The position numbers and the translations under genes are program-made. From NCBI GenBank assembly GCA_000091205.1, contig AP006493.2: DNA of 64,000 bases, one strand, 5' to 3'. Source of the stretch: Cyanidioschyzon merolae. Taxonomy: Eukaryota. Of the stretch, positions 1 through 64,000 are shown piece after piece. The notes beneath the pieces were generated by a model. That model saw only the letters and a list, made by a program, of their open reading frames with translations. It had not been told where the DNA came from and did not search any database. Within the stretch, counting starts at the first letter, position 1; the number at the start of each line of letters is the position of its first letter.

Positions 1-320
1 CTGGGTGATGCAGTTTGCAGAAATCACAAGAGCGCCGACGCACGTCCTTTCAGAAAAACGACATTGCTCGCGAGTTTCCGGGCGATGCAGTGCTTCATCT
101 TTGTAGGGCCAAGTTTTCGCACCGCTCCGAGAGTTTTCAGAGCATTCGCCTTCTACTGAGCACCACCGGTTACCTGCAAACTGCTCGAATGCACGGCTAG
201 ATGCTCCTGGGATGGCCCATGGCACCCGGCTGCAGTACATCACACTGCGATAGAGGCAGACAGATTGGCTGCCAGTCGCAGCGGCACCGGCAAGCAGCGC
301 GCTTTGCAGCGTGCTGCGAC

Positions 321-1769
321 TCAGTATGCAATGCTTGTTATCGCTGTCGACGCTGGACTATCGATATGAGCACTGTTGTTGTTGCAGTCCTCTGGAGCAG
401 CGGTTTCCGACTCCGACTGCATTGCCATCCAGGTGGTATTGACGTACCAGGGGTCCAGGGTGCTTTCTGCAACTTGTGGTAAAAAAGTCTCCCAGGAAAA
501 GTTGCTTTTGACGGAGCTGTTGCGACGGATTCGAGTCTGTTCGTCAGTTGCTTGCTGAACTCGTTTCCGCCATTCCTTGCTCCGCGGAACACCCCAGAAA
601 AGGTTCAGAATCGGTTTGAGAAGAACATGGAGGCTTGGCGTCCACTGCGATCCGCGGCTGCAGGATTCCCGCTCATCCGTTTCCTGTCCATAAATAGAGG
701 CCGCATGCAGTTGCTTATCCACGTAGGCTCCGTAAGCTTGCAGTACGTCTCGGCGTGTTCGCTGCGCACATGAGTCGTCGCCGAAAATGACCGCATCCAC
801 GCCCGCAAGCGCTTCCCACGGGTGATTCATGACTGCTCGCCCAACCATAACACCATATAGATGTTCGGTGTCAAGAAAATGACGCACCTGGGGCATGGTA
901 CGTATGCCACCATTTATACTGAAATGCAGATGAGGGAAATCGCGCGCAAGTGCCAAAACTCGATCGTACCGCAGCGGTGGTACCGTGCGGTTTTCTGCTG
1001 GACTGAGGCCCTTCAGGTACGCCTTTCGTGCGTGGATAATGAAATGTCGCACGGGTGCATTTTCAGACACAACTTGCACAAAGTCGCGAGCGAACGAATA
1101 CGTATCAAGATCGTCGACACCAAGGCGGCACTTCACGGTTATTGGTGTTGAGGCTGGTACTACTTCCGCGATCGCTCGGCAGAGTGCAGCGACCCCGGGC
1201 GCATCTTTCATGAGTGCCGCCCCAAAGCAACCACGCCCCGCTACCCTATCAGACGGACACCCGCAGTTGATGTTAATGGCGCTATAGCCGTAGGGGGCAG
1301 CGATTTCGGCGGCAGCACGCATCTTTTGTGGATCGCTTCCCCCGAGCTGGAGTACAATCGGCTGTTGCGCGGGATGGAAAGCGAGCCAGTGATCAGCATT
1401 ACTAGCATTATATACAAGGGTAGAGTCAACGACCATTTCAGTGTAAAGAAGTGCATGCTTGCTCAGTAGTCGACAAAGCGTGCGAAAATGGTTGTCGGTT
1501 ACGTCCATCATGGGCGCCACGGAAAAGGCGTCCGCAGGGCGCGACATTTGCAGCGTAGCGTGCTGCCTCGTGAACGAACGAATGCGCGGGGTAGTGTTTG
1601 GAAAAAAGGGCCCGGCCACGTACGCGCTCCGCGCAACGCTCACAGCCAAGAAACGACTGTGGAGGGGTCGCTCGAACTTACGGTGCGTCAGACAGCGTGT
1701 TGAGCGTTTCAGCGGCCCCAGCAGCTGTCCTGTGACAAGGTGCTGGTAGCCAACCAGAGCCATGCCCAA
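321..1769 (-). CDS. dusA: tRNA-dihydrouridine synthase, bacterial DusA type, with a ~74-aa N-terminal extension that may be an organellar presequence. The conserved core begins at the Met encoded at 1547.
   Basis: Single 482-aa ORF. Residues ~75-400 are collinear with DusA: FSVAPMMDVTDNHFRTL, LQLGGSDPQKM, NINCGCPSDRV (catalytic Cys), VKCRLG, FIIHARKAYL, PHLHFSINGGI, GVMVGRA. Recognised by eye, not searched. Confidence 0.85.
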   Translation of the reverse strand: MGMALVGYQHLVTGQLLGPLKRSTRCLTHRKFERPLHSRFLAVSVARSAYVAGPFFPNTTPRIRSFTRQHATLQMSRPADAFSVAPMMDVTDNHFRTLCRLLSKHALLYTEMVVDSTLVYNASNADHWLAFHPAQQPIVLQLGGSDPQKMRAAAEIAAPYGYSAININCGCPSDRVAGRGCFGAALMKDAPGVAALCRAIAEVVPASTPITVKCRLGVDDLDTYSFARDFVQVVSENAPVRHFIIHARKAYLKGLSPAENRTVPPLRYDRVLALARDFPHLHFSINGGIRTMPQVRHFLDTEHLYGVMVGRAVMNHPWEALAGVDAVIFGDDSCAQRTRRDVLQAYGAYVDKQLHAASIYGQETDERESCSRGSQWTPSLHVLLKPILNLFWGVPRSKEWRKRVQQATDEQTRIRRNSSVKSNFSWETFLPQVAESTLDPWYVNTTWMAMQSESETAAPEDCNNNSAHIDSPASTAITSIAY

Positions 1770-2207
1770 TCACGTCGACCCGCAAACGCACTAGCCCGCT
1801 GATGCCAACTAGTGTACCACCGTCGTTTTGTGCGTCCTACAAGAGACGTTGCGTCGTGGAGGCGGCACCACGAAACGCCCACACCACCGCATGGACATGC
1901 ACCACGGTGCCGGCACGCTGGACACGCCAATATGCAATAGCGTTCAAACTGAATTTTTCTGTATGTTTTGGATCAATATGGACAGGATTGATGCGGTCGC
2001 CATCAACCCTTGCAAAGTTGAAACTAGATCTTTCTGTAATTTTTGCGTTCAATACGGACATGCTTGCTGCAAGAGCCATCGATACTTGTCGGGTGTCGCC
2101 ACTGCTGCGATCCCGTAAACTTGTCGTGCGGCGCAGTATACGGGGCAGCGCCGGGCAGAGGATTCAGGAGCAGTTCGCATCTGTTTTACGAGGAGGTCGA
2201 AATAACC
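1770..2207. promoter_or_regulatory. Putative bidirectional promoter between the divergent dusA-like gene and prefoldin-5
   Basis: 438-bp gap between two divergently oriented start codons. No specific motif verified. Confidence 0.25.
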
Positions 2208-2801
2208 ATGGCAAGCCTCTCAGATCAAAGCGGTTCGATCGGAAGCGAACAGACGAGGCCTTCGGGCGCTATACCTGTCGAATCGTTGCCACCCCAAGCG
2301 CTGGAGCAGCTCATCGCCTCTCTGCAACAGGAGGTCGAGCAACTCGCCGACGCGTTGCAACAACTCAACTTTGCAAACCAGCGTTGGACACTATGTAAGC
2401 AGTCGATTGAAGCTTTTGCAGAAGAGACCACGCGGGTAGACTTGCCTGGCGCTCAAAGCCGTGCTACGGACGCCATTTCGTCAACCGCGAGCGCTAAACC
2501 AGAAACCTCTGTGGAAGTGAACCAAAATCAGCGTTTACTCGTTCCACTGAGCCGGTCTTTGTACGTACTTGGACGAGTCATCAATCCTGAACGCTGTCTC
2601 ATCGACATTGGCACCGGGTACCACGTTGAACGGAAACTCGCGGACGCAGCCGAATTTTTCGACAGACGTCTGAAGCACGTCCGGGGAAGCATGCGACAGC
2701 TAACACTGAAGATTGATCAAAACCAGCAACAAATGCAGACCATTCGCGAGATTCTGGTTCGAAAACTGGCTGGTGCACAGCAAGCCGCAGAGCATACTTG
2801 A
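2208..2801 (+). CDS. PFDN5: Prefoldin subunit 5 (alpha-type prefoldin)
   Basis: 197-aa product from the ATG at 2208 within ORF 2043..2801. Coiled-coil N and C segments flank the beta-hairpin motif LLVPLSRSLYVLGRV...CLIDIGTGYHVERK, which is typical of prefoldin 5. Confidence 0.8.
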   Translation: MASLSDQSGSIGSEQTRPSGAIPVESLPPQALEQLIASLQQEVEQLADALQQLNFANQRWTLCKQSIEAFAEETTRVDLPGAQSRATDAISSTASAKPETSVEVNQNQRLLVPLSRSLYVLGRVINPERCLIDIGTGYHVERKLADAAEFFDRRLKHVRGSMRQLTLKIDQNQQQMQTIREILVRKLAGAQQAAEHT

Positions 2802-5053
2802 GGTAGTCGGAAAGCCGGTTACTTGCGAGCAGGTGCAGCGCCAGATTTCGAGCCCAGTCGTGGACAACACTGCTTGTGGGCCGCTCGGCTGACGACTCAC
2901 GACGGTGAAACAGGCCGCGCATGCCTCTCTGTGCAATAGATGGGCGGGGAGCAACTCATCAAAGCGCTTGATGCTGTCGCCAGCATGCCGAGGCGATGTG
3001 AAACACACGCGGCTTACGAAATGGAAACGAGTGAGGGCATATCGTGAAGGGCAAGCGCGCACGCTTTATGCGTTTCTCGTCCACCTCGCCAATGGTAATG
3101 CATCTGCCATCCAGCAAGGTGCAGTGCGCAGTTCGATTCAGTCATGATGCGGACACTGCGTCGACCCGAGCAGGCGGGAAGGAAACTGTTCCGGGCGCTC
3201 TCGATTATTCCGTGCACGGATCATATGTCCAGCGACAAGTGCCCTATTTGTGAGCAGGGAAGCCAGTCGCCTCGAGTTTACGCGCACAAGGGCACGGCAA
3301 GGCTGACCTGTCTCGGTGCTGCGTCCATGACGGCACCTCAGGCTTTAATGCGGACGCGTACGGCAGGCTCTGCGCCCTGGGGATCTGACGAAGGAACCAT
3401 TATCCTCAGAGGCGAGCCAGCATCATCGTGGCCCATGCAACGTGAAAGCCTCTTGCGGGATGACGGGTGGCTCCCCAGATGCCGATCGCCATCGCGCAGT
3501 ATGGCGGATCCCTGATTCGAGTAAACGATCCAACATCCCCAAAAATAAGGAAAATCAGCCTCCTAGCATGATGCCTCCCGTAACCTTGCCCAGGCATCAA
3601 TTCGCTTGCTATTGTCAGAGTATCGTATCATTTGTGCCGGTGGGTGGACTGCACCGGTGAATCGTCGCATGCCGCCACCTTGGAGGACGTACCCGGTAAA
3701 CCTGGTCGCATCATCTGTGGCCACAGATCGATCACAGCTACTGCGCGCTCCATGCAGTCGCTTCATAACGTAGTATTTCGTCGATGCTGTGAAGACTTGC
3801 CGCATGCACAGCGACTGATTCGCCTATCACGTCACCGAACTGCTACGCAGGCCTTTCTTCGGGAGCGCATGCACCGCGTGCCCCGAGTTCGACAGATGCA
3901 ATAGCGATGCAACGGACGCCAAATCGCTCCGTTCGTTCGCGAGAGAGCAATGGCACTCGCGAGACCTCTGTGGCGCTCACAAAACCATAGCATCATGCCA
4001 GGACATGCTGCACTTGGCGAGCGGTGCTATGCAACGCTGGCGAACTTGCGGCAACGACATTGCCATAACCGGGTGGCTCCCGAAAACCACCGACCGGATC
4101 GAGAAGCAGCTGGTACACAGTTCGAACTTTCTTATCTTTGCGCAGGAGTCCGAATAGCTCTACGAGCATACATAGCGGTTCAGGATAAACAGGGACTCGG
4201 CAAGCACACCAGAATTTGTTGTCATTGGAGTGTTCAGGCTGGTGCTTGCGACTTACGCGCTCTGCTGTGAAAAGTCAAGTTTTGGCGCACTGCCACCCTT
4301 TTCAGCCAAAGCCCAGAATCCGTCGATAATTGCTCGGTTCCGGGTCCATGAACATCGCCGACTATAGCCTTCATTCACTTCTACTGGCCAAGCTTGCTCC
4401 AGTCTGAGCTGGGCGTTCAGTCTAAACACGCTAACCGCAAGTAGATTGCACGGTATTCGGTAGATGTTCATGAGCAATTTTGCGTTCACACATCCCGGAT
4501 GTCTGACGTTCTGTCAGGGAACCCAGCCGAGCTACATGCGACGTTCAATATCACGGTCTTTCGCAGCTCAGCAGAGCGCTCAAAGCTGACAAGCGGGTAT
4601 CGCGCGTTCCTTTCCAAGACATGGGCCCAAGAGACCCATTGGCTGATGCATACATCCAGAATCTTGACAAGAAGTGATATTTAGGATCAATGAGCCGTGA
4701 CGATTCATAGACAATAGACTAGCCTGGTGTCTGCTTCGTTTGGCGAAGCGTCAACGAGCTACGCTAGTGGGCGCTAGTCCATCAGCCTAGAAACGTCACG
4801 CACTGACCAACGGTGTCTTTAGGCTAGGTAAACCACACGGAACCTTGGCACAGCTCATTCTTTGCCCTGATCTTCGCAACCAGTCAACTGGTCAACGAGG
4901 ATACGCACCATCCAGCCAACCGGTTACCAGTAACGTCCGCTATGCACACAAGGAGGATTCTCTGGCGCGTGCACGCGACGGCTGCCGTCGTCAGTGCACA
5001 ACAGCCAGTGTCGACACCAGACTTGCTATTGCGGTTGCAAGTGACCACAATCT

Positions 5054-6616
5054 ATGGGGCGAAACCGGATATCGCAGCTCGCGATCGTTCAGATCTTGAC
5101 TCTCGTTGTCTACTGGCTGATCTTCGCGGTGAGTGTGCAGTCGGTTGAACCAAAGCTCTGCGGCGGAAAGCCGCTTGCCGGTGGCGGCACACTTTCCCGT
5201 CACATCAGCAGCCGAAGCACGCCCCCGGTTGGACGTCAACTGCTGGCTCTGGTCGACGGAGAGACCTCGTCGTATTCCATTCTTTTTGGTGTACTTAGAG
5301 ATAGGGGCTATACAGTGACCGTGCGCACACCAAAAGACCGTTCTCTGACACTCTGGAACGAAGCAGGAACGCACTATCTCTATGACGCGGTGCTGCTTCT
5401 GGCACCGTCCATTAAAGGATTTGGTAGGGACGGTACCGCAAATGCTTTGCTCGATTTCGTGGACGCTAATCGGACTCTGATTATGGCCGCATCACCAAAC
5501 GCTGGCGCACTCTTCAGGTCGTTGGCGGAAGGCATCGGTCTCGAGCTCGACGAGGCAGGAACAGTGCTACTGGATCACGTGCGGGCAGCGCATCGAAGCG
5601 GAGCCGGGCAGGACACCGAAGGCTCGAGGATATTTCTGGTTGATCCGAAACCTTGTCCATCCTTGGACCTGGGGGCGACCCTTCCATACTGGGAGAAGGA
5701 AATGCCCCAGCGTCCGCTACTGTTTGCCAACGCGACCGGGTCCCTGGTCGCTCCTAAGCAGGATTTGCTCCGCCCGGTACTGTGCGCACCAGCCACAAGC
5801 TACTCCTATGAAGACGGCCAAGTAGTCGAAACGGATGAGGATGCAGCGCCCTTCACCATTGGCACGGAGGCCGTTCTGGTTGCTGCGCTCCACGGCCGCT
5901 ACGGCGGACGTGTTCTATACATCGCATCGACAGAAGCGCTCCAGGATCGCTTGATGTCTGGTGAGCATGGAAACCGAGCATATTTCGAGGATCTTTTTAC
6001 ATGGGCCCTTGGGGAACGGGGGATTTTGCGGATTACCCGAGCAGAGCACCGGCATGTGCCGCAGGGAAACGAACGGCCGCGCTCTACTCCGTATCGCGTC
6101 GGAGATCGACTCCGCTTTGAGCTTTGCGTGGAAGAGTGGGACGGTCGACAGTCGCAACAGCGCTGGCGACCCTGGCTCGGAGGTAATGAACCTCAACTGG
6201 AGTGGGTCATGTTGGACCCGTATGTGCGCACGAGCCTACGAGCAACGAAGGATCAGGGCTGCTACGCCACCGAGTTTGACACACCGTCGAAGCACGGCCT
6301 CTTCAAATTCCGTATTGAGCACTTTCGCGACGGCTACACTCCACTGCTCTTGTCTCAGGTGGTGCCGATCCGTCCTTACTGGCACAACGAATATCCGCGG
6401 ATGCTGGTACGCGCGTATCCCTACTATGCAGCTTTATTTTCAACCATGATGATTTTCTGGATCATGGCCTACGCAGTTCTCTGGAAAGGGCTCGTCTCAT
6501 CGAAGCGACTTGGAATCCAGACAACATCTAGGAGTCCGCACGCGACCGTTTCTTCCAAGGATGCAGCGGCGTCCTCTACCGAAGACTCTGACGCTGACCA
6601 CCAGAAACAAGAGTAA
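5054..6616 (+). CDS. DDOST: Dolichyl-diphosphooligosaccharide-protein glycosyltransferase 48-kDa subunit (OST48/DDOST/WBP1)
   Basis: 520-aa ORF with an N-terminal hydrophobic signal/anchor and luminal domain motifs (YDAVLLLAPS, DFVDANRTLIMAAS). A single C-terminal TM (MMIFWIMAYAVLW) is followed by a short cytosolic tail. This is OST48 architecture. Confidence 0.8.
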   Translation: MGRNRISQLAIVQILTLVVYWLIFAVSVQSVEPKLCGGKPLAGGGTLSRHISSRSTPPVGRQLLALVDGETSSYSILFGVLRDRGYTVTVRTPKDRSLTLWNEAGTHYLYDAVLLLAPSIKGFGRDGTANALLDFVDANRTLIMAASPNAGALFRSLAEGIGLELDEAGTVLLDHVRAAHRSGAGQDTEGSRIFLVDPKPCPSLDLGATLPYWEKEMPQRPLLFANATGSLVAPKQDLLRPVLCAPATSYSYEDGQVVETDEDAAPFTIGTEAVLVAALHGRYGGRVLYIASTEALQDRLMSGEHGNRAYFEDLFTWALGERGILRITRAEHRHVPQGNERPRSTPYRVGDRLRFELCVEEWDGRQSQQRWRPWLGGNEPQLEWVMLDPYVRTSLRATKDQGCYATEFDTPSKHGLFKFRIEHFRDGYTPLLLSQVVPIRPYWHNEYPRMLVRAYPYYAALFSTMMIFWIMAYAVLWKGLVSSKRLGIQTTSRSPHATVSSKDAAASSTEDSDADHQKQE

Positions 6617-7349
6617 GTCGCCTGTAAGACGGGTGTCCCTTGCGATGACCCCGGCTTCATAGCACATCATTCTGGGCAGGGCGGGTTCGCACTTGTACGA
6701 AGAGCAGTCGTGCACAGTGTGCGCGCAGCGTAGCGATATAGTCGCAAATGAAACGCTAGCGCGCGGGGCTCGCGGTGCCCAGGGTTTCAGCAGTAGCGAG
6801 CACTCTGCTTGTTGACGAAATCGCGCGCTGGAGGAGAACAAGCGCCCCCGACGCATGCTCTGATTTTTGGTTCAGGGCAGTCAACGATATACGAGGCAGG
6901 AGAGTTCCAAGTACGGTGGCTCGAGTCAACGCTCATGTTGCGAGGTTCATCGCATCTATTCGCGTTGAGCCTCGCGAGAGATAAAAAGCTGCATCTAGGC
7001 CAGGGTAATAGTGACCGGCTGCTCTACAAATGCGCTCTCGTTGAGGCTTCAGCTTTTAACGTTGTAAACAGTATTTGGATTAGCCTGCAGACACGGAATC
7101 TTTACACCTGTCAAGAAGCTCGTGTTGCTTTTGGGCCCTTACAGTGATTGACACTTGGCATGAACGTCCTTGAAAGCGCCAAGCCGCTGGGCGCTGCACG
7201 AGGCCTCGTTTGTGCACGCGCGTACGCAAGCGGGAAAAGCTGGGCAATGTGCCGCTCTTATCTGTTTCTCGACTGGTGTCCGGGTAACATCGTCCAGGTC
7301 TGCAGGTTGCCTTTGGGATGTACTTCGCGGTACCCAAAGAATAGAAGAT

Positions 7350-9400
7350 GATTATCGAGTACCAATGGCCCAGGAGAATCGTTCTTGATGTTCATATGTA
7401 GAGCGCTCCAGTTGTGCTGGATTGCTCAATAGCTCCATCCCGGTGCCGTGCTTCGAATGAGAATCCAAAGCGCTGTCACTTCATGACGGATTCTATTCCA
7501 TCGGAGCGTTTCGGCATTTCACCACATTGCCTAGACCGATTCCTCCACAGTTCAATCGAAAGATCGCTCGGCACCAAGGCGCTGGGCGCCCCGAAAGCAC
7601 GCGACATTCTCGGATATCCATCAGGGTGTTCAAGTCGAGATCCAGAGAGAGATAGAGAGAGACAGAGACAGAGAGAGCTCGCGTGCATGCTTGCCGGTGG
7701 AATCGTACCATAGCAGGCCGCTCATTTTCGATCGCCTCCCCTGATGACATTTGCTCAGCTTCGTGTTCGCCATCTCGTGCACCAGACTCGCTCTGCTTCA
7801 CGCTCGTTTTCTCGGCAGGTTCCGGCTCGTACTCGCGCCCGTGATGCACCCTTTTGTGGTCTCGAATCCATCGATGGGAATCGTGCAGGAATCGATTCTG
7901 GAGTTGTTGAGTTGTTGCAAGCTTTCGTCGAAGGCACAGGGCGGTACCCGTCGCACGCTACAGCGTGTCCAGCGCCCTACGCTACCACCGAGCGACGCGA
8001 CTTGTCAGGCCCAGCCTTTTCCATTTCATTCCGGAAGTTGGTGAATGCGCGATTCTTGCCTCTGCGCAACCGCATCGCGGTCTCTTGGACGCTTGCCGGA
8101 GACCTTTCGCATCAGCAGAGTGAACGCTCAAGAGCACACTGAATGAGGCACGGGAAGCGTCCGTCTCTCCCGGACGCGGTGCACGGGGTGTCGAGACGGC
8201 TCACGCTGCCGTCAGTCAGCTTGCTGGCGGTTTGTCTCTCGGCACCCATCGGATCTGAACCGCAATCACATAGAGTCCTGGGGAAGTTGCGCAGGTGTAT
8301 CCACTTTCAGTTCATATCTTCGGACAAGTCCTCTCGATTGAGCGGTATGGCGGCGGTCATGATATATTCTGCAAACCGGGAACAACGCTCACCACAGAGT
8401 CTGGCTCCTCACTTGCCATGAACAGATGAAAACGAGGGTCGCTGTGCGACTGAGGCATAGGTTTCACAAAGTGCACGCTCGCTGGTATTCCATCGGTCTC
8501 CATGGTCGCTGGAAACCGCTTCTCAAGTGCTGCTTGCAAAGGAGAAACCTGGAACGAGCTCCGCCGATGCCCTACGCGAAGCTGTTCGCAAGAAGCACAG
8601 TTGCTCGCAGAGATCAGCTGCAGCTTACTCAGGAGGATATCAAGTAGGCGGCGCAAGGATCTATGCCGACATCATGGGTCTGTACCCGACGTACAGAGAT
8701 GACATGGAGTAGACGCTTCGGGAGACAAGGTCGCTCGGGTTCGGGGAGGGCGCCTCTACCGCGCTGCACCACTAGGCTCTGTGCTGCTCTGCAGCGCTCT
8801 GCTCTGGAATACGTCGCAGCGCAAGACGCTAGTAGGGCAGGCGTCACGTCTCAAGTATCCTTCGCGCACGACGGTTACCAGTCCGAGACCGAGAGCAACA
8901 CGATGCGCTTGGGTGGTATAAAACGTGTGTCGCTCTCGTTGCGACAGCTCTTCTGAACCCGCTCCATCTCGACCGCTGGTGGCTCCACCAGCTCGCCATC
9001 TGTCTTCATGAACAGACCCAAGAAAACCTTTCACCAGCGCCCAGTTTCCTGGGCCAGTAAGCGAATGCACAAAGGTCACAGGGTGCGCTTCACCAGGCGC
9101 TCCAGACTGGCTTGCATACTGTTTTCGTGTTCGAACCTAGTTTCGTACGTTTTGGCACCGGTTTCATCGATGTTGTCATAGAGGACGCGGTGCGACGAAG
9201 CGTGACGTTAGTCTGGGAAGTGTTTGTGTGCTAATCCCGTATCCGATTTTCAGACCTTGAGCCGTCTTGAGTCGCGAGCGTCAGCTGTGCTGCATCACGA
9301 GGGTTTCATCGAAACACTGCACAGAACTGAGGACCGCTCGCAACTCAGGTACCGTAACGCTTATGTGCAACTGCTAGGCAAGAAGTGTCAAGAATAAAGA
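7350..9400. repeat. 2.05-kb dispersed repeat, copy 1. It is >99% identical to 17652..19702. It is non-coding-looking and contains a (GA)n-like microsatellite at 7641-7677.
   Basis: Every six-frame ORF between 7414 and 9079 recurs verbatim at offset +10302. Direct comparison shows only about 3 mismatches, all near the 3' end. Confidence 0.9.
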
Positions 9401-9519
9401 AACAAGAAAAGGCTATATTTTGTAGAAAAGTGCTGAATGACGTCCAGCCACACAAGCTTTGCAAGATTCTTCCCATTGATGTGTTTAAGGAGGAACGCCC
9501 TGACAAGAGCATCCCGCTG

Positions 9520-9990
9520 ATGCTCCCCCTCCGACAGTTTTTTCTCGCTGACCTTCTTCACCCTCTATCCTAGATGATGTTTATCTTCTTCGTCTGGTAT
9601 TTCGTTCTCCTTATGCTTCGTAGCCTTCGCCTTTACTCAGCGGGATGGCGTTGGTGTGTTCTTCATACTTCAAAATCGTTCTTCCTCGAGTGTCATGCGC
9701 ACTGGATCGAGGATGGTAATGGAGCTCGCTTTTTTTCTTTAATGTATCTACAATTCCTCAGATACCTTTGCGTCATTTTCTCCGTCGCGAGCACAGCCAC
9801 GGAGCCAAGCGCGCATTTCCGCCCCCCATCTGCAAATAATCACAACAGCCCTAGACCAGAACAGGTCCGGAGAAGATAGAGAGCGATTTGCCAACGAGCG
9901 ATTTTACGGATGCAAACGACTCGTCTATGGATTAGAGGGTGTCAATACGGCGTTTGGCAGCAGAGCATACGCAGGCACGAAGAATAGCGC
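9520..9990. repeat. ~450-bp module immediately downstream of repeat copy 1. It is ~70% similar to 27480..27930 (the tail of the diverged third copy).
   Basis: Aligned by eye: cgacagttttttctcgctgacc / cgacaagttttttgaacgctcc ... gcaaacgactcgtctatggat / gcaaacgactcgtccatggat ... ggcgtttgg / ggcgtttga. Confidence 0.6.
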
Positions 9991-11096
9991 AACACCATGC
10001 CCAGACCCGTGCTTTCCCAGCGCATTTCAGTGAAGGAAAGCGACCTCGTCTACGAGCAGAACAAAAGAATTTTCGCTGGACAAGCCACGAAAATTGCTTC
10101 GACAAAGAAGTATGGGATACCAATGGATCATTGTCGTTTGAAAATTTTTAGGCGACCAAATGATCGAAGCGCCTCTCGAGCTGATGCTGTCGGAATGCTC
10201 GCGTGTTTCTGTCGTACCCGCTGGGGTGTACCCCACTTGTACGCCAGCACGGATCGAATATTTCTCCCAAAGGACGTCTCATTGAGCGATATGAACACTT
10301 GTGCCGCATGCGGTAAGCGTTCGCATCTCAGGACGACATTGATCATGAGTTGTTCAACGCGCATCCTACCCGGATGGCGGCCAGCTTTTTTCCGTTCAAC
10401 CGATTCATTTCTGCACGATTCATCATATCGGTCCTGAATATTCTCATCCTGCTGGTTTTCTGATTGTATTTTTTAGAGAATGTATAGTAAGGAATGAATC
10501 GACGAGAAGCTGGCGTTTGGATAGCGTTTGATAACTTATGTGTAGTGTTCACTTCAATCAGGATAGGGGCTCAAACCGGGGCGGGTCATCCACCACCTGC
10601 TAGTCCTACAAAAACTGACTCGTGTTCATAAAGCCGCTTCTTGGCCAACTTGCTGTGACAACGTAACGTCCTTCCGCCAACCTTATCCAGTCTATAAGGT
10701 GCAAATCTTTTGTTGACTTCCAGTTACCAAAAGCAAGTATAAACAAGAACACCGTTTTCATCCAAGGATTCTACAATGCACCGTTCTGAGTATAACCCGA
10801 ACCAACGTATTCGCTCACAAATCCTCTACACGTACACCATTGTCAATAGAGGAGCACCACTGCACTGCGACAGGAAACAACATAGCCTCTTCCAGTCTGA
10901 AAAATCCCTCTATGCAACCAGAGAAGAGACAACGTTCATGACGTGGAATCCTGCACTTTTCCGCAACAGGGCGATCGCGATGTCAACGTCTCCCGGTTGG
11001 CCGAAACGTTCGCGGAGCAGACTCGCGGGCAACGTTCCACAGCGCGTTTAAGAAGACACCATTCCAGGGGCTCTTGTCCTGATTCACTCCTTCTTC

Positions 11097-14000
11097 ATGA
11101 ATATTGCCGCAGTTTATGTTCAGCGAAAGCGAGATGGTTATACCGTAGCCCGCTGGGAGCAGACGTGGCTCGCTCCATCTGAAAGCAAGCACTTAGCCTG
11201 GCGCGTTGCAAACTACTTCGACCCGCGTAACGTACACGAGCCTGCAACGAGTAGGTTGGAAACACTCATGGCAGAACAAGGCTTTGCTGAGTACGGCCTG
11301 GAGCACTTGGGTGCCGTGGGAGCCAACATCAGCGCCTGGTCAAGTGGAGGCTACTACCAACTCTCCAACCGCCGACTCGCGGGGAGCTACCCAACTTACT
11401 GGCTTGACCCTTTCGAGCTTGCCGTGTCTGAAAACCTCGGTTTGACCGGTGTCGATGCGGAAACTGGCAAACCAGTGGTTTCAGCGCTTCGTGTCTGTGT
11501 GCTGTGGGAGCGAGCGGACGGCCTCTCGGACACGTTAGCCGCGTACGACCTGCTCCACCGGGTGTCAGCGCTCGTTCGTCGATACGATCGACTATTCCAG
11601 TCCGACGTTTTGACGGGAACAGACGCCTCTGATCTATCGGAGTCAGATGAGGAGCTGACGGCGAGCGAGCTCGGACAACGCTGTCGTTTGAACTTGCTCC
11701 TGCAGTACTGTATGCAGGGTGTAGATATGGCGGACGTCGAAAAATGGGTCCAAAACGCTCCGCTTTGTCGAGAATACGATGGAAAAGCCATGAATGCGTG
11801 GCGAAGTCTCTGGGAACGAAAGGAACAGTTACGAGAGCGAGCATTGGCAACCGGCATCCTAAGTGCGGCGGAACTGATAGCTATAGAAAGCGCGAAGGCC
11901 ACCGAGGCACTAAACTCTTCCCAGACACCGGCAGTGGCATCAAAACCTTCGGAGGCAACACAGAAGAAGAAGCATTCCCGAGGGAAAAGGCACAAACGAG
12001 ACAAAGGAAGCAAGCATGCCAAGGAAGCCTCACCAGCAGCAACATCGTCACCCAAGGAGCAAACGGATCCGTTGCAGACCATTATCTTCACACGCACTGC
12101 TTATACGGATGCAACGTTCATGCAAAAAACGCGACAAGCAATCGCTGAAACCCTCTTCGGTACATCCCATGTCCCGGAGAACGAGTGGATGGAGGACTTC
12201 GCATACGCAAAAGCGCTCGATGTACCACCGGTGGAGGCTACCATTGATGATTGGCTCGCCATGCTGGATGCCAAAGCCGCAGAGGAACGAGCAACAGCAG
12301 AAGCAGCAGCCGCAATCAAACGAGTGAACTTGTGGCTTGTAGATGATGAATTCCTCGATCAGAATCCCGGGTTAGCAGCGGAATTGTTCGAGCGAGCACC
12401 CTATTTCGATGGTGAGCGCCTCCTGCAACGCGCATACGATGAATCGTTCTCTGAGCGTGCTTACGCCTATTTCCAGAACGTCTTTTACCTGTTGGAACGT
12501 GGTCATTTTAAGGACGCTCTGGCGATTCTCCAGGATAACATCATGGCTGGTATGGTGCGGCAACGCGTGCTTCGAACAAACCGCGTTCCGAGAGCGCCAG
12601 CGCCCGATTCAGCGAAGACCGAAACCGAAGCAGCCAACACCTCTGCGCAGCAACGTTCTCAGTTTGAGACGGCAGCGGGGCATTCGGCACCGCGGGAAGA
12701 CGTCCTCACCAGCGCTGCAGGTGCCTCCACAGCTGAACGCATGGACGCGCCACGGCAGGACGCTGAGCAGGCCATTCACTTTGCCACGATACCCCGAGGG
12801 GGCCAAACGCAGCCTCTCATCGAGGAAGTCGACGATGCGCCGGAAAGCGCTCCAAAGAGGGAAGCTCTGACGGCATCGGAATCGATGCAACTTACCTCTA
12901 CGGCGATTATCGAAGTGCTGCCCGATGAACAGACCGACGCAGGGTCAGCGCCGGAGCGCCAGACAACAGCACAAGCATTACCGGATGTCGCGGGTGCGGC
13001 TTCAAGCGAATCCCACGCACGAACGACCGGTACTGCAACGGAGAAACCGCACTCGGAACCGGATTCAAACACCTGGGAGCAGAGTGGAACGGAAACTGGT
13101 GTGAAAGCAGGTTCGGCATCGGAGCAGGAATTTGGCAGCGACGACCAGAGCGGCAGGCAAGCTGAAGCCCCGAAACCACGGGCTCGTTTGGAAACCACGG
13201 AGGAGGCGGTGCACCCCCAGGTCTCCGGACTCGGAGAAGAGTCGCAGGATTCGCTGCTATCGGCTGGCGAACATCGGGTTGCACACGAGCTGGTCAAGAA
13301 TGTGATCGACGCGGCACTTGGAGACGCTGTCGACAACGTGTATTCGGAAAACGCCACATTGTCCGCAGTGCCGATGCGATCGGGTCTGAACGAGGCCCCG
13401 ACTGCTGCTTCAGCGACCGTGGACACAGCCTTGGGGTGTCGGCGTTCCCGTTCGACACCGGACGGCGTTCAGGCAGCGTCTGATGAGGGATCGATCACCG
13501 AAACGACTCCACGGGAAGGTGATACCGTAATCGTTCTTGCGCTTGAATCTCAAACAGAAAGGATTTCACTGACAAGAGACGAGAGCAGCGCTCTCGATAA
13601 TGCAGCCACAGCTGGGGCGGTGTCGATTCTTGGTGATCGCGAAAGTCTTCAAGAGCAGCAGCTGGAGCGGATGCCTCTACAAACAATGACAACTACTGCG
13701 TACCAAACAGGTGCAGTTGACGGGAACGCTGCCAACGGGGCACTCGCAATAGCGGACTCGAGTGCACAGCAGCGTACGGGTTCCGAGTCATCATTGCCGC
13801 CTGAGAGCGAAGGACCCGACCCTTCACCAGACCACAAACGTCTTTACCTTCTCGGTTGCTGGTACAAGCTCGCTCTCCACATCCTCGAGAGAATCACTTC
13901 ACTCGACCGAATAGCGACCGAGCAGCGTACGCGCTCCCGCCAGGGAGCCAACGTTCGCATGTCTCCCGAAGACGAGCGGGCTCAGGCGCATTTAAGCAAC

Positions 14001-14468
14001 CTTTTGGCGTACCTGCCGTTGCTACCCAGGCATCGTCAGGCTGCGGTCAATGTGAGTATTGAGAAAAACATGCAGCTGGGCAATTACGGCTACGCGAGAG
14101 GCTGGATCGACTGGGCCTACGACCGGTTCCCTTTTGCGAACAGTGAAGCGACGCGTGCTCGCTACGATCGTATCCTAGATGAATGTGAGGATGCAGCATG
14201 GCAGAACGAATACGTGGTCCCCGAACTTGATCGACTGATGGAGTACTACGGGCGTGGTGCTCTCAAACTACGCGAGTACCTCTTGCTTGCTCAAGAGGAG
14301 GTGAGCGGCCTCTGGAACCTGCCATCTGAGCAGCATTCAAGCGGATCTGAGTCGTCGTCATCGTCCTCGGGAACTGAAAGCGCAAACGAATCCTCTATTG
14401 AAGACGCATCTTCTGTAGAAGAAGATTTAGAAGGCATCGTGCTCAGCGACACCTCCAGTGATGCATAA
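11097..14468 (+). CDS. Hypothetical 1123-aa protein. It has a structured N-terminal ~480 aa and C-terminal ~170 aa, separated by ~450 aa of S/T/A/E/Q-rich low complexity.
   Basis: Longest ORF in the region. Codon usage resembles neighbouring genes. No recognisable domain. The C-terminal motif GNYGYARGWIDWAYDRF and the acidic tail are noted. Confidence 0.5.
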   Translation: MNIAAVYVQRKRDGYTVARWEQTWLAPSESKHLAWRVANYFDPRNVHEPATSRLETLMAEQGFAEYGLEHLGAVGANISAWSSGGYYQLSNRRLAGSYPTYWLDPFELAVSENLGLTGVDAETGKPVVSALRVCVLWERADGLSDTLAAYDLLHRVSALVRRYDRLFQSDVLTGTDASDLSESDEELTASELGQRCRLNLLLQYCMQGVDMADVEKWVQNAPLCREYDGKAMNAWRSLWERKEQLRERALATGILSAAELIAIESAKATEALNSSQTPAVASKPSEATQKKKHSRGKRHKRDKGSKHAKEASPAATSSPKEQTDPLQTIIFTRTAYTDATFMQKTRQAIAETLFGTSHVPENEWMEDFAYAKALDVPPVEATIDDWLAMLDAKAAEERATAEAAAAIKRVNLWLVDDEFLDQNPGLAAELFERAPYFDGERLLQRAYDESFSERAYAYFQNVFYLLERGHFKDALAILQDNIMAGMVRQRVLRTNRVPRAPAPDSAKTETEAANTSAQQRSQFETAAGHSAPREDVLTSAAGASTAERMDAPRQDAEQAIHFATIPRGGQTQPLIEEVDDAPESAPKREALTASESMQLTSTAIIEVLPDEQTDAGSAPERQTTAQALPDVAGAASSESHARTTGTATEKPHSEPDSNTWEQSGTETGVKAGSASEQEFGSDDQSGRQAEAPKPRARLETTEEAVHPQVSGLGEESQDSLLSAGEHRVAHELVKNVIDAALGDAVDNVYSENATLSAVPMRSGLNEAPTAASATVDTALGCRRSRSTPDGVQAASDEGSITETTPREGDTVIVLALESQTERISLTRDESSALDNAATAGAVSILGDRESLQEQQLERMPLQTMTTTAYQTGAVDGNAANGALAIADSSAQQRTGSESSLPPESEGPDPSPDHKRLYLLGCWYKLALHILERITSLDRIATEQRTRSRQGANVRMSPEDERAQAHLSNLLAYLPLLPRHRQAAVNVSIEKNMQLGNYGYARGWIDWAYDRFPFANSEATRARYDRILDECEDAAWQNEYVVPELDRLMEYYGRGALKLREYLLLAQEEVSGLWNLPSEQHSSGSESSSSSSGTESANESSIEDASSVEEDLEGIVLSDTSSDA

Positions 14469-14856
14469 CGCGCTCCACCAGCGCACAGCGTAAACATTGG
14501 CAGAAGCGGTATCACGAGAAGCAGGCACAACTGGGAGTATAAATCTGGCGTCTGGTGGGCGATCATCCCATGAGAGCATCCACGGGACCGGTCTCGCCCC
14601 GTTCGGAAGACATCCAAGACGAGACCTCTGCGACGACGACGAAGCTGCAAAGAGTCTCGGATCTGGCTTCGGCAGAATGCCGAGGTTCGGTACCCAACGA
14701 AACCGGTGCTTCCTCTGAAGCTTGCAGTACCAGATGACGGGTCTGGTACCAGGCGGATCGCGTTCCTTGATCCGGGATCGAATCAGGTGTTCCGCAGCGG
14801 AGAACTTGCTCTTTCACATACAAATCCATGCTCCTGATCAAGGGTGTGAGGTTGTT

Positions 14857-17130
14857 TTACGAGTCTCCGGCGCGAGACGATGCATGCGACGCTGGTAGAC
14901 TGCTCTGCAAATGCCGCTGGGTCAGTCGCAGAGCGTTACGCTCCTCCAGCATGGCCACATAGGGACTGGATAAGTAGGTGCCGGTGCGCAAACGCTGCAA
15001 CGTAGCCTCGTGGATATGTAGATGGACTCGAAGGAGCGCCAGATCTCGCTGAAGCTGTCGGAAGCGTGTTTCATAGACATTGCAGGTCGTACACATGGCA
15101 TCCGCATTCGCGGTGCAGCTCGGAACATCCAAGGCTTCTGTCGTTCCCGCGTTCTTGTCTACAGCATCGCAAAACGACTGCTGCCAGCCCAGGTAGACGC
15201 AACTCGAACGAAGCCAGTCGAGTTCATTCCATAGTCGAAACCGCCGATCACTCACATGTGCCCGTATTCGCATTCTCCATAGACGAATCTGCGTCTGGAG
15301 ATGTTCCAGCTCCTGTCGACCGTGCTGTTCCAGCTGTTCCAGGGCAGCAATCGCTCTCTCCCATCGAGTTGCGGCTGTACAGACGGTTGAAGCTCGCACA
15401 TGGCGAGACTCCGAGACGGCGAGCGCCGTGCTCGCGGTCAAAGCCGAAGCTCGCGCCTCTCCGTGATGAGCAGTGTTGCTCGTTGATTCGTCAAGAACCC
15501 TGTCCTGGTTCGCGGAAAGCGTGTCACTTTCGACTGATGGACGCTGCTGATGCCTGTTACGCTTCTCTGCGCTGTCCGTCGCTATGAATAGCGTCGCAAG
15601 CGTCTGCGGAGACGTTGTGGCGTTGAGCGCAACATGCTCATTCATAGAGCGTTGTCCATTCGTATTCTCGTCGAGACCTGAGCCTGCGCTTTCCAGCAGC
15701 GGGCCTGATACGGGTTCCGCATCCGCGATTCCGGTGGTTTCTAGGGCCATCCTCACTGCTTCCTCGTTTGCTAGTGCATGACCCAATGGTTCTGACATCG
15801 ACACCGTGGGCCTCTTCGCGACTTCACCTTGCGATGTTGCGATCCGACGCTCTGCTGCTGCATTCTCGTGCAGCGCTGCTGAGCTGTTCTGCCGTGATCC
15901 CACCAGGCTCGCCGGTGAAGGCCGCATGGGATCAGCATTTCCATAAGATTGCGTCTCCGTTGCTAGAGCTGGCGTCCTCAGGGTTTCAGGCACAGAAATC
16001 GTTGTTGCATTCGCTGAAAAATCCGTATCGGCTTGTGCTGCGGATGGCACAACGTCTTCGTCTGCGTGAAGCATCGCTAGCGATCCTGCAACGTTGCTCG
16101 CGTGCTCATATTCACATACGCGATGTTCAGCAGTCTTCGAGCGCTTTTTGAGCTCCGAAGCATCCATACATTGCTTCACAGGTTCTGTGTCAGACATATG
16201 GGCCAGCATTCCCGTACCCGTGAACGCATGCTCCTCCTCGTGAGACGTTGATGTACCGCCATCGCCGACGACATGCTCTGGAGCATCCCCGTGCAATGCA
16301 TGTTCGTCAAGGAAATCATCGTCTCCGCTGGTCTCATGTTCATATCGAGGACTTGTCATCGAAGCGTATTCAGAGAGTGTCGGACTCGCGACTGAGCGGC
16401 TCGCTTCTGCCGAATTCCACGATGCGCTCAGGCTGCCTGCTCGAGATGCGAAAGACTCAAAAGTTTCCCGCTCCGCCGATTCTCTGGATGCGTCTTCATC
16501 CGATGTCGTGACTTCGGGCGACCTCGCTGGCGTTGCCAGCACGGCATTTGCTGGAGCACACGTTCCCTGTGAACCGCACTGTTCCGAAGAGCCAACCTGG
16601 GGTTCCAGCTTCGACTCCAGGGCGCTTTCGAGACAACGACAATCATCACCTGCACAAGCCGGACTCTGATCAGCGGCTGTTCTTCGTGCGTGTGTTTCAA
16701 GCGATGAGTGTGAGCCATGGGTACCAGGTGCGCGCTCCTTCGGCAGCGTCTGCGAGGTTTCAGAGTCTAGTCTGGTCGATCGAACCCCGTCTTGGCCTTC
16801 TGACTGCTTTCGGACCAGCTCGCGTTGCCACTGGCGCCACGCAGTACGCTCAGAATCCAGTCGCAAACGTCGCTCATAGAAGGGCGATAGGAGCGGCTCT
16901 GCACCACACTCGGTACAACAGCCGCAGAAGCGCGACGCAGGGATGCCGTAGCTCCGAGCCATATTTTCCCGGTTCTTCGCCGCTTGCTCCTCGAAAAGCT
17001 TACGAATTGCATCCATGCTGGAGCGTCCGGTCAGCCTAACGACCGGTAGCGCGAGCTTCAGCTTTGCGCAGAACGAGGGCCGAATCCCTGCGGGTCCGTG
17101 AGGCACCGGGAAACCCCCGCGAGGCTGCAA
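14857..17130 (-). CDS. Hypothetical 757-aa protein, low-complexity and S/A/E-rich, with a Cys-containing C-terminal region. The start may be the Met at 17016.
   Basis: Long ORF convergent with 11097..14468. No recognisable domain. Confidence 0.45.
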   Translation of the reverse strand: MQPRGGFPVPHGPAGIRPSFCAKLKLALPVVRLTGRSSMDAIRKLFEEQAAKNRENMARSYGIPASRFCGCCTECGAEPLLSPFYERRLRLDSERTAWRQWQRELVRKQSEGQDGVRSTRLDSETSQTLPKERAPGTHGSHSSLETHARRTAADQSPACAGDDCRCLESALESKLEPQVGSSEQCGSQGTCAPANAVLATPARSPEVTTSDEDASRESAERETFESFASRAGSLSASWNSAEASRSVASPTLSEYASMTSPRYEHETSGDDDFLDEHALHGDAPEHVVGDGGTSTSHEEEHAFTGTGMLAHMSDTEPVKQCMDASELKKRSKTAEHRVCEYEHASNVAGSLAMLHADEDVVPSAAQADTDFSANATTISVPETLRTPALATETQSYGNADPMRPSPASLVGSRQNSSAALHENAAAERRIATSQGEVAKRPTVSMSEPLGHALANEEAVRMALETTGIADAEPVSGPLLESAGSGLDENTNGQRSMNEHVALNATTSPQTLATLFIATDSAEKRNRHQQRPSVESDTLSANQDRVLDESTSNTAHHGEARASALTASTALAVSESRHVRASTVCTAATRWERAIAALEQLEQHGRQELEHLQTQIRLWRMRIRAHVSDRRFRLWNELDWLRSSCVYLGWQQSFCDAVDKNAGTTEALDVPSCTANADAMCTTCNVYETRFRQLQRDLALLRVHLHIHEATLQRLRTGTYLSSPYVAMLEERNALRLTQRHLQSSLPASHASSRAGDS

Positions 17131-17651
17131 CGTCCCCAGAAGCGCCCTCAGCCCTGTAAAGACAGTAGCTTGAGCGTACCGAACAGCTCAAAGTATTTGA
17201 TGCTGCACACGAGGAGTCAAGTTGCCGGTTAAGGTTCCGAACGAGTCGAGGGCCAAGAACGCCAGTTACGAGTTGCGCATCTTCGCGGTCCCGTTTACGC
17301 CCTGGTGCGGTGGAACGTGGACGTTCGTTTGGAGAATCCGCAAAAGGCCGCGAGAGTATCTCAAAGCCTCAGGGACGCTTCGGACGCGACTCTGCCAGGG
17401 AATGGGTGCAAGTATTGAAGAAATTTGGGATAGGTCGATATGATGCAGCCGCTGGTAGGGACCCCTGGCGTCGCAGAGCATGCGGCACGTGTGGCCCACG
17501 CTACACGTTGCCAGGGCAGCGCTCCAAGGCACAGAGACGATATCGGTATCACGAGACCCCGGTAGTGACGTGTGACAATAGCAGAGCGGGGAACGTGTTT
17601 TATGGTGTTGATTCGCTGGCCTAAACTCATTCATATCGAATGATGGAACAT

Positions 17652-19702
17652 CATGATCGAGTACCAATGGCCTACGAGAATCGTTCTTGATGTTCATATG
17701 TAGAGCGCTCCAGTTGTGCTGGATTGCTCAATAGCTCCATCCCGGTGCCGTGCTTCGAATGAGAATCCAAAGCGCTGTCACTTCATGACGGATTCTATTC
17801 CATCGGAGCGTTTCGGCATTTCACCACATTGCCTAGACCGATTCCTCCACAGTTCAATCGAAAGATCGCTCGGCACCAAGGCGCTGGGCGCCCCGAAAGC
17901 ACGCGACATTCTCGGATATCCATCAGGGTGTTCAAGTCGAGATCCAGAGAGAGATAGAGAGAGACAGAGACAGAGAGAGCTCGCGTGCATGCTTGCCGGT
18001 GGAATCGTACCATAGCAGGCCGCTCATTTTCGATCGCCTCCCCTGATGACATTTGCTCAGCTTCGTGTTCGCCATCTCGTGCACCAGACTCGCTCTGCTT
18101 CACGCTCGTTTTCTCGGCAGGTTCCGGCTCGTACTCGCGCCCGTGATGCACCCTTTTGTGGTCTCGAATCCATCGATGGGAATCGTGCAGGAATCGATTC
18201 TGGAGTTGTTGAGTTGTTGCAAGCTTTCGTCGAAGGCACAGGGCGGTACCCGTCGCACGCTACAGCGTGTCCAGCGCCCTACGCTACCACCGAGCGACGC
18301 GACTTGTCAGGCCCAGCCTTTTCCATTTCATTCCGGAAGTTGGTGAATGCGCGATTCTTGCCTCTGCGCAACCGCATCGCGGTCTCTTGGACGCTTGCCG
18401 GAGACCTTTCGCATCAGCAGAGTGAACGCTCAAGAGCACACTGAATGAGGCACGGGAAGCGTCCGTCTCTCCCGGACGCGGTGCACGGGGTGTCGAGACG
18501 GCTCACGCTGCCGTCAGTCAGCTTGCTGGCGGTTTGTCTCTCGGCACCCATCGGATCTGAACCGCAATCACATAGAGTCCTGGGGAAGTTGCGCAGGTGT
18601 ATCCACTTTCAGTTCATATCTTCGGACAAGTCCTCTCGATTGAGCGGTATGGCGGCGGTCATGATATATTCTGCAAACCGGGAACAACGCTCACCACAGA
18701 GTCTGGCTCCTCACTTGCCATGAACAGATGAAAACGAGGGTCGCTGTGCGACTGAGGCATAGGTTTCACAAAGTGCACGCTCGCTGGTATTCCATCGGTC
18801 TCCATGGTCGCTGGAAACCGCTTCTCAAGTGCTGCTTGCAAAGGAGAAACCTGGAACGAGCTCCGCCGATGCCCTACGCGAAGCTGTTCGCAAGAAGCAC
18901 AGTTGCTCGCAGAGATCAGCTGCAGCTTACTCAGGAGGATATCAAGTAGGCGGCGCAAGGATCTATGCCGACATCATGGGTCTGTACCCGACGTACAGAG
19001 ATGACATGGAGTAGACGCTTCGGGAGACAAGGTCGCTCGGGTTCGGGGAGGGCGCCTCTACCGCGCTGCACCACTAGGCTCTGTGCTGCTCTGCAGCGCT
19101 CTGCTCTGGAATACGTCGCAGCGCAAGACGCTAGTAGGGCAGGCGTCACGTCTCAAGTATCCTTCGCGCACGACGGTTACCAGTCCGAGACCGAGAGCAA
19201 CACGATGCGCTTGGGTGGTATAAAACGTGTGTCGCTCTCGTTGCGACAGCTCTTCTGAACCCGCTCCATCTCGACCGCTGGTGGCTCCACCAGCTCGCCA
19301 TCTGTCTTCATGAACAGACCCAAGAAAACCTTTCACCAGCGCCCAGTTTCCTGGGCCAGTAAGCGAATGCACAAAGGTCACAGGGTGCGCTTCACCAGGC
19401 GCTCCAGACTGGCTTGCATACTGTTTTCGTGTTCGAACCTAGTTTCGTACGTTTTGGCACCGGTTTCATCGATGTTGTCATAGAGGACGCGGTGCGACGA
19501 AGCGTGACGTTAGTCTGGGAAGTGTTTGTGTGCTCATCCCGTATCCGATTTTCAGACCTTGAGCCGTCTTGAGTCGCGAGCGTCAGCTGTGCTGCATCAC
19601 GAGGGTTTCATCGAAACACTGCACAGAACTGAGGACCGCTCGCAACTCAGGTACCGTAACGCTTATGAGCAACTGCTAGGCAAGAAGTGTCAAGACTAAA
19701 GA
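17652..19702. repeat. 2.05-kb dispersed repeat, copy 2 (direct orientation relative to copy 1)
   Basis: See copy 1. The (GA)n-like tract lies at 17943-17979. Confidence 0.9.
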
Positions 19703-21018
19703 AGCTACGTAACCAATCATGGCATCCTGCATCTTTCGGTGCCAAGCTTGTGATCGACTTGTGCTCTGACCTCTGAACGTAAATGGTTTTTGATGACAGC
19801 GTACATGACATTGACCGGATTAAACTAGGGAGCGTAGACCGACACGAAGAGCCGCTCAACATCAATCTCCGCAGCGCACTCCTTGACAGCATTTTAAATA
19901 CAGAAGGCGACGTTGTCGCGGAGCAGAAGAGACGAATACGGGAAGTGAAAGCCACGACGTGCTTCTACGACGGATGAGATATTGAGCGTTCGTATTCTAC
20001 TTGGGATTTTTAGGCTACAACACGAGTTGTGTACATGCACAGGTCTCCCATACCAACCAAATGAACGCTGATAGAATCAGATGAAACCCGTCCCTTTTGC
20101 AATTCGCGGTCGCGTTCAAGTGTGAAATCGAGAGTGTGTTGAACAGCGAACAGACTTCTCGCACAGAAGCGTACATATTTCTTTTCCCGTCTGTGTCGCT
20201 TCATAATCGTTCATATCAATGGTATGGAATATCACGTCCTGTTGCTTGTATGATGGCATTTCTTTGCGCACGCACAGAGTGGAAGGGATTGACGAGGGTA
20301 CCATGGGTACATAGCGTTTGACCTTTTCTGGTTTGGGTGCTCGACGTTCACAACAGGAACAAGCGCACGGATTGCTCAACCACCCGCTGACTATAGAATG
20401 AATGACGCGACGAGTACTGTCGTTTCTCGACAAGCTAGCATTGGCGTCACAGACAGCTCTACGCGACCATTTTCCAATCTAGAGGATATACTCCTTTTGT
20501 TGGATACTTGCCGAAAAACAGACAACGACAAAGAGAGCGTTGCTGTAATGATGTACGAGATTTCACTGCTCTGAGTATAACTGCATTTGAGTAGCATTCT
20601 GTAGGAAAAAGCGTTCAATAGTGCTCACCTACCAGCTTCAAACGGTGTGCGATGAGCGCCTAAATGCGCTCTCCCTCTTGAGCCTTCCTGGAGCAAAGGA
20701 CTCTCCACAGGACTGGAAATATACGCATGTACACGTCCAATAGAGATATTGAAATGCTTCCGAGCTATGAGCAGCCAGCATCTCTGAAGAACACAGGAAA
20801 AGTGCGCATACGTACGACCAAGATCGACGTGTCACTGTATTCGCGCAGTTGAGCTGCGACGTTCTCTCTAAATGGACAACAACGACGCGCATTTCGTTGT
20901 CCAAATATAAAGCGTTGACATTTTTGAACGTTTGCATTCCTTGAAGACTCACGAATTTGGTCCAGTCTTCCGCTGCACATGATGCGGCCCGAGTCGCCAT
21001 CCAGGGCGCTCTTGTCCC

Positions 21019-22425
21019 ATGAAATCAGGCAGCGACAGCCAAAGCCGTCATTCTGAGAACCCAGAGCGACCCAACCCCTGCCCAAGTCTGGAATACATGA
21101 TCTTTTATCGATTTCGTCAAAAGAAAACCCCAGCTCTGTATGAATTGCGCGAACAGGTCCCCCTCGGGTCAAGCATGAACCCGGCCTTTGCGCTCTGGCA
21201 ACGCGTGCGGAAAACCATCACAATAGCGATATTGCAGTATCCAACTGTTTGCTTCTTCAACAGCTCCGGTTCACATGGCCGTGACTTTTTATATACTGCA
21301 CTGCTTGTAGAGCGGGTTTTGTCTGCCATTGCATACCCGTCTCCATACTCACCGAGAGCGAAGAAATTGTCAAGGTTGACGGAGCACTGCCTCATGCAGG
21401 GTCTGCGGCGAACGCTGCTCCACCTACGAGGCGCACTCCAGCGGTCGAGACGCTTGCCCTGCTCTTGCTATCCTGCTGGAGCGGTCTCGCTCTTTGCTCT
21501 GCCTGAGCGAGAGACGGTCACGGGTGCTCACAGAGGGAACACTTCAGGACGACAGGCCCTAGCGAGTTGTACGTCACGCTTGATGACGAGCTTGCGTGCT
21601 CGTCTGCGGGAGCGGATCGACTGGCAGTCGAGCCTGCCACTTCTGGACGCGTTGGTGGACGCTCGCCGGACAATGTTGTCCCCGGCTTACTTAGCTCAAT
21701 ATGCTGCTGCATCAGCAGCAGCTGCCGGGCTCTATGGAGCAACTGCTTGGACTGGCGATGCAACGGATGATTCCAGAACCGGTGCTAGAAACGACACATC
21801 AACTAACGGTGAACGCAAGTTGGCTACTTCGTCACTCCCGACTATTACAGAAGCGAGCACCGCTAACGGAACCCGATCCGACGGGCCGTACCGAGCACCA
21901 CCTATCACCGCTCGAGTGGTGGAACGAGCCGGACGTCGGGTTGCGTCTCGGGAGGGACCTCATCACATAGGACTCGGCTGGTTAACGACTGTCGCTTCAG
22001 CTGGTGCGAAGGCACTAGCTCTGATTCTAGTGCAGACGCTTATTGCCGGTGCAGTGATGTATGTTTGGACGCATCCACAGGCACTGTTGACCGCCTCGCT
22101 GATCGCCATGATTGCGTACGCTTCGAATCCGACAGAAACGAGCTTCCTCGAATGGAGTCGTCGGAAGGCACCGGTTATTGCTGCTCAGAAACAGGGATTT
22201 GACGCCTTTCGAACTCGTCTGGCGCCCTACCTCCTTCGCTTTCAGGACTGGGAGTACTTTGATTTTGGTTTGTTCAGTGTTGTTCGAGTCCGTGATTTTG
22301 CCGACTACGTCTACCTTTACATCGGTGTGCTGAATCGATGGTATTTGACGGGTTGGTACCTGGATGCCCCCGAAACAGATATCCGATGGGAGGAAGTGCG
22401 ACAAGCCAATGGTAGCCGCTCATAG
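21019..22425 (+). CDS. Hypothetical 468-aa protein with a predicted membrane segment and C-terminal motif WEYFDFGLFSVVRVRDFADYVYLYIGVLNRWY
   Basis: Long ORF with hydrophobic helices in the C-terminal third. No confident family assignment. Confidence 0.45.
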   Translation: MKSGSDSQSRHSENPERPNPCPSLEYMIFYRFRQKKTPALYELREQVPLGSSMNPAFALWQRVRKTITIAILQYPTVCFFNSSGSHGRDFLYTALLVERVLSAIAYPSPYSPRAKKLSRLTEHCLMQGLRRTLLHLRGALQRSRRLPCSCYPAGAVSLFALPERETVTGAHRGNTSGRQALASCTSRLMTSLRARLRERIDWQSSLPLLDALVDARRTMLSPAYLAQYAAASAAAAGLYGATAWTGDATDDSRTGARNDTSTNGERKLATSSLPTITEASTANGTRSDGPYRAPPITARVVERAGRRVASREGPHHIGLGWLTTVASAGAKALALILVQTLIAGAVMYVWTHPQALLTASLIAMIAYASNPTETSFLEWSRRKAPVIAAQKQGFDAFRTRLAPYLLRFQDWEYFDFGLFSVVRVRDFADYVYLYIGVLNRWYLTGWYLDAPETDIRWEEVRQANGSRS

Positions 22426-22439
22426 GTCACCCCTGATCA

Positions 22440-23230
22440 TGAGTGCCGCCACTGGTGCAACGCAAGTTGGTTTCGTCCCTGATGCGCGTAATCGAATACT
22501 TTTTCGCAGTGTAGAGCCGGAGATTGAAATCCCGATGCAGTGTACCGTATAGATCGCAGACGAACTGCCTGTAAGGTGTATTCCTTACTGAGCCGTGTAA
22601 CGATGACTGCGTTCCTCATCCAGGTCAGTCATACCATAGTAATCTAATGGTTGAGGAACACTGAAAGAAACAAGCACATGCGCACGGCGCCAAAAACAGA
22701 TATTCTCAAAGCGTGTTTGCGATCAACGGTAGAAAAAGACCCATCGATCACCTTGCGGAACGAGAAACTGACGGTGATGGCCACCATGGGCCTCTACATC
22801 GCTCAACAGCTTGTTCGTGTGGCCCTGGAAACACTGGGGCACAGTTACGTGAAAAGAGTCCTAGTTCACGCACAGTCATCTTCCACTGAAATCGGAACTC
22901 TAGTGTTCCTGGACGTCGCGATCCGTATAAAGCAGAGGAGCGTCGATTTGTTTCTTCAGTCGATGAGGCTTGCGTTGGACGAACCGTACAGAGCTGATAT
23001 AAGTATTGGCAGAGAGAGAGCCCATTGTATGGATGATTGAACTCGAAGAGAACGACAACATCATCTATTCTAGCTGCAGAGGATTCATCTGGCTGCCTCA
23101 GTTTTGCTCGCAAAGAAGGCTCATACAACAGAGCCCACTTTTTCGAGTCATTGAAGACTTTTTCCTTTACGTCTGGCGACGTCCTTCTATTGCACAATGT
23201 GGCGTTTCACCATTCCCCTTGCGTTCGAGC
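22440..23230. repeat. ~800-bp segment that is an inverted, diverged (~70-85%) duplicate of 52426..53220
   Basis: The reverse complement of 23100-23230 aligns to 52426-52560 (gctcgaacgcaaggggaatggtgaaacgccacattgtg / ggtcgaacgcaaggggaatggtggaataccacattgtg; aagtcttcaatga shared). Similarity was followed by eye down to ~22500 and up to ~53160. Confidence 0.75.
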
Positions 23231-24104
23231 TTTTGCCAATTCTACCAGGGGGTAGAGCTGTTTTACATTCCTCTCTACGCTCCGTGATTCAACCGCCTCG
23301 AACAAGTGTTTTCTATCGTAAAACGTAATGATCGCTCCACTTGGCGAATCGCTGCGTGGCTCAGCACGGTGACACTGGGGCGCATGTCGTCCTTCTTCCG
23401 CAAGTCTTGTTCGCTCCCGGTAGGTCGTCACCTACGGGCATGAAAAAGTGCGTTCATGTTCAAGGAAAAAATCCAACGGAAATTTAAGGACATGAAAGGC
23501 AAGGATCCCGGAGAGCTGTCATCACCGGGTGTCGGAAATTCAAAAAATCCCCTGCTCGCCGACTATGGAGCGAATGAGAGGAGGGAGAAGAGGAGAGGTC
23601 GACGAGAAAAAGTGTCTGCCGTACCGGGCGATGTCGAGCCTATAGTGGCACTGAGAGCACGGGCTCTAGCAATCCTTGCATTGGTGAGTTCAACCAGTGT
23701 CAACAAACGCAAGGAGTTCATGACCAGAGACTTCAACGCTGTTATCAATATCAGATGATGTGCGGTGCTGAAGACGAGACCCGAGGAGCTGACGCGAACG
23801 AACTTGATGGGGCAGCCTCCCAGGCTCGAAGCGTACAGCCAAACACTGAAACTGAGAACAAGCAGCCGGTAAAATAGGCTGGGAGGCATCCGCGAGGGGG
23901 CATCTATTTACCCTGCATCGTCGTAAAACATTTATCGTTCCATGCGAAGAGAGCGCGATCTTCATGGACCGCCTCGAGCACCAGGCGTCGCACTGATGGA
24001 TCATGGTCGTGATACCTCGCAGCTGGGCAAAACCACGTCTAGTCCGGTGAACAACCAGTTTCGTACGATTTGTTCGGACCCGAGTAGATCACACGTGGCC
24101 GGCA

Positions 24105-25568
24105 ATGAAACGGGCTGTGTCACGTCTAGTCGTGTCGGTGGCTATCGGCATCGGCGTCGTCGACTTTGTTCTGCTGGTGCTGGTTGTCGTTCGCAGGCCG
24201 TACACCGAGATCGACTGGATCGCATACATGGAACAAGTGAAACAAGCATTTGAAAACAACGAACGGGACTATGCACGAATTCATGGTCGCACGGGACCAC
24301 TTGTATACCCAGCTGGCTTTCTCTGGATCTATTACCTGCTTTACCGCTGGACCAATGGAGGAACTTTGCGCACTCGAGCGCAGGTCGCGTTTGCTGCGCT
24401 GCACGCACTCGGAGTAGCCCTGACTTGCGCAGTGTACCAGATAGCTACGCTGGACTTGGACATGGAGAGAGACCGCCCGTCAGTCGCGAAACCTCAGCGG
24501 AGTGCTCGCTTCCTGGCGCCAACAAGCATCGGCCTGATCGCTGCGCTTCTTGTCGCGCTGAGCTCCCGCCGAGTGGCCTCGATTTTCGTGCTTCGTCTGT
24601 TTAATGATGGTGTAGAGAGCGTTCTCATGCAGGCTAGTGTGCTGTTCTTCGTCATTGCGCGTTCGCGCTCGCACAGCGGCCAACACATACGCCACCAATG
24701 GCTCATGGATGTGATCGCCTGCCTTCTCTACTCTATGGCCGTGAGTGTGAAAATGAACGCCCTTCTCTATGCCCCTGCAGTGCTTGTGCTGCTCTGGGAA
24801 GCACACGGTTTCCTTCAAACACTTATCTACCTAGTTGGGGTCTGCGGCTCATGGCAGCTGGTAATTGGGTGGCGTTTCTTACGCCAACATCCCTGGAGTT
24901 ATCTCCGCAAGGCATTCGAGTTTGGACGCGTGTTCGACCAGCGCTGGAGTGTAAATTTTGCCTGCCTGCCAGAACATGTATTCGTTCATCCGTGTTGGGC
25001 GGCCCTGTTATTGACGCTTCATGTGCTAGCATTGGCTCTCTTCGGTGTTCGCGCTGGTGTACCGCTGTGGTTGCGATGTCGTCCATCAGAGAATGCTGAA
25101 TCTCGGGTGAACGCGTTTCGCACAGCGCTACTGCTGTGGTCAAGCAATTTGATCGGCATGGCTTTTGCTCGATCGCTGCATTACCAGTTCCTTGCATGGG
25201 TCTGGTGGTCGTCGCCCTTTATCGCTCTCGCCGACTGGATGATGGCAGTAGAGCTGTTTCGACCGCGAGTCGACTTGATGGCTATAGGCTGGCGCCTGGT
25301 GCCGGTCTTGCTCATCGAACTCGTGTTCAACCGATACCCGCCAAAGTGCTGGGCTAGCGTCGTGCTGCATATCGCGCACGCCTGTCTCCTGGTTCGCGTG
25401 TGGGCCACCGTGGCACGCTGGCGCAGGCGTGACGAGCAAACCCCGCAGCGTCGCCCAGTCTATGGACAGCCGAGGCCGGGCATGGACGATGAACGGCAAT
25501 CAATGTACGTTCCCGAGCGAGCCGCAGCAGAACGGAGGCAGCGACCTGGAGTTGCAGCCACCAAGTAG
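24105..25568 (+). CDS. ALG3: Dol-P-Man:Man5GlcNAc2-PP-Dol alpha-1,3-mannosyltransferase (ALG3)
   Basis: 487-aa polytopic ORF. The N-terminal signature TEIDWIAYMEQV...ERDYARIHGRTGPLVYPAGFLWIYYLLY matches the ALG3/Not56 family. Confidence 0.85.
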   Translation: MKRAVSRLVVSVAIGIGVVDFVLLVLVVVRRPYTEIDWIAYMEQVKQAFENNERDYARIHGRTGPLVYPAGFLWIYYLLYRWTNGGTLRTRAQVAFAALHALGVALTCAVYQIATLDLDMERDRPSVAKPQRSARFLAPTSIGLIAALLVALSSRRVASIFVLRLFNDGVESVLMQASVLFFVIARSRSHSGQHIRHQWLMDVIACLLYSMAVSVKMNALLYAPAVLVLLWEAHGFLQTLIYLVGVCGSWQLVIGWRFLRQHPWSYLRKAFEFGRVFDQRWSVNFACLPEHVFVHPCWAALLLTLHVLALALFGVRAGVPLWLRCRPSENAESRVNAFRTALLLWSSNLIGMAFARSLHYQFLAWVWWSSPFIALADWMMAVELFRPRVDLMAIGWRLVPVLLIELVFNRYPPKCWASVVLHIAHACLLVRVWATVARWRRRDEQTPQRRPVYGQPRPGMDDERQSMYVPERAAAERRQRPGVAATK

Positions 25569-26429
25569 GGAATGATGTAACATCCAGATTGGAGTTGTCT
25601 GTGCAGTGATAGCGTTCAACGAGCGAAATCGATAGGCACGGGCTTGAATTCGCTGGAATAGGAGCGTATCCGGCGGAAAGAATTGGATGCATGCAACCAG
25701 CGTTTCTCGCATGCAACGCGAACGCTCTCATGGGAATAAAACAACCGGTATTCTCCAGTGATATTGCCGTGTAGATGAAGTCACCTGGAAGAATGTTCCG
25801 ATGAGGTCACTGGTCGTTATCGCCGAGCCTGTGGAAACGAGCTCCTTGGGCAGGACAATCGGGCGACTGTTTCCGTCACATTCCCGAGAGCTTTCGAACT
25901 TGCAGCCGCTGACTGACATCTGTAGCTCTCACTTGACTCGCACTGCTGCGATCGCAACCATAACGGAGCCATAAGCTTTTCTGCTGCGCCATCGTTTACA
26001 CCAATCAGTTATCATGTGCAAGCTGCGTTAACTGGTGCATTCGCGCTGCTCGCCTGGGTCGAGGTATCCTGTCAAGCACGGAAGTGCGCCTTCACCGACT
26101 GCTTCGGTCACTGCTGAATCAGTGTGTTTTATAAGGTTCCCGCCCGTGAGCATCGCTTGCAGCGTAAGCCAAAGCGAGCGGCGCCAGTTACACTACATTT
26201 TTACGCCAGCACTGCAGCCCAGGGTTGGATATTTAGAGTCATATGCTCGGGAGGGTATGGTGTAATGAGTAGTATCGCTTCCTAGAACACCATTATCGTC
26301 TACAAATTGCCAAGGAAGCATGTTCCCGGAATATACATACGACGCTCCAGCCGTTCGACATGACTAATCCGTAAAATACGACTGCCTTTCTGCATGTGAT
26401 CATCCGATGTGCTGCCTTCTGGACACTGA

Positions 26430-27930
26430 TTTCTTTCATTGCAAGTCCGCAGCGTTTCCACATAATACCTACGCTGAGTGCTAAGCGATTCAATCGAAAG
26501 ATCGCCAGACACAAAGCATCTGGGCACACTCCGAAGGCACGAGACTTTTTCAGAAGTTTGATGTAAGCGTGTACGTTTCGCTGCAGAACGTGCTTGCGTA
26601 CATTGCAGCTGGTGGAGTCGCACAGCAGCAGGCCTCTCGCTTTCGATTCCCTGGCCATCTGACGATCGGTCAGCTTGCCGTACACCATCTCGTGGATCGG
26701 TCTCTGGTTCACTCCGTGATTCTCTACTAGTTTGCGCATGCATATCTGCTTTGGATGCGTTTACGTCACCCCGACACATCGATAGGGATCTTTCAGCATC
26801 GGTTCCTGCCCTCGCTGCACGCTCTGGTGGAAGGAGCGTGAGAGCAGACTCGAAGCGCTAGAGCAGATTCAGCTCCGTAGGCTACCCACAAACAATGCCC
26901 ATTATCGTTCTTCTCCTTTTCGCACTCAACAAAGAAGTTGGCCAATGCATGACACGTCCCTCCGGAGAACGGGAAACTTTCGAAACCCCAGCGCTATCTC
27001 AATTTCTTTTGAAAGCGAACGTGCGCTTGAGCCACTTGGACGCTCGTATTCTCTCTAAATGAAGCGTCGAACGCGTCATCCGCTGCTCGGTACGGGCCCT
27101 AGAGCCACCAGATACGTCTTAACTCCGCTAGTTAATTTTCTGATATGCTACCTGACGTTCATTGAGCCGTCTTCCAATCATCCTCTGCCTTGGAAAACCT
27201 GAGCAGCCTCGGATGCTCTTCATTCGAGTCTTTGGTCCCGCCCTCTTGAGACAGAGCGAAGGCGACGGCTATGGCGCCCTCCAATGCGGGATGCCCGATC
27301 ACCATCAACGCTTTCTGCACATCTACCGAAAACGCCTGAAAATTCGTCTGGTTCCGAGACTCAGGCCTAGGTATCACAGAGAGCATACAGAATGATACTC
27401 CTTCGACCTAAATCGCACGTGAATCATTCCCTCGTTTTCCTCCTTGGAAACGAGAAATCTTGACCGGGCGCCGCCAATACTCCTCGACAAGTTTTTTGAA
27501 CGCTCCAATCATGCTCGCAGAGACCTGCTCACTCTTTGCTTCTCATTTCCCTGACGGGATGGCATGGATGCCGCCATTATACTCAAAATCCGTTTTTCCT
27601 CGAGTCTCGTAAGCAATGGGTGAAGGCTGACGCTGAAGCTCGTCTTTTTCTATGTGTTTACATTAGCTCAAATACCTCTTCAAGACCTCCTCCGTGGCGA
27701 ATGCGCCCATGCAACATAGCGCGAATCTCCACTCCCTCTATTATACAATTCGAACAGCAAGAGAGCAGACTAAGGCTGGTAAAGATCGACACCGATTTGC
27801 TAACGAAAAACGGAACGAGTGCAAACGACTCGTCCATGGATCCGGGGGCGTAAACCTGGCGTTTGACCCCAGGCAAGACGCGACCGACTGGATTGCACTG
27901 AGCAGAATACGCTGGTACAACGAGCAGCTG
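26430..27930. repeat. Diverged, internally deleted third copy of the 7350..9990 repeat unit
   Basis: Collinear blocks shared with copy 1 over 26430-27200: ttcaatcgaaagatcgc; ttgccggtggaatcgtaccatagcaggcc / ttgcagctggtggagtcgcacagcagcaggcc; ccttttccatttca...gaagttggtgaatgc / ccttttcgcactca...gaagttggccaatgc; ttgagccgtctt. This is followed by the 9520-9990-like module at 27480-27930. Confidence 0.65.
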
Positions 27931-29162
27931 AGCGCTAGACTGAGCAGCATACTACTTGATCGCACATGAGTAACGTAAAGCGAAGTTGTCTAAAACCAGG
28001 ATGAAATGATGTGCGATAAAGAAGTCATGAAATGCTTGGATCAAGAATGAGATGTTGAAAGATGCTGTTCGGTCAGCGACCTGTAGGCGATCACACCACT
28101 GAACCGCCACAAGGCCTGCTACGCTCGCCATGGTCGCTTGCCTGCTCTTTACAAGTAGCGGCCTCGTCCTTTTTGAGCTACGGTATATGTATATACAGGT
28201 CTAGCGTTTCTCCCGAATAAACGCTCATCGAGTTAGAGGGGTACGCTTGCTTCCTGAAAAAGCCGTACGCGCCTCAGTCCAATATCAACAGGGTGTTGTC
28301 CAAAGCACGGCGGTATCCCACAGAATCGCCCTTTTTCCATATCCGCATCTGGTCATCACCGTTCGTATACACGCTACGATACTTCATACCCTGTGGCTTC
28401 TTTGGTGGGTTTTCATCGGCAAACACATGCAATCGAATGCTATGACGAGAAGACAGTGATGTAGATAGCGTTTCAAGAGCTCTGTTTCAGCTGTACGACG
28501 TCGAGGATATGAAGGAAAAGTAGGACCTGGGATCCATCTGCTGATCGCAGAATGACCGACTTGTACGGAGAAGGACTTTACGCGCAAGCTAGCAGTGACG
28601 GCATCACGTTTTCCACGACTTTTCGCCATTCTCAAGAATGCATCCCGTCGCTGAGCACCTGCGAGAAAAAGACAAATAACAGCGAAAAGGACGTGCTGTT
28701 CCACGTAATCCAGCATTTACTGCTCTGGGGATAACGTTCCCGTGGTGCATAGATGCTTCGCCTGCGATGATGACTCCCGAGTATTCACGTTCGCCAGAGA
28801 CGGCCCACGAAGGCTGTTTGATTTGCAAGCGACCCAGGGAGCACAGCGGCGACTGCCGTGCATAGGAACGTCATCAATTGACACGCTTCGCGCCATTCAC
28901 AAACATCTCCAGTGCAATGCAAACGGTACACCAGCATTGGCAATAAAAGCAGCAACGCTACCATTGGCTGATATTATGCCACTGAGTGCAATCGCTATTC
29001 TCGGCGCTTTAGAAGATCCAAACAAGTCTATCTCATACATAATCGGCTCTAAGCGACCTTTAAGTCGTCAACGTCAGTCTCACGCAACCGTACCCATATG
29101 CCTGGACCGCCTGTTTACCGCAGATGCCTCGATCCTCTGCGTCTAGGACGGATGCTGCATGC

Positions 29163-29276
29163 GGGTGTGCGTGCGTGCGTGCATACGTGTGTGTGTGTGC
29201 GTGTGTGCGTGCGTGCGTGTGTGCGTGCGTGCGTGCGTGCGCGCGTGCGTGTGTGCGTGCGTGCGTGCGTGCGTGC
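29163..29276. repeat. (GTGC)n/(GT)n compound microsatellite, ~115 bp of alternating purine-pyrimidine sequence
   Basis: Direct reading: gtgcgtgcgtgcgtgc...gtgtgtgtgtgc... Confidence 0.9.
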
Positions 29277-29991
29277 ACGTCTACACGACATATGCAACCC
29301 ACATCCCGTGGGTTCCTTGCTGATCGCCGCGCCCGTATATACGCTTGCGTCCTTCGAGGTTGTGGCGGCAACCGAAGTATGCCCATGGCTTCGGCGCAAG
29401 ACCCCATCGCTCACTAATACGCAAGGTCAATACATTCAGTTGGTGCTGTGGATACGCAGGACGCTCATGCACGTATCCAATTCGACGGTAGATGCTGAGA
29501 TGCCTTCTGAAACCCTGCGGCAAGGGATAATGCCGCAAGCTTTTACGTCGAAGCATATCATGGGGCGGAGTCATCGCTGTTTAGAGCGCATTCTGCATAC
29601 CGTTGCATGAATCGGTGAACGGTTCGCCAATACGGTTCCTGCTATAACTTTGGGACGGCCGAGGGGAGCGCCCGTGGACCTTTGTTGTCGTCGACGTCTC
29701 GCCATGGCTGCAGTGCAAATGAAGGGCCTGCCGCAGTGCCCCGAGCGTGCATCTCCAAGGTACCAGTGAAAACAGGGCCAGCAATTCGTTCGACGTCTTT
29801 GACGAGCAAGCACACCCCGTACGTTCCGCGGCCCGTGGCCCTTTCACAAGCTCGAGATCGCAAGAGAACAGCGTACCCAGAATCGGAATGCATCGCCGAA
29901 GCAGCCCCGACAACGGTCTCCAATGCTATTATGGTTCCGCGATCAAGAACGCTGTACTTGTCCGAGGCGGAGCCAACGACTGGTTTCTCCC

Positions 29992-31269
29992 TCACCTCTG
30001 CTGTTTTGAACCCCGCGTCTCGTAGTAATTTTTCACGAGAGAATAGAGCAGGACACCCCCGATTGCAATCGCACTGCCGAGCCATCCGCGCCAGTCAATG
30101 GGATTCTTGAAAACGATCACGCTAGCAATGATGATGACCACTCGTTTCACCGTATTCCCAACAGCATGAGTAATTGGGTGGACCGAATCCAAAGCCATGA
30201 AAGCGATTTCATTGTACAGGTAGAAAAAGAGGCCGCTAACGCCTACCCATACCAGAAGCTTCGGTAAGGTCATTGCGGCGACGGCCGCTCGCCAGGCCGC
30301 GGGAAACACCCGCCATTCAGCGATGAGAGCGAATGGCAGCAGAAGAAAAGTCGATAAGATTGTTAGAACAGCGTACAGGTTCATGGGCGTCATATTCTGC
30401 CCCTTTGGTGTCGTCATGTTGATCTTGCTGAAAATATTCCGCGCTGTGAACGCAAAATTCGAGCCCATTGCAGTCAGGAATCCCATCCAGTTAAAGGTGG
30501 CCTCTGAGACGGACGCCATAATGACGCCAGCAACGACAGGGATCAGTGACGCATAGACCGGCAGCGGGAATACGCTCCGCAGAAAGATGGCGGAACCCAC
30601 CACATTCACGAAAGGTTCAAGCGCTTTGACCACATGCGTGAAACTTATCGCGACGGCACCAAACGACAGCACCGTGCACAGGTGACCCAGCGTATGCGCC
30701 GCCGCCACCGGCAATAGCTTCTGCACATCGTTCAGAGAAATAGTAGGTGCTTTGCGTATTCCCAGCGTCCACACCAGCAAGATGTACGGAATACCTAGCG
30801 CGAGTTGCAACCAGGCGACAATCCAGCCACCGCCGCCCATCGCGTTCAGTACAGTCTTGTTGCTGATATTGTAAACGATGTTGAACAGGTACCATAGGAG
30901 AAAATAAGACCCGATTTTCAACCGCCGGGCGATACCCAGCTCGCTCACTGGTTTTGGCACACCACCTGAAGCGGCATCCTCGGCTGCAGCCGCCATGCGT
31001 ACAGCCGCGACGGCCAGCTTACCCGTGCGTGCCTGGACGCCACGCCACTGGTACTCGGGTCGCCGCGGGAAACCCCATCTCCGCGGAGCCCAGGAAGTTG
31101 CACTGCGCGCAAGTACCGACGTCACAGGCAGCGCAGATGTTTTTGAACAAACCGGCCCCCTGCTGCTCCGTCCGGCTAGGCCCCGAAGCGACGCACAAAT
31201 CCGGAACGGCGTGAAGCCTCCAACGAACGCCAATGTTTTCGTATATGCCCGGTTGTAGTCTGTGGTCAT
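29992..31269 (-). CDS. Plastid-type triose-phosphate/phosphate translocator (TPT/DMT family) with a ~100-aa N-terminal presequence. The uninterrupted ORF extends to 31593, but the start at 31269 is more likely.
   Basis: Conserved TPT core (YFLLWYLFNIVYNISNKTVLN, KALEPFVNVV, NFAFTARNIFSK) and multiple TM helices. A Ser/Arg/Ala-rich leader precedes the core. Confidence 0.85.
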   Translation of the reverse strand: MTTDYNRAYTKTLAFVGGFTPFRICASLRGLAGRSSRGPVCSKTSALPVTSVLARSATSWAPRRWGFPRRPEYQWRGVQARTGKLAVAAVRMAAAAEDAASGGVPKPVSELGIARRLKIGSYFLLWYLFNIVYNISNKTVLNAMGGGGWIVAWLQLALGIPYILLVWTLGIRKAPTISLNDVQKLLPVAAAHTLGHLCTVLSFGAVAISFTHVVKALEPFVNVVGSAIFLRSVFPLPVYASLIPVVAGVIMASVSEATFNWMGFLTAMGSNFAFTARNIFSKINMTTPKGQNMTPMNLYAVLTILSTFLLLPFALIAEWRVFPAAWRAAVAAMTLPKLLVWVGVSGLFFYLYNEIAFMALDSVHPITHAVGNTVKRVVIIIASVIVFKNPIDWRGWLGSAIAIGGVLLYSLVKNYYETRGSKQQR

Positions 31270-32823
31270 TTTCTGAGGCACCAGATGGAGTCCAGCGCTT
31301 ATTTCAAACTGGAGACTCTCGCCGCTACGATACCAGCAGCCAATGCTCTGCCTGATGCGCACCCACGAAGCAAATCGTGCCCAGCGCAGCGACCTCGACC
31401 CGGAGGAGCACAGGGCGCACCGCCGGCGGTCGCGGCGACGGCGACGGTGGCGGCGGATCGGATCCCAGGCGCATCGCATCGGCGGCGATGCACAAAAAAA
31501 AGGAAGAAAAGAACAATGCGCATCATCGGAGAACGCTGGCCTAAGTAAACGTTTTGTCAATGGAAAAAAACCGGCGGCGATGCCGATACCCATCGCCTGC
31601 TTCTGAGCCCCACCGGCTGCGATGATTGCGGAGAGAGCTGTCGCCTGCCGGGGCGTTTTGCTGCAGTGAAAGTTGGATGCATTGAAGCTGATTCCGAGTG
31701 CATGTGCGTGTGCGTGTTACAAGAGGAAACGAATGCGTTCTTGGTCTCTGTGGATACGCGTTCGCGTACCATAAACTTTAGCGACTTTTTGTCAGAGAAG
31801 CTAGGTTCAGCGGCTTCTGGATGAAGCGTTGCTCTGATGAGGCGGGACGGCGGTGCAGTGCCTTTGTGGGCGTCGGCTCGCTGCGTTGTTCACTTGGTAC
31901 GGGCACAGGTCTCATGATCGGTCTGGGAGCTAGCAGGCCGCTCAGACGGACCTGATGCCGATGGTGGCGCGACAAGACACGCTGGGAGACCACAGCGTCC
32001 AAGGCGGTGCCTCGGCGCAGGCGATGCACTGATCGCCCGGGCAACATCTGCCTCGAGGGCGATTTGCGCATATCTCGCAACGGCACGAGCCATTGAGAAG
32101 GGCGGTGCGCGGAGCACTTGCCCCACAGCATAGGTCGATGCGCGGGTCGTTCCGCATAGACGGTAAACTGTGAAAGAAACGGAAACCTTTCCACCTAATA
32201 CTGTTTGCCATGGACAGGGAGCCAAGCAGTAAACTAGTCGCTCTTCAGTGGTTAGATCCTGTTGGCTCTCTATGGTGCGCAATCGATCTCTGTCTCTGAT
32301 CTGGAGCCTACGGCCGCTTCAACGCTGTCCGTCCACAAGGAATGCACCGCGACGCTTCCATGAAAGCGTCCAAGTTCCATATGCTCTGGTCTATGTATTC
32401 TCCAATGAACAATGGATGGTGGAATCGGGCGACCTTCTGCACGCCGATTCTGCGGCAAACGCCTGTAGGAACACCGGACGCGTCTCTACGCTCGCCATAT
32501 GAAGACCGACATTTTTTCACTGGAGCAACCTCAATGAACCTAACCAGGTCACGGATATTGGATACCATTGTCATGCCTTGAAGAACATTGACGGGAGGTT
32601 TTGTCGCCTCCTGTTTTCGGTAACGGAGGTGTGCGCTTTGCGCTGCTGCGATGCAACCTCAGTACGGATGCGCGACGGATACCACAACAGCGTCCAGGAT
32701 TCGGTTTCGTGCACGTCTGCAATCACTCATTTATCTGATCAAGTAAATGAAGCTCTAGGAACGTCCTTCGATCGAGACACGCGGCTCATCTTTCCAGCGT
32801 GCGAGGAGAGCCGCACGGTCGAC

Positions 32824-35169
32824 TCAGAGACGCGGGAATCGCCAACCCGCCTTGGTCTGGCTCGTAATCTCAGTGTCTCTGTTCAGCGTGGCCTGATTAC
32901 AGACCGGAAAGCCAGGAACGTGCTGCTGTGTGCTGTTTCGATCCGGAACTCGCGGAGGCGCCTGTAAAGCACTCACAACCGAGTGCGATGAGACGCGTTG
33001 CCGCTCCCCGTATTTGTGAATGTGGGCGCGGGCGTTTCGAGTTATCCAGTCAAAGGCGATCGGGGCAAGTAGCATCGGGGGTATCGAAAATGCATCCACT
33101 AGCGCGAGGGCGTTTGGTCGCAAGAGGCTGCTCAGGTACTCCACCTGCTGGTGAATGCGTTCCAGTGTGTTCGGTGCATCCGCATAAACATTCATGCGCG
33201 TCAACAGCGCTCCGTACTTATCCAGCATGTGCAGACCGTAAAGCGCACAACAGTATCCGAGAATCTGCTTGAGAGCTGGATCATCGATCTGACGGACCTC
33301 ATCACAGGCGATACGATAGGCAAGCAGGCATGTGTAAACCTTTCCTACATCGATCGCCAAATCCAGGCACATCTTGTTCCAAGCAAAGAATGGTTTCATT
33401 GAATTCTGTTTCGTAGCGTACGTGAGCCGCTCTGCGAGTCGACGCACAAGCGCATCATGCAGCCTCGCCAGCGATGCTGTGATGAACGCGGGCTCCGCCA
33501 GCTCGCGATCCGAGGTAATCGCTGGGACTGCGGGCGGTGGCGGCAGCTTCCCTGCTGCGTACGCCGCGAGCTGTGCTCGCGCTACCTGCTGAACAAGCAC
33601 AATATTCGTGCCCTCGTACGTAAGATAGACGTCAAAATCACATTTCAAGACGCCAATGCGATTCTCTGCTAGATAGCCCATACCACCGCACGACTCGCGA
33701 CATTCCTGCAGGACGTCCGACATTGTCCAGGTCGCAAACGCTTTGAGTCCAGAGCTCCACAGGTGAATCTCTTTGGGATTTGGATCCTCTAACCGATGAT
33801 GCCATCGATACTTAAGGCGGTTCGTTGCCAGCGCCAGCACGTAGGTCGTCGCCAACATGGGCAGCAAGCGCATCTGGTGCGACTGGTAATCCATGAGTAG
33901 CATCTCCTCGGGTGCGGTCTTACCATCATGTGTCTCATTTGCGGTGGCATCGGCCTCTTCGTCATCGCCAGAGGGCGCAAACGCTCGCCGGGAGAGCGCG
34001 TACCGTATCGCTATGCACAGCCCAGTTTTCATGCGATTCACAGCACCAACACTGATACTGACGCGTCCACCAGTGAGAGCCGCGAGCTGCGCAGCGAACT
34101 GCTCGTCACCAGTCTTGAAGGAAGAGCGGTACGATCCATCGGGTAGCACCTGGGAGTATCTGGCAAGCATTTGCTCGCGTGGAATGCGCACGTTGTCAAA
34201 CCAGATGCGGCCATTGTCGACCCCGTTGAGGCCTTGCTTCACGCCGACGTCGGCAATGGTAATCCCGTGGCAGACCTCGCCGGCGTCGGTGCGCAGGCGC
34301 ACCAGAAAAGGGTGGATACCACGATGGACGCCGTCCGGTGTGAGGAGTTTGGCAAACACCACTGCCCAGCGCGCAGTTTCCGCTGCACCACCAATCCAAT
34401 ATTTTTGTGCCGTCTCCGTCGGTGTATGGATGATAAATTCCCCGCGACCTGGGTCGTAGGTTGCCAGGGTCTCAATGCCACGAACATTGGACCCATGCCC
34501 AAGCTCCGTTAACGCAAAGCAGCCCAGCATGCGCGCGTCCTCGATGTCTTGCAGCCAGCGCCGGCATTGCTGCTCGTCACCGAGCAGCGCCACGCTACTA
34601 CCAAACAGACCGTAGTGAACGCCCATTTTCACTTCCAGGGAATGATCAACGTAGCCGCACGACTCCATTACTGCGTCGTATCGGCCTCTCGCTTCCGGCG
34701 AGTAGTTCAGTGTTCCCTTCAGGAGCTGGGCTTCGCGAATAACTGCCCAACGCGCCATAACCAGTTCGCGCTCCTCGGGAACCGTTAGACCGTAGCGAGG
34801 TGTGAACAAGTCCGCATGTTGTTCAAACATTGCATATATGCGGTCCCGAAACGCAATGTCGTGAGCGTCCAGGAGGGCGCGCATACGCTGTCGACAGAAA
34901 GTAAGCTGCAGCGGTACACCTGGGGTACCCGGCGCTTCCGCAGGCGAACGACACAGACGAAACGTTGCCGATTTCTCGCTATCCATCTCTTGCAGAGCGT
35001 CGCTTCTCGCGGGATTTCGAGGCATCTGCCGAACCCCAGCGAACGCTTGAACGACACCGGTGGCGGCTGCTTCACGCACAGCTCCGCCAGTCACCCTGAC
35101 GCTGTTGCGCGCATCGTCCGTCGAGATCGGTAAATGTTTTTCCATGTTGTCGAGATTAGAGTTTCTCAA
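32824..35169 (-). CDS. ACOX: Peroxisomal acyl-CoA oxidase (ACOX). The C-terminus ends in -PRL, a PTS1-like tripeptide.
   Basis: 781-aa ORF with an ACOX N-terminal/middle domain (CFALTELGHGSNVRGIETLATYDPGRGEFIIHTPTETAQKYWIGGAAETARWAVVFAKL), a FAD-binding region and an ACOX C-terminal domain. Confidence 0.9.
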   Translation of the reverse strand: MRNSNLDNMEKHLPISTDDARNSVRVTGGAVREAAATGVVQAFAGVRQMPRNPARSDALQEMDSEKSATFRLCRSPAEAPGTPGVPLQLTFCRQRMRALLDAHDIAFRDRIYAMFEQHADLFTPRYGLTVPEERELVMARWAVIREAQLLKGTLNYSPEARGRYDAVMESCGYVDHSLEVKMGVHYGLFGSSVALLGDEQQCRRWLQDIEDARMLGCFALTELGHGSNVRGIETLATYDPGRGEFIIHTPTETAQKYWIGGAAETARWAVVFAKLLTPDGVHRGIHPFLVRLRTDAGEVCHGITIADVGVKQGLNGVDNGRIWFDNVRIPREQMLARYSQVLPDGSYRSSFKTGDEQFAAQLAALTGGRVSISVGAVNRMKTGLCIAIRYALSRRAFAPSGDDEEADATANETHDGKTAPEEMLLMDYQSHQMRLLPMLATTYVLALATNRLKYRWHHRLEDPNPKEIHLWSSGLKAFATWTMSDVLQECRESCGGMGYLAENRIGVLKCDFDVYLTYEGTNIVLVQQVARAQLAAYAAGKLPPPPAVPAITSDRELAEPAFITASLARLHDALVRRLAERLTYATKQNSMKPFFAWNKMCLDLAIDVGKVYTCLLAYRIACDEVRQIDDPALKQILGYCCALYGLHMLDKYGALLTRMNVYADAPNTLERIHQQVEYLSSLLRPNALALVDAFSIPPMLLAPIAFDWITRNARAHIHKYGERQRVSSHSVVSALQAPPRVPDRNSTQQHVPGFPVCNQATLNRDTEITSQTKAGWRFPRL

Positions 35170-37255
35170 AACAAGACGGTTTCTTTTGAGTCCTTGTTTC
35201 TAAGGAAGCAGCCCCAAGTCACAGCCACAATGCCCCTAATACCGCTGAACGTTATCGAGGGTGTGTGTGTGTCGCGCTCGACAACGTATCCTTCTGGAGC
35301 GAGGCGGAGATTGCCGTGATCGCGATACCGGGGTGTGCATCCGCAGGACGCGAATTCGGATAATACATAAGTGTCTCAAATCAACTAGTTTTGGGCTTTG
35401 AATGGTATGCCTGGCATATCCGAGTCTGTGTCCGCCACCTGGCCCTGTAGAGGATCGGGGATTTGATTCCGGTGATTTCTGCACAGGCAGCAAGATGGCC
35501 CATGCTGCAGTCTGCCTGCGTTCGGGTCCCTCCAGGCAGGCATTCTTTCATCTGCACTATAGGTTGCACAAGCGATTCAACGCGAGCAGAGCGACGCGCG
35601 GGCTGCAGCAGAAACTGCTCTATCTGGAGCCTTTCGTGACACACCCCAGTCCCGGTGGCTGCGGGGTTTTCGCGAACAGCGCCGTTGCCTACCACAAAGA
35701 AATTCAGTTTTGAGTGCTTAAACTTTCTAGACGCAGATGCACGACAATGCTCGTGGAGAATCCTGGATAAAAGGTGTCGAGGTGATCGAACGGCGCGCGC
35801 GCCAGGCGGCAGCTCCTCGCCGGCATCCGTGCGTACGCGCACGTGTACGGATACAGGCGCTCGCTGTGCTGCCAACGCTCCGGTCAAGCGTAGTGTCGAC
35901 GAAGGATTAGATTTCGGAGGAGATCAGTCTTCCAGAGAATCAAGACGCACTTTCGTAACGACTGAAAAATCAGCTCGATTTCTGCTGCTTACAGTGCAGA
36001 ACGCGGAGGCGATCTACGGCACCGATGGCTTCTAAAAACGGGATATGGGGCGCATGAATACTATTTCTGGTACAAACGGCACTGTTCCTGATTTTACGTC
36101 CATGCGTGAATCCCGGGACTCGCAGCTACGCGGCACCGGACAATGCGAACGTCGACGATGTCCGCGTGTGCGTGCGCGTGCCGGTGAACTCAGTTCTAAC
36201 ACTGCTTTGTTGTTCGTCGTGCACACTGGTGTTCAGAAAAGCTTCCGTTGCAGTTTGATCGTTTTCATAACGCTCCTCGCAGAGACATCCTCCAGTCGGG
36301 CAATGCCAAGGAGCGCTGAGCAAGCTCACATATCGAAACAAATGGGGATTCATTTGCTTTCTGATCTAGGCCACGGAAGCGCGCTCTTGACGACACAGAT
36401 GCGGCCGCCGTATCTAAGCATCGGTCTGGTCTCCGGAACAGCCTCCTTTGCTGTATGCATCACGAATGCCATACGCTGTACCCTGACGAGGCGGAATGCA
36501 TATTCCGTTCGATTTTTGCGCGATGTAGCCACACGTAACTGCAACGCCACGCAAATGCTCACGAGAAAGAGCGCTCTCAGCAACCGTGACAACGTACCGT
36601 TCGCAAGACTCTGGAAAACCACCGGAACAGCGTATCACAGCAGCCCAATTTAGGATCAAACAGCGGACAGAGTTCCGTTGCAGACCACGATAAGGTGCTC
36701 TGTGACTTTGGCAAACACTCCGCGGTTCTTTCTCTGCTGTGACTCTGAGTATGAGACAAGTGCAATCGCAGCATATGGGTACCGAGGTTGCTAGTCTTGC
36801 TGGCGGCGTCGCGCGCGTTCAGTCTCTTGTCACCAGTGTACTGCACTTTTATCTAAGCTTGAGTGCTCAGGTTTCTCAGAGAGCTGCATTTCGTTCGTCC
36901 CGCCGTTCTCACTGACTCGATACCCTATTCCATATAGTTAGAGCCGCAAAATCCCCCAGTGTCGACATTTTTGCCTGAACGGCTCTGAAAGACCTCACCA
37001 CGTGCAACGAAAAAGCACCGCGCTTTCGATGTATGGATACGTGGGCAATCGTTTGCTGCCCGCACGATTGCGCTACAGTGCGTGCTGCCACCCGAACAGC
37101 TCCACAACAGCGTCGCGCGAGATCGCCGAGCGCACGGCAGCGGGTAGCGTGCGCGTCCACGCGATCATCTCAATGTCCGGTATGTACATGAAAGGATAGC
37201 ATCCAAATCATGACGTCATGCGATTCAACGGAAATGGACGCGCTCCAGCGATGAG

Positions 37256-39076
37256 ATGATACCAACGACGGCGGCGAGTCCGTTGAGCCACGACCATCTG
37301 CTGTGTACCGCCGCCGTCTATCGTGCAAATAGACGCATCTGCAGCGCACCCTCATCGACGTCGTACCAACGCAGGTTCTGCAGCACCGTAGCACAAACGA
37401 GCTCGTATCCGCTCTACGGTCACAAGGCCGAAACTCTGAGCGCTATTCTTAGCGAGCCGAGTTTTTTGTTGCTGCGCGGCCTCCGGGAGCTTCACGCACA
37501 CATGCCGAGCGCGAGTGGAGAACGTTTGGACGTGTCGAACGACGCGTTGCAACGCTTGTCCACGTCGAGCTTCTCCACTGTCTCCGTAGACTCTGCTGAA
37601 AGGCTCTCTGCGGAGCAGTTCAAAGCCATCAAGGAGCCGCTCGCTGCCAGGGCAAGAGTTGAGACTCGCGAAATGTCGGGTGTTCCAATACCCAAAACAA
37701 ACAAAAGTCGTGCGAGCGCTGAAGGCACGTCCTTGGGTTCTTCGCTGCGGCGTGCGGCTTCGCGTCTGTTCCAGCCACTGCGGCGCAGTGAGTCGGGACG
37801 CAGTCTTTCGAGTCGCCTGAGAGGGCGAGATTCAGTTGCCGATTCTGCGGCTTCGCGGAGGCGACTGCTCCCTTTCTCGCAGGTTTACGCCCATGGTGTC
37901 GTCGAGGAGCAGGGCCGGCGACCAACCATGGAAGATCGGTGTTGCACGCTAGTCATTGGCGACGGGGCGGATGCGATCGGCATATTCGGCGTTTTCGATG
38001 GCCACGGTGGAAAACTTGCAAGCAACTATTGTCACGATCATTTTCTCGAGCGATTACTGGCACATGATGCTTTTATAACGGACACGGAACGAGCCCTCAC
38101 TGAGACTTGTCATCTTATTGACCAGGAAATTCTCGCGGAATCCGTGCGGAAGCGGACGTACGCGGGTACAACCGTTGCACTTGCAGTACTGAAAGACGGG
38201 AAAATATACTGCTGCAATGTTGGCGACTCGCGAACCGTGCTCTGCGCTGCAGGCGGTGTCGCGGTACCGCTCAGCGTGGACCACAGTCCCATGGTGCCCC
38301 AGGAGGTACGCCGCATCAAGGCCGCCGGCGGCTTTATCAATTCCCGCGGTGTCAACGGGTACATATCACTGACGAGGGCGCTCGGTGATCTGGATCTCAA
38401 GGCGCACGCTCGCCGACTCTTCCCACATTTGGATATTACTGGAAATCTTCTGATTCCCGACCCGGATATCACAATCCGTGAGCTTCATCCTCAAGACGAG
38501 TTCCTTATCGTAGCATGTGATGGGGTGTGGTGTCGCCTCACGAACGAGGAAGCTGTTCGAATCACACGAGCGGCGCTACGTCGCTACGGCGGTGATCCGC
38601 AAGCAGCGGCGACAACGCTGGTGCACGCCGCGCTTGCTGCCGGCTCCGGCGATAACGTCACCGTCATTGTGATTGTCTTGTCGCGACCCGACCTCATGCG
38701 CGACGTCACGGTGCACGGTGGAAGAGCGTTTCAGCACCTCAGCTCTATGGCTCTGAACGAAACAACGTCCTCATCTGCGTCGACCGGCGAGCATGATCCG
38801 GAAATGCCCTCGCGAGATTCGAGCCAATCGAATCTCTCACTGGCTTCCGAGGATAATTCTCTGTATAATGAACAAGAGGACGTTTCCGCATATACCACGG
38901 AACTGGGTCCTACTGGGCTCGGTGGGGAACCCGCGGAAGTCGTCCTTGGCGACGCACCCGAGGAGCAGTTGAACACCCTGTCCCTTGGGGATCACATGCG
39001 AGCCGCAAGCGCCGACGATCAAGACCGCCAGCGCTCTACGTCGAAATTCGGCCTGTTTCAGCGCAGACCTCGGTAG
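37256..39076 (+). CDS. Protein phosphatase 2C (PPM family) with a ~200-aa N-terminal extension and an acidic/Ser-rich tail
   Basis: PP2C motifs: RPTMEDR, GVFDGHGG, CCNVGDSR, ACDGVW, GSGDNVTVIVI. Confidence 0.85.
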   Translation: MIPTTAASPLSHDHLLCTAAVYRANRRICSAPSSTSYQRRFCSTVAQTSSYPLYGHKAETLSAILSEPSFLLLRGLRELHAHMPSASGERLDVSNDALQRLSTSSFSTVSVDSAERLSAEQFKAIKEPLAARARVETREMSGVPIPKTNKSRASAEGTSLGSSLRRAASRLFQPLRRSESGRSLSSRLRGRDSVADSAASRRRLLPFSQVYAHGVVEEQGRRPTMEDRCCTLVIGDGADAIGIFGVFDGHGGKLASNYCHDHFLERLLAHDAFITDTERALTETCHLIDQEILAESVRKRTYAGTTVALAVLKDGKIYCCNVGDSRTVLCAAGGVAVPLSVDHSPMVPQEVRRIKAAGGFINSRGVNGYISLTRALGDLDLKAHARRLFPHLDITGNLLIPDPDITIRELHPQDEFLIVACDGVWCRLTNEEAVRITRAALRRYGGDPQAAATTLVHAALAAGSGDNVTVIVIVLSRPDLMRDVTVHGGRAFQHLSSMALNETTSSSASTGEHDPEMPSRDSSQSNLSLASEDNSLYNEQEDVSAYTTELGPTGLGGEPAEVVLGDAPEEQLNTLSLGDHMRAASADDQDRQRSTSKFGLFQRRPR

Positions 39077-39509
39077 TGCTGCCGAAAAGCCTCTGAGGAG
39101 CCAGCGTTCTGAAATACCTTTTGGGCTACGAGGTGCCGGCGGCTGCTCGCCGGCTCGCAACCAACGGTTCACCATGAGTTCACGCTTCGAAGACATAATC
39201 TTATGCCTTGTAAACTGTATCTGCTGAGAATCGGTCGAGCTACAAGGCCCTCGGATGCGGCCAACGGTTTGCTTGGAATACAGACCAACCAGAGTCAGCC
39301 AGCCAGTCAGCCAGCCAGCCAGCTAGCAGAGCGAGCATCGCGCACCCTTCACTGCTGTTCGTGTGCTCGCTTTCGCTGTATACGGTGTTGGACTCGTGCA
39401 ATCCAAACAGACAAGCGGCTTTGCGCGACAGCGAAGCCTGCATGCATGGAGACTGGAAACTGGAAACTGGTCAATGCGCTATGCGGTACATGCATCGTCA
39501 GCTTTAAAA

Positions 39510-39953
39510 TCATGACTGCTCTTTCAGGTAGTTTTCCAAAAAGGTAAGTCCTTTGCTCGGCTCACCAAAGTCCTTCACAACGACACAGGAACACGACACG
39601 ACTTTCCGCGGCGTTCCGTCAGCGTCCAGCTTGCAGAGGCCGGCCCACTCGCCGAGTTCCTTTCCATCGGGAACACAGATGAGGTTGATCCCGTGTTCAG
39701 CACAGAGTGCTTGCACGAGCTTTACCATCGCAGGCTCGTCGCAGCTCATTGCCAAAACACATAAACGTGCTTTGCGGCTATCCAACGCACGCACAGACTC
39801 GCGCAGACCGCGAGACAGACCACCGTGAGCAAGCGCTTTTCGCAGCACGATCCGCAGTGCGGTGTTCACGTCCGTGACTTCCTCCTCGGGAACCACTACC
39901 GGTAGTGCGGGCACACTAGGCGCTTCTGGAACAGACTCTGCGACTTCCGTCAT
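39510..39953 (-). CDS. RPS12: 40S ribosomal protein S12 (eS12)
   Basis: 147-aa product from the ATG at 39953 inside the longer ORF 39510..40283. It is strongly conserved: [70 protein letters not shown]. Confidence 0.9.
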
Positions 39954-40362
39954 GATTGAAGTTGTGCAGGCGTCGAAACGAGTCCTCGACGACACCAGGT
40001 CGCCTCCGTTGCGTTGACACAGCTCCTGAAGAAGTAGCAAGTACCTGGTGGCAAGTGGCGGCCGCGGCGAGCAGCGCCCAGAGGGCTGTTGCACGATGCT
40101 ATACTGTATTATATCTTTAGGAATATAAATATATATAAAGGACAAGCGTATGGGAGCGCCTAAGGACGCTCGAGTCCTCACAACCGCTCTCCATTTCATT
40201 ACTTGTCCAGCGTCGACGAAGGAGCTACTAAGGACCTCCTGCAGACCTTCTGCATACCTGGTGGGGTCTACTGCATGCGACATCCATGGTGCAGCGCGCT
40301 GGACGCCCTGATCCTGATCCTTTCGAGTTCAACGCGCTGGTACCCGTGTAGATTCGTCGCCC
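39954..40362. promoter_or_regulatory. Putative bidirectional promoter for RPS12 (minus) and the 1306-aa ORF (plus). It contains the TATA-like tract tataaatatatataaag at 40124-40140.
   Basis: 409-bp divergent intergenic interval with an AT-rich TATA-like element in otherwise GC-rich DNA. Confidence 0.3.
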
Positions 40363-43300
40363 ATGCTCCCCGAACGCGACCCGACTCGTCTCGTTTCGTT
40401 GCACACTCGGGTCGCAGAAGCGCAGCGCTTAGCTCGGTCTTGGTTCCAGGAGGTGTCGGGAAGCCAGAGATATGGCCAGCAACGCGCTGTCTCGGGCGCA
40501 ACCGCGGTACGTGTTCACTCGAATGAACCAATACCAGAACAAGTGCAGCGGCTGTTGACGCAGGGTAGCCTGCGGGAGATCGACGTCGTCCTTGAAACGC
40601 TGCTTTCGGAGTGGGCGCGCGCGTCTGAGCAAACCTGCACTTCCATAGCACGTGCTTTGCGCAGCTGTCTGCCTCAAGTGCGAAATGGAGCCGAGTGTTT
40701 CGTAGCGCGCTTTGCTTGGCGACTAGTGGCGCTCGATGAAACGAGTGCTCGCGTCTTGTTGCTCGCAGCCGCTCACAGCGACCGAGAGGAACTGGCTTGT
40801 GCTGTCGCTGCACTTGCAGATCGCGCGTATCTGGAACGCTCCGCGGTAGCGCTGCCAGCGATGCCTGAATATGAACTTGTCAGGCAAACTACCAACATCG
40901 CCGTAGCGTACTTGCAAGCGGTTATGACCCCGAGTACGGCTTCGCGAGCGCGGAGAATCTTCCTCCGCTATGCACTGCCCAGCAACCTTGCACAGGCAGC
41001 GCTGTACCTCCTGCTTCAGTATCGAGGAGATCAATTTCCATCTGAAGAGTTCAGTCTGATTTTGGAAAGATTTCCTCAACCCGACGTTTCTATGCTGTTG
41101 TGGTATCTGGTTCGCATGGAGGCCTTCCTGTCTGGGACAGCATCAGTGCCTGATCCCAGCGTTATCGCCGGTGTGGGCCAGACTCGGTCGATGCTATCGA
41201 GGAGGGATGCTTTTCGGGAGCATCGGGACTCTGCGGCAGTGCTCCTTCTGCTGCACGACTGGCATGCACTTGAGCGCTATGGGTCCGTCTGGTTTTCTTC
41301 GATGGGACCCAGCAAAGAGCAACTGAACGATCTCTACGATTGGAAGCGAGTCGATGTGCGACTCTTCTGGACGGTCCGTATACTGGGTTCTTCGACAAAC
41401 AGCGAGCACTTGTCGCATGTCGCGGATCTATCGGATGCACTCGAAGCACTTCTAGAGCGAACCCAAAGTCTTTTTCCGCGAACGCGTGCCCTCTGCCAGA
41501 CGATTGGGCATGTGCTTGCACTTGAGTCAAATCTGGAGAAGCTCGCCGAATGGCTGTGGAGCCAAGAATCCGAACGCATTCCACTGCCGTTGTTTGTCAG
41601 CTACTTGTTCGCTGTACACCAGCCACAGGTGCAGGGTGCGGTTATTCTGAAGCTGGCGCACAGGAATCGCCTGTCGCATGGCAAAACGCAGTACCCCATC
41701 GAGGTTCTTTATGTTGTGATAGCGGCGTTACTTGTAACGTTGCGTACCGGAGAACTCGTCACCGGTCTGAACATTTGTCTCTTCATTGACTGCATGCAGA
41801 GCTTCGTGCAGAACAATGAGGTATTCCTGAAAACGTTTCTGCCCTGTATTCAGCTGGTATTCGGTGAAGCGCTGCGCGAAGCGCGTGAGCAGCACCGACT
41901 AGCCTGGGAGCGGCTATGGGTCACGATTCTCGGGCGACTCGCGCTTCGTCTGCCTCGAGCGCAGCGTCTTCTCGAACAGGGGCTATCAAGGGCTCTCAAC
42001 AGAGACCACCAATATGCAACCTCAGTATTATCGCTTTACATGAAAAGCGTGAGAGATCTCTGCTCGTCTGTGCCTGCTCGCGGCATGCAGTTGCTCGCTT
42101 TGATCCAGGCAGTGGTGCTCCGCATGCGCGAGACAAACGCGGGACACGACGCTATAGCCTATGCACTTGAAGCGCTCGATCATCTGGTTCAGGCTCAACT
42201 GATGGATCCGGCGAAAACGCTTCGATTTCTGCTTCAACAAATGCCACTTTCCGCATATAAGAGCAATAGATGGCCAGCGTTGTTAGCGAATGCCTGGTTC
42301 GGCTTGCTGACGAGCATCCTCAGAGAGTATCCGTGGCAGCCAACCCGGCGCGCCCATCGACTCCTTCGGGTGCTTCTCTGGCTGTTGCACGATTGCGAGT
42401 CGGACCCGAGAGCTGCCCTAGCGCTCACCCGCCTCGGTTATCGAGTCTGGTATGCAGCGCAGTGGTGGGAGCACCAGCAGGCACCGCGCCACACGGCAGG
42501 CGCCCTGCCCAGCAATGACGCAGACCTGTCGGGCGAGGCGGAGCTACTGGAATCCCTGCCTCACCTGATGCCGAATGATCAGTGGACACCACGCTCCATC
42601 GAGCGGCTCGCTCGTTACATCCAGTTTGCCGTAGACCCGGCGCTGACGGAGCAGGTGCCGCTGCTCCCCGTCCTGGAAGCGTCTGACGCATTCTACGGCC
42701 TTGCCCGCATGTTGATCCACGGGGCATGGGCGCATCGTTCTCGAGCCGCGTACCACGCCCGACGCCTGCGTCTGGGTCGCTCCCGTGACTCGCAGGCGTA
42801 CCTGCAGCGGGAGCTGACCTCTCTGCGCGAGTACGCTGACAGTCTGCCGACGCTGAGTCCTATCCGACTCGTCATGAACCTGGTTCTGGATATGGAGCAA
42901 AACGCGCCCCTGGCGCTGGTCAGCGCCCAGCTCATGGCTACTTGTGGCGCAACGCTTCGCTCGGGCCTCTCCTACGAAGCTCTCTACGCGATGTGCGGTG
43001 CCTCTGGGAACACCAGCGAGTCAGGCGGTGCTGCACGCCTCGCCCGCCTGCTGTGCGTATGGCTCCTGGCCCCGTCATCGAACAGCTCCGAGACGCCCTC
43101 GGAATCCTTCTGGAGACTGCTGGATTTTGACCTCCGACCTTACCAAATCGTCTTGCAACCAGACGAAGACGCGCTTCTTGAGCAAATGCTCAGACGCTTC
43201 TGGATGGCGCCTCTATGGAGCTGCGTTTCCCAGGGCGTTGAAGGAGCAACTGGTGCCGCTACGGCCGCTGCACCTACGGATCCTGCGGATGACCTTCTCG

Positions 43301-44283
43301 AGGTCATGAAACAATCGTGGGCTTGCTTCGGGGCAACCGTTTGGCCCTGGCTTGTGCAGCGTTCAGCGCTTGCGTATCGGATGCGCTGGCAACCGTGGCT
43401 CGTTCAGCAACGACGCATCGGAGCCTGGCTTGAACGTATTTGCGGGCGACGCCTGATCATTCCAGAGGCAGCTCCGCTGTTTATCGAGGCGCGCTTGCCC
43501 TTTTTCCGACCGGTTTCACTGGCGGAATCGCTCCTACGATTAGAGGGCGCGGGAGCATCACTGGAACACGTGCTCCGCTCCGCAGGCAGACACGTCTGGA
43601 GCGCGCTTCTCGATATGGATTCCATGGCGACGACAACGACGACGTCAGATGTCACTGCTGCGGTCGATGAAATGAAACAAAGCGACGAGCAGCGTCGTCA
43701 GCGCCTCGTAGCCTACTGGCGAGCCCTTTTATGCAACGAATATGCGGCTTCATGTACGGAGGTTGTCGCACCGGGAGCATTGCGTGCTGATCACGCGACA
43801 TCCTTGAATCGTGCGGAAAGCGCGTTCCCCGACGATGACCCGCTCATGGAAACGAGCTCGCCTGTGTCATCGTTCGAGGAGAGCATCGCGTATGCGGATC
43901 CTCTGTGCCTTGTGATTCTCGAACGAATCCAACGGCAATATTCGTCACGGACGCAACGCCTCATAGCGCTACACCAAGCACTTGATGAGGGATCACCGCA
44001 CACACATTCGAAGCGTTCGCTCCGCTGGTACACTCGCTGTATCGGACTCGTGCAGGGTGCATTCGGTGGGATCATGTTGGCGCTGTTGCCACTGATCCCG
44101 CTGGAGCAGGCAACGTTGTGCTTGGATCGGCTCCATACGATCACGTCGCTTGCCAGACAAGAGTCCAGCGATCAGCGCATAACCGGTGCCTTCGTAAGCA
44201 GCCAAGATCGCCAGCGAGACCTGACGCTTCTGAACGAGCTCTGTGAGCGCATACGCCTGGAGCTCTTGTGCTTTCCTGCATAG
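40363..44283 (+). CDS. Hypothetical 1306-aa, predominantly alpha-helical (HEAT/ARM-like solenoid?) protein
   Basis: Very long uninterrupted ORF that is Leu/Ala-rich throughout. No recognisable catalytic motif. Confidence 0.55.
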   Translation: MLPERDPTRLVSLHTRVAEAQRLARSWFQEVSGSQRYGQQRAVSGATAVRVHSNEPIPEQVQRLLTQGSLREIDVVLETLLSEWARASEQTCTSIARALRSCLPQVRNGAECFVARFAWRLVALDETSARVLLLAAAHSDREELACAVAALADRAYLERSAVALPAMPEYELVRQTTNIAVAYLQAVMTPSTASRARRIFLRYALPSNLAQAALYLLLQYRGDQFPSEEFSLILERFPQPDVSMLLWYLVRMEAFLSGTASVPDPSVIAGVGQTRSMLSRRDAFREHRDSAAVLLLLHDWHALERYGSVWFSSMGPSKEQLNDLYDWKRVDVRLFWTVRILGSSTNSEHLSHVADLSDALEALLERTQSLFPRTRALCQTIGHVLALESNLEKLAEWLWSQESERIPLPLFVSYLFAVHQPQVQGAVILKLAHRNRLSHGKTQYPIEVLYVVIAALLVTLRTGELVTGLNICLFIDCMQSFVQNNEVFLKTFLPCIQLVFGEALREAREQHRLAWERLWVTILGRLALRLPRAQRLLEQGLSRALNRDHQYATSVLSLYMKSVRDLCSSVPARGMQLLALIQAVVLRMRETNAGHDAIAYALEALDHLVQAQLMDPAKTLRFLLQQMPLSAYKSNRWPALLANAWFGLLTSILREYPWQPTRRAHRLLRVLLWLLHDCESDPRAALALTRLGYRVWYAAQWWEHQQAPRHTAGALPSNDADLSGEAELLESLPHLMPNDQWTPRSIERLARYIQFAVDPALTEQVPLLPVLEASDAFYGLARMLIHGAWAHRSRAAYHARRLRLGRSRDSQAYLQRELTSLREYADSLPTLSPIRLVMNLVLDMEQNAPLALVSAQLMATCGATLRSGLSYEALYAMCGASGNTSESGGAARLARLLCVWLLAPSSNSSETPSESFWRLLDFDLRPYQIVLQPDEDALLEQMLRRFWMAPLWSCVSQGVEGATGAATAAAPTDPADDLLEVMKQSWACFGATVWPWLVQRSALAYRMRWQPWLVQQRRIGAWLERICGRRLIIPEAAPLFIEARLPFFRPVSLAESLLRLEGAGASLEHVLRSAGRHVWSALLDMDSMATTTTTSDVTAAVDEMKQSDEQRRQRLVAYWRALLCNEYAASCTEVVAPGALRADHATSLNRAESAFPDDDPLMETSSPVSSFEESIAYADPLCLVILERIQRQYSSRTQRLIALHQALDEGSPHTHSKRSLRWYTRCIGLVQGAFGGIMLALLPLIPLEQATLCLDRLHTITSLARQESSDQRITGAFVSSQDRQRDLTLLNELCERIRLELLCFPA

Positions 44284-44556
44284 GGCGTTGCATATGCGTC
44301 CATTGGCACCTGGCAGCATGCCCGTTGAACAGCGGCAGCAGCGCTGGTCGCCCGGCGGGCGAGGCACTTACGAACACGGATATTCACTGGAAATGAATCG
44401 GTTGTATGTGGGTACAAGGCTCCAGGTGGACTTGTCGTACGCACGCCAGCCGTCTCTAAACACGCACAGCACGGACTTGGTCTCTGCTGGAACAGGGCAT
44501 CACCAGACTTGTACCTATTCCGTAGAACGTGCACAACCCGCGCTACCTCGAACGTG

Positions 44557-44928
44557 CTAGGCCTCGAAGGAGGCCCACGCTTTGAACGACTCGTGCAGGG
44601 TCACTCGGAGTCTGCCCTGGAACGAGAGGAGCGTCCGCAAACGGCTATGGATGTGCCGCGCCATAAACTCAGTGGTCGTGTTCTGTCCACGAAACTCCTC
44701 GAGGTCGTCCAAGTTGCGGCACTGATACGGTTCAAGAGCAGTGGCTAGCGCCTTGGACGCTGCCCCGATATCGATGACCCAGTTCGTGTCTGGCTGGAGT
44801 GCATCGGCGAAGAACTCCGCCTCCACTGTATACGTTGCACCGTGTAGGTTCTGGGCGCACCCGAAAGCTTCACCTCGAAAGGAGTGCGCAATCATAACGG
44901 AGTCGCGTACGCCCACACAGAAAGGCAT
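44557..44928 (-). CDS. 6-pyruvoyl-tetrahydropterin synthase / QueD-family protein
   Basis: 123-aa ORF collinear with PTPS (AHSFRGEAFGC...NLHGATYTVEAEF...WVIDIGA...NLDDLEEF...NTTTEFMARHI). The second His of the canonical HGH triad is Ala, so confidence is moderate. Confidence 0.6.
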   Translation of the reverse strand: MPFCVGVRDSVMIAHSFRGEAFGCAQNLHGATYTVEAEFFADALQPDTNWVIDIGAASKALATALEPYQCRNLDDLEEFRGQNTTTEFMARHIHSRLRTLLSFQGRLRVTLHESFKAWASFEA

Positions 44929-44956
44929 TGCTCGACAGCAGGGAGTACCGGCTACC

Positions 44957-45012
44957 AGTAGCAGCAGCAGTAGCAGCAGTAGCAGCAGTAGCAGCAGTAG
45001 CAGCAGTAGCAG
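44957..45012. repeat. (AGC)n microsatellite with AGT interruptions, 29-84 bp upstream of the PTPS-like start codon
   Basis: Direct reading: agcagcagcagtagcagcagtagc... Confidence 0.9.
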
Positions 45013-46424
45013 TGTGACGTCGTAACTCGCGCAGACCTGGTGTCGACGAAGAGAATATGGCTACTCAAAAGTGCATCGCGCTTGCGCGTGAGCGACTAGA
45101 CTAGAACGCGCTCTACAGGAATGGTGAATGCGTCCGGTTCCTGGAGGCTCGTACCAGTACCCCCCGGAACAACGACAAGACCAACGACATCTCGGTTCGA
45201 AAAAGGGAGCGCTCCCAATGCACCGGTTGCCTTTACGGAATGCTGTTGGTGGCGGCACAACGGAAGCTGTTCGCGGAAACGCGTCGAGGGCATACGGGCA
45301 TCGTCAGGTGCTACGGCAAGCGCCCTGACGTCCTCAGTGTATTCGAGGTATCAGCGGGAATCATTTGGTGTAGGCGTAATGCTCCGTCGATGCTGCTAGC
45401 GCCGAGTCAAGGACAGTCCTCGGGTGGCTGCAGTGAACCCGTGAGCGTCCGCTTTGTATGGGCGGCATTCATCCATACGAGAATCGTTTCCTGGAAACAT
45501 TCGACACTGCCTCAAGTACATTGGGCTCCCTAATGGACATGCAGCATCGGCAATGACACGATACGCTCGGTGATCCAAGCATGTATTCAAGGTTCATATG
45601 GAATGTATGTGTGCACATAGTGGAAAGCATGTACTTGTCGAACGCGATGCTTCACGACGCGCTGTGTATACCCGATTCCTGGCCAAGCTACAAAGCTCCG
45701 TGCATGAAGCAGCGTCGTTACACCCGAAAAAAGCGTCCATGATCGACATTCGCATCATCGCATCATTGATTCGAGTCCATCTGGGAGCGTGTTCACGGAC
45801 CAGAGACACTCCGTCGGTGCTGAAGTATACAATTCTGGTGCGATAGGCGCCTCGCCTGGGACGATGTGCCGGACATCCGTTCAGAGTCGCTCGCAGTGTG
45901 GACAAACGCCCAGTTTTGATGAAAGTCTGCATGATCATGCGCCCGAGGCAACTGCGCAACACCACACGAAACGCCACGGGGTCATTTCCGATACGGCACG
46001 CAACTCAGCGACGCTAATACGAGGTTCGGCAATCCTAGAGGCAGAGCGCCTCACCGAAAACTGCCTGAGGTCGTACGTTGCCTCCATTTCTGGCAAACGC
46101 TGCGTACCCATGAAGCGTAGCGCACCATGAAGCCGGTGTCGCATTGCTCTACCTCGTCTTGGCGAGATTCAGCAACACGGTTATCCAAAAACAAAGCCGC
46201 ACATTTGCTTCCCGTTGACAGGCTTCCGTGTTGCGTCCCAAGCACGTCAAACGCTGCACGTCGTGTTGACGTTGCCGGCAGTGCAGCGCGCTGCAACATC
46301 GAACGTACGAAGCACCCGATCTCTACGCTGACTTTCCGCGCTGCTCGGGGTATTCTCGTTTCCATTGCTGGTATCAGCAGGTTCACCTGCACGTTGTCAA
46401 TGGAAGCGTGATTGCGCTCTGCAA

Positions 46425-47264
46425 TCATAGCGACTGTCGTTCATTCGCCGCAGCTGCAGCCGTTCTCGCCGACCATGACAAAGTCGTCCGCGGATTTGAC
46501 GCACCCACATGGTGCGATTCCTCGCTATCCGTATCGGAGAACGAATCCGTGTCTGAATCATTCTCTATAGGCTGTTGCTCCCTCGGTACCAGTCCGAGAA
46601 AGCGCAGAACGGCCGCAACAGGCGGCAATCGGAGCGAGAATGGTGTCAGAGCAAGCAGTAACAAGAGACGCCAGAGGCCCAGGATTCGCTGCAGCCACTC
46701 TGTGAACCAGGACTTGGGTCGAAAGTGTTGCAGAGCACCCCGCAACTCCTCTCTTAAAAATGTTAGATTATAAACGAGTCCAAACACGCTGTCAAAGAGA
46801 ATATGGATGGTGCGCATATTCTCCTCCAGAATACCGGTTACTCGTGCGATTGCGTGCATAACGTTCTGCAGGGTCGCCATTGCCGACTGACCGGGAGCCA
46901 TGACGGACTGGAGCACCCCCAGCGCCTGAGATGTTGTCGAGTGCCCGTCATTCACGACACCATTGGTGAAACGGCTCGCTAGTGCTGCGTACCCGCCATA
47001 GAGCCCAGAACCGAGACCTCCGTAGTACGTCCCCGGGCCGTAAAAGTTCCCCAGATAACCGCCACCCATACCGTAGCCTCCGTAGTAGCCCCCGGTATAA
47101 CCAGCACCACCGTAGCCACCTCCGTAGCCACCACCGTAGCCACCTCCGTAGCCTGGCAGCATTGTGGTCGCTTGTCGAGGCGTGCTCGTTGCACCTTGGC
47201 TAGTCTCTGGTGCAGTTCCTTGGTTGCCCGAAACACCGGCGTGATTCGCCTCAGACGACGCCAT
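46425..47264 (-). CDS. Gly/Tyr-rich protein, putative peroxin-13-like (no SH3 domain)
   Basis: 279-aa ORF. The N-terminus carries YGGG/YGG repeats as in PEX13. It is followed by a segment resembling the PEX13 N-terminal domain (LGVLQSVMAPGQSAMATLQNVMHAIARVTGILEENMRTIHILFDSVFGLVYNLTFLREEL) and a hydrophobic helix. Sits immediately beside PEX5. Confidence 0.4.
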   Translation of the reverse strand: MASSEANHAGVSGNQGTAPETSQGATSTPRQATTMLPGYGGGYGGGYGGGYGGAGYTGGYYGGYGMGGGYLGNFYGPGTYYGGLGSGLYGGYAALASRFTNGVVNDGHSTTSQALGVLQSVMAPGQSAMATLQNVMHAIARVTGILEENMRTIHILFDSVFGLVYNLTFLREELRGALQHFRPKSWFTEWLQRILGLWRLLLLLALTPFSLRLPPVAAVLRFLGLVPREQQPIENDSDTDSFSDTDSEESHHVGASNPRTTLSWSARTAAAAANERQSL

Positions 47265-48134
47265 GAACGCTGTGTGCTGTCCTGCTCAATTCAAAGGCAC
47301 ACACGATGCCCACGCAGTCTCGCTACCATGTACACAGAACACCCACTTTTTTAGGAACACGTCACAGCGTGCAAAGCTCGAGACGCGTTCCCGGAAATGT
47401 CGAGGCCAGGGCGCTGCGCACGACACCGCCTTGCGACGTGCCGCCTCTCGTCGTCGTGAAACCCTCGAAAAGCGGTACGTTTGCCGCGTTCGTGTTGCTT
47501 GGGAGGAGGCGTCTCGTCTTTCGCGTGAGCAAGAGCTGTAGATGCACGACGGTGAGCGTGTGAATGTATGAGCGTGGTTCAGGTGTTTGAATACGGTAAT
47601 CAGCGAAACGCTTTAGCACCACAGGGCAATGGACTCGCTTTTCGTTCTGTAGTTCTCTTGCTTGGCGAACAGTTTTGAATATACGAACAGTTTCACTAAA
47701 ACTGTCTTAAGACGAAAAGATGCACCGAAAAAAACCAGGAATGATGGCCATTGCGTTCTGAACAGAAGCGGGACACCTTCACGTGCACCTGCACCTGTCC
47801 GGTACTCGAACGCCACCTCGTCGTGAAGCGCAGGCATAAGCTTGCGTATCCAACGCGATAACCTGTCGCTATCGGGTGCTCGCACTATCTTGTATCGGGC
47901 TAGCTCACATCGAGCGCACACATACACACAAACTCGCCACGTTTACAACACGCTCAGGATGCAGGTTGATCTCAGAGACTTGCGGCGACGGGCTCATGAC
48001 GCCACCACTCGACCAAGCTGCGGCGTACGCAGACACATGTTGTACCATCGGGCACTGGAGCGCGTGATTCACCACCCCGTATTGGAAATGGGCGCTCTCG
48101 ACTGCCCTAGCTCCAACCGTGACACCGTAAACGC

Positions 48135-50099
48135 TCATGACGACTGCTCGAGGGCGGCGGCGATCGCCTCCAAGTTATCCTGATTCATATCCTCGGCCAT
48201 GGCGAGGATGTCAAGTCGATTCATTGCGATTGCAGCGGTTCGCAAATATGACCAAATGTGCAATGCTCTAGGATTGCGCTGCAGCGCCTGAATATAATAT
48301 CGAATGGCCTGCGGGTACGAGCCCTGGTTCGCATACGAGGTACCCACATTGACCCAGGCTCGTACAAAGTTCGGTCGCCGATCAATGGCGCTGCGGTAGG
48401 CTCTGAGCGCCTCCATACTCCGAAAATGGTTGGCTAGCGTCGCCCCCAGACGGTTCCATAGGCGGTAGTCATCGGGGCGGAGCTCCACAGAACGGCGGAA
48501 AGCTAAAACCGCTGCGTCGTAATCGCGCATCAACGAGTGCACCACACCGAGCACCGAGTAGAGGTCGGCATCGCGCTGAGCATCGTTATGACGACTGAGA
48601 AGATCCTGGACTCTCTCCAGCAGCGCCCGTTGTCGTGCATACAACTCGTCGACTTGACTGGTGGGCGTGGGATACGTTTCGTCCGCAGGTGACGCAGAGG
48701 AAACCGGTGCAGCCCGGGCAGAGGCAGGTTGCACCTGCGCACTAGGATGCAGATCCAACCATTGCTGCAGATATCTTAACGCTTGGGATGGATTCAGCTC
48801 ATTGGTATACGAAACCCCGAGACATAAAAGCGTATCTGCGATCATATCGTCGCCCTGTGCTTCATTGTGTTCACATTCCAGGGCTCGTTTCAAGCTGGCG
48901 ATGGCCTGTGGATCCTGGTCAGACTCCGCATGGGCGACGCCCAGAAAATACCATGCGCGTGAAAGTTCTCGGTCGAGTTTGACGGCCGCCTCGAAGGCCA
49001 TAATCGCCTCGGCAAGTCGACCTTCTGCGTACAAGCGCTCGCCTTCCGCAAGCGCTGCCAGTGCTGCAGCCCTGTTGTCAGCGGTCTGCGATTCGCGTCC
49101 CTCGTCTGTGAGGTAGCGATTCTCCTCGGCGGTGTACTGAAAACGATAAGCTGTATCGTTCATCGCTCTCCCGTACGCATGTAAATAGTCGTCGTCGAAT
49201 GTGTCGTCTAGATCGACGCGTGCTTGACGGAGCAGTTCCTCGAAAGACAGACTCGAAGGCGTCTCAGCGTCAACGCTCGCAGCAGGTGCATCTGTCGAGA
49301 CCTGCGTATGCGCTGTGGCTTGTACATCGCGCTGCTCTGCTTGTCCTAAACTTGCAGAAGTCGCACTCTGTTCCAGCTCGTCGCGTTGCTGGTCGGTTTG
49401 GTGCACCTGTTCAGTCTGCGTTTCTGGAGCCCGGCTCACATTACTCCAGTTCGAGGCAAAATTCTGCGGGCCGTAAAATGATGTGTAGCGCGGAGCGTAC
49501 GCTGACCTGTATGGACCGCTCCAGGCCATAGGACGCATGCCTGGCTCCAGGTGCTGCTGCGCTCTACCCGAAGCAGTGCTCGCCCAAGCACGGTCAAGCG
49601 GTGGCGCTGCCGACATCCCACCGTGGTGCTTCGGTGCAGCACCAAACTGGGATGTGTTCCAGGCAGCTTGCATGGAATGAAACGAATTCGGTAGATGCGT
49701 CTGTGCAGCCTGGCCGTGTGCGGGCACTGGTCCAGCGCCGTGTACCTGAAGTCTCCCAAACTCCGCTACAAGTGCAGGCGGTGGCGCTAGTGCGCCTGCA
49801 CCCTGCAAAGGCACGCCCCGCGCGGCAAGCTCCGCAGCGAGCTCAGGCGGAAGCGGCAGTTCTAGAGCCGCTTCGCCAGGTCTCGGACCCACGAACACAG
49901 GACCCTGGTTCGTTGGTGCTGGCCCCCAGGCACGCTCGCGGGTCCCAGCCGCGGCACCGAGTTGCCCGAGCCAGGCACCCGCGCCATCTGGCACAGCACT
50001 GCCTCCGCTCGCTGAGCGACCTTCAACTCTGGCCGCAGAGACGTCATCTGGAGCGCAGACTTGTGACGGGGCCGCAGCCGGGTGCCACGAACTAGCCAT
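48135..50099 (-). CDS. PEX5: Peroxisomal targeting signal 1 receptor PEX5
   Basis: 654-aa ORF. The N-terminal half is disordered with W-x3-F/Y-like motifs (WNTSQF, WSGPY). The C-terminal half holds TPR repeats with the PEX5 signature (AIMAFEAAVKLDRELSRAWYFLGVAHAESDQDPQAIASLKRALECEHNEAQ...LLCLGVSYTNE...NRLGATLAN...). Confidence 0.85.
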   Translation of the reverse strand: MASSWHPAAAPSQVCAPDDVSAARVEGRSASGGSAVPDGAGAWLGQLGAAAGTRERAWGPAPTNQGPVFVGPRPGEAALELPLPPELAAELAARGVPLQGAGALAPPPALVAEFGRLQVHGAGPVPAHGQAAQTHLPNSFHSMQAAWNTSQFGAAPKHHGGMSAAPPLDRAWASTASGRAQQHLEPGMRPMAWSGPYRSAYAPRYTSFYGPQNFASNWSNVSRAPETQTEQVHQTDQQRDELEQSATSASLGQAEQRDVQATAHTQVSTDAPAASVDAETPSSLSFEELLRQARVDLDDTFDDDYLHAYGRAMNDTAYRFQYTAEENRYLTDEGRESQTADNRAAALAALAEGERLYAEGRLAEAIMAFEAAVKLDRELSRAWYFLGVAHAESDQDPQAIASLKRALECEHNEAQGDDMIADTLLCLGVSYTNELNPSQALRYLQQWLDLHPSAQVQPASARAAPVSSASPADETYPTPTSQVDELYARQRALLERVQDLLSRHNDAQRDADLYSVLGVVHSLMRDYDAAVLAFRRSVELRPDDYRLWNRLGATLANHFRSMEALRAYRSAIDRRPNFVRAWVNVGTSYANQGSYPQAIRYYIQALQRNPRALHIWSYLRTAAIAMNRLDILAMAEDMNQDNLEAIAAALEQSS

Positions 50100-51184
50100 G
50101 CTGCGTAGGCTTCAACCCTGTGCACCAACGACAGTACCAACGCTCTGAAACGGTCGAGTCAACCAGGTGAACGTTACGGAACCGCAGTCTTCCAGGAGAA
50201 AACTCCCTGAGGTGAATTGAAAGGGTAAACAAGCTTGAAGTTTAGGCTGTGCAAGTCTCCAGCGCTGATATGCACCAACGCACAAGTCAGTTGTGAAGAA
50301 TGGCAAGAACTAGTACGTCAGGAATGCGCTGAGGATGAACGAGGCGTGGCAACGCCCTGCTAGTCGATAGTTGCCTTTTATGACGTATGATCTAGTATCC
50401 TAGTTTGTACCCTGGAAGAGCGATTCCTATCGACTACGAAAGAAAATCTGAACTTGTCTATCAAAAAACGAACACAATCCACGAATAGAAGGCTAGGACT
50501 GCTTTCGGGGTTCAGTGCTGCTGGGTCGAGAAGGCGACCCGCGGGATACTGGACTTTTCGGTGGGCGCTCGCCTTGCCACCAAACGCACCACGATGAACG
50601 GCGTACGGAGACACAATGGCACTGCCGTACCCGTCCGAAAGTCGGCTCGAGGCACCGTTCACCCGAAGCGGTGACGTCTTTCGTGGCAGTTTCGCTCTCC
50701 GCAAGTTGGTGCAAGCAGGCTAGCTGGCGCGGAACGACGCACTTGGGGAACGCAACGACCTGGATGTAATCTGGGTGCCAGGCGCCCTGCTCCTTGTCGC
50801 GTGAAGCAGGCTTTAAAATCAAACTGTGCGGGCTTTGAAAAGGCAACCACCACTGTGGGAGCGCGTCGAGCACTGGCCCAGCGTGCTTGACTCTTGACTA
50901 TGAAACGGTTCGTTCCGTTCATCGAGCTAAACCTGCTGTTGACCACTTTTGGGCGTCGTCTTTTCCAGCATGCGACAGAAGCGAATCTCTGTGCAGTGTA
51001 GTGCGGGAAAGGCACGAGCGCTCCGTTCAGTTACTGGGCATCTTCAGCAAAACGAAAAGGGCTCTTCTACGAATAAACTTGTAGGCGTCGCATGGTGATC
51101 ATGAGCACCGTCGAATGTACCGTAATCACCGCTAGGCAGACAAATGATGACGTGGACGATAGGGATGGAGACCTGCTCCAATCT

Positions 51185-52457
51185 CTAGACGGCAATGCGC
51201 TCTTCAGCAGGAGAGCCAGAGCTGGACGCTTTCTGAACCACCTTCTGTGAGGTTTGGTAGCTTCGCAGCATTGCAAGATCCTCCTCAAGGCCAACGTCGT
51301 CCTCTGGATAAGCAGGGCCACCATGACGCGAGGTATCATTCCCAAGAATTCCCACCTCCGGCGGGACGCGTAGCAGGCCGAGAAACCTGAGGATCAAGAA
51401 GTAGCCGCCGATATTCATTCCCACAAACGGCCAAACGTAGAGAATCTCCGTCAGCTGAGCAGCGAGCTGCTTTCCATAGCCATAGAATACACCCCCCTGA
51501 ACCATCGTACGAGCCATAAACCATGGCGACGGTATCAGGCTTTGCGAAAAAGCCGGGAATGAGGACGCACCGTGTGCCTCCGAACGCGTGGACGGTAACG
51601 GCGCCGAGCGGGTCATCGATACGCAGCCGCTGGATGAGCTTATCGCCGAAAACCCAAATCCATCCCGCAATAACCCCGCAACACAGCGCCGAGTACGTCG
51701 GAATGGTCGAACAGGGAGATGTAACCGCCACTGTGTCGCTGATAGAGCCATTCACCATGGAGGCGCAGTCAAAGTACTTGTCCACGAATCGCGCGATAAT
51801 CAGCGTCGTGATCCCAGCAGATGCAGATAAAACGAGTGTGTTCACAGCAGCGAGCGCTACCTGACCTGCATTCGAGTACACTGTCGGTACACCGTTCTTA
51901 TTGAAGCCACCGCGCACTGCGCTACCAACCTTACCACCATCCGCGTATGATAACACACCCAGCTGCGAACCCGGATTGAAACCGAACCATCCGAACCACA
52001 GCAGGAGACCACCGAGCACAATCAACGAGATGTTATGACCGGGAATGGGACGGACCTTCCCGTTTTCATCGAAACGCCCAATTCGAGGTCCGATGATCAC
52101 TGCACTGACGAGTGCTCCAGCACCGCCAGTGATATGCACCACGCCGCTGCCAGCAAAGTCAATGGAGCCCGCGGTACCGTAGAAGCCAAAGCTGCCGATG
52201 ATATGACCGGTCGTTGGATTTGTGACTTTGTTGTAGAACAGATTCAGCCATCCGTTGGCGTTCCAGATGGCATGAGAGATCACTGGGTAGACAAAACCCA
52301 TCATGAGTGCAACGAACCCGATGTAGGCGAACACGCGAACCCGCTCACAGATCGCTCCGGCAACAATGGACGCGGCTGTCAGGCAGAAAGTGAACTGGAA
52401 CCACCACAAGAGAACCGGTAAAAGGTCGAACGCAAGGGGAATGGTGGAATACCACAT
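51185..52457 (-). pseudogene. AMT: Ammonium transporter (Amt/MEP/Rh family), disrupted. There is an apparent +1 frameshift in a C6 run at 51492-51497, and the first ~100 residues (TM1-2) are missing. The homology itself is clear.
   Basis: Frame A (51336..52457) carries DFAGSGVVHITGGAGALVSAVIIGPRIGRF and FGFNPGS. Frame B (51185..51751) continues with GGVFYGYGKQLAAQLTEIL...LRVPPEVGILGNDTSRHGGPAYPED. Deleting one C/G from the homopolymer restores ...GSYDGSGGVFYGYGKQL.... The ORF starts at the residue equivalent to ~100 of AmtB. Confidence 0.5.
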
Positions 52458-53220
52458 TGTGGAGTAGACAGACGTCGTCAGACGTCCGTGGAAAAGTCTT
52501 CAATGATTGGACAAAGAGGGTGCTGTTGTATGCGCCTCCTCCACGAGCGACACTGAGGCGGCCGACTGCATCAGCTCCCCCGAGAACAAGTGCTATCCAC
52601 GTTCTTTTCGAGTTCGATCGTACGTGGAACGGGTTCCATGCTCCGCCAACAATCATATATGCTTTGATGATTTCGTCCGAAGCAAGCCTCATCAACTGAA
52701 AAAAGCAAACCAACGTCCCGCTGCTGTGTATCGTTACTGATGTTCCAGGAACGCTGTCGTTACGAGTTTGGTGAAAGATCACCGTGCGTGAACTAGGAGT
52801 CTGTTGCAATTGTATCCCAGTGTGTTCTGGACCATGCGAACAAGCTCTCGGGAATCAGAGATGCCTGTGGTGGCAACTTCTATGATCCTGTTTCCTCCTC
52901 CTGTAAGACGATCAACGGGTCGTGTTCTACGATTAACCGCAACCGCTCTTTGATAATACAGGTTTTTGTCCCAAAGCGCATATACATGTTTGTTTCAGGC
53001 TTCCTCAACCATCAGCGTACTGTGTTATGTGTGACGAGAAAGAGGAATCCCGTCCTGCTTTCACTGTTCAGTAAAGAACATATATCATATAGGCAATTCT
53101 TCGACATCGATAGGATACGTTGCACCGTGATTCCGATCCCCAGCTATACACCGCAGCGCATGTGAAACAAACTTGAGAATCAAGTCCATGAGTCGCTGCT
53201 CGCGCCCCAACGAGACGATT
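52426..53220. repeat. Inverted, diverged duplicate of 22440..23230. It abuts or overlaps the 5' end of the Amt ORF.
   Basis: See 22440..23230. The first 16 codons of the Amt ORF (MWYSTIPLAFDLLPVL) have a counterpart in the other copy (MWRFTIPLAFELLPIL). Confidence 0.75.
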
Positions 53221-53497
53221 GTTCTAGAGTATCCGGAGCTTGCGCTGCTGCATTGACATGCGTACCCATGGACAGGACTGACAGCAGAGACAAACCAGCT
53301 AACATAAGCGCGTTCAATGCTAGTCGGTTGCGTGTCTGCTGCACAACATCGTGCCGACCATGCGTACGGCATTGGTCAGCGTATAACAGGTTTGAGCGCA
53401 CAGCTTGCACCATAGGTCTAGTGACGGGAATCGTCACCGTGGTATCGTGTGGGTCATGCACGGGGTACTGCTGGCGCTGTCCACTCATGCTGTTGGC

Positions 53498-53880
53498 GTG
53501 AAGGTGATCCAGGAAGCACGCCAGAGCGCTGCGTTTCACAGGAACCGTCATATAAAAAGCATGTTCATACGCAGATCATGTGTCGGTATGCGTTTCCGGT
53601 GAAGGTGATCCAGGAAGCACGCCCGAGCGCTGCGTTTCACAGGAACCGTCATATAAAAAGCATGTTCATACGCAGATCATGTGTCGGTCTGCGTTTCCGG
53701 TGAAGGTGATCCAGGAAGCACGCCAGAGCGCTGCGTTTCACAGGAACCGTCATATAAAAAGCATGTTCATACGCAGATCATGTGTCGGTCTGCGTTTCCG
53801 GTGAAGGTGATCCAGGAAGCACGCCAGAGCGCTGCGTTTCACAGGAACCGTCATATAAAAAGCATGTTCATACGCAGATC
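53498..53880. repeat. Tandem repeat of a 101-bp unit, about 3.8 copies, with 1-2 substitutions between units
   Basis: Unit starts at 53498, 53599, 53700 and 53801 (gtgaaggtgatccaggaagcacgcc...catataaaaagcatgttcatacgcagatcatgtgtcggtctgcgtttccg). It generates repeated peptides in ORFs 53405..53983. Confidence 0.9.
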
Positions 53881-54622
53881 ATTATTCGCTGATGCCTCAT
53901 CATGGCCCAGACGTCCACGGACTGACACACGGAACGCAAGGCGTCTCGTTCGTCCAACAGGCGTATCGAGGCTGGCTCCATAATTCCCGAAAAAAATCCG
54001 TCTGCAGCGTGCTGTCCAGTGCTCGACTCATGGGAATCTTGTTGAATTCCGTCCTTTCAGAGAACCGTACTCGTTCCGTATCACATGAATATCGTACATG
54101 AGATACGCAATGTCATTCGAAAGGTCGCAGCGTCCATGCCGGCTGCCGGCACCCTTCGACCTCAAGCGGTGTGCAAACCAGAACACACCATCATCGGTGC
54201 CGCATTCCGGTAACGAGTCTCAGGAAGCATTCTCCACCAGCGGTGTCCGAACAGCGTGAAGCCGCTGCACAGGCGGTTCTCCTGCAGCGTGCCTGTGCTC
54301 TGCTCGGAGCTTGAAGCTGCTAGAAGCGGCACGTTACAGCGCGTTTGGAGATACGTACGGGAACGTAGCGCCTGGTTGTTGTTTCTCTGGAACGCTACCC
54401 ATCATGCTCATTGGACGTCACCGGATGCATAAGCAATGCGGGTTATCGATGCTGCGATTCCAGTAATCCCAAAAGTCATGACAAGCTCGACTCGTAGAGC
54501 AGCGCTTGCCCTGAATGCACCCGAGGTTCGATCCAGCGTGGCGGCACGAGGGCAAGGGCGTGGCTTTGGTGACAACCACGTTGCGCTCGCTTCTCCGCAG
54601 ACGCTGGTGCCGGTAAACGCCT

Positions 54623-57600
54623 GTGGTACGTCTGCGGAGCATGGAGACCGAGTTGTATCGAGAGAGCGCACTTTTCTCCTGGGATGAGGTTGCGACCTGG
54701 ACAACGCGTAGTTTGGCTACAGGGAGGACCGCGGAACCCGAGTCCATCGCTAGCCCTGGTGGGCCGACTGCCTCCCAGGGCGCAACGCAAACAGCGCTCG
54801 AAGCTAGCAGCGGGCGGGTTGTGGACGCGGGCGCGGTGTTTGGCGCTCCCGTACGAGACTCAGAGGCAGGTTTCAATGACGAGTACATCGAGGTGCTCAT
54901 CTGGAGGCTTTTGCGTCACAAGGAGCGGGATCGGGCTGGTGCCTCGCTTTGGCTCGAGATCGCCCGGAAACGTTTCTACGGTTCTATGCAAAAGTTTCCA
55001 GATCCAGGGGCTCTGGGAAACCTGTCGACTTTGCAAGCGACGCTTGCTCAAGTCTTACACGGAGAGCGGTGGCGTCTACTGGACGAATCCATCTCCGCCG
55101 TGGTCTTTGGTGCGGACCCGAGCTGGTGCTACCTCCTCGTTGCGGGTACTCGACTTGTCTGCGTTCGACTGAGCGCGCTCAAGTCAGCCCAGACAGAAGT
55201 TGTTGCTTACGAGTACAGAAACGGGTTGGGTGTAGGCACAGCGCTTTCGTCCGAACGAGTGATGCGAACACCTGGAAGCATGCGTCGGGAATCTGTTCAG
55301 GAAAGCCACCTCGATACCGAGACGGCGGATATGCGTTACTTTTCCATGGAGACCTACGCCCCATTTCCCTCGAACACAGTTCAGACGCTGCACTTGCCGA
55401 CCGAAGTTTACGCAATCCAAGCCTTGGAGGATGCGCCGCACGCTTTTATTGCGTTCGCACGAAGTGGGCATCTATTCCGTATCGAAATCATGCAGCCTAC
55501 GGGAATGGATGTGACAAACGTTTCATACACGCTGACGACGCTCGCATCCCCGAAGAGTTTCCGTAATTTCGGTCCAGCAAAGAGGATACTGCAATCACTG
55601 AAAACGCCGGGGCGCCTGGGGGCCACGGCGGGAGCCTCCACACCAACCCGCGTATCTCCGCTGGGAGTGGAGAGGCGGACGCCTTGGCTTGCCAGCAGCA
55701 GGTCTGCAGGTCGCGCTTTTGGACAAGTTCCGATCGTTGCAACTTGTGCGATGCGTGGCCACGTGTTGATGCTCGACATGGAGGGCATTTTTCGACTGTG
55801 GGACCTGGGCAACCCGCAGGTCTTTGTTGAGTCGGTGCCCTGGCGTGCCTCGCTGGCGTCATCGGGGAGTTTCGGCTTGGTGCCGCATACGCATTCTGTG
55901 GAGATAGCTGCGCCAAACGGAGTAATGGCCTCATTTTTAGCCGTCGTCTCTGTTTTGGACGCAAGCGGCCTGTTGCGTTTGCAACTCATTCATGTCGTCT
56001 TGCGGCGCGCTGCTGAGGAAAACAGCACGCCCACCGGTCTGGAACTCACCACACAGCTCTTGGCTGATGCGGAGGCGCCTGCGGAAGAGCTGACGACGTG
56101 CTGCTTCTGGCAATCGCAGCAGGCACTCTGTCTGGGCTGGGCAAACGGCAGTATCACCTTGATACCGGTATCCGCTGATGCTATCTCATCGGCAAGTACC
56201 CGGGAAGCCTCGGGAGAGCCCTGGTGGTCATTCTCACTGAAGCCGGTCTACAGTATCGCTGCCGAGGATGAGATAGATGCGGACCTCCATCTGCAAGGCG
56301 CCCTGGATCGGACACCGGGACGCGACCCGGTAGAGCGTATTCTAGCGCCGCATCGTTTCCCCTGGGGCACTGTCTACCGGGTACTGCAGCGTTCGCTCCG
56401 CAGCGAGCAAGATGCTGCAAATACCTCTGCCGTGACGTCGGAGTACGCACTGGATCAAAGCATGTCACCGTGGACGTTATCGGCGTCGCCGTGCCTCGTT
56501 CGGTATCTGCGGGAGCGCCTGGTCGAGCTCGCAACACAGGATCCCGCGACGATGGATCGCTTCCTTCGTCGCGTTCGCATGTTTTACCTCGAAAACGACG
56601 CGTCCGTTCTACAGCTGCAACCGATGCCTCTTTTGGATGCATTCAGCCTTGTCGTGCATCCCTGGGGTGCCGCCGTACTCCGCCTCTGTGATGCGTCGGA
56701 GTGCCTGTTTTTCCGGAGTCGCGATCATTCGTTCAGCACCAATCAGGGCGATGCGCTGCCCTGGATGACTTTCTTGAGTAGGCTGCTTGTCGAGCGCTTC
56801 AATGCTTCACGCTGCGATGCCTCGATTGGTGGATCAACGCCAGCGCTGGAGCCACTTGCATCGCCACCGGCCTTGCTGCAACAGGACGACTCGGCAGCGC
56901 TGCTGCATCACCTGTGGGATATCGTGACTGGTCCATGTCTGCTGACCGCGGATGCTCTACAGCGCCTCCAACCGCCACCTGGCCTGCTAGCAGTCGTGCA
57001 GGCTACAAGTCTGCCGCAAATTGCCTACGTGCGGCGGACTTTTGCTGGCATTGGCGCGAATCTTGCCGCGCTAGGGCAGCAGCAGCAGCAGCAGCAGCTA
57101 AATTTCTGGAATCACCAGGAACGGCTGTGGGACTTGGCACTGCGCATCAGCACCAGCGCCGAGCTAAGCGACCAGTACGGACACCATTTCGTGGAACGAA
57201 TGCTCGGGAACGGCGAGTGGCTCGTTTGGCTGAAAATGCAGCACGCGCTCAGCACAGACTCTGTTAACGCCAACGCAAGCGCGTCTGCCGGCTCTGCCAC
57301 CTGGTTGACGCTGGTACCGCTGCTGATACGGCCGAGTCCTTCGATGGTACGTCTTCTGGTAGAGAAGGCGCCGTTGCACTGGGCGCTGCTCCTGATCGAT
57401 TCTTTCTATGAGAATGAGATGCCTGCGGTTCGTGCTCATGTGGCAGGCCTCATCGCACTGCAGCGCTGGCGTGAGGAGCGGCAAACGGATCCAGTGTCGC
57501 CTTTTGTTGAGGCGTGGACGGAGCTCCAGCAGAAGCAGCGGCCACTTGATCTGGAACTCTTACCACAACTCGTTGGAAGTATGAGCGGTGCACTGGATTA

Positions 57601-59233
57601 CGCAGAACGCATGGTGGAGTTTCTCGAGGATCAACAGGCGCATGAGGCAGCCTGTCAAATGGCGCGAGTCGCCCTTGCGACCCTAAGGGCAGAGCGCCAT
57701 GTGCAAGCAGGAGGCGAGCCTCAACCGGGCCTCGTTTCTGTACGTGAACGAACCGAGCGAGAAATCACCCAGACTCAGTTGGGATTCTTTCTATTCATGC
57801 GGGCACTGGATACGAACGCGCTCGACGAGGCGCTCTCGGTGCTCGTGAAGGATCTCCGGGAATCGAGTGCGCCTCAGACCCGTGATGCGCTCTATCTCCT
57901 GCTACAAAAAGCCATCGAAATGAAAGGAATGCCGTGGTTGCTGGCTCAATCCCTACCACCTCTGTGCTTTCTGCGCTCTGCTGAGGCGCTTTGGCGCCTC
58001 GCGACCGCCTGTGATCTGGAGCGTGCGGGTTCACTGTACGAGACGACGTGTGCTGTTTACATGACTCGGAACGAATGGTGGCTGGCAGCGTGCGTCGCCG
58101 TTGACTGGGCCGAGCGTACTCGTCAAGCACTGGACGCGGTACCAGCGGCACAGCAAGCGCAGTTGCTGGTCGACGCTTCAGCCGCTGGCGAGTCTGAACG
58201 CGTCACATGGCTCCTGGAGCAACGTCAGTGCGCGTTACAGCTCGCGCTCTACCTGCTCAAGCAGGCCGGGGACAAAGCCGTTCCCGTCACTCCGTCCTGG
58301 GTGATGGTCCAAGAGGCTGACATTCGTCGGGCCTGGTTGCTCGTTCGCTATCAACGTGCACTGCGACGTCAGCTGAATGCATCGGGGCACAGCAGCGGAA
58401 ACTTGCGTTTCCTATTCGAGACCAGCGATGCGGCAGCTCGATCCGTGGCGTATCAGCTTGTCGCTAGTCCACATCGTTTCGATGGTGAGAGCGGTATCAT
58501 GGCAGCTCTGAGGCTCACGTGTTTATGGTGGAACGAAGCTACTGCTGCTACTGCTGCATCTTCTGATGCGGCGGCTCCAAGCATGGCGCTCGCTGATGTT
58601 CGTCGCGAGACTGCTCGTATTATTCGCCTTGCTGTCGAGCGTGTGCAACCTTTATATGATGAACATGCAGCGGCTGATGCTGCGCTCGTCCAGATCGACA
58701 AGGAACTCGAAGCGGCCCTCAATTACGCTGCTTTGACCGCGCGAACTGGGTACGTTTTCACTCCTGCTCTGGAGGCCTGGATTCAGTGCACTGGCAAGCC
58801 CATGCAGACCGCTAGCTCCGAGCGCAGAACGAATTCCCAGGGAATAGCTACAGAGCGCTTGCCGAACAGGGACCTGGACCCTGCTGCGATACCAACGTCA
58901 ACTGCGGAAGCGAGGATACCCAGTCGCAAACAAAGCGATGACGCGAGCGAGTCCAAACCGGCGCCGTCCACCTTCAAAACGAAAGTGACAGTGGGCATCG
59001 CTTCGGCACCACGTTGGCTAGTTGATGCCGTGGCCCTGCGCGAGAACCACCTCGAGTCTATGCTGAAGCTGCTGATACAAAAGCAGCTCTATGCTGACGC
59101 TGCTCAACTCGTTGTCTTGCGCTTGGAGTGCAGCAGCCCTCGGCGACACCCTATCTATCTCTCACAACATGTTCTGCTTCAGCTGCGAGAACTCCTGAAC
59201 GCTGCCCCGGACACCAGTGCAACCACGTCCTGA
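54623..59233 (+). CDS. Hypothetical 1536-aa protein with an internal poly-Gln tract. The N-terminal half may be beta-rich and the C-terminal half alpha-solenoid.
   Basis: Longest ORF in the window. No recognisable enzymatic motif. The (CAG)7 tract at 57071-57095 encodes Q7. Confidence 0.55.
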   Translation: MVRLRSMETELYRESALFSWDEVATWTTRSLATGRTAEPESIASPGGPTASQGATQTALEASSGRVVDAGAVFGAPVRDSEAGFNDEYIEVLIWRLLRHKERDRAGASLWLEIARKRFYGSMQKFPDPGALGNLSTLQATLAQVLHGERWRLLDESISAVVFGADPSWCYLLVAGTRLVCVRLSALKSAQTEVVAYEYRNGLGVGTALSSERVMRTPGSMRRESVQESHLDTETADMRYFSMETYAPFPSNTVQTLHLPTEVYAIQALEDAPHAFIAFARSGHLFRIEIMQPTGMDVTNVSYTLTTLASPKSFRNFGPAKRILQSLKTPGRLGATAGASTPTRVSPLGVERRTPWLASSRSAGRAFGQVPIVATCAMRGHVLMLDMEGIFRLWDLGNPQVFVESVPWRASLASSGSFGLVPHTHSVEIAAPNGVMASFLAVVSVLDASGLLRLQLIHVVLRRAAEENSTPTGLELTTQLLADAEAPAEELTTCCFWQSQQALCLGWANGSITLIPVSADAISSASTREASGEPWWSFSLKPVYSIAAEDEIDADLHLQGALDRTPGRDPVERILAPHRFPWGTVYRVLQRSLRSEQDAANTSAVTSEYALDQSMSPWTLSASPCLVRYLRERLVELATQDPATMDRFLRRVRMFYLENDASVLQLQPMPLLDAFSLVVHPWGAAVLRLCDASECLFFRSRDHSFSTNQGDALPWMTFLSRLLVERFNASRCDASIGGSTPALEPLASPPALLQQDDSAALLHHLWDIVTGPCLLTADALQRLQPPPGLLAVVQATSLPQIAYVRRTFAGIGANLAALGQQQQQQQLNFWNHQERLWDLALRISTSAELSDQYGHHFVERMLGNGEWLVWLKMQHALSTDSVNANASASAGSATWLTLVPLLIRPSPSMVRLLVEKAPLHWALLLIDSFYENEMPAVRAHVAGLIALQRWREERQTDPVSPFVEAWTELQQKQRPLDLELLPQLVGSMSGALDYAERMVEFLEDQQAHEAACQMARVALATLRAERHVQAGGEPQPGLVSVRERTEREITQTQLGFFLFMRALDTNALDEALSVLVKDLRESSAPQTRDALYLLLQKAIEMKGMPWLLAQSLPPLCFLRSAEALWRLATACDLERAGSLYETTCAVYMTRNEWWLAACVAVDWAERTRQALDAVPAAQQAQLLVDASAAGESERVTWLLEQRQCALQLALYLLKQAGDKAVPVTPSWVMVQEADIRRAWLLVRYQRALRRQLNASGHSSGNLRFLFETSDAAARSVAYQLVASPHRFDGESGIMAALRLTCLWWNEATAATAASSDAAAPSMALADVRRETARIIRLAVERVQPLYDEHAAADAALVQIDKELEAALNYAALTARTGYVFTPALEAWIQCTGKPMQTASSERRTNSQGIATERLPNRDLDPAAIPTSTAEARIPSRKQSDDASESKPAPSTFKTKVTVGIASAPRWLVDAVALRENHLESMLKLLIQKQLYADAAQLVVLRLECSSPRRHPIYLSQHVLLQLRELLNAAPDTSATTS

Positions 59234-59335
59234 ACCTAGACCGCGCTGTGCTCGCGCCTGTACCAGCAGCGGCAACCGATAGCCCGTACCGCCCGAGCGC
59301 GATTCTCCCGCCATACGGGCACTGATTCGGATACC

Positions 59336-59680
59336 TTACGAGCCGGGACGCTTCTGATTAGCGCGATGCGCTTCAATGCGTTGCGTAAGTTCCACCTCCA
59401 GGTCGCCCAGTTTGTGACCCACAAACGCGCCGCCCGCTGCGAAGAGCACGTGCTCCCAGGGTCGCCGCATCAACGGCAGCTTTTGGAGTGCGTTTGACAT
59501 AAGTTGCACTGCTAAACCAAACAGCGCCCCAGACCAAGCACTTACCATCGCCAGCACTAGGTGTCTAAGGAACCAGCTCGACGGGTCTCGTGACGCTTCT
59601 TCAACGATGACGCGAGCGTTTGTTCCGATCCTACACTGAGCAAGGGGTGTTGCAGCGGCGCCAGCGGATGCGATCGGCAA
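59336..59680 (-). CDS. Possible small (114-aa) single-TM protein, unassigned
   Basis: Short ORF in a 1.5-kb gap with one hydrophobic helix (LVLAMVSAWSGALFGLAV). Weak support. Confidence 0.2.
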   Translation of the reverse strand: MPIASAGAAATPLAQCRIGTNARVIVEEASRDPSSWFLRHLVLAMVSAWSGALFGLAVQLMSNALQKLPLMRRPWEHVLFAAGGAFVGHKLGDLEVELTQRIEAHRANQKRPGS

Positions 59681-60610
59681 ATCGGTGGACCTTGTCCTTA
59701 AATTATAAATATGTACAGTTTAATACAGTTACGATCGAAGCGACCATGCAGGGTCGCATGCGCAACGCGGATACGATGGCACCTATCTAGCCACCTTGAT
59801 CCATACGTTTCCGAGCCTTATACGACCCGCTGCCTACTATCGGTTTCTGCTTCTCTTTATTCACTTCGAGTATCGAAGGTTACCTCAGAGAATTCGATCG
59901 CGACAGTTCCGCGGGTCACGTCTTCGGTACCACATATCGTCTGATAGGGATGGCGGTGTTGAAGTCGCGGCTCAAGCACTTCATACACATCTATTGCCGC
60001 AGCTTGAATGCACCATTGCAAGAATTGCCAGACTTTGTGCCCACTGTGCTATCTGGTGCTGTGCCAGCTCTCCGCGCTTTTCTACCGCTCAAGCGTACCG
60101 CTGCGCTCTCTCCATCGCCCAGCGTTTTCGGGACCATTCGAACAAGCTGTTGAGCAGAAGAGGCACCTGTGGCGACTATGATCGTTGCTTTTGCTTTCCA
60201 TACGGTGGTGAACGGGTCGTTTGCTACTATCTATCGTTACCACACTGTTCCAATACGAGCTCTGGGCGCAGAGCGCATCCTCTTCGTGCTTTCAGTGTTC
60301 CTTAACCGTCTGCATACTGTGTTATGACTGACCTGATGGAGGAATGCTGCACTCCATGCGCTGTTCAGCAAAGAATAGATTCTATACACAATTCGACTCC
60401 GATCCATAGCATACATTGTAACGTGATATTGATCTTCTGCAGTACAAGGCTGCGAGTACGAAACAGAAATGAGTTGGTAGACTCTCCGACTGTGCGGCAG
60501 CAATCAACCAATATATACAGTTCCATACCATACTATGTAGACTGGGGCTGCGTCTAACGGGCACCTCGGCGGAACCCGTTGCAGAGCGGCGCGCGCCATC
60601 AGTGCTCTAC

Positions 60611-60637
60611 CGCCGCCGCCGCCGCCGCCGCCGCCGT
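60611..60637. repeat. (GCC)9 trinucleotide repeat ~130 bp upstream of the ABC ATPase ORF
   Basis: Direct reading: cgccgccgccgccgccgccgccgccgc. Confidence 0.9.
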
Positions 60638-60769
60638 CGATGCTGCCTGCCGCCGCTCGTGCCTTCAATCTCAACGAGCGCCGACACGCCTCGTTTGGCA
60701 GCGTGTGGAAACCAACGGTGCGAGGTAGTCTCTGCGTTTATCCATAACGCTGTTCCGAACTCGTGACGC

Positions 60770-62731
60770 ATGTTCACTATACCGACTAATTGGCACGCAC
60801 TAGTCTGGTCGCATACAGCGTCAAGGACCCGGTTTCCGGGCAGTGCGAGCTTCGCGAAGCGACCTGAGCACGGCACTGCGGCCTCGTTACCGGTACAGAA
60901 ACCGAGGCGTAACGCGCTCTTATCGGCACAATGGCGCGAATCAAAACGCTCCTGGTCTTCAACGGCTATTACTCGGGAAACAATGACCCCACTAGAGCTT
61001 CCGTTCTTGCGACTTAGCCGAATGGCGGCTGGCGACGCTCCTAGGTCAGCTGCAGTGACGCCTGACTCAGCGACGCCGGTAGCGGAACTCGTCAACGTGT
61101 CGTACCACGTTCGGGAGCACTTTCCTGTCATTGAAGATATCTCGCTAGCCCTGCACCGCTACGAAATTGTATGTCTTGTGGGGCAGTCGGGTTCCGGAAA
61201 ATCGACCATATTGCGCCTCTTCGCTGGCTTGGTGCAGCCGACGCGCGGTACCGTGTACTTTGCAGGGAAGCCGCTGCGTGGCGTAAACCCCAATGCAGCC
61301 ATTGTCTTTCAAAACTTTGCGTTATTCCCGTGGCTCACGGTGGTGGAAAACGTGATGCTGGGTCTGGGATCCGAAATCCCTCTAGCCGAACGCCGTCGAC
61401 AAGCGACTGCGATCGTCGATATGATTGGACTCGATGGCTACGAGAATGCGTATCCGCGCGAATTATCAGGTGGCCAACGCCAACGCGTAGGATTCGCACG
61501 AGCGCTGGTAACCCATCCGACGCTGTTGCTGCTGGACGAACCGTTTAGTGCACTGGACGTGCTTACTGCAGAGAACCTGCGCTCTGAGCTCCTGAACCTT
61601 TGGACGCATGGCTCGATGCCGACGCAGAGTATCCTCATGGTCACGCATGGCATTGAAGAGGCTGTATCCCTGGCGGATCGCATTGTCGTCTTGGGCAAGG
61701 GTCCAGGCCGTATACGGGCTGAAATCCCGGTACGTCTCCGCCATCCACGGGATCGCAAGTCGGATGCATTTCAGGAGCTCGTCGATCGGGTATATAAAAT
61801 CATCAGCGACGAGGTTACGCTTCCGGTAGATGCTGTGGACCAAGTCACGTCGGTTACAGAGCGTTCAGGAAGAGGCGGTGCAACGGCATCGGATTCTCGC
61901 GTGCTCGTGTCGCCACCGGATCGTGCGCAAAGTCAACGAGGCTCTATTGCCAGCACCGAGCAGGAAACCCAGAATCGAGCTGGTGATAACGCTGCCGCCG
62001 CAAGCCCAAGCACAACGAATGACGGACAGCCAAGTGATCGTCCGTTGTCGGCAGCTGCGAAGCGCCAGCTGCTGCAAAAGGCCGCGAGGAGTAATGACGA
62101 GCGCTTGAACGAGTTCCCGGCATTACCACCGGTTCGGTTGGGATCTGTGGCGGGGCTTCTCCAGCTTCTCGCCTCAGAGAACAGCCCCGTCGTGGACCTC
62201 TATCGCTTAGGCCAGGCGCTGCAGCTCGATGTGCACGGCCTGTATCCGATCGTAGAGGCTGCGGAAATTCTGGGTCTCCTCTCTGTATCTGAAGGAGACG
62301 TGGCGCTCACTGGGGCTGGGCATGCCTTTGTTGCCGGCAGCGTCGATGATCGAAAGCGAATAGTTCGGGGAGCGCTGCTCGTGGCTCCAGATGCACGTCT
62401 CATCCAAACCATTTGTCGATTGTTGCAGCGAGCTAAGCATCGTCGCATTCCAGAGAGCCTGGTGCTCGACAGTTTACTCGATCGATACTTCGAGCCGTCC
62501 GAGTCTCGTCGTCAGCTCGACACCGCGATCGAATGGGGTCGCTATGCCGAGCTCTTTGCGTACGATAGCGTCAGCGGCGAACTCTTCCTCGAGGACGAGA
62601 ACGACGCCAACACGAACGGAATGCTCGCGGATCGCCGCTCCACTGAAACCTATCAGACGGAGACGCCAAACCAACGGCCCCGGGTAACCAACGCGGGGCA
62701 CTCGGTAGACACAGCGCCGGATCTGGAATAA
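60770..62731 (+). CDS. ABC transporter ATP-binding protein of the bacterial NitT/TauT (nitrate/sulfonate/bicarbonate; SsuB/TauB/NrtD/CmpD-like) family. It has a ~330-aa C-terminal extension and a possible N-terminal presequence. The alternative start is 60983.
   Basis: Walker A GQSGSGKST, Q-loop, ABC signature LSGGQRQRV, Walker B LLLLDEPFSALD, H-loop VTHGIEEA. The short nucleotide-binding-domain layout and flanking conservation (IVFQNFALFPWLTVVENV) are typical of NitT/TauT ATPases. No cognate permease or binding protein is nearby. Confidence 0.85.
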   Translation: MFTIPTNWHALVWSHTASRTRFPGSASFAKRPEHGTAASLPVQKPRRNALLSAQWRESKRSWSSTAITRETMTPLELPFLRLSRMAAGDAPRSAAVTPDSATPVAELVNVSYHVREHFPVIEDISLALHRYEIVCLVGQSGSGKSTILRLFAGLVQPTRGTVYFAGKPLRGVNPNAAIVFQNFALFPWLTVVENVMLGLGSEIPLAERRRQATAIVDMIGLDGYENAYPRELSGGQRQRVGFARALVTHPTLLLLDEPFSALDVLTAENLRSELLNLWTHGSMPTQSILMVTHGIEEAVSLADRIVVLGKGPGRIRAEIPVRLRHPRDRKSDAFQELVDRVYKIISDEVTLPVDAVDQVTSVTERSGRGGATASDSRVLVSPPDRAQSQRGSIASTEQETQNRAGDNAAAASPSTTNDGQPSDRPLSAAAKRQLLQKAARSNDERLNEFPALPPVRLGSVAGLLQLLASENSPVVDLYRLGQALQLDVHGLYPIVEAAEILGLLSVSEGDVALTGAGHAFVAGSVDDRKRIVRGALLVAPDARLIQTICRLLQRAKHRRIPESLVLDSLLDRYFEPSESRRQLDTAIEWGRYAELFAYDSVSGELFLEDENDANTNGMLADRRSTETYQTETPNQRPRVTNAGHSVDTAPDLE

Positions 62732-63419
62732 GTCCCATCAGGGTCGACATTCCGCACAACAAACGCCTTGTTCAAAAACGGATCCATTAGAGGACGCCGC
62801 TGCCAGGGACCGCCTGTGTGGCGTTGTGCTCGAGAGCGCGCCCCATACGTTTCGTATATCGGGGCGCGTTTTACCTATTGCCTCTGTTTGGGGAGAACGA
62901 ATGCATGGATGCGGGAGTAGGCGCAGCTGTGAAATCCGCTATGGCTATCGCCGCTACTATATATCGGTATCGATGGTGAGAGCGTCACTCGACGCATGTG
63001 TTTCTGCGGACGGGGTGTCGTCAGGGGTTACGGTTCGATCCAGCGACATGCAGACGCCTTCTCTACTCGTACGTTTTGCTTAAAAAAGCGCTGACTACGA
63101 CTGGTTAACATTCTCGTTAAAGCGGAAAGCGGATACATTGGCGATCTGGATTGCTCTCGAACGAACCTGCGAAGACTCACCAGTAACCAGGTATCTCGAC
63201 AAGAATTTCAGGGATCGCTCACGCATGCATTGAAGCGAGTCGAGTCCATTTCTTGAACGTTTTCGGATGAGAATACGCTCCAAGACACTTTACTTATGCA
63301 ACGGTAACCGCAGACGACAAGCGTTCCCCTGAGACGCACAGAGCAGGTGCGCACGCCATATCCCGCCTGTTTCGCTCATGAGGGTCCGGGGATTCACGCC
63401 GACTCCCGACAAGTGCGCC

Positions 63420-64000
63420 TCAACGTTCCCACGGAGTGCGGAACTTGTCACCCACATAGACCGCTGACGAACCGAGCTCCTCTTCGATACGCAAAAGCTG
63501 GTTGTATTTCGCCAAGCGCTCAGAACGACACGGTGCACCGCTCTTGATCTGGCCGGTGCCGAGGCCAACCGTCAAGTCCGCAATGAAACTATCCTCGGTC
63601 TCGCCGCTGCGGTGACTCACCATGACCCCCCAGCGCAGGTCTCGGCAGAAGCGATTCGCATCCATGGCCTCGGTGACGGTTCCAATTTGGTTCACTTTGA
63701 GCAGAAGGGCGTTGCAGGCGCGTTTCTCCGCCGCGACCTTGATCCGGTCGATATTCGTAACCAGGAGATCGTCACCAACGACTTGGATCTTCTCTCCGAT
63801 TTGCTCCGTTAGCGCTGCGTATGCATCAAAGTCCTCTTCATGGAACGGATCCTCGACGGAGACCAGCGGGTACGTTCCGCAGAACGACTTGTAGAGCTGC
63901 ACGAGCTCGTCCTTGCTTACCAGCATGGAACTCGCCCCTTCGGGATGCTTAAAGTCCAGATCGTATTTCTGTTTCTCCTCGTTCCAGAACTGGCTAGCTG
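63420..64000 (-). CDS. ENO: Enolase (phosphopyruvate hydratase), C-terminal part. The gene continues beyond the window end.
   Basis: Conserved motifs: [10 protein letters not shown] (in frame up to position 64000), [59 protein letters not shown]. Confidence 0.9.

Follow-up and report, generated by a model that had tools for sequence, protein, structure and literature searches.

Probable homogenisation by gene conversion of two non-coding interspersed repeat units on chromosome 11 of Cyanidioschyzon merolae

Concerted evolution driven by ectopic conversion is known from the arms of primate Y-chromosome palindromes, from NAHR-mediating low-copy repeats and from dispersed repeats of yeast. In C. 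merolae itself, an interspersed element of 253 copies, randomly distributed and with a mean length of 3.2 kb, has been described (Nozaki et al. 2007, BMC Biol 5:28). This element, also named the 'WSV repeat' (Nozaki et al. 2007; Mikulski et al. 2017), is reported to be transcribed and to carry a truncated ORF weakly similar to WSV486 of WSSV (Nozaki et al. 2007).

The sequence analysed here is a stretch of 64,000 nt from chromosome 11 of C. merolae 10D (hereafter the window), in which a self-BLAST revealed two direct repeats, A and B (Table 1), that match over 2061 bp with 99.56% identity, 9 mismatches and no gaps. This bears out the near-identical 2-kb direct repeats recorded in the first-pass annotation, which had counted about 3 mismatches, all of them distal; the nine found here are instead split between both edges, on the left at 7343, 7347, 7350, 7353, 7371 and 7373 and on the right at 9233, 9366 and 9394, and enclose a core of 1859 bp with perfect identity. 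On either side of the match the flanks are unrelated at self-BLAST stringency. Each copy contains the (GA)n-like tract noticed earlier, which is an imperfect (AG)17, and the repeat is indeed devoid of coding capacity, its longest ORF reaching 132 aa with no Pfam match. The ends, which read ATAGAAG... and ...AAGAATA, are not LTR-like, as had also been remarked, and an LTR retrotransposon was discarded as a candidate on the lack of TG..CA ends and of Pfam domains in the interior ORFs.

The 2.06-kb repeats form the 5′ two-thirds of longer non-coding units of 2.5–3.5 kb and not the ends of a cassette. An nhmmer search with a profile of A, B and a third unit, C, yielded three full-length copies and no more in the window, each of them on the plus strand, and the 3′ flanks of the three align mutually with 57–61% identity and scores of 78–175 bits (shuffled queries ≤27 bits). 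The family units have a right-end motif in common, placed in unit A at 10785–10796 (TCTGAGTATAAC); the left end of unit A is approximate. What had been taken for a 1.7-kb AT-richer spacer turned out, by sensitive BLAST, to be mostly the unconverted 3′ third of unit A (9625–10796), the stretch from 9402 to 10796 having 47.4% GC against 55.5% window-wide. The 3′ part of unit B (~19755–20581) shares only 57–61% identity with its counterpart in A, and the homology break at the A-specific segment coincides with the right end of the putative conversion tract. The diverged third copy suspected earlier was recovered as unit C, with positions 2–1279 of the repeat matching 26283–27529 at 58% identity and 163 bits (shuffled queries ≤27 bits). 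This unit is ~58% identical to A and B across its 5′ and 3′ parts alike, and lacks both the segment matching A 8620–9624 and the (AG)n tract.

Immediately to the left of the window (locus L019), the family is represented by two further copies, X1 and X2, in inverted orientation with respect to A, B and C; they are 99.88% identical to each other over 2585 bp and ~58–60% identical to A and C. The five units (3.47, 2.95, 2.46, 2.60 and 2.61 kb) are all placed inside ~45 kb of chromosome 11, and the remaining 35 kb of the window and a 21-kb locus of chromosome 17 were free of family copies. The family appears to be specific to Cyanidioschyzon, filling successive intergenic regions of chromosome 11. 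The only 17-mer common to A, B and C was retrieved from six metagenome contigs, all of them from this locus; since X1 and X2 lack this motif, the scan is uninformative on family size.

Table 1. Coordinates of the repeat units, their segments and the neighbouring genes in the 64,000-nt window
Feature	Position	Strand	Remarks
Homogenised (putatively converted) 5′ segment of unit A	7341–9401	+	Core 7374–9232 identical to B
Homogenised (putatively converted) 5′ segment of unit B	17643–19703	+	Core 17676–19534 identical to A
Unit A, full	7332–10796	+	~3.47 kb, non-coding; nhmmer profile, sensitive BLAST, terminus alignment and motif
Unit B, full	17634–20581	+	~2.95 kb; profile, sensitive BLAST, right-end motif
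Unit C	26273–28735	+	~2.46 kb; profile, sensitive BLAST, right-end motif
A-specific segment	9402–9624	+	No alignment to B or C; ~50 bp in B instead (19704–19754)
Imperfect (AG)17 tract in A	7644–7677	+	Twin in B, 17946–17979
CMK109C	11097–14468	+	1123 aa, hypothetical protein; exact match to annotation
CMK110C	14857–17016	-	719 aa from ATG at 17016, hypothetical; conserved at syntenic site in two relatives
CMK111C-like ORF	21019–22425	+	Downstream of unit B; conserved in relatives
Block of Dus (321–1763, -), prefoldin (2043–2801, +) and OST48/CMK108C (5054–6616, +)	321–6616		Inverted with respect to two relatives

No Pfam domain was matched by the ORFs of the units, comparisons between copies with tblastx and blastp favoured no reading frame, and a protein search with 19 concatenated ORFs of unit A, a poor query, returned no match, orthologous ORFs included. 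Scans of the units for structured RNA with Rfam and tRNA models were empty, the folding z-score was +0.25 and the consensus folding showed no supporting covariation. Likewise, no target-site duplication or terminal repeats were found at the unit ends, and neither the interior ORFs nor the units gave a Pfam match to a transposase, a reverse transcriptase, gag or pol. The locus numbers from CMK108C to CMK119C run on with no more than one missing, so that the units do not seem to be consistently numbered loci in the annotation. In A, B, X1 and X2, the 3′ end of the unit is followed, after roughly 190–440 bp, by the start codon of an ORF in the same orientation. The same spacing is seen at the 3′ end of unit C, where the ORF is unconserved.

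Helitron-like elements are recognised by a 5′ TC following a host A and by a 3′ CTRR preceded by a hairpin. Such a start (A/TC) is seen in four of the five copies; a Helitron-like non-autonomous element was rejected on the 3′ ends, which read ...ATAAC with no hairpin common to the copies. In one contig (L025), the repeat core runs as far as window position 9202 and is there fused to the region upstream of a DUF547 gene of chromosome 17. This contig was discarded as evidence of a distant copy, the intact chromosome-17 locus (L033–L035) being free of the family, and is treated as a chimera or a strain-specific rearrangement.

A comparison of four genomes (10D and three environmental genomes with contigs spanning both copies) showed no core difference between A and B within any of them and 5–15 differing core sites between genomes; three of the four are metagenome assemblies, in which the assembler may thread one collapsed consensus through both copies and give A=B by construction, and only the 10D identity rests on finished sequence. 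The length of the (AG)n tract varies among strains and is equal in both copies of any one genome, and the 10D-private alleles at 8867, 8914 and 9167 are present in both 10D copies. The variants that separate A from B at 7343, 7347, 7350, 7353 and 7373 are kept in all four genomes; at the right end of the tract, 10D is unlike the others. The same boundaries and edge variants in all strains place the duplication before the divergence of the strains. Moreover, the tract boundary is sharp and falls within an older homology, identity dropping from 100% in the core to 57–61% in the homologous 3′ parts, and A and B remain alignable in register past 9401/19703 at ~58%. X1 and X2 represent a second near-identical pair with the same pattern as A and B. 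Among the options of the first-pass annotation was recent gene conversion in a repeat family that has a diverged third member, and this is upheld by the identity of A and B within each genome and by cores that track the genome. The reading preferred here, to which we assign a probability of about 0.8, is that the near-identity of A and B stems from ectopic gene conversion between old, same-orientation copies of a non-coding interspersed repeat, the pattern pointing to homologous recombination as the molecular mechanism.

In this scenario, two old units of the same orientation, A and B, would have been present in neighbouring intergenic regions, and repair by homologous recombination would copy the sequence of one into the other. 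The conversion tract would extend from the left terminus of the unit to the homology break at 9401/19703, and the 3′ parts past the break would drift apart to ~58% identity. Crossing-over between A and B would delete CMK109C and CMK110C, and selection against the loss of these genes presumably keeps the arrangement. Recombination is strongly suppressed between sequences only 58% identical, a point against conversion; A and B would therefore have been homogenised continuously since their origin, or an unusual recent repair event would have copied 2 kb. Either course may apply, the data fitting continuous homogenisation and a single recent 2-kb event alike. Direct-repeat marker pop-out is a routine laboratory method in C. 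merolae (PMC8504449; PMC13353863), so the organism recombines direct repeats efficiently, and this was counted in favour of conversion.

Among the alternatives, it is rather unlikely that the units belong to an undescribed, non-autonomous, Cyanidioschyzon-specific element that spreads locally in fixed orientation upstream of genes, acts as a non-coding transcript or as a module close to promoters, is kept alike by conversion and drives rearrangements. We consider it improbable that the units act as regulatory modules close to promoters, as non-coding transcripts or in a similar role, and owe their identity to selection. The short distance between the 3′ ends of A, B, X1 and X2 and co-oriented start codons, the reported transcription of the family of Nozaki et al. 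and the fact that copies with common termini can still be aligned at 58% identity would agree with a function. However, selection cannot equalise paralogues while orthologues diverge, and conversion would still be required; the units have no Rfam match, fold in an ordinary way and lack supporting covariation, the same promoters exist without units in both relatives described below, and no more than two or three of the five positions are informative as to orientation.

A transposition or segmental duplication that recently set down a new 2.06-kb copy at the second site, without ongoing conversion, is equally improbable. It would explain an identity of 99.6% with sharp ends, and X1 and X2, near-identical over almost the whole unit, are a possible recent copy. 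Against it, the 2.06-kb segment is homologous to the 5′ parts of C and X and continues in register into 3′ parts of A and B that are themselves homologous at ~58%, and an insertion would add sequence instead of precisely exchanging the homologous stretch of an older unit. Furthermore, every strain examined has both copies and the same edge variants, whereas core sequence follows the genome, and the unit ends show neither a target-site duplication nor terminal repeats.

The two domain-less convergent ORFs described earlier between the repeats were confirmed as to the 1123 aa of the larger one and the absence of Pfam domains; the 757-aa ORF, which starts with a TTG at 17130, is annotated with 719 aa. 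Neither CMK109C nor CMK110C has a Pfam domain or a PDB sequence match. The N-terminal, middle and C-terminal regions of CMK109C are conserved and its centre is long and disordered; an AlphaFold model of this protein from a three-sequence alignment has a mean pLDDT of 36. A profile search of 1.84 billion proteins retrieved homologues of CMK109C from Cyanidiaceae only, plus two marginal matches, and CMK109C and CMK110C are orphan genes confined to this family. The proteins of CMK109C, CMK110C and CMK111C have no mutual similarity and are not paralogues. In the CMK111C-like ORF, conservation is seen only from residue ~123, and the true start may therefore be near 21385.

The gene order OST48/Pfd/Dus-109-110-111-ALG3-TPT-ACOX is kept in an uncultured relative (L017) and in Cyanidium caldarium (L018), with CMK109C, CMK110C and CMK111C alike in order and orientation in both. 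The three matching intergenic gaps of these relatives (1.1–1.5 kb and 109–375 bp) gave no match to the family profile even at E ≤ 10. Synteny in two relatives that lack the repeat implies that the genes are resident and that the units arrived around them; CMK109C and CMK110C are resident single-copy genes and not cargo. The earlier idea of a composite-transposon-like or segmentally duplicated cassette of ~10 kb does not withstand this result, and it is very improbable that the repeats delimit a mobile or duplicated cassette (composite transposon or LTR-like) carrying CMK109C and CMK110C: two domain-less orphan genes are bracketed by direct repeats, but these genes and their neighbours are syntenic where the repeats are absent, the locus lacks domains of transposases, reverse transcriptases, gag and pol, the repeats belong as fragments to longer units present at three more intergenic sites nearby, and the window holds no second copy of the module and encodes three mutually dissimilar proteins. 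An artefact of the reference, by assembly duplication or a collapsed repeat, is just as remote: a mis-assembly could yield a perfect identity of 1859 bp, but the sequence comes from the finished 10D genome, described as '100%-complete' (PMC1955436), A and B differ in their flanks and edge variants, and at least four environmental samples gave contigs that run through both copies and show the same architecture, the same boundaries in these independent assemblies making a duplication in the reference assembly unlikely.

A closer view of the adjoining inverted block places its right breakpoint at the site of unit A and its left breakpoint at X1, ~113 bp beyond window position 1. Recombination between the inverted X1 and A would account for the inversion of OST48, prefoldin and Dus. 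The direct repeats had also been proposed as a substrate for ectopic recombination that could excise or invert the module; excision is plausible, but inversion is not, since direct repeats excise, and the inversion seen lies next door, between A and an inverted family copy outside the window.

C. merolae is a model valued for its minimal finished genome and its very efficient homologous recombination. At this locus, recombination acting on natural repeats probably keeps two independent neighbouring pairs of units identical, two conserved orphan genes lie between 2-kb direct repeats able to delete them, and the adjoining gene block is inverted between inverted copies. The locus reveals no new kind of element and no new mechanism; it could be used as a natural reporter of the rates of conversion, deletion and inversion, and targeting arms placed in these intergenic regions would meet two near-identical targets.

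With respect to known systems, the arrangement of ~2-kb direct repeats around an interior of ~8 kb recalls composite transposons and LTR retrotransposons, but TG..CA ends, terminal inverted repeats, a target-site duplication, gag/pol and a transposase are all absent, and the interior genes are here ancestral and syntenic. The units probably belong to the 253-copy element described by Nozaki et al. (2007): the organism is the same, the units measure 2.46–3.47 kb against a mean of 3.2 kb, and both are intergenic and multi-copy with no recognisable transposase or reverse transcriptase. Unlike the published random spread, five copies are found here within ~45 kb, and no conserved reading frame is seen in the units; the family may instead be local and distinct from the published one. 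The cases of concerted evolution by ectopic conversion differ in that the converted sequence of A and B is non-coding, in direct repeats 10.3 kb apart, and in that C. merolae has a haploid laboratory strain and unusually efficient homologous recombination. As in those cases, paralogues of one genome are identical and orthologues of different genomes are not, the tract stops at a homology break with copy-specific variants surviving outside it, and an inversion between inverted copies is associated with the repeats.

Comparison of the window with itself revealed a single long direct repeat of 2061 bp (7341-9401 and 17643-19703) with 9 mismatches and no gaps, in agreement with the near-identical direct repeats reported in the first-pass annotation. 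Six of the mismatches lie within the first 33 bp and three within the last 170 bp, the core (7374-9232) being identical in both copies, and at this stringency the flanks on both sides are unrelated. Sensitive BLAST alignments show that each 2.06-kb repeat belongs to a longer and older unit. Positions 2-1279 of the repeat match 26283-27529 with 58% identity (163 bits; shuffled queries reached no more than 27 bits), the sequences 3' of the two repeats share 57-61% identity with each other, A 9625-10796 matches C 27539-28735 (58%, 175 bits) and B 19755-20581 is homologous to C 27826-28735. Searched against the window, a profile built from A, B and C matched three full-length copies and no more, each on the + strand. 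Their left ends are alike, near ATCGAAT..GGARCATCATTATCG, and their right ends share the motif TCTG(N3)ATAAC (10785-10796, 20570-20581 and 28724-28735). These homologous downstream parts, profile matches and similar ends delimit the units listed in the table. The identity between A and B falls from 100% in the core to about 58% right after a short unalignable segment, and the "AT-richer spacer" described previously (47% GC) corresponds for the most part to the 3' third of unit A.

Coordinates of the repeat units and neighbouring features (window positions unless L019 is indicated)
Feature	Position	Strand	Basis or remark	Co-oriented ORF downstream
Unit A	7332-10796	+	homology and end motif	CMK109C
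Unit B	17634-20581	+	homology and end motif	CMK111C ORF
Unit C	26273-28735	+	homology and end motif	unconserved 170-aa ORF
Unalignable segment at tract end, A	9402-9624	+	A/B alignment	
Unalignable segment at tract end, B	19704-19754	+	A/B alignment	
X1	L019 7616-10217	opposite to A/B/C	profile match	RRP36
X2	L019 14067-16681	opposite to A/B/C	profile match	acetyl-CoA synthetase gene
CMK109C	11097-14468	+	1123-aa ORF	
CMK110C	14857-17130 (ORF)	-	annotated 719 aa from ATG at 17016; convergent with CMK109C	
Second repeat family	22504-23884, 52411-53177, 59810-60473		unrelated diverged intergenic repeat; first copy inverted relative to the other two; 67-71% identity	

The ORFs of the units, including the largest one in the 2061-bp repeat (132 aa), gave no Pfam match, and translated comparisons between copies scored similarly in all six frames, so that the earlier description of a repeat with no recognisable coding capacity stands. 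Rfam and tRNA scans of the unit found no structured RNA; its folding z-score is +0.25, and consensus folding gave a weak structure whose covariation term is unfavourable. Terminal inverted repeats and target-site duplications were looked for in the units and not found, nor were LTR ends or Helitron 3' features; the termini are indeed not LTR-like. About 190-440 bp separate the 3' end of each unit from the start of the co-oriented ORF downstream of it, with too few informative positions for a statistical claim. The ORF downstream of unit C (29098-29610) contains a (TGCG)n microsatellite (29156-29276) in which n is about 31.

Two additional full-length family members, X1 and X2 (profile E = 1e-78 and 1e-60, respectively), are carried by L019, a related-strain contig that is 99.3% identical to window 1-7503 and reaches further left. 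X1 begins about 113 bp to the left of window position 1 and, together with X2, placed 6451 bp apart, brackets the RRP36 and nucleotide-diphospho-sugar transferase genes. Both contain an internal 91-bp tandem duplication; they share 99.88% identity over 2585 bp, and their identity to A and C is about 58-60%. X1 and X2 are a second, independent near-identical pair, bringing the family to five copies in about 45 kb, in which two separate adjacent pairs are near-identical and members of different pairs are roughly equidistant.

Exact sequence matches assign the window to chromosome 11 (852,849 bp) of C. merolae 10D. A closer view of the A/B pair was provided by 10D and three genomes from environmental contigs carrying both copies. 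Within each of the four genomes A and B show 0 differences over the 1859-bp core, whereas between genomes 5-15 core sites differ, as does the (AG)n length, every difference being the same in both copies. Pairwise distances place about 8 differences on the branch between 10D and the other three genomes, and the alleles at 8867, 8914 and 9167, which occur in 10D and in no other sequence seen, are present in both 10D copies. The (AG)n tract, an imperfect (AG)17 in both repeat copies (7644-7677 and 17946-17979), shows 14-24-bp deletions between strains at 7646-7669 and 17948-17971 (18 bp on another alignment), and within a genome the two copies always have tracts of equal length. All four genomes keep the copy-specific variants at 7343-7373, so the duplication predates strain divergence. 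At the right end of the tract, the A-specific alleles found in 10D at 9233, 9366 and 9394 are B-type in the other three genomes. Identity within genomes combined with differences between them is the signature expected of repeated ectopic gene conversion. Of the explanations offered in the first-pass annotation, gene conversion is thus the right one, since core identity follows the genome and edge variants follow the copy. The environmental genomes are metagenome assemblies, in which one collapsed repeat can be threaded through both copies, and only in 10D, a genome sequenced to 100% completeness (PMC1955436), is the identity unaffected by such threading.

A 7.6-kb contig (L032, JGI 3300050388) runs from the OST48-side left flank of A through the repeat into the right-hand flank of B, as far as window 19994. 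Such a junction would be expected if recombination between the direct repeats had deleted CMK109C and CMK110C, but the assembler may equally have mis-joined sequences across the repeat. C. merolae recombines direct repeats efficiently, and the process serves as a routine marker-removal method (PMC13353863, PMC8504449), making conversion and deletion both mechanistically plausible.

The reading of the module as a mobile or duplicated cassette is rejected, because CMK109C, CMK110C and CMK111C have no mutual similarity and gene order is kept in two relatives without the repeats. At the syntenic loci L017 (uncultured) and L018 (Cyanidium caldarium) the order is OST48, prefoldin, Dus, 109, 110, 111, ALG3 and TPT (followed by ACOX in Cyanidium; the L017 locus ends at TPT), and the family profile finds no match at either locus even at E<=10; the comparison suggested earlier therefore finds the genes present and the units absent. 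The gaps at the sites corresponding to A, B and C measure 375, 227 and 109 bp in Cyanidium and 1.1-1.5 kb in L017. CMK109C and CMK110C, the long convergent ORFs previously noted as lacking known domains and indeed without a Pfam match, are resident genes, not cargo. Homologues of CMK109C were found only in Cyanidiaceae (57% protein identity in L017, 31% in L018), with a very strongly conserved C-terminal helical region (about residues 910-1075) and an N-terminal region (1-250) of mixed alpha/beta secondary structure; its AlphaFold model (pLDDT 36) is too poor for fold comparison. Conservation of CMK110C and CMK111C is recognisable in both relatives. Codons 1-122 of the 468-aa CMK111C ORF (21019-21384) are conserved in neither, the exact 468-aa product was not found as a reference protein in the protein collection, and the true start codon may lie near 21385. 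Other genes in the window are OST48 (CMK108C), ALG3 and, further on, CMK119C.

The OST48-prefoldin-Dus block (321-6616) is inverted in C. merolae with respect to both L017 and L018, and X1 (- strand) and A (+ strand) sit precisely at its two breakpoints (RRP36/block and block/CMK109C, respectively). The simplest cause would be recombination between inverted copies of the family, which we infer, since any chimeric structure would have been lost once X1 had been homogenised with X2, and A with B.

The second repeat family of the window shows no preferred reading frame in the similarity between copies. An ORF of 100 aa inside it (23456-23758, +) ends in ...TRDFNAVINIR, which resembles the final RuvC motif in proteins of the TnpB/Fanzor type; a Pfam search with this ORF gave no match, so the likeness is only a lead. 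Eight bacterial-transposase-like elements have been reported in C. merolae. Beside a second-family copy lies a tandem array (53397-53882) with a 101-bp period and at least 4 copies of 98-99% identity. In another contig (L025 6458-10399) the repeat core (to window 9202) runs into the upstream region of a DUF547 gene (BAM82151), joining it 245 bp before the gene, which is on a 1.23-Mb chromosome, presumably chromosome 17. The intact chromosome-17 locus (L033-L035) has no A/B/C family copy, so L025 reflects either a chimeric contig or a rearrangement specific to that strain. This locus has intergenic repeats of its own (L033 1880-3071 versus 9451-8231, and 8411-9340 versus 19197-19994), which are about 60% identical and bear no relation to the A/B/C family. 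Together with the second window family, they suggest that diverged intergenic repeats are common in C. merolae, and their local clustering and strong divergence may be a general feature of its genome.

Nozaki et al. (2007) described a transcribed, 253-copy interspersed repeat family of C. merolae with a mean size of 3.2 kb, representing about 5% of the genome and containing a truncated ORF weakly similar to WSSV WSV486 (PMC1955436). It was later named "WSV repeat", a class included among the annotated repetitive elements, about half of which carry H3K27me3 (Mikulski et al. 2017). The A/B/C/X family resembles it in size, organism and absence of transposon features, and on these three points the odds that both are the same family are slightly better than even. 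The locus does not represent a novel type of system; it is a clear, well-documented local case of concerted evolution in a probably already reported repeat family, with an associated inversion, and as such is useful to C. merolae genomics.

What the first reader, a model, noticed from the sequence alone, without database searches (positions are those of the whole stretch)
51488..51500. Apparent +1 frameshift in a C6 homopolymer splits the Amt coding sequence
Amt homology passes from frame A (...AMVYGSYDGSGG) to frame B (VFYGYGKQLAAQL...LRVPPE...HGGPAYPED) at the run cccccc at 51492-51497. Removing one base gives the contiguous conserved sequence GSGGVFYGYGKQL. This is a sequencing indel, a true inactivating mutation (pseudogene), or much less likely a programmed frameshift.
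Basis: seen in the sequence. Interest (0 to 1): 0.5.

Follow-up and report, generated by a model that had tools for sequence, protein, structure and literature searches.

The report
Frameshifted, truncated ammonium-transporter pseudogene copy
The one-base frameshift is real, but it lies in a dead, front-truncated duplicate of the red alga Cyanidioschyzon merolae's working ammonium transporter gene, so it is an ordinary decaying pseudogene that the reference annotation lists as a protein.

Summary
On the minus strand a G6 run (C6 on +, 51492-51497) moves Amt homology from the annotated ORF (52457..51336) into the +1 frame, which runs to a stop at 51185. Deleting one base restores ...GSGGVFYGYGKQL...

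The window matches C. merolae 10D. The ORF is BAM80505.1, annotated "probable ammonium transporter".

It is not a sequencing error. Three independent metagenome contigs also carry G6, other wild contigs carry G7 or G10, and no copy is in frame.

It is not the only lesion. Homology to Amt genes starts abruptly at 52411, so the first ~165 residues are missing. 10D keeps an intact 570-aa paralogue on another chromosome (BAM83445.1, which I take to be CMT526C/AMT1), in the ancestral gene neighbourhood.

Intact copies read GGT GGT at this site, so the G run arose only in the fragment.

The fragment evolves about 5 times faster at the protein level (41 vs 8 changes) and has lost four near-invariant family residues, one of them in the post-frameshift tail.

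Programmed frameshifting is not supported. Verdict: a partial duplicate pseudogene, of low interest, with a useful annotation correction ("CmAMT2").

The parts
51492..51497 (-). G6 homopolymer (C6 on the + strand), the site of the one-base insertion. Intact copies read GGT GGT here.
   Evidence: Run length is 6, 7 or 10 in different strains.
51336..52457 (-). The annotated 373-aa ORF (BAM80505.1, 'probable ammonium transporter'). The first 16 codons (52457-52410) come from unrelated junction sequence. The last 51 codons (51491-51339) are out-of-frame read-through.
51185..51490 (-). Amt-frame tail after the frameshift: 101 codons plus the stop at 51187-51185, covering the last TM helix and the cytoplasmic C-terminus. 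It carries E352V and E353G, and three 10D-specific replacements (P, N, R).
51018..52411 (-). The whole duplicated segment: the 3' 1.23 kb of an Amt CDS plus about 170 nt of 3' flank. Nucleotide identity to the intact paralogue locus is 83-86%, and homology stops at both ends.
52411..52412 (-). The 5' truncation junction. Upstream sequence has no Amt similarity. Wild strains share the junction.
51567..51572 (-). Codons CGG TGC (R, C) replace the family's W-G in the GGTWG motif after the second pore histidine.
   Evidence: Some wild fragment copies still have WG.
51735..51737 (-). Codon GAC (D) replaces a Gly that is conserved in 98% of 116 distant homologues.
51350..51355 (-). Codons GTG GGA (V, G) replace E-E of the C-terminal acidic motif. 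The second Glu is conserved in 100% of 116 homologues.

Best explanation
The locus is an unprocessed, partial-duplicate pseudogene of the C. merolae ammonium transporter.

A 1.4-kb piece of the ancestral AMT gene, covering its 3' three-quarters plus some 3' flank, was copied next to the PEX5-like gene on this chromosome. This happened after C. merolae split from Cyanidiococcus. Alternatively, a full copy later lost its 5' end.

In the copy, a synonymous GGT to GGG change fused two glycine codons into a G5 run. In other strains slippage added more, giving G7 and G10.

The copy lacks the first ~165 residues (about TM1-3) and is out of frame before the last helix. It has accumulated replacements at family-invariant residues and makes no functional transporter. 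The intact paralogue on another chromosome supplies that function; I take it to be CMT526C/AMT1.

Shown here: the frameshift, the truncation, the paralogue, the run-length polymorphism and the accelerated protein evolution. Inferred: the order of mutations and the lack of function.
For: 1. The window is C. merolae 10D. The ORF is 100% identical to BAM80505.1 on an 852,849-bp record.

2. G6 is reproduced in independent assemblies: L001/L006, L004 and L005. L007 and L008 have G7, and L009 has G10. All 15 truncated copies and P0003 (the L001 hybrid), 16 in all, are out of frame. All 16 full-length intact copies are in frame.

3. Homology to every Amt locus begins at 52411. Wild contigs L007-L009 are collinear with the window at 99.1-99.2% identity across the junction, up to 53514-53585. 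Pfam covers only profile 83-399. Solved Amt structures align from about residue 91 of the chain. tblastn finds no Amt N-terminal remnant upstream (best E 0.6).

4. 10D has an intact 570-aa paralogue, BAM83445.1, on the 1,621,617-bp record. Its wild counterpart L010 sits in the gene order EBP - Rad17 - ... - Amt - 495 aa. Cyanidiococcus (L002) and Cyanidium (L003) share that order, so it is the ancestral locus.

5. Intact copies and outgroups read GGT/GGA GGT at the site, so the G run exists only in the fragment.

6. Relaxed constraint. With Cyanidiococcus as outgroup there are 41 fragment-derived versus 8 paralogue-derived amino-acid changes (chi-square 22.2, p = 2e-6). Four of the 41 destroy residues conserved in 85-100% of 116 distant homologues: G225D, W280R, G281C and E353G. 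The derived residues are never seen in that set. E353G lies after the frameshift.

7. Polymorphism among strains is 8 non-synonymous to 4 synonymous in the fragment, and 4 to 1 in the tail. Variant density is 1.0%, against 0.44% in neighbouring PEX5 and about 1.5% in intergenic DNA.

8. Literature. CMT526C is the nitrogen-starvation-induced high-affinity AMT (PMC4549557). Its protein is detected and induced, while 'CmAMT2 (CMK126C)' is not detected at either time point (PMC13306765 Table S2). That CMK126C is this ORF is my inference, from the chromosome letter K and from 10D having only two annotated AMTs.
Against: Averaged over the whole branch since divergence from the intact copy, the fragment is not fully neutral. 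A three-point estimate on the 3' part gives dN of about 0.087 for the fragment and about 0.025 for the intact copy. With dS 0.58 split equally between branches, omega is about 0.30 versus about 0.09. This is a rough Nei-Gojobori estimate with a saturated outgroup dS. It implies one of two things: the copy was constrained for part of its history, for example as a complete second AMT before the 5' loss, or gene conversion from the functional gene keeps re-importing selected sequence. The mosaic identity (94% in codons 1-150, 82% in codons 171-407) points to conversion.

Both the 373-codon ORF and the 101-codon tail are still free of stop codons. Both pore histidines and the conserved Asp are retained.

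I have no transcript data. Absence from one proteome is weak evidence, because the nitrate transporter was also not detected there.
Confidence: 0.9

Rival explanations
1. Sequencing or assembly indel: the true 10D sequence is C5 and the reference has a homopolymer error.
For: Homopolymers are classic error sites. Removing one base restores a perfect junction.
Against: G6 is present in three metagenome contigs assembled independently from other samples, which differ from 10D at about 1% of positions. It is also implied by at least 8 further 373-aa predictions from JGI, ENA and Logan. Other contigs carry G7 or G10, never G5. Even with C5 the gene would lack its first ~165 codons.
Confidence: 0.02
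2. Programmed +1 ribosomal frameshift, or transcriptional slippage, on the G run produces a protein with the correct Amt C-terminus.
For: tRNA-Gly could in principle re-pair +1 on G GGG GGU. The downstream Amt frame is still open for 101 codons and is about 80% identical to orthologues.
Against: The site is not conserved. Functional paralogues and orthologues read GGT GGT and need no shift. Strains carry G6, G7 or G10, which would need different shift directions. The 0-frame codon after the run is UGU, and the next stop is 51 codons away, so there is no stop or pause signal. The downstream 131 nt fold no better than shuffles (z = 0.15). The tail has lost the 100%-conserved Glu (E353G) and shows 4 non-synonymous to 1 synonymous polymorphisms. 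The product would still lack about three N-terminal TM helices.
Confidence: 0.02
3. The truncated ORF is a real gene. It would encode a 373-aa N-terminally truncated Amt-like protein with a novel C-terminus and some function, for example regulatory or dominant-negative. G-run length would act as a contingency switch on its C-terminus.
For: The 373-codon ORF is retained at the same length in at least 9 assemblies. The branch-average omega is about 0.3 rather than 1. The reference annotation and at least one paper treat it as AMT2.
Against: The ORF start comes from 16 codons of unrelated junction sequence. The out-of-frame C-terminus differs between the G6, G7 and G10 strains. Family-invariant Gly, Trp and Gly are replaced. 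The protein was not detected in a proteome in which AMT1 was. The strains are only about 1% diverged, so a shared ORF length carries little weight.
Confidence: 0.05

Closest known systems
C. merolae 10D AMT1 (BAM83445.1, 570 aa, which I take to be CMT526C), the intact paralogue
   Same: It has the same Amt/MEP family domain (PF00909). The wild counterpart locus is 83-86% identical at the nucleotide level over 52411-51018. The 10D paralogue and the fragment share an identical derived loop, GVLSYADGGKVGSAVRGGFN.
   Different: The paralogue is full length and in frame (GGT GGT at the site). It keeps GGTWG and the C-terminal EEE motif, and sits in the ancestral Rad17-Amt neighbourhood. It is nitrogen-regulated and detected as protein.
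Unprocessed (duplicative) pseudogenes with homopolymer-slippage frameshifts
   Same: It is a partial copy of a parent gene at a new locus with non-coding flank retained. It has a truncation plus a frameshift, accelerated amino-acid change, and a length-polymorphic mononucleotide run.
   Different: It lies in a genome known for very low redundancy. It is still annotated as a protein. It appears to exchange sequence with its parent by gene conversion.
Programmed +1 frameshift sites (bacterial prfB/RF2, antizyme, yeast Ty1/Ty3; recalled from general knowledge)
   Same: It has a single-base +1 displacement between two halves of one conserved protein.
   Different: There is no conserved shift site, no 0-frame stop or hungry codon, no stimulatory structure, and no selection on the downstream frame.

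Membership tests
Functional Amt/MEP/Rh ammonium transporter (PF00909) | Complete domain with all 11 TM helices | tested here: not met
   Pfam covers only profile positions 83-399 of 399. Solved Amt chains align from about residue 91. DNA homology begins at 52411. There is no N-terminal remnant upstream.
Functional Amt/MEP/Rh ammonium transporter (PF00909) | Uninterrupted reading frame through the last helix and C-terminal tail | tested here: not met
   There is one extra G at 51492-51497, and the Amt frame continues at +1.
Functional Amt/MEP/Rh ammonium transporter (PF00909) | Family-invariant residues retained | tested here: not met
   The conserved Asp and both pore His are kept. G225D, W280R, G281C and E353G replace residues conserved in 85-100% of 116 homologues.
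Functional Amt/MEP/Rh ammonium transporter (PF00909) | Expressed as protein | not testable with these tools
   The only evidence is from the literature: 'AMT2 CMK126C' was not detected while AMT1 was (PMC13306765 Table S2). The identity of CMK126C with this ORF is inferred.
Duplicative (unprocessed) pseudogene | Intact parent or paralogue elsewhere in the same genome | tested here: met
   BAM83445.1 is 570 aa on the 1,621,617-bp record. The wild counterpart L010 is in the ancestral synteny.
Duplicative (unprocessed) pseudogene | Disabling lesions (truncation, frameshift) | tested here: met
Duplicative (unprocessed) pseudogene | Relaxed selective constraint relative to the parent | tested here: met
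   There are 41 vs 8 lineage-specific replacements, p = 2e-6. Polymorphism is 8N:4S overall and 4N:1S in the tail. The branch-average omega of about 0.3 shows the relaxation is partial or recent.
Programmed ribosomal +1 frameshift | Shift site conserved among homologues that need it | tested here: not met
   Intact homologues have GGT GGT and need no shift. Fragment copies vary between G6, G7 and G10.
Programmed ribosomal +1 frameshift | 0-frame stop or slow codon at the shift site, or a stimulatory RNA structure | tested here: not met
   The next 0-frame codon is UGU and the stop is 51 codons later. The fold z-score is 0.15. Codon rarity of GGG was not measured.
Programmed ribosomal +1 frameshift | Purifying selection on the downstream frame | tested here: not met
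   E352V and E353G are present in all copies. Tail polymorphism is 4N:1S.
Homopolymer sequencing artefact | Not reproducible in independent assemblies | tested here: not met
   G6 is present in L001/L006, L004 and L005, and in at least 8 further gene calls.
Phase-variable contingency locus (simple-sequence switch) | In-frame ON alleles present in the population | tested here: not met
   None of the 16 copies carrying the fragment-type 3' part (15 truncated plus the L001 hybrid P0003) is in frame. No in-frame cluster was found with the repaired query.

The most novel reading that the evidence does not exclude
The dead fragment persists because it exchanges sequence with the working AMT1 gene. 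The derived loop GVLSYADGGKVGSAVRGGFN, fixed in all fragment copies, also appears in the functional gene of 10D and of one wild strain (P0146), but not in other wild AMT1 alleles or in the outgroups. This suggests pseudogene-to-gene conversion that diversifies a loop of the transporter. In the same way, the G-run or the RC lesion could be copied in and switch AMT1 off. A more remote possibility is that the truncated ORF is expressed and G-run length toggles its C-terminus.
Probability: 0.08. Interest if true: 0.45.

Novelty: new member of a known kind. Interest (0 to 1): 0.15.

Why it matters
The main value is housekeeping. The reference proteome, UniProt (M1V5E0) and at least one recent paper count this ORF as a second ammonium transporter ("CmAMT2"). 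If the pseudogene reading is right, C. merolae 10D has a single functional gene of this closely related AMT type. I did not check for more distant Amt or Rh homologues in 10D. This matters for nitrogen-uptake genetics in this model alga, and for anyone planning knockouts or interpreting 'not detected' in omics tables.

It is also a clean, dated example of gene decay in a genome known for having almost no redundancy. The decay combines truncation, a slippage-prone run created by a synonymous change, and loss of invariant residues.

Tried and rejected
1. I thought the frame-2 peptide upstream of the ORF (...VRSNSKRTWIALVLGGADAVG...) might be a degenerate Amt N-terminus. Pfam found nothing at E up to 0.1. 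tblastn of four Amt N-termini against 52380-54700 gave only scattered hits, best E 0.6, and E 14 for that peptide. I rejected it as chance.

2. I first read L001 (P0003: full N-terminus plus the same frameshift) as the ancestral state of this locus, with 10D having lost the 5' end. The cluster members and L007-L010 changed that reading. The 5' half and upstream genes of L001 are those of the intact paralogue locus. Its 3' half and downstream genes are those of this locus. The switch lies in a tract the two paralogues share. L001 is therefore an assembly chimera or a true recombinant. I did not use it for the 5' comparisons.

3. The exact-product look-ups for BAM80505.1 and BAM83445.1 found no contig. 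I could therefore not read the DNA of the 10D paralogue and used the wild allele L010 instead.

4. The metagenome pattern scan returned only three contigs, all G6. The G7 and G10 alleles came from cluster-member look-ups.

5. Polymorphism N:S in the fragment (8:4) does not differ significantly from neighbouring PEX5 (5:3). The numbers are too small to be useful on their own.

6. Literature searches for the accession numbers and for C. merolae pseudogene/frameshift reports found nothing about this locus.

Full report
**Observation**

The + strand reads TACACCCCCCTGA at 51488-51500, with a C6 run at 51492-51497. The coding strand is the minus strand, so the run is G6.

- Upstream frame...PDTVAMVYGSYDGS-GG, which then continues out of frame as CILWLWKAARC...NSWE to a stop. 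This is the 3' end (51336) of a 373-codon ORF that starts at 52457.
- Frame displaced by +1: VFYGYGKQLAAQLTEILY...LRVPPEVGILGNDTSRHGGPAYPEDD... to a stop at 51187-51185.
- Pfam PF00909 matches the first part at profile 83-331 (E 1.2e-64) and the tail at profile 338-399 (E 0.0018). The one-base-repaired protein matches contiguously at 83-399 (E 6.8e-75).
- Orthologues read GSGGVFYGYGKQL or GSGGIFYGYGKQL without a gap.

**Where the window comes from**

The 373-aa ORF is 100% identical to BAM80505.1 / XP_005536541.1, 'probable ammonium transporter', of Cyanidioschyzon merolae 10D, on an 852,849-bp record. The closest other species are Cyanidiococcus yangmingshanensis (80% identity, 560 aa) and Cyanidium caldarium (60%, 536 aa).

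**Not a sequencing error**

- A JGI metagenome contig (L001/L006, about 99% identical to the window over 7 kb) has the same G6.
- A pattern scan of metagenome contigs found two more contigs, L004 and L005, both with G6.
- The 90%-identity cluster of BAM80505.1 has 13 other members from JGI, ENA and Logan assemblies. Most end in the same out-of-frame ...NSWE.
- Two kinds of member differ. P0125 (contigs L007 and L008) has G7, and P0132 (L009) has G10. I read both directly in the DNA.
- Across all members, every copy that carries the fragment-type 3' part is out of frame: 15 truncated copies plus P0003 (the L001 hybrid), 16 in all. All 16 full-length intact copies are in frame.
- Searching with the repaired protein turned up no in-frame version of the fragment.

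**The frameshift is not the only lesion**

- DNA homology between the window and every other Amt locus starts abruptly at 52411.
- The first 16 codons of the annotated ORF (MWYSTIPLAFDLLPVL) come from unrelated sequence.
- Pfam profile positions 1-82 are absent. Solved Amt structures align only from about residue 91. About 165 residues, roughly the first three TM helices, are missing.
- Wild contigs L007-L009 are collinear with the window at 99.1-99.2% identity across this junction and up to 53514-53585. The truncation is therefore shared in nature.
- tblastn with four Amt N-termini finds no remnant in 52380-54700 (best E 0.6).

**The intact gene is elsewhere**

- C. merolae 10D has a 570-aa paralogue, BAM83445.1, on the 1,621,617-bp record.
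That fits the published gene names: CMT526C (AMT1), the high-affinity transporter induced on nitrogen depletion (PMC4549557), and 'CmAMT2, CMK126C' (PMC13306765). Mapping those names to the two proteins is my inference.
- A wild allele of the intact gene (L010) lies in the order EBP - Rad17 - 670 aa - 271 aa - Amt - 495 aa. Cyanidiococcus (L002) and Cyanidium (L003) have the same order, so that is the ancestral locus.
- The window copy sits next to a PEX5-like TPR gene instead.
- Homology between the two paralogous loci spans only 52411-51018. That is the 3' 1.23 kb of the CDS plus about 170 nt of 3' flank, at 83-86% identity.
- The fragment is closer to the C. merolae paralogue (85.7%) than to Cyanidiococcus (73.7%). 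Synonymous divergence to the paralogue is 0.16-0.66, but saturated to Cyanidiococcus. The copy was therefore made within the C. merolae lineage.

**How the run arose**

Intact copies read GGT TCA GGT GGT GTA TTC. Cyanidiococcus has GGT GGT and Cyanidium has GGA GGT. The fragment reads GGT TCA GGGGGG T GTA TTC.

The simplest path is a synonymous GGT to GGG change that created G5, followed by slippage to G6, and in other strains to G7 and G10. This order is inferred.

**Relaxed constraint**

- Lineage-specific replacements, with Cyanidiococcus as outgroup: 41 amino-acid changes are specific to the fragment and 8 to the intact paralogue (chi-square 22.2, p = 2e-6).
- Lost invariant residues: four fragment changes replace residues conserved in 85-100% of 116 distant homologues with residues never seen there.
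  - G225D (51737-51735).
  - W280R and G281C (51572-51567, in the GGTWG motif after the second pore histidine).
  - E353G (51352-51350, in the C-terminal acidic motif, downstream of the frameshift).
- Order of decay: two wild fragment copies still have WG, so that lesion is younger than the frameshift or was reverted by conversion.
- Polymorphism among strains: the fragment shows 8 non-synonymous to 4 synonymous differences, and the tail 4 to 1. Three replacements are unique to 10D. Variant density is 1.0%, between PEX5 (0.44%) and intergenic DNA (about 1.5%).

**A caveat**

A three-point estimate gives dN of about 0.087 on the fragment branch and about 0.025 on the intact branch. With dS split equally, omega is about 0.30 versus 0.09. 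This is a rough estimate.

The fragment has therefore not been neutral for the whole time since it diverged. Either it began as a functional second copy and lost its 5' end later, or gene conversion from the functional gene keeps resetting it.

The mosaic identity favours conversion: 94% in codons 1-150 and 82% in codons 171-407. So does a derived loop sequence that all fragment copies share with the functional gene of 10D and of one wild strain, but not with other wild alleles or the outgroups.

**Programmed frameshifting**

I tested the defining features and none is met.

- The shift site is absent from the functional homologues and varies in length among strains. The variants would need different shift directions.
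- The next 0-frame codon is UGU, and the next stop is 51 codons away.
- The 131 nt from the site onward fold no better than shuffles (z = 0.15).
- The downstream frame has lost an invariant residue.
- Any product would still lack the N-terminal helices.

**Expression**

I cannot test transcripts. In a 2026 proteome study AMT1 (CMT526C) was quantified and induced, while AMT2 (CMK126C) was 'ND' at both time points (PMC13306765 Table S2). This is weak but consistent evidence.

**Verdict**

The finding is real and correctly described. It is a genuine one-base insertion in a 5'-truncated duplicate pseudogene of the C. merolae ammonium transporter. It is neither an assembly error nor a recoding signal. 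Biologically it is ordinary. The practical point is that the annotated 'probable ammonium transporter' / 'CmAMT2' should be treated as a pseudogene.

Noticed in passing
window 51910-52000 (loop codons ~151-170 of the fragment); proteins P0137, P0146: All fragment copies carry the derived loop GVLSYADGGKVGSAVRGGFN. It also occurs in the functional 570-aa gene of 10D (P0137) and of one ENA contig (P0146). Other wild functional alleles and the outgroups have GTL.YSDGG... This suggests gene conversion from the pseudogene into the working gene.
   Followed up: partly
L001 (JGI 3300005861, Ga0080006_1155360) 6001-8016: This contig joins the upstream genes and 5' half of the intact AMT locus to the 3' half, frameshift and downstream PEX5/PEX13 genes of the fragment locus. 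The switch lies inside the tract the paralogues share. It is either a metagenome assembly chimera or a real recombinant chromosome.
   Followed up: partly
window 53498-53882: A 101-bp tandem repeat, 3.8 copies at 98% identity, lies about 1 kb upstream of the truncation junction. Three wild contigs (L007-L009) end inside it. Its function is unknown.
   Followed up: no
window 48135-50099 (-): A 654-aa TPR protein resembles the peroxisomal import receptor PEX5. In L001 a Peroxin-13_N gene follows it. Among strains it shows 5 non-synonymous and 3 synonymous differences.
   Followed up: partly
window 50516-50519 and 50197: Small indel polymorphisms separate 10D from the wild contigs in the intergenic DNA between the fragment and the PEX5-like gene.
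   Followed up: no
window 54623-59233 (+): A 1536-aa ORF with no obvious family lies upstream of the fragment. It replaces the Rad17-side neighbours of the ancestral AMT locus.
   Followed up: no
window 60610-60656: A CCG trinucleotide repeat of about 15 copies lies just upstream of, or overlapping, the start of a 653-aa ABC-ATPase-like ORF (60770-62731).
   Followed up: no
window 63420-64000 (-): The C-terminal part of an enolase gene runs off the window end. It contains one of the window's four G/C runs of 6 or more (63626-63631) and stays in frame.
   Followed up: partly

What the first reader, a model, noticed from the sequence alone, without database searches (positions are those of the whole stretch)
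60770..62731. Orphan bacterial-type NitT/TauT ABC ATPase with a C-terminal extension in a eukaryotic gene neighbourhood
The nucleotide-binding domain is unmistakably of the prokaryotic nitrate/sulfonate/bicarbonate importer class, not a eukaryotic full or half transporter. It carries a ~330-aa C-terminal extension of the kind found on some bacterial nitrate/bicarbonate ATPases. There is also a possible ~70-100-aa N-terminal presequence. No permease or substrate-binding-protein gene is adjacent; enolase follows. Its codon usage and GC content match its eukaryotic neighbours, which argues against contamination. Candidates are an endosymbiont-derived plastid-envelope importer subunit, or a horizontal transfer.
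Basis: partly seen in the sequence, partly recalled or inferred. Interest (0 to 1): 0.55.

Follow-up and report, generated by a model that had tools for sequence, protein, structure and literature searches.

The report
Red-algal plastid ABC transporter ATPase subunit
This is the already annotated Cyanidioschyzon merolae nuclear gene CMK129C, the probably plastid-targeted ATPase of a two-part ABC transporter inherited from the cyanobacterial ancestor of the plastid; its membrane partner lies on another chromosome, so it is not an orphan, and its substrate is still unknown.

Summary
The ORF at 60770..62731 (+), 653 aa, is real. [quoted passage not shown]

Anatomy:
- a ~95-aa presequence starting MFTIP, which fits the red-algal F-type plastid-targeting motif;
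- an intact NitT-type nucleotide-binding domain, closest solved relatives CmpD and NrtD;
- a ~100-aa disordered linker;
- a PF09821 domain that models confidently as two tandem winged helices;
- a disordered acidic tail.

The extension is not the NrtA-like domain of NrtC/CmpC.

In bacteria this ATPase sits in a two-gene operon with a duplicated-TMD permease, with no conserved binding-protein gene nearby. C. merolae encodes that permease (XP_005537656.1, CMO283C) on another chromosome, so the gene is unlinked from its partner, not an orphan.

In NJ trees of both subunits, red algae form one clade that groups with cyanobacteria (97% and 100% bootstrap). All named eukaryotic hits are Rhodophyta. 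This favours endosymbiotic gene transfer. Four independent metagenome assemblies share the same gene order, which rules out a chimeric contig.

Substrate and membrane location are untested. The gene and the family are already described, so interest is modest.

The parts
60770..62731 (+). Complete intronless CDS, 653 aa plus stop. Identical to C. merolae 10D XP_005536544.1/BAM80508.1 (CMK129C).
   Evidence: ORF list. Exact-sequence look-up.
60770..61054 (+). Residues 1-95: N-terminal presequence and putative plastid transit peptide, starting MFTIP (F at position 2).
   Evidence: Absent from cyanobacterial orthologues. Red-algal orthologues start MFALP, MFAAP, MAFV or MFVV. Composition is S/T/A/R-rich with 2% acidic residues in 1-50. 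The F-based motif is described in PMC7038456. The cleavage site was not determined.
61079..61804 (+). Residues 104-345: ABC nucleotide-binding domain of NitT/TauT type.
   Evidence: Pfam ABC_tran, E 2e-32. CmpD 9u9z_D E 4.9e-49 and NrtD 8wm7_D E 1.8e-47 over residues 114-338. AF2 pLDDT mostly above 90.
61181..61207 (+). Walker A, GQSGSGKST (residues 138-146).
   Evidence: Motif scan. Invariant G, K, S, T in alignment A1.
61463..61477 (+). ABC signature LSGGQ (residues 232-236).
61523..61558 (+). Walker B LLLLDE (residues 252-257) and D-loop SALD (residues 260-263).
61640..61651 (+). H-switch VTHG (H293).
61805..62116 (+). Residues 346-449: low-complexity linker, expanded only in the eukaryotic orthologues.
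   Evidence: The alignment shows about 100 extra residues compared with cyanobacteria. AF2 pLDDT is below 50 for protein residues ~352-423, followed by one helix.
62117..62599 (+). Residues 450-610: conserved LPxVRxGS motif followed by the PF09821 (AAA_assoc_C) domain, modelled as two tandem winged helices ending in WGRYAE.
62600..62728 (+). Residues 611-653: disordered acidic C-terminal tail. A long tail is present only in the Cyanidioschyzon/Cyanidiococcus group, with a shorter one in Cyanidium.
   Evidence: Alignment. D+E 21%. pLDDT below 50.

Best explanation
The gene encodes the ATPase subunit of a two-component ABC transporter that red algae inherited from the cyanobacterial ancestor of the plastid.

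Proposed mechanism:
- The precursor is made in the cytosol. It is imported into the plastid through its F-type transit peptide. (Inferred.)
- Two copies dock on the stromal face of a single polypeptide that carries two fused BPD_transp_1 transmembrane domains. In C. merolae this is CMO283C, encoded on another chromosome. (Inferred from the bacterial operon.)
- ATP binding and hydrolysis at the intact Walker A, Q-loop, LSGGQ, Walker B and H-switch sites drive alternating access of the permease. (Shown: the motifs are intact. Inferred: they act this way here.)
- By homology with type-I importers of the NitT/TauT group, the direction would be towards the NBD side, that is, into the stroma. The membrane would be the inner envelope or, less likely, the thylakoid. 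(Inferred.)
- The substrate is unknown. A small anion or polar solute is the family-level guess.
- The C-terminal tandem winged-helix domain is shared with all bacterial orthologues. It most likely acts as a dimerisation or regulatory module holding the two NBDs together, analogous in position to the C-terminal regulatory domains of MalK, MetN and ModC. (Inferred.)
- The long disordered linker and tail are eukaryote-specific additions.

Shown here: identity, domain anatomy, intact catalytic motifs, existence of the partner, cyanobacterial affinity, pan-rhodophyte distribution.
For: - Identity: the product is an exact match to XP_005536544.1.
- Domains and motifs.
- Bacterial operon: a 575-aa duplicated permease starts 5 bp downstream in Planktothrix. 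The permease is on the same strand as the ATPase in 44/44 named prokaryotic loci where it was detected.
- Only conserved neighbour: the ATPase is the only gene family conserved next to the permease across 77 loci.
- Partner in red algae: the top non-self clusters for the cyanobacterial permease are eukaryote-length proteins, including Galdieria XP_005705313.1 and a Porphyridium protein.
- Partner in C. merolae: a full-length permease lies in the same two JGI metagenomes that carry the window's ATPase, among eukaryotic genes. Its 90%-identity cluster contains C. merolae XP_005537656.1, 'unknown ABC anion transporter', on a 902,900-bp record.
- Literature: PMC10154280 lists CMK129C and CMO283 together. 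TargetP and PredAlgo predict plastid targeting for CMK129C.
- Phylogeny of the ATPase (NJ, NrtC/NrtD outgroup): red algae 197/200, cyanobacteria 200/200, red algae plus cyanobacteria 194/200.
- Phylogeny of the permease (NJ): 100/100 for all three groupings.
- Distribution: all named eukaryotic hits are Rhodophyta.
- Targeting signal: F-type N-termini are conserved across orthologues (PMC7038456).
Against: - No experimental localisation, interaction or transport data exist for either subunit.
- The permease's annotated N-terminus in C. merolae (MGRARE...) shows no obvious F motif, and PredAlgo calls it 'other'.
- The trees are distance-based, with limited cyanobacterial sampling and no Gloeomargarita.
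- No orthologue was seen in green algae or glaucophytes. Endosymbiotic transfer therefore requires losses in those lineages.
- A type-I importer without a binding protein would be unusual. A binding protein could be encoded elsewhere, or the system may not be an importer at all. PMC3688454 itself questions whether it is a transporter.
- The best structural matches of the tandem winged helix are DNA-binding modules.
Confidence: 0.75

Rival explanations
1. It is what the annotation and the CCM literature suggest: the ATPase of a nitrate (NrtBCD) or bicarbonate (BCT1/CmpBCD) transporter.
For: The closest solved chains by sequence are CmpD, NrtD, NrtC and CmpC. NCBIfam ntrCD scores 189.6 bits. The protein is listed as a BCT1 homologue in PMC10154280.
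Against: - The score is below the TIGR01184 cut-off of 291.8.
- NrtC and NrtD fall outside the whole PF09821 clade when used as outgroup.
- There is no NrtA-like C-terminal domain.
- The permease is a fused duplicate rather than an NrtB/CmpB homodimer. It is only 24% identical to CmpB.
- No NrtA/CmpA-type binding protein is conserved next to the bacterial operons.
- Transcripts are not CO2-responsive, and CMK129C is not a reciprocal best hit of cmpC/cmpD.
Confidence: 0.1
2. The two genes were acquired by horizontal transfer into an early red alga, from a cyanobacterium or another bacterium, and not by transfer from the plastid ancestor.
For: No named green-algal, plant or glaucophyte orthologue appears in the top hits. 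Cyanidiales are known to hold HGT-derived genes (PMC6629376, listed).
Against: - The genes are present in all sampled red-algal classes, and red algae form one clade.
- That clade is sister to cyanobacteria as a whole, not nested in a particular bacterial group.
- Both subunits give the same topology.
- The product carries a plastid-type presequence.

A transfer from a free-living cyanobacterium into the red-algal stem cannot be separated from EGT with these data.
Confidence: 0.1
3. The ATPase has a non-transport role. It would be a soluble plastid ABC ATPase whose tandem winged helix binds nucleic acid (nucleoid or regulatory function), with the permease relationship being vestigial.
For: The whole C-domain superposes best on DNA-recognition modules of N.BspD6I, FokI and BrxA, and single winged helices on MarR repressors. 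The genes are unlinked in C. merolae. PMC3688454 questions whether the system transports at all.
Against: - The NBD is of importer type with a conserved Q-loop region.
- The ATPase and permease are co-transcribed neighbours in bacteria.
- Both subunits are co-retained across red algae.
- Winged helices are also common protein-protein and dimerisation modules. Foldseek's top hits are the dimerisation domains of O-methyltransferases.
Confidence: 0.04
4. It is an assembly artefact or bacterial contamination.
For: None beyond the bacterial look of the protein.
Against: - Four independent assemblies share the same gene order at 99.25-99.5% identity.
- GC and GC3 match the neighbours.
- The protein has a eukaryote-specific presequence and linker.
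- It is an exact match to the finished C. merolae chromosome record.
Confidence: 0.01

Closest known systems
[quoted passage not shown] Planktothrix tepida pair in L001; Ca. Liberibacter asiaticus CLIBASIA_02415/02420, PMC3688454)
   Same: Same architecture: NBD plus PF09821 tandem winged helix. Same partner: a single permease with two fused BPD_transp_1 domains. Identity over conserved columns is 53-54%. Red algae are sister to the cyanobacterial members in both subunit trees.
   Different: The eukaryotic version has a ~95-aa presequence, a ~100-aa disordered linker and an acidic tail. Its two genes lie on different nuclear chromosomes instead of in an operon. The function of the bacterial system is itself unknown. 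What is known: the L. crescens permease homologue is in the essential set, and the Las homologue is 7.24-fold up in planta (PMC4837290).
NrtC/NrtD and CmpC/CmpD of the cyanobacterial nitrate (NRT) and bicarbonate (BCT1) ABC importers (PDB 8wm7, 9u9z)
   Same: These are the closest solved NBDs (E 1e-43 to 5e-49 over residues 114-338). Same NitT branch of type-I importers.
   Different: NrtC/CmpC carry an NrtA-like solute-binding regulatory domain, not PF09821. Those systems use a separate NrtA/CmpA binding protein and an NrtB/CmpB homodimer. They fall outside the PF09821 clade.
TauB, SsuB and PhnT2 ATPases (taurine, sulfonate, aminoethylphosphonate importers)
   Same: Top NCBIfam matches at 172-196 bits over the NBD.
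   Different: All are far below the equivalog cut-offs of 357-458 bits. None has the winged-helix domain or a duplicated permease partner.
C-terminal regulatory domains of MalK, MetN and ModC (established knowledge, not tested here)
   Same: Same position: an extra domain fused after the NBD of a type-I importer ATPase, which dimerises under the NBDs and regulates activity.
   Different: Different fold (regulatory/TOBE/ACT-like versus tandem winged helix). This is an analogy only.
Plastid sulfate ABC transporter of green algae (SulP/SulP2/Sabc/Sbp; own knowledge)
   Same: Another cyanobacterium-derived ABC importer retained in a plastid envelope, with nuclear-encoded, transit-peptide-bearing subunits.
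   Different: Different family (CysTWA), with a binding protein. It occurs in the green lineage. No sequence relationship beyond the generic NBD.

Membership tests
ABC ATPase (PF00005) | Walker A, Q-loop, LSGGQ signature, Walker B with catalytic Glu, D-loop and H-switch all present | tested here: met
   GQSGSGKST 138-146, VFQ 179-181, LSGGQ 232-236, LLLLDE 252-257, SALD 260-263, VTHG 291-294. Pfam 113 bits against a cut-off of 25.
NitT/TauT-type importer NBD (TC 3.A.1.16/17) | The NBD is closest to the Nrt/Cmp/Tau/Ssu ATPases rather than to exporter or other importer classes | tested here: met
   The top solved chains are CmpD, NrtD, NrtC and CmpC. The top NCBIfam models are PhnT2, TauB, ntrCD and SaoA.
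NrtD/NrtC nitrate ATPase (TIGR01184 ntrCD), as the gene is annotated | Score at or above the curated family cut-off | tested here: not met
   189.6 bits against a cut-off of 291.8. NrtC and NrtD lie outside the clade.
NrtC/CmpC-type extended ATPase | C-terminal NrtA/CmpA-like solute-binding (NMT1-type) domain | tested here: not met
   No NMT1-type Pfam hit at E <= 0.1; the extension is PF09821. PDB matches to NrtC/CmpC cover only the NBD.
PF09821 two-gene ABC system | PF09821 (AAA_assoc_C) domain fused C-terminal to the NBD | tested here: met
   109.1 bits against a cut-off of 27.6, residues 478-599. Confident tandem winged-helix model.
PF09821 two-gene ABC system | Partner permease with two tandem BPD_transp_1 domains in one polypeptide | tested here: met
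   The C. merolae-type permease has two BPD_transp_1 stretches. It is in the same 90%-identity cluster as XP_005537656.1. It is not adjacent in the window.
PF09821 two-gene ABC system | No dedicated substrate-binding protein | tested here: inconclusive
   No binding-protein family is conserved in 77 bacterial loci, and none was detected in Liberibacter (PMC3688454). The full C. merolae genome could not be searched with these tools.
Endosymbiont-derived (EGT) plastid protein | Monophyletic algal clade sister to, or nested in, cyanobacteria | tested here: met
   NJ bootstrap 194/200 for the ATPase and 100/100 for the permease. Distance method only.
Endosymbiont-derived (EGT) plastid protein | Present across Archaeplastida, or explained by documented losses | tested here: inconclusive
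   Only Rhodophyta appear among the named eukaryotic hits. Many Logan and metagenome hits are unnamed, and a taxon-restricted search was not possible.
Rhodophyte plastid-targeted precursor | N-terminal extension with an aromatic residue (usually F) at the very N-terminus, hydroxylated, basic and poor in acidic residues | tested here: met
   The protein starts MFTIP. Orthologues start MFALP, MFAAP, MAFV or MFVV. Composition. Motif definition from PMC7038456.
Rhodophyte plastid-targeted precursor | Experimentally shown plastid localisation | not testable with these tools
   Only predictions are available: TargetP 'thylakoid lumen' and PredAlgo 'chloroplast' (PMC10154280).

The most novel reading that the evidence does not exclude
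The PF09821 system may not be a nitrate, sulfonate or bicarbonate importer at all. It could be a distinct ABC machine that works without a binding protein and has an uncharacterised housekeeping substrate or regulatory role. Its permease homologue is in the essential gene set of Liberibacter crescens. Red algae, seemingly alone among eukaryotes, would have kept the complete machine in their plastids. The tandem winged helix would couple transport to a partner protein or even to plastid DNA.
Probability: 0.25. Interest if true: 0.6.

Novelty: already known. Interest (0 to 1): 0.3.

Why it matters
Few plastid-envelope transporters trace back to the cyanobacterial endosymbiont; most are thought to be of host origin (PMC2246286, listed).

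This pair is a complete cyanobacterial ABC system kept by red algae. It has been proposed, on homology alone, as a candidate bicarbonate transporter for the C. merolae carbon-concentrating mechanism. The evidence here argues that it is not a BCT1 or NRT orthologue. It belongs instead to a separate, functionally unstudied family.

That redirects the experiment. C. merolae is genetically tractable, so it could be the organism in which the function of this widespread bacterial family is finally determined.

As a genome-scan finding, however, it is an annotated gene of a model organism.

Tried and rejected
- tblastn of the Planktothrix permease against the whole window: nothing (best E 3.9). The partner is not local.
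- Direct word-index search with the cyanobacterial permease: only cyanobacteria in the 120 rows shown. The exhaustive representatives search was needed to surface the red-algal permeases.
- Sequence search of the C-domain against PDB: no relative.
- Literature searches for PF09821, COG4986, the Liberibacter locus tags and CMK129C: one structural and comparative description, one essentiality and expression table, one homology listing. No functional study.
- First NJ tree: it gave weak support and odd rooting. Two high-GC loci (Amycolatopsis, Citrifermentans) had been read in the wrong frame. These were fixed and an NrtC/NrtD outgroup was added.
- Neighbourhood clustering of 77 bacterial loci: apart from the ATPase, the recurrent 'families' were short antisense ORFs. 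MgtE was next door in 9 loci, which is probably local synteny. No binding protein was found.
- Contamination or chimera: rejected.
- tRNA scan of 59000-64000: none.
Full report
**Observation**

Its ATG is the first one after an in-frame stop two codons upstream.

Pfam finds two domains:
- ABC_tran at residues 122-259 (E 2e-32);
- PF09821 'C-terminal AAA-associated domain' at residues 478-599 (E 2.6e-31; 109 bits against a cut-off of 27.6).

The NBD is of the prokaryotic nitrate/sulfonate/taurine importer type.
- The best NCBIfam models are PhnT2, TauB, ntrCD and SaoA. All score far below their curated cut-offs.
- The closest solved chains are CmpD (9u9z_D, E 4.9e-49), NrtD (8wm7_D), NrtC and CmpC. 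They align only over residues 114-338.
- All catalytic motifs are intact.

GC (0.58) and GC3 (0.60) are within the range of the neighbouring ORFs (profile). No permease is encoded anywhere in the window. The C-terminal part of enolase follows on the minus strand.

**Identity of the locus**

[quoted passage not shown] The same name is given to CMK129C in PMC10154280. The window is therefore C. merolae nuclear DNA and the gene is already annotated.

Four independent metagenome assemblies (three JGI, one ENA) carry the same order: 1530-aa protein, ABC ATPase, enolase, TAF10, Dna2. They are collinear with the window at 99.25-99.5% DNA identity over 5-11 kb. A chimeric contig is excluded.

The prokaryote-style gene callers used on those metagenomes start the protein at Met72. 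This removes the presequence.

**Anatomy**

I aligned the protein with red-algal and cyanobacterial homologues and made two AlphaFold models. Together they give five parts.

1. Residues 1 to ~95 are absent from cyanobacteria.
   - The sequence starts MFTIP. Orthologues start MFALP (Cyanidiococcus), MFAAP (Cyanidium), MAFV (Hildenbrandia, Pyropia) and MFVV (Porphyridium).
   - Residues 1-50 are 20% S+T, 14% A, 14% R+K and 2% D+E.
   - This fits the F-based plastid-targeting motif 'at the very N-terminus' of rhodophyte and glaucophyte precursors (PMC7038456).
2. Residues ~104-345 form the NBD, with pLDDT mostly above 90.
3. Residues ~346-449 form a low-complexity linker. It is about 100 residues longer than in cyanobacteria and has pLDDT below 50.
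4. Residues ~450-610 begin with a conserved LPxVRxGS motif, followed by PF09821.
   - The domain model has mean pLDDT 93.5 and pTM 0.87. It consists of two consecutive winged helices.
   - Foldseek gave only weak hits, led by the dimerisation winged helix of O-methyltransferases.
   - No solved structure is related by sequence.
5. Residues ~611-653 form a disordered acidic tail.

The relative position of the NBD and the winged-helix domain is undefined in the monomer model (pTM 0.51).

The '~330-aa extension' is therefore linker plus tandem winged helix plus tail. It is not the NrtA-like binding-protein domain that NrtC and CmpC carry.

**The partner**

In Planktothrix tepida the orthologous ATPase (445 aa, same two domains) is followed after 5 bp by a 575-aa protein with two BPD_transp_1 domains.

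The pairing holds across bacteria.
- In 44 of 44 named prokaryotic loci where the permease was detected, it lies on the same strand as the ATPase.
- I clustered all ORFs around 77 permease loci. The only conserved neighbour was the ATPase (51 loci). No binding-protein family appeared.
- This matches the 2012 description of the Liberibacter pair CLIBASIA_02415/02420. That paper called it 'a possible novel ABC system': no binding protein, duplicated TMD, and a PF09821 domain predicted to be a winged helix (PMC3688454).

Red algae have the permease too.
- In an exhaustive HMMER search with the cyanobacterial permease, the best non-self clusters were eukaryote-length proteins: 738, 691, 696 and 639 aa, at 55-59% identity.
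- These include Galdieria sulphuraria XP_005705313.1, a cluster that also holds a Porphyridium aerugineum protein, and a Cyanidiales-type protein.
- The Cyanidiales-type gene sits among Vps4, a steroid dehydrogenase, a UBX protein and RPS17.
- A full-length copy lies on contigs of the same two JGI metagenomes that carry the window's ATPase, with the same neighbours.
- Its 90%-identity cluster contains XP_005537656.1/BAM81620.1, 'unknown ABC anion transporter [C. merolae 10D]', 918 aa, on a 902,900-bp record. This is CMO283 of PMC10154280.

The ATPase is therefore not an orphan. The operon was split between two nuclear chromosomes.

**Origin**

I built an NJ tree of 66 ATPases from 431 well-aligned columns, using Kimura distances and 200 bootstraps. 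It was rooted with a cyanobacterial NrtC/NrtD pair.
- Red algae are monophyletic in 197/200 replicates.
- Cyanobacteria are monophyletic in 200/200.
- Red algae plus cyanobacteria form a clade in 194/200.

An earlier tree was distorted by two wrong-frame ORFs, corrected.

The permease tree (55 sequences, 558 columns) gives 100/100 for all three groupings.

All named eukaryotic hits in two searches are Rhodophyta: Cyanidioschyzon, Cyanidiococcus, Cyanidium, Galdieria, Porphyridium, Rhodosorus, Hildenbrandia, Pyropia, Gracilaria and Agarophyton.

This is the pattern expected for endosymbiotic gene transfer followed by vertical inheritance in red algae. It is not a eukaryote-wide ABC clade, and it is not a recent bacterial transfer into Cyanidiales.

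Caveats:
- the method is distance-based;
- cyanobacterial sampling is limited;
- many unnamed hits remain;
- the apparent absence from green algae and glaucophytes means a stem-rhodophyte acquisition from a cyanobacterium cannot be excluded.

**Mechanism**

The best-supported model has five steps.
1. The precursor is imported into the plastid.
2. Two copies bind the stromal face of the fused-TMD permease CMO283C.
3. ATP hydrolysis drives transport, towards the stroma if the system behaves like its NitT/TauT relatives.
4. The tandem winged helix acts as a dimerisation or regulatory module beneath the NBDs.
5. The substrate is unknown.

The nitrate and bicarbonate annotations are not supported as orthology statements.
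- The score is below the ntrCD cut-off.
- The protein lies outside NrtC/NrtD in the tree.
- The C-domain and the permease architecture are different.
- No NrtA/CmpA-type partner is conserved in the bacterial operons.
- Transcripts are not CO2-responsive.

The only functional hints for the family come from Liberibacter. The L. crescens permease homologue is in the essential gene set, and the Las homologue is 7.24-fold up in planta (PMC4837290).

**Verdict**

- right on NBD class, presequence, non-contamination and endosymbiont origin;
- wrong on 'orphan';

The gene and its family are already described, so novelty is low. The open question is what this widespread and unstudied two-gene ABC system transports, and why red algae kept it in the plastid.

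Noticed in passing
window 53498-53882: A 101-bp unit repeated 3.8 times in tandem at 98% identity, in the intergenic space upstream of the 1536-aa ORF. It is also present in the metagenome contigs L003 and L004.
   Followed up: partly
window 60610-60656: An imperfect (CCG)n microsatellite of about 15 units, 115-160 bp upstream of the CMK129C start codon. It reads as a poly-Arg run in spurious ORFs on both strands.
   Followed up: no
window 54623-59233 (+): A 1536-aa ORF with an internal poly-Q run and no Pfam domain at E <= 0.001. It is conserved next to the ABC gene in all four metagenome contigs. Function unknown.
   Followed up: no
L003-L006 (JGI 3300005573, 3300005861, 3300027863; ENA ERZ27249350): Environmental contigs are 99.25-99.5% identical in DNA to C. 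merolae 10D over >10 kb (L003-L005; ~5 kb for L006), so very close relatives of the laboratory strain occur in these samples. Prokaryote-style gene calling there truncates the ATPase to 582 aa (start at Met72), which removes the transit peptide.
   Followed up: partly
L012 4530-7286 (C. merolae-type permease, CMO283C cluster): The longest ORF (918 aa, as annotated in C. merolae) has a ~200-aa N-terminal extension without an obvious F motif. Metagenome callers start it at Met158 (761 aa). The true start and the targeting signal of the permease are unresolved.
   Followed up: partly
P0477 (MMETSP transcript, 437 aa): An ATPase of cyanobacterial length with no presequence appears in a eukaryotic transcriptome collection. 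It is probably a cyanobacterial contaminant of that culture.
   Followed up: no
L013, L016-L018, L023 (marine metagenome contigs): These carry permease homologues that are 58-60% identical to the Cyanidiales protein. L013 has a long Ala/Pro/Arg-rich N-terminal extension and groups with the red-algal clade, so it is likely from uncultured marine red algae or relatives.
   Followed up: partly
bacterial loci L013-L088: An MgtE-type magnesium transporter gene lies near the permease in 9 loci. This is probably local synteny in one cyanobacterial group rather than a functional link.
   Followed up: no
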